DNA from: Nemertoderma westbladi
Lineage: Eukaryota; Animalia; Xenacoelomorpha
Direction: 5' to 3'
Length of the DNA: 64,000 bases
Assembly: GCA_032718475.1 (NCBI GenBank)
Contig: JAUCBJ010001372.1
Location: 2,706-66,705 of the forward strand
Below, piece after piece: positions 1 through 64,000 of the stretch; position 1 is the stretch's first letter; each line of letters starts with the position of its first letter. Below the pieces are notes generated by a model. The model worked only from the letters and a program-made list of their open reading frames with translations, made no database searches and was not told the origin of the DNA. The position numbers and the translations under genes are program-made.

Positions 1-338
1 ATATTATGAATATATTTGACTTGATGCATAGTAAAGACGGAGGTTGATCGGGAAGGCCCATTGCATCAACCACCGGATAGACAATAATAATATGAATAAT
101 ATATTAAATGGTATGTTAAGGCTGATAATATACATCTAATGCACAGTATGTAAGGAACAAAGTTATATTTAGTTGACTTTAGAGCGAGTTTGGTATTAAA
201 TATATCATTTGGTGAACTGATATCTTTTTTATCTTTTTTCTTCATTATCTTTTTATAATAGAATCCTATTAGTTCCTGGCTATTTCGTAAGTTATTATAG
301 ATTTATAGATAGGTTTAAACAATATAATTAAATAGGAT

Positions 339-1215
339 TCAACGAATAGAATGTTCTTCAAGTATGTCGAAGAGGCCGCTATTGTTAGTGGAGTCTACAG
401 TTCCTAGGATCGAGGCCGAGTTGCCGATTAGGATGGCTATCAGGAGTCTTTGCAGCAGGAATCGATGAGACCGGGGTTCCTGTGTTGCTTGTCGAATCTT
501 CCTGCCGACCTCTTTCAGGAATGAGGTTGTTGCTGGTCCTGGCTGGCCAAGCGTTTCGAAGGCTACTGGTGCGAAGAGGTATCCGTGGTCTACTAGTTCT
601 TTGTACTTTCTGGATTTGGTCTCTTCTTGCTCCTCGGCAACACGACCTCCTGCTCATAGACTGGTAGCGAGATGGCTGGGCGCTAGAGGGTCTACGACCG
701 TCGCGTCCCACGTCAGGGACTTACCACGCGACCAAGGGATGAGGGTCATGCCGTCTGGGCGTTTACCGTCCGTTCGACAGAGGCCTGGCGGCTCCAGGAT
801 GGACGGAACACCACAGCTGGAGAGTGCGCGCTTTATGATGTCATTTAGTGCCGTGTAGCGCGGAATCCGCCCCAAGCTCCTCTGGCAGGACAGGCCATGT
901 AGGCCTTCGGTATCGACTTCCTTACCGCATCTGGCACATGTGTGTTGTTCTGTGACTTGACAGCCTAGTCGAGTAGCGATTGAGAGGCGGAGCTGACTGT
1001 CAGTTAGCTTTAAACCTAGCGACGACGATGGTAGCGCGTCTATCCAGCAACCGGCGACAGGGTCATCTAAAGAGTTTAGTCGAGCGATATTCTTCGGAGA
1101 AGCGGTGCGGCGAAGTGACGCGAGGTTCTCTTCATGGATCGGGTTTGTCCAAGACTTCTGCATGTTTACAGAGGACGCTGAAGGTTGCTCGCAATCAGTG
1201 GCCACCGATCTCTTA
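339..1215 (-). pseudogene. 5'-truncated non-LTR retrotransposon (CRE-like clade), C-terminal CCHC knuckle plus restriction-like endonuclease
   Basis: Translation shows CARC-x8-H-x3-C, R(Y)xxLN, KRPDGMTLIPWSRGKSLTWDATVVD. Past an in-frame TGA at 654-656 the same frame continues KSRKY...FAPVAFETLG...LQRL..AI..GN to a stop at 339-341. Confidence 0.85.
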
Positions 1216-1253
1216 TTGTTACAAGAAAAAAATATTAATATATTTATATTTAC

Positions 1254-1800
1254 TGTTAGCTTATTCAATCCCGCTAACACCCCATAAAGTTAAGCCGATA
1301 AGCAATATTGGGGGCCACGAGATTGGGTAATCAACCAACTCGTGCCACCCCAACAAAATGGGAAGGAGAAACACAATGAGGGTCAGGGGCCAAACCCCTA
1401 ACCCAGAGAGAACAGGTGGAGTGAACGGGAACACTCCAAAGGGCGCCAACAAGGGTATCAACCAATCAGAGGGGGGAAAGGCATCGATTAGGTAGAGTAA
1501 CAAGGCCAACCGTGCAATATAGCCACTTGGCAGTAATCATTTCAGTTCAGTTATCTCAGTATCATATTGGTGCTAGTTAGGTTAGTTAGTTTAGCTAGGG
1601 AAGGACCGGGACTTTAATTACCGTATCCCGCCTTCTGTATACGACAACATTATCCATATACCTATATCTATATACCCTATATCTATATCAGTTATTATAT
1701 ACGACGAACGACACGAACTCCTAATACCTTTCATACACACGGCGGGGACGCGTAAACTAAACAACCGGATAAACCGGGATCCTTCCTGGATCCCGTCACA
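1254..1800 (+). repeat. 5' LTR of Bel/Pao element
   Basis: TGTTAGC...GTCACA; matches 11850-12396 with two substitutions found by eye. Confidence 0.97.
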
Positions 1801-1862
1801 GTAATTAAATCCGAGCTGTTCCCCTAGCCAGCTAAACCACCAGCCACCAATCACCAAGCGAG

Positions 1863-4800
1863 ATGAGCCAGTCGGGAGAGACAACGCCGACGCGGACCCC
1901 GGACGAAGAATTAACGATCCGCGAGGCCGCAACCAGGCGGTACAGGCCCACAACGCCGGACCCATCGGTAACGGGTCATCCGGCAGTCCAGGATGAGGGG
2001 GGCCGCCTGGAACCCGAGGTCGAGCCAAGAGAAGGAGAGAGCGAGACGGAGGGAGACGGAGACGAGTCGACACGAGACGTGGGTCGACGTACCGATGTCG
2101 CCGGCCAGCCACAGGCCGAGGGCGACGAGCGGCCCACCGAAACGGCGACGGTGGGGCCGACGGTACGACGCCGGACCCGAAGAGACGGAGGAGATGTCGG
2201 TACCGATGTCGCCGGCCAGCCACGGGCCGAGAGCGACGAGCGGCCCACCGAAACGGCGACGGTGGGGCCGACGGTACGACGCCGGACCCGGAGAGACGGA
2301 CGAGAGGTCGGCGACGAGGACGTCGGGGTTTCTGATCGACTTCGACGGGCCTACAACGCGACCCGGAGACTATTAAAGGAGGCCAGAGGAGGGGCGACGA
2401 TAGACAAGGTAAAACTAAAGAGAGGACTAGGTGAGTCGAATAGACACTTTTATTATCTAATGCGCTTCGGGCAAAGAGGACTGGCCGAGGAGAGAGCGAG
2501 AGGGGTTGCCGAGGAACTGTATGACTTATGGCGGTATGGGGGTATAGAACCTAGCGTAGTGTACGTAGGGCCGTACTTAGTCGATGCCCGGGGAGTAAAA
2601 TTAGTGGGTTGGGAGAGACCTGAGGAGGACGAATCCGAGGTTAACCCCGAGGATTCAGCCTCGTCGGTCGGAGGAAGTTCCGGGAGGCGGGGGAAGGTTA
2701 GTAGGACGGGGAGGCGGAGGGAATCCGTTACAACCGATAAGTCTGCTACATCCTCCGTGAAAGAAAGACGGGTGAGAGAGATAAATGCCGCGTACCGTCT
2801 CGATTTAATAGAGCAAGGTCAAAGGGAAGTAGGTAGACGGTTAGAGGAGGGGAGAGTGCTGCTAGAGAGGGAAATGGCGTTGATTAAGGAAACCGGAGAG
2901 AGGGCCGAAAGGGCCGCGAGAAGCCTTAGGGAGTGTGAGGAAGTAGGGAGGAAGGAACAAGAAGAGCGCGAGGCGAGAGAGAAAATTGAGCGCGAAAGAG
3001 CGTGAGGCGGAATGTAGGGAACGTGAGGTGAGGGAGAAAAATGAGCGCAAAGAGCGTGAGGCGAAAGAGGAAAACGAGTGCAGAGAGCGCGAGGAGAGAA
3101 AGGAAAACGAACGCAGGGAGCGTGAGGCGAGACGAAGGGAGGGGGCTAGAAGAGAGTTGGAATTGGCCGAACGGGATGCACGGGAGTGTAAGGAGAGAAT
3201 GGCAAGGAAGGAGTGTGAGCAAAAGGAACTAGAGAAACGTCAAGGTGAGCTTACAGGGTACAAAGCTGTACATACGCGCGAACGGGAATTGGCGCGAGTA
3301 GGGGCGTCTGAGAGTGGGGCTAGCTCGAGTATTTTCGAGGAGCCAGGGGCCGTGGATACATTTATTAATACCCCACTTACAGGGACCGCACGACAGACCC
3401 AAGACTGGTGTGACCGTACGGGCGGGGGGGGGGGGGGGGTAATAATAATGCTATAGTAGACGTCGTTAATATTAATAGTACCGTATGGGATAACTCTAAC
3501 CAAACCTTTATTGCAGCAAATAATGCTTTACCTAGTAGCAGTAATTTAAATTTAAGTACAAATAATAATTTCAATTTGAACGTGCAAAATAATTCAAATA
3601 ATTTAAATAATGATCCAAGCCCGAATTTACAAAATAATTCAAATGATTTTGTTTCAAACGAACAAATTAATTCCGTTTCCAATATGGGTGCTATTAACAT
3701 GAACACGTCGGGCGTGTATGGCCAGGCAGACGGGGGCCTGGTAGGCCGTACAATTGGTAGGTCGGAAGTGGCGGGATTGAGCCAACCCAGAGAGGGCCTG
3801 GTAGGCCACGTAGTTGGTAGGCAGGGAGCGGCTGGGTTGGGTAGACCCAGTGAGGGCCTGGTAGGCCACGTAGTTGGTAGGCAGGGAGCGGCTGGGTTGG
3901 ATAGACCCAGTGAGGGCCTGGTAGGCCACGTAGTTGATAGGCAGGGAGTGGCTGGGTTGGACAGACCCAGCGAGGGCCTGGTAGGCCACGTAGTTGGTAG
4001 GCAGGGAGTAGAGGGCCTGGTAGGCCACGCAATAGCAGAGGGGGAGGCGGGGGTGAATAGACCCGACCGCGGTAGGGTTGATGTGTCGACTAGAGAGGGA
4101 TATAGTAGCGGGGTGAGGGATAGCGAAGTTAGATGTGGCGAGTGGGGGGGGGGGGCTACAGGGGCCCCACAACAGCGAGTTAGCGGCGAAAGGGGGGGGG
4201 GCAGGGAGTGCTCCACAGCCGTCAGCGGATAATGCGCGGGCCGAAATAGGTAAACCGCAACACCCGGCGACGGAGAGTAATAGGGGGATTGCGAGTATCC
4301 CCAGCGGCGTGCGACCGAGCAGAGAGAGACAGGTTGACGTCGTGAGAGGGCGGACGAAGCGTCGAGCCCGATCAGAAGAGGGAAGAAGAACAGTGGGGTT
4401 TAACCGGGAGGTCGACGAGAGATCTCACGAGCGGGAATACTACACTGAAAGGAGAGGAAGAGAAGACAGTAGTAAAAGTATCGCCGCGAACGATAGAAGA
4501 GCGAGGACGGATAGCGAGCCGTCGGTAGTCGAGATGAGAACGGAGAGTCAGTGGGGTCGGACTCCGGGAGATTGCCGTCGCCCCGGAGAGATGCGACCTG
4601 GCGAGGTGCATTACGCGCCGATGGAGGGGTACACGATGTACCGGTACGAAGACGAGAACAGTAGAGAGGGAGGTCGAAGAGAAACTTTCCGACGGAATGT
4701 ACCTACCGATCGAGAATACGGTAGCCGCGGGGAGGACTATTCGAGAAGAATAAACTTCGATCCCGAGCGACACATGCAGACTGTAGGACATACTGTAGGC

Positions 4801-5118
4801 CTTACTGCACATACCATAGGCCATACTGAGAGAGGCAATGTAGGCGATAGGATAGCGCGGACAACGGGATTAAACCCGGAAGTCGCGGAATACATACCGG
4901 CGGGTAGGCCAGAAGCTGATAGGCCTATACCGGTACCAGTACAGCAGTATGACTACAGCATGCAGGGACATAACATATACCCAGGGGAGGGGGGAATTAT
5001 TGCGGATAGGTGTATGGGCCCCAACATATTAACATCAACCCCAGTACCAAACATACCGGTGGGGGGGGGGGACAGGGTGACATTCCCCCATCACAATATC
5101 AACAATATACCCCGATAG
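1863..5118 (+). CDS. Long low-complexity/coiled-coil N-terminal extension of Gag, split over several frames
   Basis: ATG at 1863; same-strand ORFs 1863-3005, 2986-3456, 3576-4232, 4135-5118 run into the gag ORF. Three breaks coincide with long G runs (~3424-3439, ~4144-4201, ~5061-5071). Contains a 111-bp duplication (2089-2300), an E/R-rich stretch and 60-bp repeats (~3730-4030). Confidence 0.65.
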
Positions 5119-7772
5119 GAGCAAGAACAACGAGACCTTTGGATGAAAATAGGTCGTGTGACACAGAGATATGGAGGGGGCCGCTACCCCCGATGACATA
5201 CCCAAGTCAAAGAAGATCAAGAAATAGGACGGACGAACCGCACCAGACAGGAGAAACTATACAGCATCCATCGAACCCATTGGAAGTGCAGGCGATGGGG
5301 ATGGCCACGTTGATCGATGCGTTGAAAACGAGGATCGAGTTACCACCCGTGGAACCATTCAAATTCGATGGGAGTAGGCCGGAAGAATATCTACAGTTTC
5401 GGCGCATGTATAGTAACGAAATACTAACAAAAAACTTGACGCAGGCGGAGTGCCTAAAGTATCTGCAAGTATACACGGGAGGCCCAGCATACGATATCGT
5501 GAGGCAATATCAAGGAATAGAGGGCGGCTTCACGACAGCATGGCGGGCACTGGACAGGGAATACGGGCACCCGGCCAAGATCATCAGACAGACACTGAGA
5601 GGCATAACATCGGGTGGCCTACAGGATAATCCCGTTAGCATTAAGACGTTCGCTAACAAGGTCGAAAAGGCGCTAATCGTGCTGAAGACGCTAGACGCGC
5701 CATACGAGCTCAACGCGTCCAATAACATCACCACGATAGCACAGGCACTACCAAACTGGCTGCGCAACAAGTGGAGGAAGATCGCTTTCTCCACTCGAGA
5801 CAAGAAGGGTGTGGAACCGGGTTTAGAAGAAATGTCAAGCTTCTTAAACTACGAGGCTGAACTAATAACTGACCCAGTCTATAGCGAAGATAGCCTGGGA
5901 AAGGGACCGAAGACGGATTACCATAGACCGAAACCAGAGCACAATACATCAAACGCATTACCGAGGCTCAGGCAATCATTGCCATATGCAGCGACGCAGG
6001 GGACTGCAAGTCCACAGCTAGCCGAAGATAAGACAACACCATGGAACGGACAGGGGAACAATAACAACACGAATAAATATAACCCCAGTACGTCCAGTAG
6101 GCCGAATCCAAACAATAAGAATAGTAGGGACTTTGGTACAAACGCAGCTGCGATACGCAATGCACTGTATAAAGAGGGCTACGACCCAAAGAGCAAATGC
6201 CAGCTACACGCAAATGCGCTTCATCAAACCATGAACTGCAGGTACTGGCAGGCGCTACCTAGGCAAGATCAGATAGATTATGCGTTGAGCAATAAAATCT
6301 GCTCGCGATGTGTGATGAGTGGACATAGAGCAAGGGAATGCAAGGAGAAGCCGGTCAAGTTTGGTCAGAGGAGAGGCCAAACGATGGCGACGAGCACAGT
6401 AGGGGCGAAGAAGAGAGGAACGGTGTTACTTGGAGTAGTACCCGTGCGAGTGATTGGGGAAGGCAATCGATCAGTAACAACACTAATGCTGGTCGATAGT
6501 GGAGCTGCCTTCACATTAGTCGAGGAATGGGTGGCCGAAGAGATAGGATTGAGAACGAGGCCAAGCAGAATGGCGGTAACAACCATCTCTAGCAAAGATG
6601 AGATCCTGGAGATGAGAACAGGACGGTGCGCAATTGCAGCAGTGGCACCGGGATGCGACTATGGGGCAACCATCGACCCCATCCAAGTGATAGAGTCAAT
6701 TAATATCAATGCCAGGCGGCCAACCAACATCGAGGTCGAGCAGTATAAATTCCTGGACGACATTGACTTCTCAATCCCAGATGTGGACGTTAGGAAGGTA
6801 TCCATCATAGTAGGAATGGACTGCCCAACGGCCCACGAAAGAATGCAAACGGTCTTCGGCGAAGACAAGCAGTGTGACCCGGTGGCGATATTAACACCAT
6901 TCGGGTGGACACTGACAGGCCCAATTAAGAGTAATATACCATTCCATGTGTCTGAGAGTTCAGGATGCATGGTGCCAGGAACTGTCGACGAGATAGAGGA
7001 GAGGCCAGAGATGGGCAATAGTGGTAGACAGCTAGAAGTGGAAGCAACACCAAGAGAGTGGGCGGAGGAGAATGGCATGGATGCAGAAGATCTAGAGACG
7101 ATGGGTTGGAACAAGAGTCCCAGCAAGCATCGGTATGGAGATGGAGAGGAGCGGACGGCAAAATGTCCGGGGGACAGGCCGGAGGAGTGTCCGGAAGAGA
7201 TGCCGGTCCGGTTGGGAGGCATGCCGACAAGGGGGAGGCCGAGCAGGAGGACTAAATGGAAAGGGAGAAGATTTGAGACGACCAGACCAGGGGCTGAGAA
7301 GCCCGTGGGTGGGCGTGTGATGGACAAAGGAGCCGGGAAAGTAGGAGGCGTGCTGCATACGCACGCGGGACTGACAGAGTGCGAGGGGGCATTACATGGG
7401 CAGAGATCGTGTATACCGAAGGACGAACGGGGGTCGTCGAGGCCTTTAATGCCAGCACACATATTAAGGGGGAGGCCAGCAGAGGTGGCATCTAAGATTA
7501 AGGAGAAGAACAGGGGCGGCATTATACCGCCGGGCGACACGTTGAAGGGTGGCACTTTGCCGCCAAGGGACGACCACGAGATCAGAAACATAAATAACAG
7601 ACAGCATTTCCAAAGACAGGAGAAAAGGCCACCAGAATTGACAAGGAGAGCGGAGCGAAGAATTAGAGGACCTGTGGGGTGGCAGTGGGAGAGTTGCCTG
7701 CTGGAGGAATCACCCCTTGGGTCGCTGAGTTGTCCAATAGGTTGGACTGGGATGGAAGAGTTAGATCCATAA
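5010..7772 (+). CDS. gag: Bel/Pao Gag core, zinc knuckles, aspartic protease and degenerate integrase remnant
   Basis: IELPPVEPFKFDG...YLQF, CLKYLQVYTGGPA, REYG (DUF1759-like); CQLH..H...C and CSRCVMSGHRAREC knuckles; LVDSGA protease; ILTPFGWTLTGP Pao motif; later LTECEGALH..RPLMPAHILRGR resembles the integrase C-terminal part. No YxDD RT motif. Confidence 0.88.
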   Translation: MYGPQHININPSTKHTGGGGGQGDIPPSQYQQYTPIGARTTRPLDENRSCDTEIWRGPLPPMTYPSQRRSRNRTDEPHQTGETIQHPSNPLEVQAMGMATLIDALKTRIELPPVEPFKFDGSRPEEYLQFRRMYSNEILTKNLTQAECLKYLQVYTGGPAYDIVRQYQGIEGGFTTAWRALDREYGHPAKIIRQTLRGITSGGLQDNPVSIKTFANKVEKALIVLKTLDAPYELNASNNITTIAQALPNWLRNKWRKIAFSTRDKKGVEPGLEEMSSFLNYEAELITDPVYSEDSLGKGPKTDYHRPKPEHNTSNALPRLRQSLPYAATQGTASPQLAEDKTTPWNGQGNNNNTNKYNPSTSSRPNPNNKNSRDFGTNAAAIRNALYKEGYDPKSKCQLHANALHQTMNCRYWQALPRQDQIDYALSNKICSRCVMSGHRARECKEKPVKFGQRRGQTMATSTVGAKKRGTVLLGVVPVRVIGEGNRSVTTLMLVDSGAAFTLVEEWVAEEIGLRTRPSRMAVTTISSKDEILEMRTGRCAIAAVAPGCDYGATIDPIQVIESININARRPTNIEVEQYKFLDDIDFSIPDVDVRKVSIIVGMDCPTAHERMQTVFGEDKQCDPVAILTPFGWTLTGPIKSNIPFHVSESSGCMVPGTVDEIEERPEMGNSGRQLEVEATPREWAEENGMDAEDLETMGWNKSPSKHRYGDGEERTAKCPGDRPEECPEEMPVRLGGMPTRGRPSRRTKWKGRRFETTRPGAEKPVGGRVMDKGAGKVGGVLHTHAGLTECEGALHGQRSCIPKDERGSSRPLMPAHILRGRPAEVASKIKEKNRGGIIPPGDTLKGGTLPPRDDHEIRNINNRQHFQRQEKRPPELTRRAERRIRGPVGWQWESCLLEESPLGSLSCPIGWTGMEELDP

Positions 7773-7939
7773 AAGGTGCGGGCAGAGGTGTTACCTGTCT
7801 GTTAGAAGGGGCACCTTAGTGGAGTTAGAGAAGAGTTTAGTCGTCCAAGCTTTGGACTGAGGGGGGTGGGATTGAGGGCGAGACGCCCTTCCCATACATA
7901 AAAAAATAAAAAAAAATAAAAAAAATAAAATAATAGTAC

Positions 7940-8640
7940 ATAGTAGGTACGCAGTTAGTAGGCAGGAGTTAGTCAGTAAGAAGGTACGTAGTACCTAGAG
8001 TTAGTTAGTTAGTTAGTTAGGAGGTACGTAGTACCTAGAGTTAGTTAGTTAGGAGGTACGCAGTACCGTTAGTTAGAGAAGAGTTAGAGGGTACATAGTA
8101 CCTAGAGTTAGTTAGTTAGGAGGTACGTAGTACCGTTAGTTAGAGAAGAGTTAGAGGGTACGTAGTACCGTTAGTTAGAGAGTTAGAGGGTACGTAGTAG
8201 CGTTAGTTAGAGGAGAGTTAGAGGGTACGTAGTACCGTTAGTTAGAGAGTTAGAGGGTACGTAGTACCTAGAGTTAGAGGAGAGTTAGAGGGTACGTAGT
8301 ACCATTAGTTAGAGAGTTAGAGGGTACGTAGTACCGTTAATTAGAGAGTTAGAGGGTACGTAGTACCTAGAGTTAGAGAGTTAGAGGGTACGTAGTACCG
8401 TTAGTTAGAGGAGAGCTAGAGGGTACGTAGTACCGTTAGTTAGAGAAGAGTTAGAGGGTACGTAGTACCGTTAGTTAGAGGAGAGTTAGAGGGTACGTAG
8501 TACCGTTAGTTAGAGAAGAGTTAGAGGGTACGTAGTACCGTTAGTTAGAGAAGAGTTAGAGTTAGAGGGTATGTAGTACCGTTAGTTAGAGAGAGAGTTA
8601 GAGGTAAAAGGGTATATGAGATATAGATATTAGTTAGCAG
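7940..8640 (+). repeat. Tandem array of ~28-33 bp units (GAGTTAGAGGGTACGTAGTACCGTTAGTTA) inside the LTR element
   Basis: Visible repeats, each with the imperfect palindrome GGTAC-GTA-GTACC. Confidence 0.95.
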
Positions 8641-9080
8641 TTAGTAGCGAGAGGGGGGCATATGAGTACAGCTGGGTAAATCGTGTGGCCACACGACGCA
8701 TACTGCTGTACTGCTGTACAGGCCCACAGTGTAGGCCAGAATGTGGATTAGAGAATAGAACAATCCATAGGCAATAGTAAGTAGTAGGACAGTAGAATTA
8801 AAATTAAATAAAAAATAAATAGAATAGGGCTGAAAGTTGCAAATAATGGTGTAAAACAAGGAAAGTTATTCTGGAACATAATTAAAGTAACGGACAAAAA
8901 ATGAGCCTAATTTACTCATTTACTAGCTTCAAAATTAATTAGTAACAATTTAGGTTAAAAGGCGCAGTTAAGTAAGAAATAGGCCATTATCGGACCGTAC
9001 AGAACATCCTAGATACATCACTCATCTGTATTGCGCCTTGGTAAGGCACCACCTTGCAGGTGAGCGAGTGAGTGTTCGGA

Positions 9081-11138
9081 ATGGCGAGCAAATTGATCAG
9101 AAAGAGAAAGGCGGAGTCAGGAGGAAAGGAGATACTGGTGGATTTCACCGAGAGGCATCCGGAAGAGAAGACGAGAGGATACTACGAGAGGTTGGAAAGG
9201 GGTCACGCGGCACGAGCGCTGCATGATCGCTTCCGGGAGATGCACGAACAGCGGCTGGTCGGGACCTACGGGACGCCGTCGCTGGACAACGCGATCTTCC
9301 AACACTTCCACTACGTGGTGAAAGGGGACGAGGCGAAGTTCGGGATTCCGAAGTACCCGAGGGAATCACCGAGGAAGGACTGGAAGAGATTCATAGAGTC
9401 CGTCAACAGGGGAGGATATATGATCCTAGACGACGAGGGAACCGTGGAAGACGAGGAGGGTTCGAGACGAGGATCGGCGGGGTCGGCCAGGACCATACTC
9501 CTACATTTGGGGGACATTACATTACAATGGGGACATCTTCTTATTCGATCTAGGAACGTATGGGAAGAAGGACGGGCCGAAATTAAACCGGTTACCGAAA
9601 GCGGTACAAGTCTTGGTAAGAGAGAAGTCGACGACGAAAGTAGGATCGGCGATTCGCGAGGATGCGGAGAGAATCATCGGTCCGGACGCCACCAACCTCC
9701 TGGATATGCAGAAGGTCTTTATGGCTATGACGGCACCGGATGGGTTGGGGGTAGTCGAAAACACAGGCCAATGCGGGGCGGTGGCAATGGGCCAATTATT
9801 GGGGCTCGTGTGCCACAAACCGATGGATTGGGGGAAGTTCAGGGAAGAATACGGAGCAGAACTAGCGAACTCGCTAAAGTGGGGAGCGAGACCGGGAAAG
9901 CAAGAGGTATATCAATTCCGCAGAGGAGCGATAAAGGTATATCAGAAGCGATATATCCTGCAGGAAGATTGGATGATGATAAGTTTGCTTAACTTATTTA
10001 TGACCGTGGTTATCGAGAGGGAACCAGGGGCATTTCTGTTATCGGGATCACCCCTAAGCTACAGGAGAGCCTTTAAAATGGCCTTCGACGGTCTGGTAGA
10101 CCACCCGGGGCTGAAGGGTGAGTCGGTGTACTACAACAGCCAGCATCTGGTAGACGGGGAGACGGATACGCCGTATCAGAGATGGGAGCAGCTAGAAACG
10201 GATAGACGAGAAGCGAAGCGACTGGAAGAAGTCGCCAGACGGGAGAGGATAGAAGCAGAGGAGAGGGAAGAGGAGGCCAGGACACAGAGTTACGGCTTCA
10301 AGGAACAGGCAGGCTTAGACGAGCTTCATTGGACTTCGTCAGGGAGTTCGGGGGAGTCTCTAGGGCGAGAACTGGGATGGACGGTGGGATCACCGAAACA
10401 GTCGACGTCGGGGTTGCAAATGACGCCCATACCAGCGGGCGCCGAAGGCGACCAACCGCCAAGGAAGTTAAGGGAGCTAGAGGGATGGAGAGCTACGGGC
10501 GAGAGCCAAGGCGGGAAGGGACATAGTGGATCCATCGGGATACCGGGGTTGGAGCCACTGCCAGAGGAGGAAGAGGACGACGACGAGTTCGGAGGGGTGC
10601 CGCCCATCGAGAGGATTGGCCACTCGGACACGGACTGGGTTGGCGGAAGGGTGGTGACGGCCAGTGGGGCGATGGCCTTCTGGAACAGATCCGGCAAGTG
10701 GACCTGGGTGCACTCTTCCTTATCAATCAGGAGGCTCACATGGAAATCATAAAGCGGAGGCTACCGTTTACCTATCAAGAGGTAGCAATGGCGGCGTCGT
10801 ATGCCGGAGTAATGAATACACAAAGATATTTGGACAGATGGACGCCACAGAACCGAGGGGAGTTTAGGGATTTCTTGGCGGAGCACGTACCGCAAGCAAT
10901 GAAGATGATCCTATGGGACGCCACCAGAGGGAGACAACAGGACCACTCTGAGGAGCCACCGGCGAAGCGATATCGGGCACTAATAACACCAGCGCCCAAG
11001 GAGCCAACAACCAGAATCAGCAGGGAGGTGGCGGCGAAGGTCCGAAAGCAGATAGCGGATCCCAGAGGAGCGGTGGTAACCAAGAAACGACCCAGGGAAG
11101 AGGACGCCAGGGGGAACTATCCCCAGAGGAACAGATAG
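9081..11138 (+). CDS. Extra ORF (~680 aa if two frameshifts are repaired) with a DEDDy/WRN-EXD-like 3'-5' exonuclease domain
   Basis: Joining 9081-~9520, ~9520-~10680 and ~10680-11138 gives ILDDEG (Exo I), LLHLGD..IFLFDL, LPKAVQVLVREKSTTKVGSAIREDAERI (Exo II), NLLDMQ, GQLLGLVCHKP, QKRYILQED (Exo III-like). Confidence 0.72.
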
Positions 11139-11840
11139 GTTCCCAGGGCCGAGGGAGAGAAACTGGGACTTGGACGTGGTACGCCTGGAAGGCGCCGCGT
11201 GGGACGTACGAACTATTAAGTACAAATCTAATTAATGCAAATAATCATATAAGTGCAATTTGTATGTACGTACGTAGTAATTAGTAATCTACAAATATAC
11301 GTTCGGAGTAAGTACTATAGTCATACAACCTTTCTCAATTAGCTACTGGGACTGGGGGGATAACTGACTATGGCACTATGGACGAGACACCAGACAATTT
11401 CACACTTCTTGAGTGCGACGGCACAAGAGGGGAGGGAGATTCGTCAGAAGGGATGAAGCAGTCGAAGTGGGGTTGAGGAACGGAACAATAGTGCGAAGTG
11501 CGGAGAGAGTGCGGACGCAATTCTAGTGTGTGGGGGGGGGGGAGAATAAGAGGCTGAGTGAGGGACGAGGAGGTCCGAGGGTATGAGAGAGTTAGGGTGA
11601 GAGTGGAGAAGAGATAGGGCGAAAGTGTTGGGGAAACAAAAGTCGCGTGAGAGGTGAGCGCGATTGGCCCGACATGAGACGCCAGGCATATAGGGTAGCG
11701 TTATCATACCCATAGGGAGCGGCCTGGAAAGCCGGCTCCGAGAGAAAAGAATTCCACCCCACACCCGATACTAGATCGGGATCCAGCGGGATTGTAGCGC
11801 ACTTAAGGTGGATGCTATCTTCTCACCGGGAAGATAGCAT

Positions 11841-11849
11841 GGGGGGGAG
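11841..11849 (+). promoter_or_regulatory. Polypurine tract of Bel/Pao element
   Basis: GGGGGGGAG directly abuts the 3' LTR start at 11850. Confidence 0.9.
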
Positions 11850-12396
11850 TGTTAGCTTATTCAATCCCGCTAACACCCCATAAAGTTAAGCCGATAAGCA
11901 ATATTGGGGGCCACGAGATTGGGTAATCAACCAACTCGTGCCACCCCAACAAAATGGGAAGGAGAAACACAATGAGGGTCAGGGGCCAAACCCCTAACCC
12001 AGAGAGAACAGGTGGAGTGAACGGAAACACTCCAAAGGGCGCCAACAAGGGTATCAACCAATCAGAGGGGGGAAAGGCATCGATTAGGTAGAGTAACAAG
12101 GCCAACCGTGCAATATAGCCACTTGGCAGTAATCATTTCAGTTCAGTTATCTCAGTATCATATTGGTGCTAGTTAGGTTAGTTAGTTTAGCTAGGGAAGG
12201 ACCGGGACTTTAATTACCGTATCCCGCCTTCTGTATACGACAACATTATCCATATACCTATATCTATATACCCTATATCTATATCAGTTATTATATACGA
12301 CGAACGACACGAACTCCTAATACCTTTCATACACACGGCGGGGACGCGTAAACTAAACAACTGGATAAACCGGGATCCTTCCTGGATCCCGTCACA
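11850..12396 (+). repeat. 3' LTR of Bel/Pao element
   Basis: Near-identical to 1254-1800, followed by TSD TTTAC. Confidence 0.97.
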
Positions 12397-12519
12397 TTTA
12401 CTTTGTTTGTATGGAGAGATGAAAACATTTATTGTACTTTGCCATATTGTAAAACAAATAAATTGACAGTGCCAGTTGCCTGCTGCCATGTTTTCCTCTA
12501 TTTTATTGACATTCAACTC

Positions 12520-12830
12520 CTATGTATGCTCATTGATCCCACCACTCTAGAAACATGCGCAAAGCTGCATAATGCTTCGCAGGACATTGCTTTCGTCGTG
12601 AGGACCAGCCTGTGAACAATCTAGTGCTTTGGCAGCCTCAAGGAGAAAATAAGCAGGTGGACCTGGACACTGGACAGCGCATGATTTTTGTGAGACGCCT
12701 CTTAATTAATGGACACACACTGACTGGCATTGCAGATGCGGATAGTCTCGCGAAAAGTCATGGATGAGAGTTGTGGAGGAACAATTTTGTCAATAAGCCG
12801 GCATAGCTTCTTAACTCATGCTGATAAATT
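12520..12830 (+). mobile_element. Degenerate 3' end of an RTE-like LINE
   Basis: Encodes FAGHCFRREDQPVNNLVLWQP; homologous to the copies at ~35880-36270, ~45265-45320 and 47380-47747. Confidence 0.7.
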
Positions 12831-13083
12831 TAATAGCTACCAATACCATAGTATTGTGGGAGATGGTATAATCTAGAACACTACCGGTAATATACAAACA
12901 AAACACAAAAAAAATTTAGGCATACTTAGTATACTAATGTCCACCAAGTTATCCTATGCAAAATCCCACTGGTAATCCACTAAATTTTCCAAATGTGTGG
13001 CTTTTTGAACCCACGTTAGCGAAGTTCCATTGAGTAAGATATTAATTGTAGGGTCTTTCCACGTTTTGGAAAACGGGATTCAC

Positions 13084-13335
13084 TTAGATTTGCTTTTTAA
13101 ATGGTTCGGGTTGGCGAATGCAGTACAGATCGATACCATCCTCGGAAGCCCCACAATGGAGCGGGTAAATCAAATATATATTGTCAGCATATACCAACAC
13201 CCCTAAGTAATGAGTAACTATGTGACACCCTATACCTGATTTACGAAAACGCAGAATAAGCTTGTTCAGTACTATGTAGAACAATATTGAGGAGTCAACT
13301 GATCCCTGTTTTACTCAATTTGAAATGCTGAAGTA
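13084..13335 (-). pseudogene. Reverse transcriptase fragment of an L2/CR1-group LINE
   Basis: VKQG..S.ILF...L...SGIGCHI...YLGVLVYAD(N) motif series. Confidence 0.75.
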
Positions 13336-14579
13336 ACTTTAATAAAGAATTACCTCCCTGTACATTTTATTATTAGCAACTTAATTTTATTTCCCAACGT
13401 ACCTCAGTTATTCTCAGTGATTCTGATAATATTGAATGATATTTATTCTGATTTTTATTAATTTATTTATAATAAATAAATATATAATAAATTTAAATAA
13501 ATTTATAAAATAAATTTATAAAATAAAATAAATTTATAATAAATAATTTATTATGCCTATTATGCAAGTTTCATGTTGCCAATGTAAATTGGATGGCGGT
13601 AGATGTAAGTGCGGATGCGTAGATGCGGTGCAAGTGCACAAAACAAGGCACACCATTTTAAAAAATAACAACTCAAATTATTGTGTTATGTATTCAATCC
13701 AGTATATCAACTGAAGTGATTATACAACTGCACACAAGATGTACGTACAGGAAGAGCAACAATAGAACGGAAGTTTGTGCAATTAATTCAGGTGAAATCA
13801 AACTACTATTCTGAAACGAGTTTTATATATGTATCCGTTTTGCACGATATTTTAGAATTATTTTTATCAACGAGTTGTTTATATTTAATTTAATAATAAT
13901 AAATTGTTTTATTCACACATTGAACCAAAGTAATACTGTACATATGTAAATTATTATAAATATTATGAAATATGTTTTATAGAGTAGCCTATCGTATTTC
14001 AATATCATTGTTTAATAGTTGCGTTTATCACCAGTGCAATAAGATGAAATCCGATAAATATATTTACCCCGGTATGGGGGTGTTGATTGTCTTTAAAAAA
14101 AAAGAAACGGGATATCAGAAATCGGCACATTTAATTCGTAAAATTAGCTAGATCTGTGTTAACATCTTGATTCTAAAGTTTGGAGTAAATGGATTCAAAT
14201 TGTTTCACAATCTCAGAGACCTCTAAACTTATATTTATAGTGTTTCTGTGAATAGGGCTACCACGACGTAATTATTTATTTCATTAAATAAGTTTTATTT
14301 TGTTCGTAAGATAGGTGCATTTGTCTTTGAAAACGGTGTCTTTGTTATGATTAGTTCGTCGTAGGGCTTATTTATACTGAGCCCTAGTTACACGTTGCAT
14401 GTTAAACAAGTCGGAATTTCTATTTATATCTGGTCTTCCTTCCATTGGACACCCAGACATTGTGTCAAAAAATGGTGCCATCTCGAACTCAACTCAACTC
14501 GGGATAGGCCCCCGGACCTTTATTAACAGATTCACCCAATGCACATAAATAATAATTTTAATAATTAATATTAAATAAG

Positions 14580-14721
14580 TGAACAAGTGCTATTTCTAAT
14601 TATAGTTTATTAATTCAGAAATGATACATATCTATATATTAATTTAGTATACCGGTATTTTAGTACAGCAGTATATATGTGCTGACTTAGGCCTAGGGCC
14701 TACCTAGTACAGTATGTAATA
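14580..14721 (-). repeat. 3' LTR of Gypsy element
   Basis: Direct repeat of 20094-20235, adjacent to PPT and TSD. Confidence 0.93.
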
Positions 14722-14996
14722 TCCCCCCCATGACAACGATATTGCTGTTTCACGAAATGGGACAGCTGTTGAGATGTCAGAATTGTTTTATCCTGAGATC
14801 ATAGGAGAGTCTGTAAAATATCGATTATAAATTTGATCCTAAATGTAAATATATGTCATGGTAGGATCCATTAACAAAATGAACTATCTACTAAACTTTG
14901 GAATTTCACCCATCACCAAACTCTCTAAAATACATAGGCAAGGTACTAAGTATTGTATATGATTATATCGCAGTTAGCAATAAACATGATTTAAAG

Positions 14997-15799
14997 TTAT
15001 ATATTTATAAACTTCCTAAAGTTTGAATTAGTGAAGATTCTGCTCTTCTGAGTAGATTTGAGAAGCTCAGCAGAAGATATTGTGTTGCTGCTGTTGATCC
15101 AAGCTTCATTCCCATGCAGCCTTTCAGGTGGAATCCCTGCATTTGATCTGGTAGATCTTCTCAGCCCGGGTTCATTCATTGTATTTTTGGTTAGTGGTTG
15201 AGGCCTTGCCTGGGGAGGCTTGGCCTGTTTATCCTTGATAGGAGTAGGAGGTGTTTGTAATCCCGTGTTTGATGGTGATGTCAGTTTCGCCGGTGTTGAT
15301 GGTTGATGTGATATACTGCACTGGGACTAGCTTCCCTAGCACTTTTCAAAGGTGACTGTAACTGATCACAGACTATTTTCGCCCGATTCACATCAGAGGG
15401 CATGACATGGGTAGGGCTATCCTCTTCCCTATCTTTAGGCATTGAATTGGCTGTAGGAGTGGCCTGCTGTTGATATTTGCTGTCATATGCGGTTTGAGGT
15501 AGTTGAGGTGGATCTTGGCATGCCTGATGATGTTTTGAGTCTATAGTGGCTGGGGTGTTAGCGGGTGTTCCCCAGTTAGGTACGACCATCCTTGTAGTTG
15601 GGTGTCCATAGTTAAAAGGATCTATTTTTCGCAGAAATCTTCTGTTCCGGAGGGTTAATCTACGCGAACCCTCCAAACATACAACATATTGATCATTATC
15701 CCTAGTCTCCATGATTCGACCAGTGCGGTCCCACCTGGTGGGATTGTTTCCTGACTGATTCTGGACCCGAACAATGTCACCCACCAGGAGGACAGGTAA
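14997..15799 (-). pseudogene. Integrase C-terminal tail of Gypsy pol beyond an in-frame TAA
   Basis: After TAA at 15800-15802 the same frame reads LPVLLVGDIVRVQNQ..RWDRTG..RNRRFLR, then a P/Q-rich tail and LRRSTR...P.RL in another frame. Confidence 0.75.
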
Positions 15800-18700
15800 T
15801 TACTTGGATTTTGCATCTAGTTTTTCCCATTGTTTAGCAAGTCTGGTGCGGAGGGCAATCTCCTTCTCATTCCAAGTGTCCTTCCATGTCTGATGCACCT
15901 GACTCTGTGGCCCAAATACCTGTTCATTTGGAGGTAGAGGGAGAGTATCCCTCAGGGTTTTGCCTAAGAGGACTTGAGCTGGCGACATGCCACTATCTTG
16001 CTCAGGTGTGTTTCTAAACTGCAACACACCACGTAGGAACTCATCTGTGTTCAGGTCACCTGAGTCGCTGGTGTTGTCCCTAAGAAGCCTCTTCATAGAC
16101 TTAACTGCCACCTCAGCCCTACCATTTGACTGTGCAAAGTATGCTGATGATTGCCTGTGTGCTACACCCCATCTCTTAAGAAAATCTGTAAATTCCTTAG
16201 CTGCGAACTCAGGGCCCCCATCACTCGAAATTTCTATTGGAACTCCATATGCTCCAAAAAGTAGTCGTAATGCCTGTGTGAGACCTTGGGATCCACAATT
16301 CTCATTCTTTCTTGTGATATGGAATATACTCGGCCAATTTGTGAATCTGTCAACAGTGACCAAGTAGTAATTACCTTTGAGGTGGAAGTAGTCAGCGGCA
16401 ATGGATTCAAATGGCATGGAAGGGGTTGTAGGCTCAGCAGGAGGCAAGCTTGACTGGCTGGGAGCAATAGAATCACATGTGGTGCATTTTGACCGGATAG
16501 TCTGTATATCTGAAGTAATCCCTGGCCAGAACACTGATGCCATAGCTCTACCTGTCATTTGAGTTGTCCCCTGGTGTGCTCCATGAAGGTGTTCGCAGAC
16601 CTCATCACGGAGGCTCGGTGGAATAACCACACGGTCTTTATACATTACAACACCGTCTGTGACAGATAAATCATCCCGGTATTTCCAGTACTGGATCAGC
16701 TGTGGGGACAGATTGCTTGCCCTCTCAGGGAAACCATTTTCTGCCATATCTATAAGCTGAAGAAGATGAATGTCTTTGTTTGTCTCATCTCTGACCCTTT
16801 CCCAAGTTACTGCCTTAAGCTTGTCTAAACCAGACCTGGCAGCGGCAATAATGGCATCCTCAATGTCATCTATTTCACGAATAACTCTGATGGTTGCTAG
16901 GCAATCATCTTCAATGCCTATGAGAGTTTCGTCAGCCTCTAAGTTGCTAGGGTTTCTCGATGTTGCATCAGGGGCAGGGATATTTTTCCCAGGTACATGG
17001 AAGATTCTGAATCTCCATGACATTGTTTTCTCCTTCAAGCTAAGAATTCTTCTGTTTGTTATCTCATCCAGTAACCTGTCACCAAGTATTTTGATAAGTG
17101 GTTTGTGGTCAGTCTGGATAATAAGATCTGCGCATCCCCATGTAAAGAACTTAGTATCCTCTAGTGACCATGCAACAGCGAGACATTCACCCTCTATAGG
17201 CCAGTAGTTTTCCTCAGCCTTCTTGAGGAACCGTGAACCTGCTAGTGTTATCCTCCAGCCACTTGGACAACATGTAGTAATGTCAGAATTACATTCACAG
17301 TATTTCTGGTAAAGGAAGTAACCAATCCCCTTCTTGCACCAGTCTGGGCTAAGGCAGGTCTTCCTCGATGGGTCAAATATTTCTACACCCTCTATGATAG
17401 CCTGGCTTATCTCCAACTTAGACTGAATAAAAGAAGCCTCCAGGTCATCATTCCAGTGGAATCTTGTCTTTGGACTGAGGAGAGGCTTGAATGGGGACAT
17501 AAGGCCTGTGAGACGACCATAGTGTGAGACCTGGTTGACCAGGCCAAACCATGCACGAACATCAGTTATGTTGGTAGGTCGTGGGAAATTCTTGATTGAG
17601 TCAATATACTTGGGGAGTGGCTTGACATTGTTATTGGTAAGAAGGAATCCTGCAAACTCCACAGACTTTTGGCAGAATTGGAATTTCTTGGGATTTAGGA
17701 TTATCCCATGTTTCCCCACGAGGTCCAGGTAGTCCATAATCCTTCTCCAATGTGTCTCCAAGTCATTGTCCCATAAAATTGTGTCATCGACACATTTCGA
17801 CTTTCTTTCTACATCAGCTATGAGCTTATCATATCGCATGTTGTACCCATCACCACTGGAAAGGTACCCCTGGGGGGCAACATTGTAATGGTATCGACCA
17901 TTCTCTGTGATAAAGGTTGTGAGGTGTCGGTCCTCTTCCTTTAATGGGACAGAGTGATATCCATTCCAGGCATCAGTTACTGTTCTGTATGTATTGCTGG
18001 GTACAATCCGTGCCTGTTTGAATGGTGGAATCAAGTGGTATGATTCTCTGATGCAAACTTTGTTAAGTGGTCTGAGGTCAATGGTCCTTCGAGGTGAACC
18101 ATCCGGCTTCGGCACAACATGCATTCTGTGACACCAGGTGGTAGGTGTCCCTGGCTTTACTTTAGACAAAACTCCTAGAGCCTCATCCTGATCAAGCAGA
18201 GCCTGGACCTCCTCTCTCCAATGGATTGGCACAGTTGCAGCAGTGTGCACTGCATGTGGAGTGGCCTCTGGGTCAATATGTATTGAAATAGGTGGGCCAG
18301 ACATCATGGGCAGACGTTGGTGCGGACACCTATTGAATGTGGATGCAGAATAGTGTTCCAATAGCCATTGACGCATCTTAGTGATATTTTCCTCCCTGGC
18401 AGGGAAGGGAAATTCCTTTGGTTGGGGTGGTGGCTGTTGGTGATAAGGGCATCCACATGGAGCTGTTCCATTCAAACCAATACTACCTTTGGCATTGTCA
18501 CTGACTCCACATACTGATGCAGACCCAATCTTAGGAAAATCATTTCCAATTATCTGGAGTTGTTGCATAGCCTGTTTACTCAGGTAGAACAGAGATGTTG
18601 AGTCAGTTACATATGCCATTATTGCTGTTTGGAGTTTTTTACCACTATCAGGGTTGACTCCGGATATGCGTAGGAAGATGGCTCCTAGTATATGGATCTC

Positions 18701-20007
18701 CTCATGGTTGATAGCCCGTAGCCTATTCTTTACATGTGCTAAGTCTTTCTTCTTGAGTCCTAGGTGGTGTAGCATCTTTAGACCAATGAGGTTGGATTGG
18801 GCACCTGTGTCAGTTATAGCTTCAATTGATGTGGGCCTTATCTTAGGGAAAGGAAGCCGGAGGTGGCTATAGTCAGATTGGTCAGTAGTCACTATCAAAT
18901 TTATCCGTGGCTGGGAACTAGCTGCTGCATTTTTCCAACCATCGGTACCATCGAAAATAAAATTGTCCAAACCCACTGTAGGATGGCCTTCTCTAGTTGA
19001 GGCCAGTTCAAACTTCATTGACGACATGAAGTTGAAAAAAGCATTGTTTTCTGGGATGGTTGAATTGGATTTTGTGCTCATTGTCATAGCTTTCCGACTA
19101 TTGGACTGTCGCCAGCAGGCTTTGCATTTGGGAAAGGTAAGGAGTTTGTCATCTTTCCCCTTGCTGCCCAAGCGTATTTTGTGTTTGAGAAACTCTTTTC
19201 CACATTCCTCACACTTTGCTTTCAATAGGAGTCTTTTATCATTTGGATGAATCTTTTTGAAACTGAATGTGGCTGCTTGGTTTGATTCATGGCCTGGTTG
19301 AGGGGCTATAGATCTGATGGCACGCTCCTTTGTTTCAATTAAGGCAATTGTGTCGACCAGACTCATTTCATCCATTTTGTCAGTCCCAAGGACTTCAAGC
19401 TTGATATCTTCATCTGCCAGTCCTGTTATAACGACTAATTTAATGATAGCTTGACTGTAGTCGACCTTCAGATTACAACCGCCACATGTCTGAGTGAATC
19501 CACAGGTCTGGGCCTTTCCCCTAACCCTGGCAGCAAACACACGAATTCGTTCACCATGGTCTTGTCGCAGTGACAGTAATTCTGTCTGTTGGACAGAAAT
19601 GGCCACAGAGACAACTGCCAGCTTTTTAATGGCTGCCAATAATTCAGCCTCTGACTTTGTGTGTGCAGTGGGATCATCCCTATGGATGTCTGACTTGAGG
19701 TCACTATCACAGCAGTTTAACAGGTGGACTGGAAGGGAAGCTGGGTTTATAGTTGTTGCCGACTTGAATATTTCCCACTCCCGCTCAAATGCATTCCAGC
19801 TATCCTCATAGATTCCCCCCTTAACCTTAGGTGCCTCAATCTTGGGAGCCTTTTGCTTTGCCGCTGGTGCGGTAGCCTCAGCGTGATCGGCATCAGGTGG
19901 GTGGGTGGACTGTAGGTGGTGCTGGAGCATTACTGCCCCGGCAGCGTCAGCGACGTCCGGGGTCCTAAACCCACAGTTATGGCGATGTGGCAACGAATAG
20001 TCGGCAT
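15800..20007 (-). CDS. pol: Gypsy Gag-Pol polyprotein
   Basis: DTGA protease; DAWNGY, APQG, CVDD RT; DWCKKGIG/EGECLAV/TDHKPL RNase H; H-x2-H...CTTC and ADYF/SDGGPEF/NGRAE integrase. Likely true ATG at 20007 (MPTIRC) with a frameshift near 19980. Confidence 0.95.
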
Positions 20008-20093
20008 TTTCAATAAGTGCTTACTTCTAGGTCTAGCCTGAACGCTGAACATATAGCATTTCAAATCACCATATCATTACAGTATATGTATCA

Positions 20094-20235
20094 TGAACAA
20101 GTGTTATTTCTAATTATAGTTTATTAATTCAGAAATGATACATATCTATATATTAATTTAGTATACCGGTATTTTAGTACAGCAGTATATATGTGATGTC
20201 TTAGGCCTAGGGCCTACCTAGTACAGTATGTAATA
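20094..20235 (-). repeat. 5' LTR of Gypsy element
   Basis: Direct repeat of 14580-14721; on the element strand the ends are TA...CA. Confidence 0.93.
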
Positions 20236-21879
20236 ATAAGGTGGTTAAAGGGGGTGGGGGGGGGGGGGGGGGGGTTGCGTACACTAAAAGTCGTATTTTA
20301 AGTTTATTGTTATTTATTGGTCTCGAATAGCGAAATGGCATCATCTCTATAGAATCTCGAATATACTTATGCTACTTTCACACTGTAATATACGACTTTT
20401 GTTATTCTCGCTGTTCTTTCGATATATGTTGTTTACCTTGCTGTTCTTATCTTTGTTATATAATATTAAAATTATTAAAAATATAATTTTAAATAAAATA
20501 AATAATAATAATAATAATAAAATATAATATTAAAAAATACTAATAAAATGAAAACTATTAATAAAAATTTATAAAAAAACCTTAAATTGTATAATATGTT
20601 TATGGTATTACCTTATATTTTTTACTTCCTTCTATAGGCATAGAATATCTGTTGGCCTAGTTAAATAATTTGAAAATATTAGGCAATGTTATTAGGAACT
20701 GATTATGACAGATACACATATTTGTTAACTACTAACTTTTGTTCGAAATTAAAGTGCTGCCCTCCAATTTCGTTTATATATGATCATTGTATTAAAGGTA
20801 CAATATAGGGATGTGCTGCTAATGAAAAGTTAACTGGCACTCAGATTTGTAACAGAGTACTCAAATTCTTAACTGAATACTCTGATCAGCAAGTGGGGGC
20901 TCAGATGTGTTACTGGGTGCTTGGATTTGAAGATGGGATTCAGATTAATAACTGTGTGCTCAGATTCATAACCCAACACTGATTTGTAACCAAAACGCTG
21001 ATTTAAAAAAAGAGATATTCAAATGTAAAGTTCCTTACGTATAACTGTTTAAACAGGATAATTGAGGAATGCATGTTCTTCATCTTGGGAACAATGTACT
21101 AATTAAGTGTACTGCATAACGAAAACCCTGAATGCTTGATTTGTAGGTATCTCAACTCAACACAATGATTGAATCACATGATTGAAAAATGGGATACCAA
21201 TTAAAACGGGATACCAATTAGAATTTAATTATATTGACCAAAATTCGTACGGCTTTCTCCAAATCATGCATTTTGTTTCACCTGACTTTAATCAAGTTGA
21301 CTTCGAGATGTTTAATTTTGTAGATTGGCTATGTAATCGTCGGATTTATTTTTGCAACTGAAGCATACGACATTGCATTTCCTTAATTTAACACATTTAA
21401 AAGCGTTTCATACCATTGGTTTTGGGGGATTTACTGCTTAAAATTGGACAGTTACAAAATGACAGATGTAATGCAATCAGAGATGCATTTAATAATACCA
21501 GTGATTTAGTGCCGTCACCTTGCCTGAATAAATCGAATAACATTAATTAATTAAGTTAAGATTCCACCTATATCCATACGGTACAATACGTATACAATAC
21601 GTATATAAGTACAGTGCTATTTTATATGCGCGTACTGACTGAATGAATAGCAAACTTTGATTATTTTCCATAGCAACAAAATAGTTATTGGTAGGACTTA
21701 CATAACTACAACCAATTTTAAGTAAGATAGACCTACAGACAGACATACAGACTAACTAGAATTAATTAAAAGTGAAAACTGACCTCAGAAATGAAATCAG
21801 CAACTAGGAAAACCCCTAAAGCAGAAATCTTAGCATGGTTTTGTGGTTTCTTGTTGATATATATTGACAGACATTCTTA

Positions 21880-23060
21880 CATATTAACAAACCGTTTCCT
21901 TGAGCGGGAAGGTTCAAACTTTAACTAGTCGGAATTAGAACGAAAAAAAATTTGATTTTTAAATTGGAAAATTTAAAGCACCAAAATTTCAAGTAGTGAA
22001 CAATTTTCAAAAAATTTGAAAGTTAACATTTTCAGCTAATCTTTTTTCAATAAACCTGGGGTGCTGATCCATCCATCCATCTGATTTCTATAAATGGCTG
22101 TTTAGTCCTCTACGTAGGCAAAAAATGAAAAAAACAAGCAACAAGCACTTTTCAGTTTGAACACAACAATTTTAATTGACTTATACGATGCTATAAAATT
22201 GACATTTTTAGGTTTTCTGGGATGCCGATTCTATTGGAATATATTTATAATTTGCCAGATCATTGCTACTCGTATTTTTCGGCGTAATATGGCTAATTTT
22301 TGTGCTAGAACCAAATTTTGTACCCATCACCAAAACGTACAAGTTTGAGATGTCCAGCGCTGTTTTTATTGATTCTATCGGATTCAGGACCCTCATAAAC
22401 CCGTATAACGCAAGAAACAAGATGATACTATCTATTGATCAATTTGCTTATTTTCAAAAAATTTGGTGCTAGCTAAAAACATTTTCACACTCCGCCGAAA
22501 AATACAAGTTTGAGAACTTCCATTGAATTCAGAACCCTCACAAACCCGTATAACGCAAGAAACAAGGTGACACCTATCAATTGATATATTTGATGGGTTT
22601 CAAAATTTGGTGCTAGCACCAAATTTTGCACCCACTTCCGAAAAATACATGTTTAGGATGTCTAGTTAGATAATTATTTATTGCATTGAATTCAGAACAG
22701 CCATAAACCTCTAAAATGAGAGAAATAAGTTGTCACCATTAATTAAACTATTGAATGTATTTTGAAAATTTTGTGCTGGCACCAAATTTTGAACACAGCA
22801 CCGAAAAAGACAAGTTTGATATTCCTGGTGCAACTCGTATATATTCCATCGAAACCAGAACACTAAAAACCCCTATTGCACTAAAAAAAAGGTTCAAACA
22901 TTTAATTTACAAAATTGACATATTTTAAAATTTGATGCTGGCACCAAAATTCGGCTCTCTCGGAAAAAAACAAGTTTCAAATTTCTAAATTATTTTATAT
23001 GAATTCCATCTAATTACAAACACCAAAACACCGGCGTAGAATTAATAAAAAACATGTATT
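21880..23060. repeat. Non-coding interspersed repeat with ~180-bp internal subrepeats; inverted, diverged copy of ~45480-46700
   Basis: Shared blocks such as ATAAATGGCTGTTTAGTCCTCT, AACCCGTATAACGCAAGAAACAAG, TTTGGTGCTAGCACCAAA. Confidence 0.85.
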
Positions 23061-24267
23061 TCCAGCAATAACATAATTATGAGCTGGGCTTCTGGGATAT
23101 ATTTCAATTAAGGTAGGCAAAGCTGCCAGTCGGAATAACTATTATTCCAATTATTTTAATACTAACTAATAATACCCGAAAACGTTTTATGCGTTTTATG
23201 TAGAATAATCAGTTTAAAAATGTATATATATGATATGTATTAATGTATTCCTGGGTAATTTACATTTTTTCGTTGAGGACGGCATCGTAAAATATTCAGC
23301 ATCTTTGTTTGAAAGGATCCCAAATGATATTTATTTGACATAAGTGGGTTGAACTAATCAATATACCAAATAGCTCTCTCAATTAATTGCCATGCTGTAT
23401 CCATCCACTTGTTATTAACTATTGATTCGTGATGTAGTCACAATCAAATTGCTTGAGATAGTTTCTATAATTTAAGAAGTGGCTCTGCAATTTGGTAACT
23501 TTGGAGGGAATTACAGGTTCATAACAATGAAACTTGGAAAGATCGATTGCTAATTATTGGGGGTCTGGAGGTCAGTTCGATACTGTATGATAGGCAGCTG
23601 TTTCATTTCTATTGAACAATTATTTTCTGCAAAATAATGGTTGATGGTTTGGTTGTGTTTCATTACAAACAATTAAGATATACAGTAAATTCACATTATA
23701 CATTAATTTATATCACGCCATCATATAAAGCAGCATTTTATAATGAAACTGTAGAATAAGGTTTACTCGCCAAACGAAGCGGTAATAAACTAGAGAAGAA
23801 AATTGAAGTACTTTCTTGATACGATGTGATGTTTTTCATTTAGTTTTTCAAACACATAAATATGTATTTCATTCCTAGTAGTAAGTAGTAGTAGTGAGAG
23901 AATTTTGCGGAAAAACACAGCCAATATTCATTAAATCAATTATTTACATCAATAATATTAGCACAAACACAAAGTAAATATGATAAATAGTTTTTATTTA
24001 TTATTAAATGGGGGTTTAAATAATAAACACATCTTAAGCGGTTCACATTTTAGCGGCAAAACTGTAAGACATTATTAATATTATATATAATAAATATAAA
24101 TATAAATAATATATATAATATATTAATACTACATAACGTATTTAACATAATTATTTTTATTACAACCGAAATTATCTCCAACATTTAGTCAGCCCATAAT
24201 TAACACATAAAGGTTCACAGACAACATTTTAGAGATTCCCCGTACTTAGTTCCAATTTAAGCCTAAT

Positions 24268-24615
24268 GCGAATTTAGTTCCAATGGAAACGAATTTAGTT
24301 CCAATTTTGGCGAATTTAGTTCCAATTTAGGCGAACTTAGTTCCAATAACTAGAGAAAAATGAAAACGAATTTAGTTCCAATGCAAGCGAATTTAGTTCC
24401 AATGGAAGCAAATTTAGTTCAAATGCAAGCGAATTTAGTTCCAATGGATGCGAATTTAGTTACAATGCATTCGAATTTAGTTCCAATGCATTCGAATTTA
24501 GTTCCAATGCATTCGAATTTAGTTCCAATGCATTCGAATTTAGTTCCAATGGATGCGAATTTAGTTCCAATGGATGCGAATTTAGTTCCCATGGATGCGA
24601 ATTTAGTTACAATGT
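24268..24615. repeat. 21-bp minisatellite (GCGAATTTAGTTCCAATGCAT-like)
   Basis: Visible tandem units. Confidence 0.95.
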
Positions 24616-27129
24616 TTCAGGTGTGGGGCGAGCCACGTATTTGGCAAAGAATCTGTTTAATGATACTATTAGGTGGATGGGTAAATAATACTTGTAAATA
24701 ACTAGCCCAAACAACGTCCAACCTCTTAAACCAAACAATTAGATTCATTTATATTTAATCATTTAAATGATATTAAAAAAAAATGTAAAAAACAACGCGC
24801 GATTCTATGAAACTCTGAATCAGTTACTAATAGTACGGGCTCTGACGGCGTTAAGCGCAATACCTTCGGAAAATTAACGAGACTATTATTTTTGGATGGA
24901 GGACCATGTTAGACGTCAGAACACAGTTGGTGATCGGTATAGCTAATTTGCATTCTAGAACTACAGGCCAAAAACAAGCTAGCTAGCCGACCCCTACCTA
25001 ACTCTATGTTGGGCCCTCTGGTTGAATATAAATGCAATCATTTTTTTCAATTGAACAGTTTTCTTATAGAGGGAAGACCGGCGATTAATTTAAATACAAA
25101 TATATCGCCACTTTTATTTTTTAAATGCGATAAATTTACATGAGAACAAAATACATTCACTTTTTTTAAGAATCCAACATTTACATTAACTGCCATAAAA
25201 TGTAGCTACTTTGGTTTAACACGTTCAAACATGTATCAAAATTTGCGCTAATTATATCTGCATTCACCCATGCAACTCATTTTGGATGAGTACTAAATCC
25301 TCCTAGTCAATTAGCCCGATTATTATCGGGGAAACGATAATCAGAGAATATTCAGAGAAAGTATACTCTCTGACATTTGGAAATATTTACTACAGTTACT
25401 AAGGTAACTAACTATTCTGTGAACGGCACTCCCTTACTGTACATGTATTACCTGGCGTTGTGTAGTTTCCAGGCGACTGACTGTATACACTAAACACGCA
25501 GGCACAATCAAGTCGTTTTAAAGCAGCCCCCTGTGTTTTTTTTTAATAAGAGTTAGTAGTTTACAGTATGTACCGCCGATGTTCTTAAAAATTTAGCAAA
25601 TCCCGCAAGGTATTGCGAATTAGTGATTTCGAAATGCCAACAGAACTAAAAGACTGCGGGCCCAAACTCACAAAAAGTGGCCAAAAACGTTTCCCAAACG
25701 ATTCGACTTAATTTTAGAATGAAATTTTTTTTGGAACCTAGTAAAGTTATATATATTTTTGAAGATAATTTTATGGTCCAACAGATACACAAAAAATCAT
25801 GCTGCCACTACGACTTTGAAAGATTTTACAGACCTTTTAGTACTAAAAAATGCAGGTTTTTCAATTGTCCAAAAAAGTTCATTGCATTGGGGGGGATGTA
25901 TTTTGACATCTACTGGGTGTATTTCAACAAGTTATAGCTCATTTTAAAGCTAAATAATAGAGGAATGCAATTGAATAACTTCCAAATTGTTTTATTGATA
26001 TCATATTTAAATAAAACAATAGATAATATACCCCTATTTTTGTCAATTACTTGTCCCAAACGGTAACAACTGAATTCACCAATAGGTTTTTATTTGGATT
26101 CTATAAACTAAATTCTTATTTGAAAGGAAAATCTTCAAGAAGTGGAATGTTCCAGATTTTACGAAAAAATACTAAACACAACCAGAGATATGGCTGGTTT
26201 TATACGTGCGAGTCGATTATGTCAATTAGGATTGTCCCATGTGTAACACCAAGTGCACTGCTTTACCATGCTCTAGAATCAGTTCTAACAAACTTGATAT
26301 TAAGATTCAAATATCAGAAGATAGCCAAGTTCTTGGTCTTTTGCGTGAGTAATCATTTGTTGCAACAATTGACTATGGAATAGACTTTAGTTGCTTTTAC
26401 ATTTATCAGCATGAGCTTTGTCCCACCTGTAACAAAAGCCTGTAACACAAAAAATCGTTACAAGGCGGGACGTCCCACATGTAACATGTAAATCGAATAA
26501 TTTTGGGCTACAGAATGGGACATGTCTTACCTGTAACACTTTAGTAGTGCAGACTTTATAATATTGATAGGACTGTAGGTCATGCACACAGAACAGCACT
26601 ATTAACTGTGAATTGGTACTTACCTACCTACAGTTGTACCGGTAACAGTAACAGTGCTGCCTCTTTATTGCGTTTGATTCGAAGTTATTGGATCTACAGA
26701 TCTGCGCAGTGCATAGAGTTTACTGTTGACTACTAAACAAACTAATCCTAACCAGAACCAGTTATAAGACACTGATACAGACACTATGTGACTACGGTAT
26801 AGAATAGAGACCACATTTCATTACTTATTATTAGACATCAGTTTGCCGTTCCGGTATCAAGATACTGATAGTAAATAAAAATAGGACTAATAATACTGAT
26901 CTGTCTTATATGGAATGCGGTCCATCTTAGATCTATCTTCTGCGATTGGGAGAGGGAGATTGGGAGCTCCGTGAGGGGAGCAGTTAGAGGTGGGGGGGGG
27001 GGAATAGAGGTCTAGGGGAGCAGTTGGAGGTGTGAGGGGAAAGGTAGAGGTGCAAGTGGACCAGTTGGAGGAGCGAGAGGACTAGTTAGTGCGAGAGCAG
27101 TAGGTAGAGGTGCGAGAGGAGAATGGGAG

Positions 27130-27620
27130 GAATTGTGGAGGGTGTGGGAGACAGGGTGAGAAGTACATGAGGATCTGTGGAGGGTGTGGGAGACAGGGTG
27201 AGAAGTAGAGGAGGATCTGTGGAGGGTGTGGGAGACAGGGTGAAAAGTACAGGAGGATATGTGGAGGGTGTGGGAGACAGGGTGAAAAGCACAGGAGGAT
27301 CTGTGGAGGTTGTGGGAGACAGGGTGAAAAGAGCAGGAGGATCTGTGGAGGGTGTGGGAGACGGAGTGGGAGACGGAGTGGGAAGTACATGAGGATCTGT
27401 GGAGGGTGTGGGAGACGGAGTGGGAAGTACAGGAGGATCTGTTGAGGGTGTGGGAGACGGAGTGGGAGCTATGGGAGGATCTGTGGAGGGTGTGGGAGAC
27501 GGAATGGGAAGTACAGGAGGATCTGTGGAGGGTGTGGGAGACGGAGTGGGAAGTACAGGAGGATCTGTGGAGGGTGTGGGAGACGGAGTGGGGAGTACAT
27601 GAGTTTCTGTGGAGGGTGGA
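27130..27620. repeat. 42-bp purine-rich minisatellite (GAGGATCTGTGGAGGGTGTGGGAGAC...)
   Basis: Visible tandem units. Confidence 0.93.
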
Positions 27621-28249
27621 GAGGAAACTGATGAACAATTTATAGGTTTTGACTAACTGCTCAGCCATAGTGATATACAGTTATAAACTCGGTAATAAAC
27701 TCGTCATACTTTGTGAATTTTCATATAAATCGTCCGTCACTAAAGTACCTAAAGTGGTTAAAATGTTTTATAAACTCTTTATGTTTATTTGATAAACTAT
27801 AATATTTTATAATTTTTCGAGAAATGGGGACCATAAAGATTTATTATGATTGATTTTATTATCAAATAAGCTTTATTGGGATGTGTTACTGGGATCAGGA
27901 ATGGCTGCATAGCTCCCACTCAGAGACGAATTCTAGGTTAAGTTAACATATCAGTGTAATTACAACTGGTGTTACATAGTGGGACAAATTGTTACAGGCA
28001 TCGGAAATCACCATTCAAGGGCTCTGATTGGCTGATATCGGGCGTTACATTGTGGGGCAAGTGTTACAGGAATGGATATCTGTTTTTCTCAATTATTTGT
28101 TACCATGAGGTCGGGGCTATTGGGAAATTACCACCATTGAATTCAGCGCATCGAGAGCTTTCTGGTGATATATAATATTACATACTTTGGGAAACTTTTT
28201 TTTTTTTACAAAAAAAATAATTTTTTTGGCCAATTTTTTGTGATTTTGA

Positions 28250-28820
28250 GCCTGCGTACTAGGAGTACACGCTTTTACAGGAAACGATCAGGTTTCATCA
28301 TTCTTTGGAAAATCTAAAAAACGCTGTTGGAAGATAGCTGAAAAGCGTTCGAACTTCAGAAGAATATTTGCCGAGCTTGGAAGCTCGATAATATTAACTG
28401 CAGAGACGGAATTGGTGTTAGAGAAGTATGTGTGCTCACTGTGTTCAACCAAACAAGAACAACATTGGACTGTCAATGAGCTTAGATACCAGATTTTTAA
28501 TTTACACTGCCTAAAGAAACATAGATGCCATGACTTGTCAACAATGCCCCCTTGTAAAAGAGTACTTAGTCTCCATATAAAACGAGCCAACTATGTTGCT
28601 TACCTCTGGAAAGCATCACTAAATAATATTATCGCGATAAATAGATTCACAGACCATGGCTGGAATGATGATGGATCCATCCACTGGTAGGATGAGTATT
28701 TATTTCCCTTATGACATCAGCAATATTTTGATAAATTGTGACGAGGAACAAGAAGGCGGCAAAGATAATGGCTGGCGAAGATAGTGAAACGAGCGATGAG
28801 GATGAAGCAAGTGATTAGTT
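28250..28820 (+). pseudogene. C-terminal remnant of Academ-type transposase (XPG/FEN1-like H3TH region)
   Basis: GVHAFTGNDQVSSFFGKSK, LEKYVCSL, VNELRY, MPPC..L.LHIKRANY.A.LWK, HGW...IHW. Confidence 0.8.
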
Positions 28821-30552
28821 TAGGACAACTTTCATGATTCATTTGGCATTATTGCCAATGCATTTACATTATACTGTATTAGTAGTAATATATTATATTT
28901 ATTGATAATTACTAAAATTAAATAGTTAAATAAGCAGCAAAGTTCTGGCGACAAAAAGGCTCTGCAAATCTGATTGCACTACCGGATGCTAAACTTACTA
29001 CGTATATGTGGAGACATACTGTAGGACAGTGAAGTAGAACATGATGTTCGTCCTGTACAGCTCAGTTGTCGCACTGACAGACTAATGAAGAATTCTAATG
29101 AAGAATTAAGTAACTTATAACCAGGAGTGTTTGCATTCTTACATAATTTGAATATACAGTGGAAAGGAATATCCATCCATATCTATGTTCTTAAGCATTT
29201 ATGTAATAAAATTTTTCATAGGCTTAAGAATACGTTACCTTAATGGTGGAACCCCCAATTAGACTAAACAGAGTTCTATAAGAATTTGTACACGGACATT
29301 TAATAGTATTTTACCATCCTACACGCCTTCCATTGTTGATATATTTATTACCTTACAGAAAACTATATAAGATATTACTTTTCCTTTAATACACTCGATT
29401 TACTGATATACCTACTTACTTATATTGTAATATATTCATTGATTGCATGGCATTTCTGTTCTGTACGTTTCGTTTATGGCAAATTATATTCCCTCTGGTA
29501 AACAAAATTTGTTGCTGTTAAATAAATAATTACAATTATATTGAAGAAATGACAATTTATTTTAGTAAATATTATTTTCCTAATTGCTAAGAATATTATA
29601 ATATATAAGCTACTGTAGTAGAAAAGTTTGAAAGCGAAAGTATAAATTCTGACTCTCAGAATATCAGTTCCATCTTTGTATTATTTTTAGAAGAATTTGC
29701 AACGATCTGTGACTCAGTTTATGTATAAGCGCATGAATTTTGTATAATACATTAAAAAACAATTAATATAATGTAAGGAATCGCCTACACTGGTACACAA
29801 CATAGGCCTACAGTACATATAGTTGCCTAGTAACTGTAGTAAATATTTGCAAATGTCAGAGAGTATACTTTCTCTGAAAATTCTCTGATTATCGTTTCCC
29901 CGATAATAATCTGGCTAATTGACTAGGAGGATTTAGTACTCATCCAAAATGAGTTGCATGGGTGAATGTAGAAATAATTAGCGCAAATTTTGATACATGT
30001 TTGAACGTGTTAAACCAAAGTAGCTACATTTTATGGCAGTTAATGTAAATGTTGGATTCTTAAAAAAAGTGAAAGTATTTTGTTCTCATGTAAATTTATC
30101 GCATTTAAAAAATAAAAGTGGCGATATATTTGTATTTAAATTAATCGCCGGTCTTCCCTCTATAAGAAAAATGTTCAATTGAAAAAAATGATTGCATTTA
30201 TATTCAACCAGAGGGCCCAACATAGAGTTAGGTAGGGGTCGGCTAGCTAGCTTGTTTTTGGCCTGTAGTTCTAGAATGCAAATTAGCTATACCGATCACC
30301 AACTGTGTTTTGACGTCTAACATGGTCCTCCATCCAAAAATAATAGTCTCGTTAATTTACTGAAGGTATTGCGCTTAACGCCGTCAGAGCCCGTACTATA
30401 ATATGCGTGAGTCAAAATGGGCAATTTACTTCCATTCAATTTCAACGGATTTAGATCCTAGACACTCATTATGCTCAAAGTGTAAACGGATTCAATTCCG
30501 ATACATCATCCACCCGAAAATGGGAGCAGTGGCATTTTTCCAATATAGTTGG

Positions 30553-31155
30553 TGATACGAGATTACCAATATTAATCTCGCCTCACAACCAACTTTGGGG
30601 GGGGGGGGGCACAAGCCCTAAAGCCACAGAGAGAGGTGAGAGTTCAAACCACCTCAGAGGGAGAACAGAGGTAGAGGCTAGCAGCGGGGGGGGGGGGGGG
30701 GACACTCGCAGGGAGTGCCAAAGTGACAATTAGTATATTAGCCAATAGCAGGGAGGGAAGCACGTGAACAGAGATAGGAAAGCATCCACTGGGTACACAA
30801 GGCCAAGTAGAGTAAGAGGTAAAACCAATATCTGTGTGTATCAAATCATATATTATTCTGCATTAGTGATTTACCGGTCAGTTGATTAGTTACAGAGTTG
30901 CAGACCGGTCATAGTTTATGACCGTCACCGCCACTAACATCACCAATTAATCTGTGTATTTTCTGCTGTTATATCTGTGTTGATATTCATTACTGATTTA
31001 CCGATTGTGCTATTATCGTTCGGAGTATTAATATTGAGAAACAGAAACTCTATTTTTCCCCGACGGCCTATGGCCAAAGCGAACTAGAGCAACTGCCCAG
31101 CAGAACGGTGACGCATACAAATCTAACCCGGTCGGGATCTTAGGATCCCGTCACA
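30553..31155 (+). repeat. Probable solo LTR of a family related to the Bel/Pao element
   Basis: Ends CGGGATC..GGATCCCGTCACA like the 547-bp LTR, starts with TG plus a hairpin (CGAGATTA/TAATCTCG), similar size. No TSD found, so the left end is uncertain. Confidence 0.55.
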
Positions 31156-31582
31156 CAAAGGTCAATAATTATGGTGTGGGTTCAACAGAGGACTCATAAC
31201 TAGTGTCCCTTATACATAAAACTGTGGCTGATGTCATAATGCGAATCTTCCATGACTTAATCACATTGTGATTTATTGAATCAATGTTTGCATGGGAAGA
31301 CCCAATCTTGTCGAAAAATTGACAATATTGTCGAAATGAACTTAGGGTGATAGATCATAGGTGGATTTTTATGGCTGAGAAAGAGGTAGATAACCTAATT
31401 AAAGGAAAGGGTTAAGAGGGATCAAAAGAAAGTTACAATGAGAGGAATGAGAAACTGAATATGGAGCAGGAATGTTTTTTTAGATGGTATATTTGCTGAT
31501 TAGTTATGGTAGTTTTGGTGACATCTGTGTAAATCAGGCTGAATGATGGTAAACTATTACAAGTTTAACAGCAGAAGGAAAA

Positions 31583-33134
31583 GTGAGGGGCACTGAGCGA
31601 CATTGGAATAAATTCCGATATGCTGGATTGGCAATTTGTAAAGAAACTTTCAAATTTATACATGGCATCGGGAAAAAACGATTTGAATTGTTGGTAAAAC
31701 ACTTTGATGAGTTTGGTGTTCAAATACGTGTGCATGGATTAATTGGAAAGTCCGGCAATAGATCCAAGAACAGTGAATTTAATCCAGTTGACCTTGTCGT
31801 GAGTGCTAAACGGTATGTCGAAAATATTGCAGACAATACTGCAATACCATTACCAGGTCGGCTGCCTGGAGTTAAAGATTTTTCATTGGTCCAGTTACCC
31901 AGTGCTTTAACTAAAAACGAGGTATATCGCAGATACATTGTTAGTTGCATTGAATCAAATAAACCATCAGTAAAGTACTCCACTTTTACCAAGATTTGGC
32001 GAACATATACACCACACATTTGTACTATGAAGCAAATGTCAGACCTCTGTGAGGTCTGCAAGAGGAATGGTCTACTGATCATACGAAGTGCGGCTTTCCC
32101 AGAAGAAGTTCGTGTTGAAAAACTGAACATTGCAAGGGAACACATCGAAACGGCTAACCATCAACGGGAGTTTTATAACAGTTTAGTAACAAACCCCATA
32201 GGTAGAACAATAAGTTGGGATTTTGCCCAAAATCTAAGTTACCCGTATAGTCCCCAGCAAGTGGGGCCACTATATTTCAAGGTGCCTCGTAAGTGTGGCC
32301 TTTTTGGCATACAAGATGAACGAGATCACGAGCAACTAAATGTCTTAATTGATGAGGAGGATTTTTGTGGAAAAGGTGCTGATGCGACTATTAGCATGAT
32401 TCACTACTACCTAAACGATGTTAAGGAGGATGAGCTAGATTGTTTCGCCGACAACACCGTAGCGCAAAATAAAAATAAAGCTATGATTGAGTATCTATCA
32501 TGGCGGGTGGATTCTGGAAAACAGAAGCGAATTTCTCTAAATTTTAACCTGGTGGGTCATACCAAATTCTCCCCGGATCGAAGTTTTGGACTTATCAAGA
32601 AGAAGTACTCTATCTCTGATGTCAACACACTGGATGATATTGTTGATGTAGTGAAAACGAGCACTCAAACTGGGAAAAACAAAGTCGTTACTTCTATGAA
32701 TACAGCCACTGATCAACGAAACATAATTTGTTATGGTTGGACCGAATTTCTTGGAACTTCGTTTAAGACTATTGAACGGATAACAGACTACCACCATTTT
32801 GAGATCAAACAGTCAAATCCTGGAAAAGTCATCCTGAAGAAATTGATTTCTAGTGAAGTTATTCAAATGTTCTATCCGTAAATCAACTGAAAAGGGATCA
32901 GATCTCTTAGTCGAACTACCGAAAGGTTTGCCTGCGGCTAAGGTGCCACAAGGACTATCACCAGAACGCCAGTGGTACCTATATGAACAGGTTAGACCTT
33001 ATTGTCTTTCTGAACTCTCTAGAGCTCTCTTCTGTCCGAAACCGGATATACCACGACCAACAAAAGCAGGAAGCAAACAGTTATGTGTTTCTAACAATCA
33101 TCGAGATGTTGCTGGGCCATCTGTAGAAGTGTGA
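31583..33134 (+). pseudogene. DDD-type transposase, Sola1-like, frameshifted near 32860
   Basis: CEVC, WDFAQN, GPLYF..PRK, FADNTVAQNKN, LVGHTKFSPDRSFG motifs; tail GLSPERQWYLYEQVRPYC...CPKP; CSVC..GH knuckle near 33165; candidate right end ...GGTCAC|ATAT at 33728. Confidence 0.75.
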
Positions 33135-33989
33135 CCACCAAATAAGAAACTAAAAGAGAACCGAAAATGTTCAGTCTGCAAGGCTGTTGGTCATAGTAAA
33201 AAATATCACGATTATGTTTAATGATCTTAGGATAATAGCAAAATAAACTGATGTCGAATTCCTAATACAGTTTTGGTATTTTTACTATGTCTACTGGTAT
33301 GTTTACTAAATCTATTAAAATTCTGAAAAAAAATTAAAAAAAAAAAAATTAATTATTTAATTAATCTTTTAATAAATTAATTAAATTACTTCAAATGACT
33401 AATTAATAGATTAAATAATAAAAAAATATTAAAATAAACCATAATGTTCATGTGCAATAGTACTACAAGGTATCTTTATTATTTTTTAGTTCTAAAATTT
33501 TCCAAACGTATACAGTAGGCCTTCTAATTTTTTTAAATAAATTGTGAAAAATTAGCATCAACATTGTCTGACATAGGTTCACAAAAGTAAGGATAACTCC
33601 AAAACTAAAAAATATATGACTTAACGGTTTTCAGAATCGGACTCAGCGAACAATTTTCCATTAGAAAGTGCCAAAATCCTAAAATCGAGTATCCAGACCC
33701 TAAGCCCCCTTTCTATGTAGCAGGTCACATATATTGTCTATTTTAAGAACATATTTTATAATTCAAAACACAGACTTATCTTTCTTATGTTATACCACAA
33801 CAACTAACAACATAATACGTCATATACGAACGTAATATATTTCACATATTGTGAATTTATTTTTGTCAGCTACTGGGAGCCTTGTACTGGATCCGCTCGT
33901 TAGTTTACATTCATTTTAAACTGCCCGTCCGTAGTTTATCACTCCCCCCCCCCCCCCCCCATAATGTTGGATGATATTCTCTTTATGTT

Positions 33990-34125
33990 GTACAGTACAA
34001 TGTATTTACTTACAGTACAATGTATTTACTTACAGTACAATGTATTTACTTACAGTACAATGTATTTACTTACAGTACAATGTATTTACTTACAGTACAA
34101 TGTATTTACTTACAGTACAATGTAT
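33990..34125. repeat. 20-bp minisatellite TACAGTACAATGTATTTACT
   Basis: Perfect tandem units. Confidence 0.95.
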
Positions 34126-34134
34126 TTTTGCAAT

Positions 34135-35025
34135 TGAAAACAACCTTGTTGGTCCGAGGTTGCATCATGTACCGAAGGGAAAACAACACCTTGTGGGCGT
34201 TCATCATATACCGAAGGGAAAACAACACCTTGTGGGGGTGCATCATGTACCGAAGGGAAAACAACACCTTGAGGGCGTGTATCATGTACCGAAATGAAAA
34301 CAACACCTTGTGGGGGTGCATCATGTACCGAAGGGAAAACAACACCTTGTGGGCGTGCATCATGTACCGAAGGGAAAACAACACCTTGTGGGGTGCATCA
34401 TTTACCGAAGGGAAAACAACACCTTGTGGGCGTGCATCATGTACCGAAGGGAAAACAACACCTTGTGGGGGTGCATCATGTACCGAAGGGAAAACAACAC
34501 CTTGTGGGCGTGCATCATGTACCGAAGGGAAAACAACACCTTGTGGGGGTGCATCATGTACCAAAGGGAAAACAACACCTTGAGGGCGTGCATCATATAC
34601 CGAAAGGAAAACAACACCTTATGGGGGTGCATCATGTACCGAAGGGAAAACAACACCTTGAGGGCGTGCATCATGTACCGAAAGGAAAACAACACCTTGT
34701 GGGGGTGCATCATGTACCGAAGGGAAAACAACACCTTGAGGGCGTGCATCATGTACCGAAAGGAAAACAACACCTTGTGGGTTTGCATCATGTACCGAAG
34801 GGAAAACAACACCTTGTGGGCGTAGGTGTATGGCCATTTCCGACCCGGACGATTCCGACCCATGAAAATTTCATTAGACCCTCTGGATGGGTCGGAATTG
34901 TCCGGGTCGGAATTGTCTGGATCGCAATTGTCCGGGTCGGAATTGTCCTAACTTCGTGGGCATGCATCATGTACCGTAGACCTTGTGGGGGTGCATCATG
35001 TACCGAAGGGAAAACAACAGCTTGC
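34135..35025. repeat. 39-bp minisatellite (TGCATCATGTACCGAAGGGAAAACAACACCTTGTGGGGG) interrupted by a small foldback insert at ~34823-34955
   Basis: Head-to-tail units; insert has TTCCGACCCGGAC / GTCCGGGTCGGAA inverted motifs. Confidence 0.93.
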
Positions 35026-35879
35026 ATGGATGAATAATGTCTTAAAAAGGTTCGATAATAATAATGGGTAATAAAAGGCTTAAATTAATTGAAACAAAGG
35101 TTTGCCAAAAAGTTTTTGGAAAAGTTTTTTGGACTTTTTGGAGATACTGGGTTTTGGCATAAATCCAAAGCCCAATATCTCCAAAAAGTTTCATATCAAA
35201 ACCCAGTATCTCCAAATAGTTTCATATCAAAACCATCAATGACTATGCTATGCCTATTTCACGACTATTTCATGAGTAATAATTAAATTCTGGTAAATAG
35301 ATTCCTGTTTTTTATTGGATGGCTAAATTAACCAATAGGCTTCCCTTGGTTCTGACAAATTTTGGGTTCATTTAATAGCTTTGATCATCAATCGCAGAAG
35401 GTCCAAAGTCTTCTGCGTTTTTCTCAAAATGAAAAATTTGGGGATACTGGGTTTTGGAATGAAAGGGCCGTATAGCAGGGTTAGGTATGCGCCATGTATA
35501 TCGGACAAAGCAGTGATGTATGTGTATTGAACATTTTCGAGGTGTAGGCTTAGCGTTTACCCCATTTGTTTATGTGAGAAAATATTTTGAAAAAAATAGA
35601 GTTAAATAAATGCTAACTGAAAGTGACTATCCTCAACAATAAGCATTATCTGGCTAGCAGGTTTATTGACTCACTTAAACATCAAGTGGATCTACCTATC
35701 AATATAATCCATATAGTGTCGTCCCAGTCATGCAAATTGCTTTCATTAAAAGGGAAAGAAGACGATTTTGGGAACAATGGAGCAGCTGTAGAGATAAATT
35801 TGAAAGGGTTGTCAAGTAAATAGATAAGTCAAATCGCTTGTGAATCAATATATAATCGGCCTCATCCATTGCAGCTGGA

Positions 35880-36270
35880 AATGAATGATCGGTCTGTCAA
35901 CAACAGTGCGCCGCTATCACTCCCTATCACCCATGACTTTCGCGAGATTATCTGCATCTTCAAGGCCAGTGTCAGTTAAGAGTTAATAGGCATCTTAAGG
36001 AAGTCATAGGCTGTCCCCATCTTGCTTATTTTCTCCATGAGAGTGCCAAAGCACAAGATTGTGCACAGGTTAGTCCTCACAGCTAAAGCAATGTCCTGCG
36101 AAGCAGACGTGAATCTGTTCAAGTCACAAGATTGGGAGGACCTCCAATAATATATAGTGTCTGGATGGAGATGTGTGCATTGTACTTGACAGTCACAGTG
36201 AAGCCAGTGTGGCATTCATGTGTATGTGTCATCCAGATATTTGGTCCTCCTGGACAGCCCATTCAATGTA
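35880..36270 (-). mobile_element. Degenerate 3' end of RTE-like LINE
   Basis: Shares CACCCATGAC, GCATCTTCAAGGCCAGTGTC, AAAGCAATGTCCTGC with 47380-47747. Confidence 0.75.
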
Positions 36271-36471
36271 ACTCATGCCTTCCCTTCACCTGACCTCCGG
36301 ATCCCTTGATCCCAGGTAGGAGTCATTGGTCTGCCAGTTCTGTTTTGTCATAGAAATATACTTTTCATAGCTAATTTTACTAAAAGGAATGAGTGAATAT
36401 TGTATATCCAACTTGGCAAGGCAGATTAACTTTCGGGTAATTACACAATTTAATTCAATCCCTGAAATTGA

Positions 36472-36712
36472 GAGACAGGGGGGAAACTGGATGCAAAACC
36501 CGCCTTGTCGAATTAATATCCCGCCTCAATGTTAAAAGCTCAATTTAGGGAATGGAGCCGGTTACAGTGGCACGTTATTTTAACCAAAACAATAAACTAA
36601 ACACAATAGAACAGGTTACAATATTATTTTTGAGAGTAACCAGCTGTTATTTGCGTCCAATTTCCCCTGGAGAGGGATGAATTTTTATTGCATCCAGTTT
36701 ACCCCCTATCTG
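36472..36712. mobile_element. hAT-like MITE
   Basis: ~24-bp TIR (AGAYAGGGGGKAAACTGGATGCAA) and 8-bp TSD GAAATTGA; a partial related copy lies at ~51137-51260. Confidence 0.7.
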
Positions 36713-38658
36713 GAAATTGAATAATGTCAGACATTCCTAGGGTAAAGTGATGAGGGGAATGATATAGTTAAAGTTAATAATTGTTTTTCATCTAGATTTG
36801 GACTTGCTGAGAAAGTAATGTTCTTCGATAAGAGAACAGTCTCGGAAATAAGCACTTTTTGTCGCTAATTTTAATTTACCCAGATTCAATTATGCTGTCA
36901 GAGAGTTTTAGGTTTTGCAGGAATTGCACCTAAAATGCCATCGAATGCAAAATTCAATACACGAGGGCAGAACATCTGAATTTCGGTTAAATTAAATTAC
37001 AGTAGTGACAATAAATTATTTCTGAAATTATTTCTTTTTTTTTTATCAACAACTATTTTATCTACAAGTAATTGATCCTTTTTTTTATCTATTAGGGCCT
37101 ATATTTATAAAACTAGTTTACGGTAAAAAAAAATTAATTTCGCACTACCATATCTCCACGCCATGCATTTACTATGTACAGTATTTCCAGTATGTCATTA
37201 TTTGGTTGTTCTAGAAAGTTTAAGAGCATATAACTAATAATAATTCCCCACAAATAGATAAAATTAAATTCCCCACTGTTCATAATTAGCACTTTAAAGT
37301 TTTACTGCCCATGTTTTATTATTTCCCTGCCATCAGGTCTCGAACTAATAACACAGCACCTGTCAGTCGACTGAGCTAGAATTTTGCACTTTCTATCACA
37401 AATTTAGGGATAGAAAGTACTCGAAAGATGCACTTTCTTGCTCTGTTTCCGGACTTTTCAGATAAAAATATTGTATATATTGTATATATAATTGTGGCTG
37501 TGGGTCCAGTAAATGCTGAAATGATATATAGAAAATCTCATCACAACATTTGAGTCTTGTGGTAATAGTACTGACTCATGATAGCACTGTCAGATAGCTG
37601 CCGTACATACCACATTCTGACATTCCTGCACTACAGCACTAGAGACTAGCTTAACCGGTAACACATTCTTACTAAAAGCCAGAGGCCCTAGAGTATACTG
37701 TATATTATATACTATATGCATATATATACTAATATACTATGTATATTGTATACTATGTATACTGTATCTTATAAAAGTCATGACAATATTACTGCCAATA
37801 ATTTATTTACCATTTAAATAAGAGAACTTGTCAGTGGATAAATATATGTGTGCAACCAAATTCAAAGATTTCAAGATTGCATTTTATGTATAACCCAAAT
37901 AATCCACATAAATGAAAACATTGAGGGTCTTTAGCTGGATTATTATATTAATTACAGATAACAATAGTAAACGCACAAAAAAAAATTAGTGCACACAAAA
38001 AATAATTTTTGCGCACAATAAATAATTTTTTTTCACGCAAAAATTTTTTTCTGCACGCAAAAAATAATCATTAAGAGCAAAAAATATATTAGGCATGCAA
38101 AAAAATAATTATAACAAATAAATATTTCAGGAAGTTTATTTGAACTGTTTGCTGTCTGACTTTATTATGTTGTGTGCATGTGCGCATGCCCAATGCGCAT
38201 ATGTTAAACCGGTTGTTACCAGTATCAGTAAGGAATGCAGTGCTTACTCAAGAGTTGAGAGTAAAATATCTTGGAAATTACTTCTCAAGGTAACCCACCA
38301 AATTAAAATTATCCGAATTATATGCATGTTTATATAAAGAATCTGCTAAAAAAATGGTGAATCTAGGCTTATTTATAATTTATGCTTTTTTGAGAAGAAA
38401 CACTTTATTAATTAATTAAGTGCTCGTTATAAATTTCAATTTCTAAATAATCGATATTATTACTATAATAATGGTTGAACGGTTTATTGTTTATATTTGC
38501 TCTGCTGGGCCATTCTGTTATATTATAATCCGGTAATTGTATTTAATAATGTATAAATTCATGTCTAGTCTAATTTAAGTACTGTATACTGGAGTTGTGC
38601 AATTATAAGTAGACCCTTAATTGGGTACAGTTAATTGATTAAATATACTACTACTTAA

Positions 38659-40313
38659 CCCTATTACCACTGGGGGGGGGGGGGGGGGGGGGGGGCGAAT
38701 CGGCCCCAGTTTTTAGTTGCTGTAACTATGCAACCACATTACTTACGTACCGGCCCAATTTATATTGAGAATTATCCAAATTTAATGCCGCATCTTTTGC
38801 AAAAAACGACGGTGCAATTGGATTTTTACTTTTCGATGTGGGTGCCACCATGACCTACTATAACTATAACTATAACTGTTATAGTAGGTCATGGTGCCAC
38901 CTCAAAATTTGGTCTCCAGCACCAAATTTTTTGAAATTTTCGAATTTTACAAAGTCATTCGTGATTTAGTAATTATTTATGTTTGGGCTATTTTTATTAA
39001 TTTTTATTGGTTTGGATTACTCTAATGCTTTTATACAAGTATGTAAGTGTAGTGGTACGTCATTTTTGGAGCACCAAAATTAGGGCGTGGCACTTTAAAA
39101 TTTCAAAATTACTTTATTCGGAAAATTTACTAAAGTTTTGATTTCGAAGCATTTTTATTGGTTTTCTGGCGCGCTGAATCGATTGAAAGTAATATAGAAG
39201 GCGAAGACTTAGTGGTTCGCCATTTTTGGTGCACCAAAATTAGGGCGTGGCACTTCAAATTTTCAAAATTACTTTATTCTGAAAAAACACTAAAGTTTTG
39301 ATTTCAAAAAATGGCTAACCTCTAAGTCTTCATTCAGGCTTCTATATTACTTTCAATCGATTCGGCGGTCTAGAAAACCTATATAAATGTGTTAAAATTT
39401 CAATTTTGGTTTATTTTCCGAATCTCGTATTTTTCAAAATTTGAAGTGCCATCCCCTAATTTTGGTGCACCAAAAATGGCGAACCACTAAGTCTTCAGGC
39501 TTCTATATTACTTTCAATCGATTCAGCGCTCCAGAAAACCTATAAAAATACTTTGCAAATCAACACTTTAGTATATTTTCCGAATCTCGAATTTTTCAAA
39601 ATTTGAAGGGCCACGCCCTAATTTTGGTGCACCAAAAATGGCGAACCACTACGTCTTCAGGCTTCTATATTACTTTCAATCGATTCGGCGGTCTAGAAAA
39701 CCTATATAAATGCGTTAAAATTTCAATTTTGGTTTATTTTCCGAATCTCGTATTTTTCAAAATTTGAAGTGCCACGCCCTAATTTTGGTGCACCAAATAT
39801 GGCGAACAACTAAGTCTTCAGGCTTCTATATTACTTTCAATCGATTCAGCGGCCCAGAAAACCTATAAAGATGCGTTGAAATAAAAAATTAGGGGCATTT
39901 TCTGAATATCTAATTTTTCAAAATTTGAAGTGCCACAACCACTTCTTAGGTGCACGAAAAATAGCATCCACTTCAATTTTTGAAAATGGAATATATTCAC
40001 ATTCGATTCAGCGTCTTGAAAAACCTACTAAATCTAGCCAACACTGCCACACTATTAGTTTTTCGAAAACGAAAAACTTTGTAATTTTGTCCTGGGACTA
40101 CTTTTATTTTTCATCACAATTATGAGTCCCTGCTTATGAAATTTTAACTTTTTAAGGTTTGGTAGTGTTCATCTATAGTTGTTTCACCAACAGCCCAAAT
40201 TTTGTAGGATTTCATTGGACGAATACAAAAATATAGTGGGCGGGCCGAATCGCCCCCCCCCCCCCCCCCCCCCCAGTGGTGCTAATGGTCAAAACACCCC
40301 AGTGGTAATAGGG
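38659..40313. mobile_element. Non-autonomous piggyBac-like element
   Basis: TTAA on both sides, 17-bp TIR CCCTATTACCACTGGGG, internal ~170-bp subrepeats in both orientations. Confidence 0.85.
38849..38893. mobile_element. 45-bp miniature TIR element (P-element-like ends)
   Basis: 16-bp TIR CATGACCTACTATAAC, 7-bp TSD GTGCCAC. Confidence 0.65.
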
Positions 40314-41221
40314 TTAACCAGTAATAAAGAAAGGCTTCAGTACCACTCGGAAACTACCAGGCCGGGTTAATAGGCTACTTTGTTGGTACATGGTGTAGGC
40401 ACTATTTTCATTACTGAATTAGATACACTAGTGCACACCAGCAGCAGTGGTGTATAACAGTATGGACTCTGTTATAAACCTATGCCATCATTGCCGAGAA
40501 GATGTTCAACTTTCTCTTAACTATTGTTGGTGTTCCAGGAATCCCCTAACACAAGTGGCACCAGTACTGGTACCACTACCAGTACCTCTAACAACAATGA
40601 CAGATCTTCCACTGTTTCCACTGTCGAACGATGAGAAGAATGCCATTCTTTACTTGCGAACGAATTAAACCGTGTATTCGCTCCTTATTCCACGCCTGGA
40701 AGAGCAATGGCTGGTGCCTCTGGAAGACAAGGATTGTTGGCCAATCGGATTTGCCAGTCGACACTGGTGAGACTGTGGTCGCAGTCCCCTGCTGGGCGAG
40801 GTCTGCCGCTAATCCAACACTTTAATCAATGACTTATCTTTATATGAGAGAATTGTGAGTCATTGCTACAAACTTCGGTTATAAAACACTGTATATTGGA
40901 GTACACTATACTCGATGATGAGAGTTCTTTTAAAGAAAAAATTAACTATCTTCTACATTCCCCACCACAATGTTCTCATGAATACAACTTCGTAAAGGTT
41001 CCGAATAAAATTATAACACCTATTTATGTGGGGGGAAATTTCCATTTTGATAGGAAAGGGCTTACATGCATTGTTGTATCCTGGAAATAGAGCCATTTAT
41101 GTCTAGGTCATTGGGTGTATCGGTTTAGGATTAGACATGCATGAAAGTGGCGTACCTTTAAGGTGAGATTGATGATCACGAAGAGTTAAGATCCACAGAT
41201 AGGATTGAAGACAGTGAAACA

Positions 41222-41460
41222 ATGTACAATATCCTGGTAGGCAATGGATGTATTGGTAGTATATGTAGTCCTCCACTCATCACTGAGCCGTGTACTCTTA
41301 TCGAGATATTAGGTGACATGGAAAATACAATCAATCTCGACAATAATGTAAATCTAATCAATGTGTGTCGAGATTATGTTTTGGATAGTGTGTTTCGAGC
41401 ATTCGAACGACTTTAACTCATTATTAACCCATTCAATTACAATTCATTTCAATTCGCCTG
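41222..41460 (+). pseudogene. Possible fragment of a G2E3-like HECT N-lobe
   Basis: NLINVCRDYVLDSVFRAFER..INPF resembles the start of HECT domains; truncated by a stop. Confidence 0.4.
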
Positions 41461-42654
41461 CGAGCAATCTTCACCCACTAAACAATGATTGTTTTGGTTA
41501 GAAAAAGCCGTCGCTGTAACCTGATCCTTTCCCTCAATTGGTAACTTTTTTTTTAGCTATGGGCATGTAGGATTGTATTTATAATCATTGATCGAGAGAG
41601 AGAGTAATTGACAGATAACAGTACCATTACTAAGAATATATTATTTAATGAATTAAGATTTTAGGCTTTACACTGATAAAATAGCTGACCGCGAGGCAGG
41701 AAAAAATCAGTTTACAGGGTTAATTATTTCAACAAATCAACAAATTTTTTTCTAAGAGTGTAGTTCTGTTTCATCTCCTCCTTTGCCAACTTCTTCATAA
41801 ACTTGACCTTCATACCCTCGGCTCTTCTTCCACGGCCCCGTAAACTAAAATGGTTTCTAACACAAATCTTATTGTAAACATAGCAGTGAACATAACTTCT
41901 TGTTATAACCTAAGTGCACCATTTTCCATACGTCATAGCCTAATCACACAATTATTTGATTTATAACATTTTTGTGGAGCACTTAATATTTGGTGTAATT
42001 TCGTTTCAATAGTGTTTTTGATTGATTCACAATCTATTGCCATAAGTCTAGTATCATGACTTGGTTGCTTGTAGACAGTTTTATTTTAATTCCTGAATTG
42101 TGTCCAATATGTTAAATTAGTTGATTGTTTGTTATGTATTCTGTGTGCATAACTTTTATCCGAACCAGCATATTTTTACTGTGTTTTTTTTAAAGCTTGT
42201 ATGTTATATTGACCCCTGTACTGGGTTTAATGTATGATCTAATTTTTAACTGAAATGTGCAAATAAATTCAAATGCCAGCCTGCCTGGTGTAACCTTTCA
42301 AAAAAATATATTGGGCGAAAAATGCCTTGCGGACGAAGGTTTCCCCCAGGTGAAGGTTGGACCAGGACGAAGATTGGACACAGGTGAAGATTGTAAGTGG
42401 GCGAAGGTTGCACCCAACCATCCTGTAATAGTACATACAGTATTTTGCTCAGATTAGAATCTGCTTATGATGTAGCTACTACTAGTACCTTTTGAGTGTG
42501 TTGTGTATTACCAATAAAAGGGATGTTTATCTGCAACTCTCCCCCGCATATTTAGGCCCACGAAGCAAGACCTCTAGTATTCACTCCGTTGTTGGTGTTA
42601 TGGTGTTGTTGTTGATAATTTCCAGTTGGGTTTTATTTTTTTAAGGCTTCATAT

Positions 42655-42935
42655 GGCGCAGTGGCGGAGTTAGTAAAGCGTGGACTTGGTATCTCTAGGC
42701 CTACATACCGAGTTCAATCCCACGTTCCGGTGAAGTCTTTTGATGTAAGATTGGTAGTAAGCTATTCAAGGAGACAGTTAATGCGTTAGTAGACTGGTAG
42801 ACGCGGACCTGCGCGATTTCGCACTTGTTTATGTTGTGCTTTGTATACAAATGATGGAACTGTTGGCGGACTCCCATGTAGACCCTACTGTAGTTTTGCT
42901 TTCTACCTACTGTATACAATTAAATCTATTATAAA
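42655..42935 (+). mobile_element. tRNA-derived SINE
   Basis: A-box-like TGGCGGAGTTAG (~42662) and B-box-like GAGTTCAATCC (~42710), followed by ~200 bp of body and an AT-rich tail. Confidence 0.65.
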
Positions 42936-43019
42936 ATTTATCCAAATTAACATTTGCGCCTGCCTACCCTGATATTGCCTCGCCTACCCAACTAAAAAAT
43001 CCTGGCTACGGGCCTGGAT

Positions 43020-45261
43020 TCCACCAAAGGTAACCATTGGTAGCATCTATAGTTGAGAAAAATTGTGCCTCTGGATTAAGGCTTGCAATGATATCTGCTG
43101 GGCATTTAAATGGGTGAACTGGTCTTTCAACATAGTCACTTGAGTTTGCTATAGTCTATGCATGCATATTCTGATGCCTCCCCTTGGTTTTTCAGTGACG
43201 ACCATTGGTGCAAGCCATGTTGGTGGAGGCTTCCCTAGGATGGGTTCTACTTTTTTAATAATTTGTAGCTGTACCGTTCTTGACAGTTCTGCTTTAGTTT
43301 CTGCTTCGAGGTGAACAGGAATTTTGCGTGAAGTGTAAATTTTAAATGGAACAGCGTTAGGTTTAAGATGAATTTCCATTTCTGGTACGTTAATAGGTTT
43401 AGACTTTGAGGTATCAAATACATCTGAATATTCAACTAGTAACTCGGCTCTAGTAGTATCAGTAGCGGAGATGGCATGAACTTGTGATACTACATATTCT
43501 GGTATTGGATATGATTCAGGAATTATTTTTAGTGATTTGAGTGTATACCATGGTAAAATGAAAGTTGAACCGACTTTGGTAACAATGGGTAATAAAGGAA
43601 CTGATATTCCATAATATTCCACATTGAGATTAATTATGCCACATGTTTGAATAACCTGCTTATTCGCTGCATAGGAGAATGTGAAGTGTATATATTTTTG
43701 ATCATGCCATGTGCTAACAAAATATCGTATGGGATAACAGGTGCATCCGCACCTGTATCTGGTAATGCATCAGTTATAAATTCTGGGCTTTTCGGATGAT
43801 AGTTTGGAATGTTGGCTCGTTTGAGAAACAATGGGACATGTACAACATGTGGTAATGTATTGATGTCTTGCGTTTTGTCATAATCTCCTGAGACATAATT
43901 TAGGTAGTGGTGAGCACCTAGAGTGGAATACATTTGAGACTGGTGTTCTTCTGATTGATTATTCTCGGGTGACTGATCATTGCTGCATACTGTGCCTGGT
44001 AGACTGCATACTTTATTATAATTCGCAGCTTGAGGGAAGGCCTTACATACTGCTGGAAAGTGGCCTATTTTATAACACTTTGTGCATTGTTTCCTGACTG
44101 CAGGGCATTTTGATTGGTCATTTCGATGAGATGTAGATCCAAAGCAGCAGACACAAGGTCTGGATACCATAGTTGGTGGCGCTCTATATACAGATTGCTG
44201 AGGGGGGCGATATATTGGATTCCTCCTTTTGTTAGGATAACTTTTTTCAGTCTTAGTTGGTAGAGCCTGAATTGCTTGTATACCTTGATCATGTTCAGTA
44301 TTTGATGGAAATACTAAATGTGATTGTAGTGTATGTAAAGCTTGTGCAACCTCGGGATTATTTAAAGGTATTTTTGCTGTATATGAGATATTCCTGCAAG
44401 GGCAGTAATTTCAATATCGCCCTTTACAAAAGCAATACAAATATTCTTGACAATATTTACAGTAACTTTAGGTTTATCTAGTGCAAACAACTTACGTTGA
44501 AGTTCTTGGTTGTTAATACCGCACATAATTCGAGTTACTAAGTGATGATCGGTGGCACATTTACACCCAGTCACAGGTTCTGTGAGTTCCTGTAGAGATT
44601 GGAGTCTTTCAAAGAAAGCTTCAATGACTCACTGGGTAATTGGGTTGATCGATCAAAATCGCAGCGATGTCGAGCCAAACTAACCTTATTTGTGAAATAG
44701 ATTTCCACTGTATGAAGTATTTCACTAACTACAATTGTAGTATTTTCTGGGATCTCCATAGTGTATTTCATTTTTGTTATCATATCTTCACTAATACAAG
44801 CACGCAGGCAGATATCCCAATTGCTCTGTTTGAGGCATACTGGACATGCTATTAATGTTATAATAGTCATTAAACTTAGATCGCCACGTTTTATATGCTG
44901 TCATTGAGATTGATGGAATGAGTTGATTTTGTTGGCTACTGCGGTCTATACGTCTTGGTTGATTTGGAGTTTTTGCGGTAGCTAAAGGCTGATTTAAATT
45001 GCATTTGCACTGAATTATATTAAGTGATGCTTTGACTTAAAACATATGGTTCTTTAGTTCTTCGATTCGAATAGTATCTCTATCATTCTCATCTGTTGGT
45101 TGAATGCCCAGAACTTCGATATGTGCGTTGCTATAGCGTACTACTGCTGCATTATAAGCATCAGCCTTTGCCCGCAATGAGTCTATGTCGTCGTTGGTCG
45201 TATTGTCAATGCTGACCTGGAAAATTGGTTCCTGGATCATTGGTTCCCCCAAGCTTGACAC
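43020..45261 (-). pseudogene. Degenerate Gypsy gag-protease-RT(N-terminal) fragment
   Basis: CPA..KQCTKCYKIGHFPAVC knuckle, LPDTGA protease, IHLKPNAVP, WLAPMVVTEKPRGGIRIC, FSTIDATNGY; several stops and frameshifts; no LTRs found. Confidence 0.85.
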
Positions 45262-45479
45262 TAGAACAAAATCGCCTCTGCTTTGCAGGACATTGCTTTA
45301 GCCGTGAGGACCAGCCAGTATCAGCCAGTAATAAAAATATATTGTCTTCCTAGTAGTGAAAACCGTTTTCAATAATATTGGGTACTTTTCGAGTTATAGC
45401 GCCATTTTTTAACCCTACTTTTGGCACTTTTTTGAGACGTTTTTTGAAAATGACATTTCATTAAATATGAATTGAAACA

Positions 45480-46794
45480 TCTTTATTTTTGATTTACACC
45501 GGTTTTTTGGTGTTAGAAATTGGATGGAATTCATATAAATTTGATTTGGAAATTTCAAACTCGGTGGGTGCCAAATTTTGGTGCCAGCACCAAATTTTGA
45601 AATAAGTCAATTTTGTAAATTGATTGTTTGAAACTTGTTTTTTACGCAATTGGGGTTTTTTTGGGTTCTGGATTCGATGAAATATATACGATACGAGTTG
45701 CACCAAGCGTATCAAACTTGTATTTTTCGGTGCTGTGTGCAAATTTTGGTGCTAGCACGAAATTTTGAAAATCCATTCAATAGATAAAATTGCTTGTGAC
45801 AATTTATTTCTTGCGTTTTAGAGGTTTATGGCTGTTCTGAATTCAATGGAAAATATAATTATCGAACTAGACATCTCAAACTTGTATTTTTCGGATGTGG
45901 GTGCAAAATGTGGTGCTAGCACCAAATTTTGAAAACCATCAAATATATCAATTGATTGTGTCACCTTGTTTCTTGCGTTATACGGGTTTGTCATGGTTCT
46001 GAATTCAATGGAATCAGTAAAAATTCCATAAGAGTTCTCAAACTTGTATTTTTCGCCAGTGGGTGAAAATTGTTGTGCCAGCACCAAATTTTGGAAAATA
46101 TGCAAATTGAGAAGTACGGTAGATAGTATCACCTTGTTTCTTGCGTTATACGGGTTTATGAGGGTCCTGAATCCGATGGAATTAATAAAAACAGCACTGG
46201 ACATCGCAAACTTGTACTTTTTGGTGATGGGTACGAAATTTGGTGCTAGCACCAAAATTTGCCAAATTACGCCGAAAAATACAAGTAGCAATGATCTGGC
46301 ATATTAGAAATGTATTCCATTAGAATCAGCGCCCTCGAAAACCTGAAAATGTGAATTTATAGCATCGTATAAGTGAATTAAAAATTTTGTGTTCGAACTG
46401 AAATGTGCTGGTTACTTGTTTTTTTCATTTTTTTCGTAGGCAGAGAGGACTAAACAGCCATTTATAGTAATCATATCATTTTTAAATATTTTCCAATGTA
46501 TTTTGCACCCCAGAAAACCTGTATTGAAAATGTATTTATTTAATTATTAATTATTTAATTAGCCGAAAATGTAACTTTCAAATTTTGTGAAAATTGTGCA
46601 CTACTTGTAATTTTGGTGCTGCAATATAACCACCACAGTACATTTTTTCGGAAATTTTTTTTCGGTCGGATCCAGACAAGTGATACCTACGTACAAACAA
46701 AAAATCAGACGTTTTCGCAAATATTTGTAGATTTTAGAGGGGGGGGGGGACCCCCCCCACCCGGTATTTGTACATTTTATAGGTACTAATAGGG
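45480..46794. mobile_element. Non-autonomous piggyBac-like element truncating the recombinase gene
   Basis: Right end ...TAATAGGG|TTAA (46795-46798) like the 38659-40313 end; body homologous to 21880-23060; left end uncertain (weak candidate at 45413). Confidence 0.6.
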
Positions 46795-47379
46795 TTAAAG
46801 AAGGACATGTGGCGTCATAGATATAAAGGCAATGCATCTGATCGCCCTAAAGAAAAGAAAGTAATGTTTGCGAGTGAATGTTTGAAGCCATGGAATTCGT
46901 GAATTAGCAAAGAAAGTTAATGACATGCTTGCTGAAATGAAAAGCGACCCTGTGTCATTAGTTGTCTGTTGTGACATTGTAATGTTAGCTGAAAGAGAGT
47001 GTCAAAAAATTGGGGAAGACCTCAACCAAAGAAAGTATATCAGAGACAAACTGCGGGAATTGGGGCATTTAGTGTTAGAGCTTCGTAAGGTATGTAACTT
47101 ACCAAAATCAACTTACCTGTCAACGTTTTTAGTGCCATTCCACTTTAATGATGTGGTCAATGCTGTCCATGCAGTGTGTGGGTATTCTGTAGAAGCAAAT
47201 ACCTAAAAGATACCATCACTCGCTCTGAAACGTGGGTATTCGCTTAAGAAGTGTGCAACTATTCTAAGATCCGAAGGTCTCACAATTTGTGATCAAAAAC
47301 TTGTTGATAGTTCTGCAAACTTTCTAGAACTATGTAATATTAATTGGAGTTCCTTTGTTTCAATTCCAGCGCACAGAAC

Positions 47380-47747
47380 TACTACTAGGATCGGCATGCT
47401 GCATTGCAGCTGCATTTTTAAGAATGCTGTGCCGGCTTATCGACAAAATTGCACCGCCACAACTCCCTATCACCCATGACATTTGCTAGATCATCCGCAT
47501 CTTCAAGGCCAGTGTCCTTTAAGATGCGTCTCAAGAAAGTCATGGGCTGTCCACCATGCTTATTCACTCCATGAGGCTGCCAAAGTACAAGATTATGCAC
47601 TGGCTGGTCCTCACGGCGAAAGCAATGTCCTGCAAAGCGGAGGCGATTTTGTTCTAGTGTCAAGCTTGGGGGAACCAATGAGACACCTCCAATGTTATAT
47701 AGTGTCTGGTTGGAGATGTGTGCATTGTACTTGACACAATGAACCCG
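47380..47747 (-). mobile_element. 5'-truncated RTE-like LINE inserted in the recombinase gene
   Basis: 11-bp TSD GCGCACAGAAC (47369-47379, 47748-47758), short (TAG)n tail, RLRFAGHCFR...LWQP...DRELWR. Confidence 0.9.
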
Positions 47748-48791
47748 GCGCACAGAACACTTGGTGAAAACAAACGCAACAAGCCCATTGTCTTACCAAC
47801 ATCGGAAGATGTGATTAAAATGACCAAGTACTTAAAGGAAAATGCAGATAAGTATTCAAACAAACTATGTAGCAGTGGTGTGAATCAGCTTTCTGCTTTT
47901 GAGAATCTGTCACAAATTACACGATGTCAAATTATACTGTTTAATCGGAGACGGCAAGGGGAAGTATCTAAAATGAAAGTGACTGATTTTGAGAAAAGGA
48001 GCAAAGCTTCCGATAATGCTGATTTCTATCCTGTTTCAGAAATGGAAAAACAGCTTTGCAAAATGTTTACACTGGCTGAAATAGTTGGCAAAAGGGGGAG
48101 ACCAGTGCCTGTTTTATTGACCAATGCAGTTCAGAGTAATATTAATCTCTTACTTTCGAAAAGGAAAGAGGTAGGAGTAGATGCTGGAAATACATTCTTA
48201 GTTCCGAATCCGATACGGAATCCGAAAGGATCCGATACTATTCGCCGACATGCCGGTTCTGCAGAACTAAATCATCCCGAGAATATGCGTTCTACTAAAT
48301 TGCGTAAGCATATTGCAACAAATGCACAAATGATAGCAATGAATGAGCAGGAGTTAGATATGCTAGTTGGGTTTTTGGGTCATGATCTATCTGTACATCG
48401 GAAGTATTATCGACTACCTGATACTTAATTACCTATAATGAAATTGTCAAAATTGTTTCTTGCCATGGAAAAAGGTCAAGCTAGAGCAGCAGAAATAGCT
48501 TCAGCACAAGATGAGAATACCATTGATTCCTTAATCAACCTTCCAGAACCTGGTAAGTTGATTTATTAATATTTTACAATCCGGTTTGTAGCCACAATAG
48601 GGAATGTGGATATTTTTAATGTTCTCGAACATTTTCCCAATAACAAAAATACCGTATTTCTAATATTTCAAAAAATTATAGCTAAAAAAAAACTACTAAT
48701 GATATATATATCCGATATAAATATCTACTAACTTTTTAGAGCATTCACCCATATAAAAAAAAGCACTCAAAAACGCTAAAAAGTTTCTACT

Positions 48792-49063
48792 GGACAATTC
48801 GGTCCCGGATATTTCAGCCCCAGACAATTCGGTCCCAGACAATTCGGTCCCGGACTATTCGGTTGCGGACATTTCAGTCCCGGACATTTTGGTCCCGGAC
48901 AATTCGGTCCCGGATAATTCAGTCCCGGACATTTCAGAGCTGGACATTTCAGAGCCGGACACTTCTGTCCTGGAGAATTCGGTCCTACGTCAATTCGGTC
49001 CCATTTATTTTGTGTTTTGGGGCCGAATTGTCCGGGATCGAATTGTACGGGACCGAATTGTCC
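48792..49063. repeat. Foldback-type MITE made of 20-bp units (GGACAATTCGGTCCC...) inside an intron
   Basis: Tandem units on the left, inverted GGGACCGAATTGTCC units on the right. Confidence 0.8.
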
Positions 49064-50201
49064 TTCATCTGAATTCCAAAACCCATGCGGATGCAGAAAT
49101 TCGCCAAATCCCAAGACAGTACCATTATATTTTATTATTTAATAAATCCTCACCACTCCTCAATAATTTATTTACCATTTTTAAAGATGGTGATTCTGAG
49201 GTTGAGAATGTTGAAAATAGCTCTGAATCTGAATCCGACATCGAGAATGACTACCAAGTAAAGCGAAAGAAGACGCCATTGAGCAGCATTTCTAAAAATA
49301 ACACGGCCAAAAATATTGTTAGAGAGTGGACAGGTAAGCTGTATTTAATTTAGGCCTATTATCTACTCAATGGCAGACAGGTCCATTGATATTGATACCA
49401 ATTGATATGTCAATTGATATTTTCTCAATTTATATTTCTGTTGATATTGATTAGACGAAAATTAAATATGTCGATCTAGCTAATCCTGGAAATGTATTCT
49501 GTAGTAAATATTTATATGTATAATAAAGATTTATAAACAAAACATTTATTTCCGAATTGCCAGCAGAGAAATTAATTTTACTTATTTTATATACTTATTA
49601 AACTGAATAAACTATAATATTCTATAGAATTTGAGCAGCTAATTAAATTGTTCATTTTTTTTATACGCTTTCCCTGAAAACGGAACATTCATATGTCAAA
49701 TATTGCTAAGGCATACTTTTATTTTAAGAAAATATTTAGTTGTCAAAGGGTAATGGTAAAGCTTCGAATAGGCCTACCTACTACTGGTGGAAAAAGTCGT
49801 TGCTATAAAAACCGCAAACCTTGGAGCGCCAACGAGAAATTCGCAAAACGTTTAGCTGTTCGACGATTTCCGCTGGCTTCACGTCTCCCAGGGAAAAAGG
49901 AAATCGATGAATACAAATTTAAATATCGTCACCTGGCAGATCGGCCTTGGGGGCAAATTAAAGATTACATTCGAAATAATAAAAAATAATTATTAGATTA
50001 TGATTATGGTGTTGTTATGGATGTTATGATTATTGTGATTATGGTGATTATATTATGGTGAAATAGTTGAAAAAAGTTATTTTATTTCCCTTGCTATCAT
50101 TGATTGTATGACATGCATCCAATCATTTTATTCATTTTTGAAGGGTAATTTTTTTCAATTAATTAAAATTGAAAATTTTACAGTTTTGCAGGCTATTTTT
50201 A

Positions 50202-51136
50202 CAGCCCTCCCAGCCAAAAAAATCGAGAAAAAAAAAGGAAAAAATTATTTTATATTTAAAAAAAAAAAGGAAAAAAAAGGATAGGAATCAGTTAAAAAAA
50301 AGTGAAAAACTGAATAGATATTATCTTTACAAAAGTAACAATAAACATTTAATGTCTTTAGTGCTGTTTCTTGATTCTATCTCATTAACCTTACTGTATA
50401 TACTATGAAGAATCCCATTAAGAAACGTCACTTATAAATGACAGGAAGATATCAAAGAGAGTTAAAAAATATAAACACGCAGGAAAGAGAACAATGGCAA
50501 TGGCAATATAATTAAAATTAATATTAATTATAGTTAATATTATTAATATTATTCATATAATTATACAGATATTTTCACCTTTTTTACCTAGTTATCAGAG
50601 ATGATTGAGCTCGGCCGATTGATGGTCATTGATGGAGGTATATCAAACGCTTGTAAAAATAACTTTAGTTTGAAAGTGATATAAAACCTTTGGAATGGAT
50701 TTCCGGTCGTGGCTACATTTATATAAATAACAAAAATGCTTTAAGACGCAATCAAAATACAACCTTATCCAGGTGGAAATGGACGCAAATAACAGCTGAT
50801 TACGAGCAAAAATGAAACTGTAACAGTGTAATATGCTTTCTTTTATTGTTTTGGTTAGAATAGACTACCACTGCAACCTGTTCCTTTCCCTAAATTGAAA
50901 GTCATCTTTGTTGATTCACCAAGGTGGGTTTTGCGTGAATTAAGAATTGCGAGAACTTTAATACATATTTTCTGAGACAGAGACAACCTCAGTCTCAGAA
51001 ATATAGAACATGTTACACTTACAGCAGGCTATTTTCTGAACTAAAAGAAGGAAAAAAAGGTGTGTAAATGGACAAAAAAAGGAAAAGAGGAAATATTCTA
51101 AAGAAAGAAAAAAAAAAGGAAACTCTGGGAGGCCTG
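50202..51136. mobile_element. Possible hAT-like non-autonomous element
   Basis: Ends CAGCCCTCCCAG / CTGGGAGGCCTG, A-rich subterminal tracts, imperfect 8-bp TSD (TATTTTTA / AATTTTAA). Confidence 0.45.
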
Positions 51137-51524
51137 AATTTTAACCAAAACAATAAACAAGTGTCAATTGCACAGGTTACAGTTTAATTATTTCCATCGT
51201 AATCATCTGTTATTAGCGTCGATTTTCATTTGGAGAGGGATGAATTTTGATTGCATTAACAACAACCCCCCCCCCCCCATATTTTTTATGTATGATATTA
51301 ACATATCAGTGCAATCCGGGGTGATTCGCAATCCGGGGTGATTTGAATTTTCGCGCAAACTTTCCATAGCCACCGGGGAGATACTAACACACCGGCGACA
51401 CACACAATTCATACACTTCTTCCTTCTAACAGGTAAACTGAGGATATTTCACAGTTTTACAATTGGGGAGATTTTTAGGATATCCTGATACCGAAAAACG
51501 CTAATTTAATTAATTTCAAATACA

Positions 51525-51955
51525 TACGGTGGCTGGTTTAGGCCAATTTACTTTCATATTTTTTAATGGCAAAAAAGTTTCAAACTAAAGTAGGAAATAA
51601 AAAAAGTTTCAAACTAAAGTAGGAAATAAAAAAGTTTCAAACTAAAGTAGGAAATAAAAAAAGTTTCAAACTAAAGTAGGAAATAAAAAAAGTTTCAAAC
51701 TAAAGTAGGACATAAAAAAGTTACAAACTAAAGTAGGAACCTAAAAAAAGTTTCATCAAACTAAAGTAGAAAATAAAAAAAGTTTCAAACTAAAGTAGGA
51801 AATAAAAAAAGTTTCAAACTAAAGTAGGACATAAAAAAGTTACAAACTAAAGTAGGAACCTAAAAAAAGTTTCAAACTAAAGTAGGAAATAAAAAAGTTT
51901 CAAACTAAAGTAGGAAAAAAAAGTTTCAAACTAAAGTGTCTGCATGTTGCTGCAT
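51525..51955 (+). repeat. Left TIR with ~29-bp subterminal tandem repeats (AAAAAAGTTTCAAACTAAAGTAGGAAAT)
   Basis: Reverse complement of 63250-63482 with more repeat units. Confidence 0.93.
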
Positions 51956-52196
51956 TTCATATCAAATTTCAACATTAATACCGGTACTTCATTCAGCAGA
52001 CTGTCCCCTCGCAGGTTCTTTCTAACCAATATTATTAGTCCGGTCTTCTACAGTGTATCATAGGTACAAGGCGTCCTTGACCAGGTACCATCAATGCGTT
52101 GCTGTTTCCTATTAGCATTAACTTAGCTTTGTAGCATAAATAAACATTGTAATTGTTGTTGTATTGACTGTTGGTCTTGTATCGCTATTACTACCA

Positions 52197-53302
52197 ATGA
52201 GTATATCTGCATTAGCGCGATTGTATATCTTTACAATTGTCGATTGTTATTTTAAAGGGTTTGACCATAATGAAACTCAAACAGTTCTTGGTTCATTTCT
52301 ATATCAACACGAGTTATTCGCAGGGATTTGAACGGTATGGGATTTGTGAAACGATTTAATACAATTGATTTGGACAAGCTCATCGACCATATTGACAAAG
52401 AAAGGAATTTAAGTTCCATTGCGTCGGGTATTGGTTATCGGCAAATGCAGAAGACATTGATGTTAAAGTACAAATTGTATGCTCCTAGGGATTTAGTTGC
52501 AAAGATTATCTTCTTGCTGGAGCCTGGAGCTGTCAGAAAAAGACTTGGAAGAAAGATTGTTCGGCGTACCTACCTATCAAAAGGGCCAAACTATTTATTA
52601 CATATAGATGGGTGGGACAAGTTAAAACCTTACGGCTTAGCAATACATGGAGCCATCGATGGCTATAGCCGTAAAATGATGTGGCTATTTTGCCATCGAA
52701 GTAATAACGATCCATTTGTAATTGGGAGTGAATTCATTAAGTGTCTGATGCGACTAGGTGGAGTGCCTCACATTGTTCGTTGTGATAGAGGTTCAGAAAA
52801 TGTCAATGTTGAATTATTCCAAAGGTTATTCCGTTTAATTCATACAGATAACAATGCAACGAGAGGATCAGTGTTTCTATATGGAAAAAGTTCCAGGAAT
52901 CAACGAATAGAAGCGTGGTGGAGTAAATTTCCCATTCTAGGTATGGAAGCTTGGTTGATTAATTTTCACGAGTTGGATATTTCTGGGGTCATTGACACTT
53001 CTAATATGTTACACATTGAAATTATTCGTTTCGTTTATATTGATTTACTGCAGAGAACTCTAGATTTTATTGTTGAAAAATGGAACACGCATCGATTACG
53101 AAAAAGTGGTTTAATTGCCCCACCAGGAAAGCCGGACATTCTCTTTTTCGATAATCCTAATTATTTGCATGCTATTGACGATGAAACTCTTACCTTGGTG
53201 GAATCTTTCAATAATCTAGGGAATGATGATCACGGTACTCCTTGCCGACTCAGTGTGTATAATATTTGCCTACATATTATCTCAAATGTAATCGAAACAT
53301 AA
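52197..53302 (+). CDS. Integrase-core DDE transposase (IS3EU-like), frameshift near 52300
   Basis: GYRQM, RRTYLSKGPNYLLHIDGWDKLKPYGLAIHGAIDGYSRK, VRCDRGSEN, GKSSRNQRIEAWW, WNTHRLR, GKPD; upstream ATG at 52197 gives a typical HTH-like N-terminus in another frame. Confidence 0.88.
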
Positions 53303-53958
53303 TAGAACCGCTTCACTGTAATAATTTGTTCGATTGTAGTCAAACCTTAAAATATTTATTAAATACAATTGAAAGTGATTTAATTGCCGGTATTGGGGCA
53401 ATTTAAATTACCATTACCACGTAGGCCTACAAATGCTGTATTTGTTAAGTTTATTAAAACGATTTGGAGAGTAATAGAAACGTGTTCGAGAAAAAGCCTT
53501 AATAATTATTTATTACTTGGGGAAAAAAAGAGTCTAAATTTTTCACTATTTTCGAGGCATTTTATTTGCTCAAATTACGTGCAAACAGGGCTCCCACCGG
53601 TGCTCAACAAAATAAATCAGATTTACAGATGGGGGGTGGGGAGGCTCTTGACCCATAACAAATTTGATTTTTTTAAAACGAAAAGAATGACAAATTTTGA
53701 ACTTGTCCGTTTTTGTCAGAATGGCGTCGATTTATTTTATAAAATAAAAATTCGAGTTGATTTCATTTTTATGTGGGGATGGGGGGGGGGGGGGGTAACC
53801 TCTTTGCTTACTCCCTTACCATTTTCTATAAAATTCGTTAATTGCAATACAAACAAATCAATATTGTTACATTGTTTCAAATATAAAATGAATCAAAAAC
53901 ACAAAATAACGCAACAAAACTCAACATATTGACAAATGGGCAAAATTCAGATAGCAAT

Positions 53959-56390
53959 TTAGTAAATCCCAAATCCGTGACAGTTGAGAATGTCTTCTGT
54001 CACATTCTTTGCAAAGCTGCGGGAAGAACCGACCAGATAACGATCATTTATTGGAAATTTTATGACATTAGCACAGGTGTCCCCAATAAGTCTCCTTTTG
54101 CAATCATTGGTTCTATGGAAACCTAATTCCCCAATAAAATTGGGGTAGGGAGACCTACTACCAAACTGCAATACATCATTCAATGTTAATATATGTCTAA
54201 GAATGGCTTCTACGTCACTATGGGGATCCTCAATAACATCAGATGCCAATTCATTGCGTTTGACTTGTTTTAGAAACATGTTAAACTTAAATGCTATCTC
54301 ATTTTCTTTGTGCCACTCCTGCGTATTCTTATGTGCTTCGTGTTTAACCCGAAAGCGCTGTTTGACTTCTTCAGCTGTGACGGTCTGATGTGTTAGACAT
54401 TTCAGGCTATCTTCTGGAAAATTTCTCATAATATCATAAACTCCAAAAATATTCAACCCTTCACGGAACTTATTAATTTCTTCAGAGACAGTACTAAATA
54501 AGATATGCTTCAGTAGCAGATCTACAACTTTGTCTTTCTCGTCCATGGTTATGTTTGCTTGTAAAACTCCCATGTCGAACAGCTCAGTAAGACTATTTAC
54601 TGCATTGATCAAATCACCTTCAGTGATAGCCTCTTTTATAGTATTGACTCTTTCAATTAGTTCATCATCTTTAGGTATATCACTAATATTTATACTAAAC
54701 GGTAGTTCCAGGATCACACGGGCAAATACATCACTGAAACAATGGGGCCCAGGGGCGCCATTTAGAAGTGAAATCCCAACTAATTTCCCAAGATGATAAA
54801 ATCTTTGGATGTCAGACAAGTTATGTCGAAAAACATACCCTGGATAAGATCCACGAAACATGCAATTCCAATTGACTTTCCATCAGCCTCCAAGGATGGA
54901 GGCTGATGGAGAAAAAATAATGATAACAATTCTCGTAAAGGCCCTCCTGTGTCCACAGCTTCTTCGTCCAAAAACTTAACCATCAAGGTGGGACGAATCT
55001 CTTCGGTATCCATAATATCATACACACTTTCCACGATACGACTTCGTGGAACTTCTAGAACTGAGTGGCTTGGATCCATTTCCTTTAAAGCTTTGAATAA
55101 ACTGGTCAATGAAGATGATAGATTGCTTTCAACTTCGACAGCAATAACAGAATCGGCACATGTAGTATCACCATTCTCTTTGATATGATCTACATCAACA
55201 TCATTATCTAATACAGACATCGGGGTATCGGCAGTGTTCTCGTGATTGTCGTTATGACTAAAGAACAGAGATCTCAAATTTGCCAATTCCTCACGTGTGT
55301 ATTCATACATTGTTGTAGGTTCTGTAATATCAGTAAAAGTATCAGCATTAGCGGTCGAAGTAGAGGATAGTAAATCTATAATTTCCGACTCATTGTAATT
55401 TTCATTAAGTTTACAGTTATAACAAATGGTTTCAGTTCGTGGTCGGCTGGTCGAGCATACTGGACAAATTAATCGCCTTTCACTACATATGGAAGCATTA
55501 AAATTACCCTGCACAGAATCATCAATAACTTCAATATCAGAGTTTTCTGTATTAAACGAGTTTTGATCACCTGTATCCAAACTTTCAGTTTCAGTTCCCA
55601 AGTTAACATTATTATTAGCAGTCCCAGTGGTTCCACTTCCATTTGAAATTTCTATTTTCCTCTTGCCAAACAGAGTTAGTTTGGGAATTCCCGCAACACA
55701 GGTGCTTTCCAAATATTTATGTAGAGATGCATGATTCTCGATATCTTCACCAAAGTCATTAAGTAAATTGAAATCATAATCTGATTTATTGCAAGGCCTC
55801 TTTTGTAATTTCAACCGTGTATTATTCCCCATATCATCAAAGAATATTGTATCAATAACCTGTGATTTGATTGCAGTCATAGAGCTCTTCACTGGTATTT
55901 TCAGTTTTAAAATCGTAGAAACACCTAGTGGTTTTTTTAGGATAAACGGTTGTCCTTTGCCTGTGTCTATTTTACAGTTAAAATGTAAACACTTAGTAGT
56001 AGCTGGTGGTCGTCCCACTTTCGCATTAAATGGTTTTCTTTGTAAGCCGGAAATTTGCTTTGGTTGGGTTTGGCTTTGGAAATTGGAGCACAATGAATCG
56101 ATAGAACTAGGTGCACCACGAACAGCAGTGTCAGGCTCAGTAGTTTTATTTATGGCAACTGAGGCAGTGGAACTTAGGTCACAATTATTAATAACATTAC
56201 CAGTATTGTAGTCAGAGAGGCCCAAATCGGTATGATTATGACTAGGCCTATCACCTTCTACAGAAAATCTACGATATATTGAATCTATTCTTAAGTAAGT
56301 ATCCCTCCTTATATCATTGAGGAGATTTCGCCGAACCCTATTACCGGTATCATCCTGATCATCGACCGGATTGTCACTATTTGATTCCAT
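53959..56390 (-). CDS. G2E3-like HECT E3 ubiquitin ligase (two frames, break near 54880-54910)
   Basis: CPVC-x8-CYNC; EVPRSRIVES..VKFLDEEAVDTGGPLRELL (N-lobe); GKLVGISLLNGAPGP, FREGL, DTCAN catalytic Cys, terminal GFGIY with -4 Phe. Confidence 0.87.
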
Positions 56391-57824
56391 CTCTCGATAT
56401 CTGCATATCCTCCATATACTGATATATATATTATATATATAGGCCTACATCAGTACATGATTGATTATATCAGTTTACAGGCCTACCTGCCTACCGCTCT
56501 GTACCGCTACCGCTATCATATGATATATACAATATATATTACCGGTACATATGAAATGCTATCATGCTACAAATAGTGACAAATACGGTCTGATGGTAGT
56601 AGTAGGTCATATATTTACCGATAAAGTTAAGCCTAACTTAGCAACTTCGTAACAGTCCCAAATTCCACAAAATACCAGTATATTAGATTACAGGATTATA
56701 ACCTCATGATCAGATGATTAGGGCAGTTACACATACCGGTATGCTACCACTGGCCTACCGCTACCAGGCTGCCAGGTCTACCACTACGCACTACCTGACT
56801 AAAGGGGCTACCGCTACCGCCTACAAGTAGCCTAGCCTACAGTGTTGCTTTATTATTTTTGTTAGGGTGTAGGGTAGGCAGGGTTAGCTGGTTAGGGGGT
56901 AAAGGAATAGGCCTAACGGTATTGTAGAAAACCCAATTTTATTGAGAATCATCAATCAGATGTTCAGGCTTACCGGTAGGCCTACATGTAGTGTAGGTAG
57001 GGTAGGTGTATGCGTTGTAGGCGTATGAGTACGTCAGTACGTGTAGGAATAGCGTTTACCCCCGCAGGGTTAGTTCTCTCTCATCTACCATATAATTATA
57101 TGATGTTGACAACCACGACTTTAGAGGGATTGTAATATTAATATTAAAACAATAAAATAGGAAATGGGGTCTATTCCCTCAGATACTACCTAGCATTTAG
57201 GGCCACTTGGGCCACTGTTAGTACTCAGGCACTAGGCCCATCAAAAAACACAAAACAAAATACCAAATCGATTTTAGTGCTACATAAACCCAACCCAACT
57301 ACCACAAGAAAAATTGCACCAAACCATACAGTAACTACAGGTTCCGGTTAAGTATTGCACGAAATAGGCTATCCTATAAAACTTTTAAGTCGGCGAACGT
57401 TGTTGGAGGAGACTTTCGTTGAGGCCGAAATAGTCAACATTGTAAATCCTTTGAAAAATGGTGCTTCTAAAAAGGCTGATTCTAAGAGAGCCAAAGTATC
57501 ATACAACACTTTGGTATTCCTGTTGTAAGTATTTAATAAATAATAGAATAGAAAAAGGTATTCATTCCTGTTGAACGTTATTTGTAATTAAAGCAACGAG
57601 TATAATATTATTTAACAAATTAAATAAGTGAAAAATAAATAATCAATGTTGATAAGATGTAATTGAAAAGGTTAAAGGACTACCATTTTTAATCAGGAAT
57701 ATATTTAATTACTAGTCACTAAGAAACTTAAGGAAAGACTACTTTAATTTCAGTGTTTGAAAATATAAAGTATGGGAATTGTTTAAGTTTTTTTATACTT
57801 TTGTTTAAGTTCTACCTCTGGTCT

Positions 57825-58010
57825 TGGGACGTTAGTGCGTTCGAGACATTAGTGCATGCGGCCACTAATGTCTCTGTACCTTTAGTGCCCGCGGTCACTT
57901 AGACGCGTTATCGTGGGCACTAATGTCCCATAGGACGTTAGAGCACGCGAGACGTTAGTGCCTGCGAGACGTTAGTGCCCGCGAGTCTTTAGTGCCCGCG
58001 AGACATAGGC
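57825..58010. repeat. 17-bp repeats (GAGACGTTAGTGCCCGC-like) in both orientations
   Basis: Visible in sequence. Confidence 0.75.
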
Positions 58011-58075
58011 ACATTCTACCATATAGGCTACCAGTATACTGCCATGCCATGCCATAATTTATTTGCCATACAGGC

Positions 58076-58705
58076 CTAGCACAGTAGCAGCCTAGTTTGT
58101 CAGGCTTCAACTCTACTGCCCTAGCCTAAATTATTGAATTAAAACTGACATGTGTTGATGTGTGTGTGTATCACTCAGTCACTACCTCTGCGAGTCCAGC
58201 AGCTCTGTACCGTACCTGAGTCTGGCGTCCTACCTAAGTCATGTAAGTCATAATCAATAGCCTACCACCGGTGGTCCCTATTGAAAACTTTTACATGTAC
58301 GCCGAACCCCAAACACGTTGGGCGCAGCATTACAACATGCATTCGGCGCAGACTATCAGACAGTTAGGCTCACATAGGTCTACAGTACTGCAGTACTGCT
58401 AGCACAGTAGCAGCCTAGTTTGTCAGGCTTCAACTCTACTGCCCTAGCCTAAATTATTGAATTAAAACTGACATGTGTCGATGTGTGTGTGTATCACTCA
58501 GTCACTACCTCTGCGAGTCCTGCAGCTCTGTACCGTACCTGAGTCTGGCGTCCTACCTAAGTCCTGTAAGTCATAATCAATAGCCTACCGGTGGTCCCTA
58601 TTGAAAAGTTTTACATGTACGCCGAACCCCGAACACGTTGGGCGCAGCATTACAACATGCATTCGGCGCAGACTATCAGACAGTTAGGCTCACATAGGTC
58701 TACAG
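58076..58705. repeat. ~310-bp tandem duplication (58076-58385 and 58399-58705)
   Basis: Both copies run CTAGCACAGTAGCAGCC...CACATAGGTCTACAG with few differences. Confidence 0.93.
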
Positions 58706-59125
58706 ACAAGCGGGTCCCGGAAGGAACATTGACTGAATGATTCCATGGAGGGAAATTTAAATGTAATAGTTGACTACTATCGCCAGTTGAGTTAGACACT
58801 AACACATTTAGGCAGTTAGGTATTTGTATTATAACAATAAATGTATTTCAGTGTTATTGTCATCTACAACTTTTAATATTGAATGGAAGACTCATCGACA
58901 TCCTGTAGTATTTGTGACAAATTATTTTCATGTGTCGGTAATTTAAACAAACATCGTAAAACTCTTCACGATCAAGAAGTTGTTCCCGTTAGAGGTCGTA
59001 AGAGGAAATGCGAAGGAAGCGAAGATGACTCGTCGCCATCGGCAGTAATAGACTGCATGGTGTGCTTGTCATGGTGTGTGGTACCACGTTCACCAAGAAG
59101 AGTAACTTATATGTACATCAACGAA
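58706..59125 (+). repeat. Inverted copy of the upstream region and first ~76 codons of the MULE-SWIM gene (62776-63181)
   Basis: Near-identical reverse complement; encodes the same MEDSSTSCSICDK... start; has a 14-bp insertion. Confidence 0.93.
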
Positions 59126-59377
59126 CGTAACCGTCAGGGTTGATTAGTTGCTTGAGATCTTCTCCATCAAAGTCGGCGAACGCCAATACGGTGTATCCGT
59201 CAATTAGTCTTCCGGTCTTCCTATCTGTACGTCCGTCGTAGGATAGTGATGATATTGCGGGCCCATGTATCTTGGTTATAGAATTATATTCTAGAACTTT
59301 CGCCTGGAAACATGGCGTTAAATAATAAATATTAATATGAACATATAGTGCTCATAATATATATAGCGCATTTATTG

Positions 59378-60006
59378 ATGGGATGGGATGGGATGGGATG
59401 GGGTGGGATGGGATGGGATGGGTTGGGTTGGCGTTGGGATGGGTTGGGTTGGGATGGGTTGGGTTGGGATGGGATGGGGTGGGTTGGGTTGGGATGGGTT
59501 GGGATGGGATGTGATGGGATGGGATGGGGTGGGTTGGGATGGGTTGGGTTGGGATGGGATGGGATGGGGTGGGTTGGGATGGGTTGGGATGGGTTGGGTT
59601 GGGATGGGTTGGGATGGGTTGGGATGGGATGTGATGGGTTGGGATGGGTTGGGTTGGGATGGGATGGGATGGGATGGGATGGGGTGGGTTGGGATGGGTT
59701 GGGATGGGTTGGGTTGGGATGGGATGGGATGGGTTGGGATGTGATGGGATGGGATGGGGTGGGTTGGCGTTGGGATGGGTTGGGATGGGTTGGGATGGGA
59801 TGTGGTGGGTTGGGATGGGATGGGATGGGATGTGATGGGGTGGGTTGGGATGGGTTGGGATGGGATGGGTTGGGATGGGATGGGATGGGATGGGTTGGGA
59901 TGGGTTGGGATGGGTTGGGATGGGATGGGATGGGTTGGGATGGGTTGGGTTGGGTTGGGATGGGATGGGTTGGGATGGGGTGGGTTGGGATGGGTTGGGA
60001 TGGGAT
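59378..60006. repeat. (GGGAT/GGGTT)n pentanucleotide satellite
   Basis: Visible in sequence. Confidence 0.97.
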
Positions 60007-60415
60007 ATAAGTAATCTTTAACGATCAACTGCTACTCCTAATTTATGTTCACCAAATATATGGTAAATACGTGGCCAAAGCGACAACAATTATAAAATTA
60101 CAGTAGTACAGTTTTTCCACTGTATCTAAAACCAGATATTTGCTTAAAATTGAGGAGGAAGTCTTTTGCTGTTACACCATATTATGCCGGAGATATTATC
60201 AAAATACTAAGGTGTCAATTTTGAGACGTTTTAGAGTTTTAGTAGCATATGATTGGAATTTGAAAAACATTAGTAGGGGGTGGGGGGGGGGATTAGTCAC
60301 TTAATCTTGAGGTCATGGGTTCTAATCCCAGAAAAAGAAAAGTAATTTATTTTTTTTAATTATTTTTTCCGATTAAACAAAAGATTAATAAGAATAAACA
60401 AATCAATTTTAGTAA

Positions 60416-63004
60416 TTAAAAATAGTATTGGTGATCGGAGTTGGTCGTCGTTCCTGGTGTGTTTGTATATTCATGGTCAGGGTTCTGTCTTGATGAATTA
60501 CTGGTTCGTTGGGAACCGGCGAGGCATCGCGCAATGAAATTTCTTTCCAAGTTGCATGGTTTTGAAACACCGAATAAGTTTCTTGATGTTTTACTTCTTT
60601 TTTTTTTAGTTGTATATAGTCGTCGTTGTAATAAAGATTTTTTATTTGCGGGTGATTTAGTAGGTTTTGGAAGCTGGGGCTTAGATGTTAATGCTGTAAT
60701 GAATGGAGTTAATAATTTCGTTTTAGTGTGCAAGGCTTGTAGTACTTCAGTATCTTCAATTACCTCTAGTTGTCCTAAAACACAAAGTAAGTGGCCACGG
60801 ATTTTATCCTTAATTGTATTCGTAGGTTTGGAACCTTCAATAATAATTGAGGAAGTCGCTTCCAAAATTATATCTGTCTCACTTGCTGGTGCTTGTACAA
60901 CCTCCTCATTTGAAAATTGTAGATCGATTGACGGTATCAATTCGGTCTCTTCAACTGAAGCCAATGGGTTAGAACTGTTAGCATTAGTTTCACATGGTTG
61001 CTCATCGGCAACAGAAAGAAGCTCTGCATTACTCAGAAGATTACTGGGACGGTCAGAATGTAAAAATCGAGAAAGGATGTGAATATGTTTGCATATAGTG
61101 AGCCTCAGCGAATTATCCGAGCAAGTGCAATCATAAGTGTGACAACAAATACGGCAATGTACACATCGCAAAGGGCACGAATTATATTTGTGCGCTACAG
61201 AATTACGAGTAACATAATAACAGATATTACTATCGGAAAGACTGGGGACAGTCCAGCCATTTACTCCAGAATTCCAAACCACAACGTTTAAGTCTGAATT
61301 TAAACTTGCACGATGTCTCTTCGTTATACCAAGCAGATGATGCGTTCGTTTTCCCTTGTGTAATTTAGCGAGACGGTCGAAAGCTTTAAACCGTATTAGT
61401 TTCATAAGAACCTCTATACTCTTATCTAATCGTTTCACTTTCCGTCCTTCCAAGAACACGTGCTTTATTGTTCGATGTAAAGCTTCTAGGTGTAAGTTGT
61501 GATGTACCTTTAATCCTAATCGGTAACTATAAGCCCAGTAGTGAAAACTACGAGCATATTCGTTTTCAAAGTATCTTCCAAAATTTGCAGTATTTTTGTC
61601 CGATTTTAAAGAATCCACAACCTCCGTTAGGCACCGATGAAACACTTCTTTCTCCTTTATTTCAAGTAACACTCTTAAAGTCTTGTAAACTTCGCTCTTA
61701 AGTAAAGAATCGCCATCAATTTTGGACAACCCCTTTCTCCATGCTCTATCAATGTGCCAAATGCACCATAATTTCTTAGCCGGTTCACCCATTATTGCTT
61801 CCCAAGCGTTAGCGTAGGCCTCGGCCATATCTGTCATGATTATAACCTCTGGCATTGAACCGGTTCCACTTTCCTTTACCACTTTGAGAAATACTTTCAT
61901 TGCTTCAGTGTCAACTCTGTTGCTGTAGCAAAATGCTGCAGGAAATCCCTCAGCATGGTCATCAACTACAAGGAGTGTTGTAAGCTGGAAATCATACTGA
62001 TTTAGTCCATGTGTCGAATCGAGAGCAACCTCACAGCCTGGCTTACCAAACTCTTTTAACATATAAAGCTGAAATTCAGTCATTATTATCAACATGAAGT
62101 CATCCTCTAGTAAACCATTGTTGACTTCATCCTTGTCACCTTGATATTTTATATATCTAACCAGATTTTCGCCGCTAGTTCTAGTCATCTGTACCCATGC
62201 AGCAACGCTTTCAGCATCATTGCTATGAAATACATACGAACTCTTCAGTCCAAAATCACGCGCAATGTTTTTTATATCTTGCCGATTAATAAGGTGCAAT
62301 CTAGAAACTGACGAATTGTCTAATGATGTTCGTATCGAATCTAATACGTCGCCCATAGACACACCAGCAGATAGTTTACCAGCAACCTCGACCCTCTGCT
62401 CCGTTGTTAACCTTAAGTGACAAAGATCGTCTTCATGCCCAGCGTGATTTGGGCGAAACATTACCTCAACAACACCTGATTTATAAAACTTGGCTGTAAG
62501 ACCAGAAGGGCACACAGAATTAATTTTTACAGATCCCTGAATCTTCAGTTCCTTTTTTAAACTCCCATTACTCTCATAATATCCGCTTCTATAGCAGACG
62601 AAATATCGTATTTCGGTTTCACTGAAAACTTTTGGACCAGTTCTCGCAACGTAACGCTGGTTCGTTTTGGCTTCTTCATCAGACTTCCATTTAAAAAAAT
62701 CTTCCTTGCCGTTAAACGTTAATTTCTTAGCATCAGGTGGAATAATTTCTATATGGCTATTGTCTCCATGTTTATTTCGTTGATGTACATATAAGTTACT
62801 CTTCTTGGTGAACGTGGTACCACACACCATGCAGTCTATTACTGCCGATGGCGACGAGTCATCTTCGCTTCCTTCGCATTTCCTCTTACGACCTCTAACG
62901 GTAACAACTTCTTGATCGTGAACAGTTTTACGATGTTTGTTTAAATTACCGACACATGAAAATAATTTGTCACAAATACTACAGGATGTGGATGAGTCTT
63001 CCAT
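60416..63004 (-). CDS. MULE/MuDR-family transposase with two C2H2 fingers and a SWIM finger; uninterrupted 862-aa ORF
   Basis: CSIC..H..H, CMVC..H..H; VALDSTHG, IMTDMA, CIWH, LEALHR.IK (D-D-CxxH-E); CTC...CKHIH SWIM. Confidence 0.9.
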   Translation of the reverse strand: MEDSSTSCSICDKLFSCVGNLNKHRKTVHDQEVVTVRGRKRKCEGSEDDSSPSAVIDCMVCGTTFTKKSNLYVHQRNKHGDNSHIEIIPPDAKKLTFNGKEDFFKWKSDEEAKTNQRYVARTGPKVFSETEIRYFVCYRSGYYESNGSLKKELKIQGSVKINSVCPSGLTAKFYKSGVVEVMFRPNHAGHEDDLCHLRLTTEQRVEVAGKLSAGVSMGDVLDSIRTSLDNSSVSRLHLINRQDIKNIARDFGLKSSYVFHSNDAESVAAWVQMTRTSGENLVRYIKYQGDKDEVNNGLLEDDFMLIIMTEFQLYMLKEFGKPGCEVALDSTHGLNQYDFQLTTLLVVDDHAEGFPAAFCYSNRVDTEAMKVFLKVVKESGTGSMPEVIIMTDMAEAYANAWEAIMGEPAKKLWCIWHIDRAWRKGLSKIDGDSLLKSEVYKTLRVLLEIKEKEVFHRCLTEVVDSLKSDKNTANFGRYFENEYARSFHYWAYSYRLGLKVHHNLHLEALHRTIKHVFLEGRKVKRLDKSIEVLMKLIRFKAFDRLAKLHKGKRTHHLLGITKRHRASLNSDLNVVVWNSGVNGWTVPSLSDSNICYYVTRNSVAHKYNSCPLRCVHCRICCHTYDCTCSDNSLRLTICKHIHILSRFLHSDRPSNLLSNAELLSVADEQPCETNANSSNPLASVEETELIPSIDLQFSNEEVVQAPASETDIILEATSSIIIEGSKPTNTIKDKIRGHLLCVLGQLEVIEDTEVLQALHTKTKLLTPFITALTSKPQLPKPTKSPANKKSLLQRRLYTTKKKRSKTSRNLFGVSKPCNLERNFIARCLAGSQRTSNSSRQNPDHEYTNTPGTTTNSDHQYYF

Positions 63005-63249
63005 TCAATATTAAAAGTTGTCGATGACAATAACACTGAAATACATTTATTGTTATAATACAAATACCTAACTGCCTAAATGTGTTAGTGTCTAACTCAA
63101 CTGGCGATAGTAGTCAACTATTACATTTAAATTTCCCTCCATGGAATCATTCAGTCAATGTTCCTTCCGGGACCCGCTTGTGTTTTAACATTATGCAGAC
63201 TGTATTACAGTATGATGCACATTACGGTAGGCCTACAGAAGGCTATGGC

Positions 63250-63482
63250 TGCAGCATGCAGATTGCAGACACTTTAGTTTGAAACTTTTTTTAGGTTCCT
63301 ACTTTAGTTTGTAACTTTTTTATGTCCTACTTTAGTTTGAAACTTTTTTTATTTCCTACTTTAGTTTGAAACTTTTTTTATTTCCTACTTTAGTTTGAAA
63401 CTTTTTTTATTTCCTACTTTAGTTTGAAACTTTTTTTGCCGTTAAAAAAATGAAAGTAAATTGGCCTAAACCAGCCACCGTA
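63250..63482 (-). repeat. Right TIR of IS3EU-like element
   Basis: Ends ...CCTAAACCAGCCACCGTA; inverted 29-bp repeats. Confidence 0.93.
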
Positions 63483-63619
63483 AATAGAGGATATTCTCGA
63501 TTTTCATAATCTCCTCGTTATGTGGGTAGTGTATGACATAACATAAGTATCCTCTGTTTAGATGGTATACACGAACCCATGGACTGGTTTTAGACACTCC
63601 ATAACTTCCAAGAATATTG

Positions 63620-64000
63620 TCATGATTGTAGCATAATTAGGAAAGTCAATACGGAACGCAAATTAATGATGTGAGCTGAATCATTAGAATTGTTAGCATT
63701 TTCAAAGTTGTACGCCAGTTTACAGTGATGACAGTGCAAATGCAGTGAAAAATAAAACCCACGAGTTAGCACTGGCTCGATTAATAAGTTTCTTTGACAG
63801 TTATGGGAATGAACTGCCACAATAAAGTTTCTGAATGCCTCATACTCTATGATTCTATTGCCATCATACAGTTTAGAAGTTGGCGCAGACGTATTCTCAC
63901 CTGTCATTCCCAAACGATCAGTTGTGAAACTACGGGGTCTCTTCTTTTTGCTAACATTACCGCTGCTACACAAACCACTATCTACTTTACTTTGCCACCC
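63620..64000 (-). pseudogene. Kolobok/Mutator-like transposase N-terminal (H2C-type zinc-binding) fragment
   Basis: GNRII...H..C...E...GF...L.C..C...INLRSV pattern. Confidence 0.55.

Follow-up and report, generated by a model that had tools for sequence, protein, structure and literature searches.

Likely self-priming in a Bel/Pao-type LTR element of Nemertoderma westbladi

Described priming systems and the structure of the element

Accounts of priming in three papers describe self-priming for the Tf1/sushi elements and Tj1, and predict it for Tcn1 and for the copia TAR lineage (parts of PMC6317226, PMC4600332, and PMC7175516). In Tf1 the first 11 bases pair with the PBS (primer-binding site), and RNase H cuts between bases 11 and 12 (part of PMC7175516 on priming). 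Outside gypsy, self-priming was inferred from LTR complementarity for TAR, Houba and Osr-1 of the Ty1/copia superfamily, with a bar of at least 10 bp (part of PMC6317226 on these elements). The fungal GalEa copia elements have a conserved 9-bp non-tRNA sequence right after the LTR, like the element described here; its partner lies in a hairpin outside the LTR, and the pertinent text gives no LTR complement (PMC5445492). Hairpin priming has also been proposed as ancestral (as outlined in PMC3601003).

For Bel/Pao elements, the ICTV profile of Belpaoviridae gives an 18-nt site for tRNA-Arg or tRNA-Gly (PMC8742986). The words primer, PBS and tRNA occur nowhere in the genome-wide Bel/Pao survey PMC3118150, and PMC554778 mentions neither PBS nor tRNA. 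We found published self-priming for gypsy and copia lineages only. Judged by titles and abstract starts among the matches listed, there was nothing in print on self-priming, tRNA-independent priming or the lack of a PBS in Bel/Pao; such remarks may stand in subscription journals, in Repbase entries or in supplements.

The window, i.e., the whole stretch of DNA analyzed, comprises 64,000 nt of Nemertoderma westbladi (contig JAUCBJ010001372.1 of GCA_032718475.1, positions 2,706–66,705, forward strand). Within it, 1254–12396 is a recently moved, non-autonomous Bel/Pao derivative flanked by a 5-bp target duplication (1249–1253 and 12397–12401). Its main parts are:

1254–1800 (+), 5' LTR of 547 bp with TG...CA ends, 545 of 547 positions identical to 11850–12396
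1863–7772 (+), gag-protease region, split among several frames upstream of 5010, with DUF1759 and an aspartic protease encoded by 5010–7772
9072–10752 (+), extra ORF, frameshifted near 9430–9520; possible DEDDy 3'-5' exonuclease
11841–11849 (+), polypurine tract abutting the 3' LTR
11850–12396 (+), 3' LTR, with a copy of the primer arm at 12209–12217

Since the LTRs are 99.6% identical (two mismatches over 547 positions), this form moved recently, and as a recently moved, non-autonomous element it should still hold the cis needs for reverse transcription. The LTRs, polypurine tract, DUF1759 gag and aspartic protease are shared with Belpaoviridae (Semotivirus), whereas pol has been lost and the 18-nt tRNA site of the profile is missing (PMC8742986). 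Pfam identified DUF1759 (E 6e-11) together with the Asp protease in the ORF at 5010–7772. There were 2501 relatives of the gag-protease, with 23–36% identity among the best 150 of the 2501. The best relatives carry Peptidase_A17 and DUF5641; Peptidase_A17, the Pao RNase H family, was present in 8 of 10 scanned relatives, which were mostly long proteins picked from the best 150 of 2501. Word-indexed protein searches returned no relative of the gag-protease or of ORF 9430. No remnant of RT, RNase H or integrase could be identified in the element by tblastn with the best 150 of 2501 relatives, nor did a profile of 18 full-length relatives match. The gag-protease is of Bel/Pao type and not of the gypsy type expected in the Tf1/sushi chromovirus lineage. 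The family is large, with 3941 contigs of sequencing run X1 aligning to 1200–2200.

Several further features were seen in and around the element. The gag frames (2947–5118) break near long G runs (3423–3438, 4142–4155, 4190–4201, and 5060–5071), which may reflect decay or assembly error, and gag also contains a 60-nt coding repeat (3734–4033). An array of 32/35-nt units lies between the protease and the extra ORF (7969–8637). A perfect 11-bp hairpin is found directly 5' of the polypurine tract (11812–11840), and 11777–11794 holds two 10-nt complements to the LTR, a possible 5'-3' contact. Beside the insertion is an ORF remnant (654–1250, minus strand; cysteine and RPDG motifs, no Pfam hit) that we take to resemble the endonuclease end of non-LTR elements. 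Elsewhere the window holds a gypsy-like pol (15800–20020, minus strand), a DUF7869 ORF (31553–32881), an integrase-like rva_4 (52274–53302) beside a HECT ORF (53959–54882), a MULE transposase (60416–63004) and two long inverted repeats (24830–25401/29828–30399 and 58706–59064/62823–63181).

Complementarity at the LTR edge and its variation across copies

Tf1 and Tf2 of Schizosaccharomyces pombe, Tj1, and the Tf1/sushi and Tcn1 chromoviruses (Ty3/gypsy) have no tRNA site, and the position after the LTR complements the LTR. The same holds for the element, as an earlier note on this DNA had pointed out. The nearest TGG downstream of the 5' LTR edge is at 2008, and 1801–1809 is the exact reverse complement of LTR positions 1613–1621, the sole such site in the LTR. 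The 3' end of this arm (1621) pairs with the first base past the LTR (1801), giving a 9-nt exact match at offset 0. Extra stems lie nearby in the Tf1 group, and stems are predicted here as well. The features of the region are:

1516–1552 (+), TATA-like AATATA at 1516–1522 and Inr-like TCAGTT at 1542 and 1547; motif-predicted start at 1544 or 1549
1588–1600 (+), outer helix H2, 5' strand, pairing with 1822–1838; few listed changes across copies
1613–1621 (+), candidate self-primer 3' end (helix H1); predicted cut at 1621/1622; 1617 varies with 1805
1622–1632 with 1741–1750 (+), helix H0, which closes the variable loop 1633–1740 and adjoins the predicted cut
1752–1770 (+), rival partner of the arm inside the LTR, paired with it in the minimum-energy fold; varies among copies
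1774–1794 (+), hairpin H3 at the LTR end; stem kept, loop variable
1801–1809 (+), primer-binding position without TGG, complement of 1613–1621
1822–1838 (+), outer helix H2, 3' strand, in the leader; from the predicted fold and the copies

The Inr-like motifs are thus present where the earlier note placed them, as motifs only. AATAAA is absent, with only variants at 1756 and 1768.

An anchored match of at least 9 nt arose by chance in 19 of 5000 dinucleotide shuffles of the LTR. When offsets 0–3 were allowed, 91 of 5000 Markov sequences matched equally, and 25 of 10040 internal positions match as well, 1801 included. The imperfect extension, which is only modestly beyond chance, has a local alignment score of 22, equalled in 24 of 2000 shuffles. 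The duplex of 1801–1856 (-41.7 kcal/mol) was equalled in 2 of 500 shuffles, yet in 12 of 198 internal windows of the element, and the shorter duplex of 1801–1834 in 35 of 500 shuffles. At 9 bp, H1 is one short of the 10-bp bar for predicted self-primers (PMC6317226). Taken from a single copy alone, the case for self-priming is no more than suggestive.

RNA folding of 1540–1865, a check named in the earlier note, gave a z-score of -3.26. The best fold pairs the arm end with 1752–1770 inside the LTR and not in H1, which has a probability of 0.16–0.18 in the intact RNA and 0.03 if the fold starts at 1588. H2 and H0 are predicted with high probability (0.94 for pair 1598:1824 in folds from 1544/1549, and 0.995 for pair 1629:1744). 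H1 is part of the minimum-energy cofold of a strand nicked at 1621/1622, for starts at both 1544 and 1549; for a primer that begins at 1588, the same cut leaves just 4 bp at the primer's end, formed with the in-LTR partner. Pairing of 1552–1557 with 1860–1865, over the gag start codon at 1863, is likewise part of the predicted fold.

Contigs of four sequencing runs from three studies (X1–X4, with X1 and X2 from the same sample) were aligned to 1550–1875. Contigs less than 80% alike were not aligned, which favours apparent conservation, and every "sole" or "no" about the copies rests on 40 of the 63 differences. Within H1 the sole changes listed fall on the two partners of one pair, with A>G at 1617 and T>C at 1805. 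This copy has A at 1617 and T at 1805, and most other copies have G and C. The shares of 1617 G and 1805 C in summed contig depth, a rough measure, are 69 and 81% in X1, 79 and 84% in X2, and 83 and 83% in X3, with X4 discordant at 100 and 54%; one partner pair has a 1-in-9 positional chance. The covariation of arm and leader that the earlier note proposed to look for across related families appears among copies as a joint shift in frequency of unphased shares, and X4 departs from it. The 1617:1805 pair thus occurs as A-U and, going by frequency, also as G-C; linkage of the two sites is what we infer, since no listed contig piece spans both.

The flanking sequence differs in how far it is kept. 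The arm (1587–1635) has one change, at 1617, among the 40 listed of 63 differences; in a second contig alignment (1200–2200), 1595 C>T is seen as well, chiefly in X4, and leaves a G-U pair. The loop (1636–1727) and the rival site (1753–1765) show many substitutions and indels. H0 is free of change on either strand among the 40 listed of 63, with many changes in its loop. In H3 there are loop changes at 1785–1787, and 1774 C>T keeps a G-U pair. The leader varies at 1810–1821, and 1828 C>T again keeps a G-U pair. Contig ends from X1 and X3 continue H2 without the four-base interruption of this copy, and two from X4 break one H2 pair. The predicted helices H0, H2, and H3 are thus little changed across copies, without two-sided change. 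Beyond ∼1838 the contig ends diverge from this copy, so the pairing common to copies is ∼35 nt. The imperfect pairing of ∼55 nt reported in the earlier note is present in this copy and appears to be kept across copies only to ∼1838; judged from the contigs, the 55-nt form is subfamily-specific. An exact LTR-end pattern had 0 matches in metagenome contigs. A further run, X6, which may be RNA, shows no coverage of 1574–2015, a blank that carries no weight.

Related Bel/Pao families and splice-junction sites

A scan with six full-length relatives gave 80 Bel/Pao loci, the best 80 of 528, in metagenome contigs; the viral collection had no Bel/Pao locus. L023, L026, and L027 are one family and the top three of the 80 loci against this gag-protease (166 bits, next 121). 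L026 and L027 contain the LTR end, where an exact 10-nt complement of their own LTR is found at offset 0, in letters that differ from the element's, followed by further helices to 38 nt (null 19/5000). The loss of complementarity in sister families that the earlier note would have counted against self-priming is therefore not seen here, since L026 and L027 keep an exact complement at the same place. As in the element, the L027 helix has a low probability (0.03) in the intact fold. The full-length family at L027:1374–1740 has both the continuous 10-nt self-complement and a second in-LTR partner for the arm. In its 3' LTR two arm positions differ, and both would still pair as G-U.

A different arrangement was common in other families. 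Among 12 loci with a repeat-fixed LTR end, eight carry 11–15 nt complementary to a GT-AG junction within the LTR of the same locus (seven of these with GTAAGT donors), one has a contiguous complement and one has TGG within 0–3 nt. Swapped pairs as a control gave 5 junction matches in 156, two of them between related families. A de novo scan found a junction complement in 17 of the 80 loci (∼14 families) vs. 5 of 318 swaps, and 17 is a floor, as many of the 80 loci lack an LTR. These loci are L001, L002, L018, L020, L022, L025, L029, L030, L031, L038, L045, L052, L056, L062, L073, L074, and L075. In all 17 the 11–15-nt site matches the joint left by removal of a GTRAG...YAG intron, often of 75–110 nt. 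L061 and L065 gave no match, with LTR ends that are uncertain, and L003 combines a junction match of 10 nt with a TGG at offset 1.

In the element's own LTR there is no GT-AG junction complement with at least 3 bases on each side, and a splice-built primer was rejected for it, as no junction fits. G at 1617 makes an AG that the A of this copy removes, and 1805 follows the unspliced letter, so that the arm is read as continuous.

A FastTree tree of 61 rows, restricted to rows spanning the gag-protease and to the first eight proteins, places the element in a starred set of 11 rows with L023, L026, and L027 and the splice-type L056 and L073. The element sits on a long branch (1.65), which gives its placement weak meaning, and no order of events is therefore drawn from the tree.

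How minus-strand synthesis may be primed

Minus-strand priming starts within a few bases of the LTR end in LTR elements, and priming near the LTR edge is required because that start defines the LTR end. Beyond the observed complementarity, its position, the frequency co-variation across copies and the counterpart in related families, we conclude that the element likely primes minus-strand DNA with its own RNA, the two routes considered below taken together. The best reading is Tf1-like self-priming with a nick at 1621/1622, which we hold to be fairly likely.

Transcription would start near 1544–1549, as the motifs suggest, giving a primer of 73–78 nt. H2 would hold this primer on the leader, and H0 and hairpin H3 would shape the junction. 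A nick at 1621/1622, adjoining H0, would then free a 3'-OH paired to 1801 at the LTR edge; by analogy with Tf1, the RT of a helper element may supply the RNase H that makes this cut. The RT would copy 1800 back to 1622 and jump to the 3' copy of R, and R would have to extend past 1622 for this jump. During plus-strand synthesis the end of the primer would be copied back into the site that it binds, and this would in itself couple 1617 to 1805. In the 3' copy, which has no binding site after it, the arm may be masked by its in-LTR partner at 1752–1770.

This scheme departs from the Tf1 group in several respects. The element has a Bel/Pao gag-protease and not that of a chromovirus, with no RT or RNase H in cis, and it has 9 bp plus an outer helix where Tf1 has 11 bp. 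The arm is the first 11 nt in Tf1, whereas here it ends ∼75 nt past the predicted start, and RNase H cleavage is reported for Tf1 but only predicted for the element. Tf1 is also said to need a U5-IR-like stem. TAR, Houba and Osr-1 belong to another superfamily and another host kingdom.

The primer could also be self-encoded but come from the 3' copy of the arm (12209–12217) or another transcript, cut or trimmed to the equivalent of 1621, possibly by the element's exonuclease-like protein. We consider this route unlikely. The arm is present in both LTRs and all sequence evidence for self-priming fits equally well, and a 3'-5' exonuclease suits trimming rather than nicking. ORF 9430 resembles DNA_pol_A_exo1 clusters (Atlas 0.92, 170 shared features; a lead only). 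An extra ORF before the 3' LTR is also found in the bdelloid rotifer LTR elements Vesta and Juno, whose ORF3 is of DEDDy type; the text on ORF3 gives no link to a PBS or self-priming (part of PMC5408684). Helix H0 would be in the way of such trimming, and the ORF is frameshifted here, without Pfam or PDB hits (single-sequence structure model pLDDT 38). Moreover, eight self-complementary relatives have only 83–285 bp between pol and the 3' LTR, which leaves no room for such an ORF, so the self-complementary arrangement does not need it. The link to an exonuclease suggested in the earlier note is unsupported on these grounds, and the initial nick is not one that a 3'-5' exonuclease could make.

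Somewhat less probable again than the 3'-copy route is that a host RNA primes at 1801 and that the LTR arm is a competing regulatory fold that would serve in packaging or translation or as a switch. In its favour are the weakness of H1 in the intact fold, which also covers the gag start at 1863, a loose GT...AAA resemblance among the primer sites of relatives, and the ICTV profile, which has the family primed by tRNA (PMC8742986). Against a host primer, the 18-nt tRNA-Arg or tRNA-Gly 3'-end site is absent from the element, where the first TGG is so far downstream. Half-tRNA priming of the copia, Osser and Bianca type uses a cut at nt 39/40 and the invariants Y32, U33, and a purine at 37. None of the 16 anticodon-loop half-tRNA registers fits when this copy's letters are compared with these invariants. 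A likeness of the arm to a tRNA-Lys anticodon arm was dropped, being in the wrong sense and with a site that fails the register test. ARAGORN predicted 0 tRNA genes in the 64-kb window, and Rfam gave two weak, chance-level hits in the element and nothing tRNA-like. The Bel/Pao element Cer7 of C. elegans, in contrast, has reportedly been proposed to encode its own tRNA-like primer as a separate sequence outside the LTR. Finally, a host primer would fix the site, and the site varies between copies and families, each time matching its own LTR, which argues against such a primer.

That the complementarity is chance, or a functionless relic that an old inverted duplication left in a copy now decayed, is very improbable: the single-copy statistics are modest (0.4–2%) and the element has frameshifts and no pol, but its near-identical LTRs point to recent movement, the site is kept in a large family, and the 1617/1805 partner change and the same geometry in L026/L027 speak against it.

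The proposal of tRNA-independent Bel/Pao priming in the earlier note is strengthened by the 1617/1805 frequency shift, the L026/L027 complement and the failed half-tRNA registers, and loses its 55-nt length and its exonuclease. Self-priming is a demonstrated mechanism in Tf1 and a predicted one in some lineages of gypsy and copia (in the accounts cited above), and here this known mechanism is likely at work in a superfamily for which our literature search found no report. It would contrast with the ICTV profile, in which a host tRNA primes Bel/Pao elements (PMC8742986), and would account for the failure of PBS finders to detect elements of this kind. It predicts an RNA 3' end at 1621, a strong-stop DNA of 179 nt, and linkage of 1617 with 1805.

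On a broader reading, to which we give a little better than an even chance, much of the Bel/Pao superfamily dropped tRNA priming, and each element makes the primer out of its own LTR transcript by one of two routes: over the joint of a spliced LTR intron, or from a continuous arm (the element, L026, and L027). The element would then be the intron-free form, with a tRNA-sized primer of ∼75 nt and a second in-LTR partner hiding the 3' copy of the arm. Self-priming in Bel/Pao, the third LTR superfamily, would show that such elements have escaped more than once from their dependence on tRNA, and from tRNA-fragment control, and would bear on the proposal that self-priming preceded tRNA priming.

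Follow-up and report, generated by a model that had tools for sequence, protein, structure and literature searches.

Structure of the element

We analyzed a window of 64,000 nucleotides from Nemertoderma westbladi (contig JAUCBJ010001372.1), to which all coordinates below refer. Self-comparison of the window delimited an LTR element of 11.1 kb at 1254-12396, with two LTRs of 547 bp that are 99.6% alike. Since the LTRs carry only 2 differences, the insertion is recent. Outside the accessory gene described further below, the element is composed of the following features:

1249-1253, left copy of the target-site duplication, 5 bp, identical to 12397-12401 (a 6-bp test fails)
1254-1800, plus strand, 5' LTR, 547 bp, with TG...CA ends
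1801-1814, plus strand, primer-binding position, lacking a TGG-type tRNA site; weak complementarity of 1801-1809 to LTR 1613-1621
1836-5118, plus strand, four open frames that overlap one another ahead of gag, no Pfam family over the cut-off
5010-7772, plus strand, Gag with DUF1759 and a zinc knuckle, together with an aspartic protease; of Bel/Pao type as far as 6941 (Pfam, relatives)
7966-8604, tandem repeat array, unit length 32-35 bp, separating gag-protease from the accessory gene
11841-11849, plus strand, polypurine tract of 9 nt, in keeping with the about 10 nt of Bel/Pao elements
11850-12396, plus strand, 3' LTR
12397-12401, right copy of the target-site duplication

The frames at 1836-5118 possibly represent one long, broken N-terminal extension. 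Internal repeats occur in them, as a pair of 111 nt at 2089-2311 and an array of 60 nt at 3734-4008, and so does a run of G at about 3421-3440.

With Bel/Pao elements the copy shares a DUF1759 Gag (Pfam E 6e-11 in ORF 5010-7772), an aspartyl protease in the same ORF, 0.55-kb LTRs and the 9-nt polypurine tract. All three long relatives found for this ORF contain PF05380 and are Bel/Pao polyproteins, so that Gag and protease are homologous to those of the superfamily. The 547-bp LTRs, with TG...CA ends, a 5-bp duplication and flanking genes, also lie within the Bel/Pao range of 0.2-1.2 kb. The likeness to Bel/Pao polyproteins ends at 6941, and the 276 open codons that follow the protease (6942-7772) have no detectable likeness to reverse transcriptase (RT), RNase H or integrase. 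None of these three enzymes was detected in the copy by tblastn and profile searches of all six frames. Of the Bel/Pao pol order (protease, RT, RNase H, integrase), the protease alone is detectable, and what the first-pass annotation of this DNA had called a pol remnant is reduced to it. Because pol is absent save for the protease, we class the element as a non-autonomous Bel/Pao-type derivative and not as a full member of Bel/Pao. A search of viral contigs with the Bel/Pao alignment returned no match.

Bel/Pao elements have an 18-nt tRNA-Arg/Gly primer-binding site, whereas TGG is absent from the first 30 nt downstream of the 5' LTR in this copy. The 9-nt complementarity between 1801-1809 and LTR 1613-1621 is equaled by 32 of 2,000 shuffled LTRs (p 0.016), and its duplex energy by 30 of 500 shuffles (p 0.06), which at the sequence level gives a weak hint of self-priming from the element's own LTR. 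A TGG site is found in three of the four other Bel/Pao loci with paired LTRs that served as controls. In one Bel/Pao locus with paired 419-bp LTRs (L125), the sequence after the LTR shows no TGG site and no self-complement.

Other mobile elements lie in the same window. By eye, we identified a neighboring Ty3/gypsy-like element with an uninterrupted gag-pol frame of 1,406 codons on the minus strand at 15281-20020. The elements at 58706-63181 and 24830-30399 have long terminal inverted repeats of 359 and 572 nt, respectively, and the former contains an ORF of 862 codons that by eye resembles a zinc-finger Mutator-type transposase.

An accessory gene in three frames

Downstream of the Gag/protease ORF and upstream of the 3' LTR lie three overlapping frames on the same strand, as the first-pass annotation had described:

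9072-9992, plus strand, open reading frame, accessory frame A
9430-10752, plus strand, open reading frame, accessory frame B
10527-11138, plus strand, open reading frame, accessory frame C

Along them, the accessory gene can be divided into these parts:

9081-9510, plus strand, frame A part, with ATG, basic cluster RKRK at 9099, an N-terminal part without assigned identity and a candidate Exo I D-x-E (9429, 9435)
9511-9525, plus strand, first break, at which frame A passes into frame B; private to this copy or its assembly and absent from 10 of 10 contigs that cross it
9526-10140, plus strand, frame B part that holds the DEDDy-like core (Asp 9661 of Exo II; Tyr 9952, Glu 9964 and Asp 9967 of Exo III)
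10141-10713, plus strand, frame B tail, with a charged helix (model helix 364-409) and a low-complexity region
10713-10714, plus strand, second break, a junction at which sister copies have additional sequence
10714-11138, plus strand, frame C, 141 codons, putatively coding, with two basic clusters (10956, 11085)

The motifs reported for the joined protein are all present and in the reported order. Frame A contains LDDEG (9426-9440) and LLHLG (9498-9512), and frame B contains IFLFD (9535-9549), STTKVG (9628-9645), EDA (9658-9666, with D at 9661), LLDMQ (9697-9711), LLGL (9796-9807) and YILQED (9952-9969).

The two breaks had been interpreted as frameshifts, the first at a duplicated motif. We find instead, at about 9511-9525, a local rearrangement rather than a clean duplication; all 10 contigs that cross it, from four runs and two samples, do so without interruption. 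Their gap counts indicate that frame A reads on into frame B. At the second break, 14 contigs from four runs start at 10714, preceded by unmatched sequence of up to 251 nt, and one contig ends at 10713. Since contigs start and end at 10713/10714, the studied copy likely underwent an internal deletion, rather than a frameshift that joins the third frame, and the fusion with frame C is therefore only putative. No language-model neighbor was found for frame C. The match of one contig of the X5 run breaks off at 9387, and the unmatched end looks, by eye, like the region near 10745, which may mean that the exonuclease core has been lost from some copies that keep frame C. Among the X5 contigs there is also a cover gap at 9442-9759, which is without evidential weight.

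The splice-like site at 9054-9064 is ambiguous. Its proposed acceptor (9054-9059) lacks a long pyrimidine tract and overlaps a donor-like site at 9058 that is just as good. The suggestion that the gene is not env held up. The best 19-residue hydropathy is 0.14 in frame A, 0.49 in frame C and 1.30 in frame B, where it corresponds to the helix after Exo III; frames A and C hold no TM-grade stretch. There are 2 Cys and 1 sequon in the 691 residues of the three frames. Comparison with the long C-terminal tail of the Bel/Pao polyprotein P0004, which is env-like by eye, detected no likeness, and the two are unrelated.

Likeness to DEDDy exonucleases

All 30 language-model neighbors of the accessory protein belong to PF01612, with scores of 0.92-0.93. 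A score of 0.9 is reached by 4-10% of shuffled proteins as well, and the shared-feature counts of the neighbors (162-169) fall just below the guide value of 170; we took these matches as a lead. For comparison, we relied on a reference set of WRN/Mut-7-like proteins from bacterial loci, found by an Exo III motif and widened with longer relatives. The structural relatives of the resulting profile include Mut-7/Nibbler, EXD2 and Rrp6. Scored with the 33-sequence WRN-like profile, frame B comes out at the top of 263 native ORFs (E 0.0027), and none of 1,000 shuffles reaches its score. This match covers the Exo II region and not the Exo III motif with which the set was seeded. Frame B ranks first also with a narrower bacterial profile (E 0.08) and second with an 8-sequence, eukaryote-only profile (E 0.13). 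In hhalign, its Exo II region aligns with E 0.0004 and a probability of only 36%; frame A alone gives no match. The significant alignment extends over only about 55 residues.

The candidate catalytic motifs differ in how well they stand out. The Exo II Asp lies in the K-x-G...D context of the family, within the region aligned by both the HMM and hhalign (E 0.0027 and 0.0004, respectively). The Exo III block at 9931 is equaled by 15 of 2,000 shuffles, and in place of the canonical Y-x3-D its Tyr aligns, Glu 9964 occupies the Asp position and an Asp adjoins it. The Exo I candidate D9429-x-E9435 is the third-best block in frame A and was aligned by eye; the best block is reached by 490 of 2,000 shuffles. 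That best-scoring block, at 9129, was rejected as an alternative Exo I because it reads D-x-x-E, is not significant and lies far upstream. The Exo I-II-III layout proposed earlier is thus clear at Exo II, not above chance at Exo I, and altered at Exo III by Glu for Asp. The spacing of Exo III had already been recognized as non-canonical, and indeed 97 residues separate it from Exo II, compared with 65-72 in the 33 reference proteins. Exo I and Exo II are about 77 residues apart, compared with 57-73 in the references. In the second strand, the accessory protein has His where the reference profile has Gln.

Searches for direct homologs were negative. The suggested check against PF01612 gave no match, and neither did any other family of Pfam, NCBIfam or PHROGs, with single frames or with an X read-through of the breaks. 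No match was found in a PDB sequence search, and no homolog of the accessory protein by phmmer over 1.84 billion representatives, by a word search of proteins of 242-770 aa, or in plasmids, metagenome contigs and viral contigs. The suggested AlphaFold and Foldseek check was uninformative: the two single-sequence models are unusable (pLDDT 37 and 33), with helix 364-409 as the sole confident part of the first, and the lack of a Foldseek match at E 0.001 for the second is meaningless.

Altogether, the accessory protein probably has a DEDDy-type fold, judging from its sequence. A DEDDy/WRN-like identity is likely rather than proven, and we do not class the protein as a canonical DEDDy member. The PF01612 neighbors and the first rank among 263 ORFs nevertheless support the proposal that a Bel/Pao-type element has captured a DEDDy/WRN-like gene that is not env.

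Conservation and copy number

The region 8700-11850 is matched by 6,818 and 4,099 contigs in two runs, most of them 90-99% alike. We classified the differences that these contigs show as silent or not, using the best-supported 40 of 363 rows in one set and 30 of 142 in the other, after dropping ten rows at the gapped break (9511-9524); two rows fell outside the ORFs. At 9526-10000, 31 of the 32 listed differences are silent in frame B, compared with 34% expected (p 5e-14), and only 4 and 2 of the 32 are silent in the other two frames. Frame A shows 12 silent changes among its 18 listed differences (p 0.004), while 2 of 6 are silent in the tail of frame B and 1 of 4 in frame C, counts that are uninformative. 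The rows are a biased, best-supported subset and the contigs are not independent events. Because the excess of silent changes is confined to one frame, it is hard to explain without selection. At the candidate catalytic codons (9431, 9663, 9966 and 9969), the listed differences are all silent changes at the third position.

The codon usage of the accessory gene correlates with that of gag-protease (r 0.66) and not with that of four ORFs outside the element (-0.24 to -0.33). A nested DNA transposon as source of the gene was rejected, as no terminal inverted repeats were found. Owing to this gag-like codon usage and to the lack of nested-transposon ends, we consider the gene a long-term resident of the element. 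No single contig joins the LTR and the accessory gene.

These comparisons indicate that the accessory gene is real, is under purifying selection and belongs to a high-copy, recently active family of Bel/Pao type. The ORF is thus neither unique to this copy nor evolving neutrally, either of which the first-pass annotation would have taken as evidence against its reading.

Just before the 3' LTR (11668-11850), the summed contig depth, which is not a copy number, is several-fold above that of the accessory gene. This suggests that related elements share this end and do not have the gene. In the X6 run, which carries a second organism label and may be an RNA run, eight contigs match as short pieces related to frames A, B and C and to the pre-LTR region (9117-11850), one of them through a spurious 35-nt match.

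Possible roles of the accessory protein

Our preferred reading, which we hold tentatively, is that the accessory protein shortens the element's own RNA from single-stranded 3' ends in the course of the replication cycle. It would act as a divergent DEDDy 3'-5' exonuclease, predicted to be active despite the Glu in Exo III. Enzymes of the DEDDy class stop at duplexes. Lying apart from gag, the gene would need its own subgenomic or spliced RNA, and the basic clusters at 9099, 10956 and 11085 may direct nuclear import of the product. One candidate substrate would be a self-derived primer, because the element combines the lack of a TGG-type tRNA site with a short complement to its own LTR. The copy would be mobilized in trans, because it has no detectable RT or integrase. 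We favor trimming of the element's own RNA because selection acts within the family and persists in a copy that has Gag and no pol. In its favor, a TGG site is found in three of the four control loci and an exonuclease in none of 31 other Bel/Pao loci. In addition, 3'-end processing of element RNA is named as a possible role in the accessible text of the paper on rotifer elements (PMC5408684). A separate ORF would not be packaged through fusion to Gag, which counts against this role.

A close rival, which we regard as somewhat doubtful, is a counter-silencing nuclease, directed in trans against the small RNAs of the host or against the precursors of these, which it would over-trim before they are protected, so that the family expands. 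The separate ORF in accessory position, the basic clusters and the very large size of the family would fit such a role, as would the Mut-7/Nibbler, EXD2 and Rrp6 relatives of the reference profile. The DEDDy ORF is also described as possibly tied to higher copy number in Juno1/2, and not in Vesta2/5, in the available part of the rotifer study (PMC5408684). However, a benefit in trans would be common to copies without the gene, and strong within-family selection would then be less easily explained. Mature piRNAs, moreover, are 3'-methylated and resist trimming. Taken to its full extent, this reading would have a Bel/Pao lineage capture an active exonuclease that destroys or mis-trims host piRNA precursors, causes the large expansion and is kept without pol; we consider this combination unlikely.

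It is also rather unlikely that the protein is a catalytically weak or dead DEDD-fold RNA-binding adaptor, comparable to EXD1, Maelstrom or Egalitarian, that exports, localizes or packages the element RNA. The Glu at the Exo III Asp position, the His for Gln in the second strand, the long insertions and the charged helical tail would all suit an adaptor. All four candidate positions are nonetheless acidic, with only silent changes among the listed differences, and the ORF3s of rotifer elements vary the motif as well (DEED) and are read as possibly active in the portion of the source at hand (PMC5408684).

The protein might be conserved and accessory, and resemble DEDD exonucleases only by chance. 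This would agree with the lack of curated-family or database matches and of a usable structure, and with the restriction of significance to about 55 aligned residues. We judge it improbable, since three partly independent signals agree, namely the language-model neighbors, the Exo II profile match and the ordered Exo III block. A neutral passenger or a nested insertion unique to this copy, which the two breaks and the lack of a contig joining ORF and LTR might suggest, is largely refuted and very improbable given the thousands of sister contigs over 8700-11850, the frame-specific purifying selection, the gag-like codon usage and the absence of nested-element ends.

Comparison with known systems

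Described Bel/Pao elements have gag, pol and sometimes env, in contrast to the 11.1-kb copy studied here, which has no RT, RNase H or integrase. The ICTV profile of Belpaoviridae describes gag, pol and env only (PMC8742986). In the accessible text of two Bel/Pao papers, the word 'exonuclease' is absent (de la Chaux and Wagner, PMC3118150, 0 occurrences; PMC12440569). We found no Bel/Pao element with a DEDDy ORF in the literature covered, a scope outside which lie most subscription journals, Repbase and supplements and which leaves such absence unproven. Among 31 other Bel/Pao loci (1,340 ORFs), no WRN-like ORF and no relative of the accessory frames was found, and the best WRN-like score was 4.1 bits, compared with 11.1 for frame B. 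As none of these loci has the gene, it is lineage-specific.

The Juno and Vesta LTR elements of bdelloid rotifers are of the Ty3/gypsy type and have an intact pol. The accessory gene differs from them in its setting, with Gag and protease of Bel/Pao type and pol missing. The precedent had been given as DEDDy domains in giant Gypsy elements; according to the sections consulted of Rodriguez et al. 2017, it lies rather in ORF3 of the bdelloid Juno and Vesta Ty3/gypsy elements and in Athena/Terminons (PMC5408684). As far as the same text goes, the rotifer ORF3 and the accessory gene share the ORF3 position, a non-env nature, DEDDy likeness, an altered acidic motif and the lack of a TM segment (PMC5408684). 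The motif is DEED in the rotifer ORF3 and apparently D-E-D-E here. A role in RNA 3'-end processing or silencing was proposed for the rotifer ORF3, so that, within the portion of the paper seen, both functional ideas precede our work and the novelty expected of the locus is confined to its Bel/Pao setting and selection signal (PMC5408684). The rotifer extra ORFs, in the available text, show no clear departure from neutrality, in contrast to the strong selection on the accessory gene (PMC5408684).

Further accounts, as far as their text was accessible, repeat the rotifer DEDDy ORFs or describe a DEDDy domain in Dada transposons (PMC6431247, PMC6338049, PMC3706591). Dada DNA transposons of Laccaria and Ectocarpus resemble the present element in that a mobile element carries a DEDDy domain, whereas theirs, in the part of the source available, lies inside the DDE transposase and is thought to process DNA ends (PMC3706591). 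With cellular members of PF01612 (WRN exonuclease, Mut-7/Nibbler, EXD2, RNase D and Rrp6), the accessory protein shares the order of the Exo II and Exo III blocks and a likeness in both. It is longer than they are by about 30 residues ahead of Exo III and by about 17 from Exo I to Exo II, has the Glu at Exo III and is too divergent for a Pfam match.

The arrangement of a non-env DEDDy ORF is therefore already known, and what is new is the Bel/Pao setting together with the selection signal. The rotifer work left open whether DEDDy ORF3s benefit the elements that carry them. Strong selection in a second LTR superfamily argues that the capture of a DEDDy enzyme is recurrent and useful, and the accessory protein would offer a concrete case for the processing of element RNA ends or primers and for interference with small-RNA silencing in animals.
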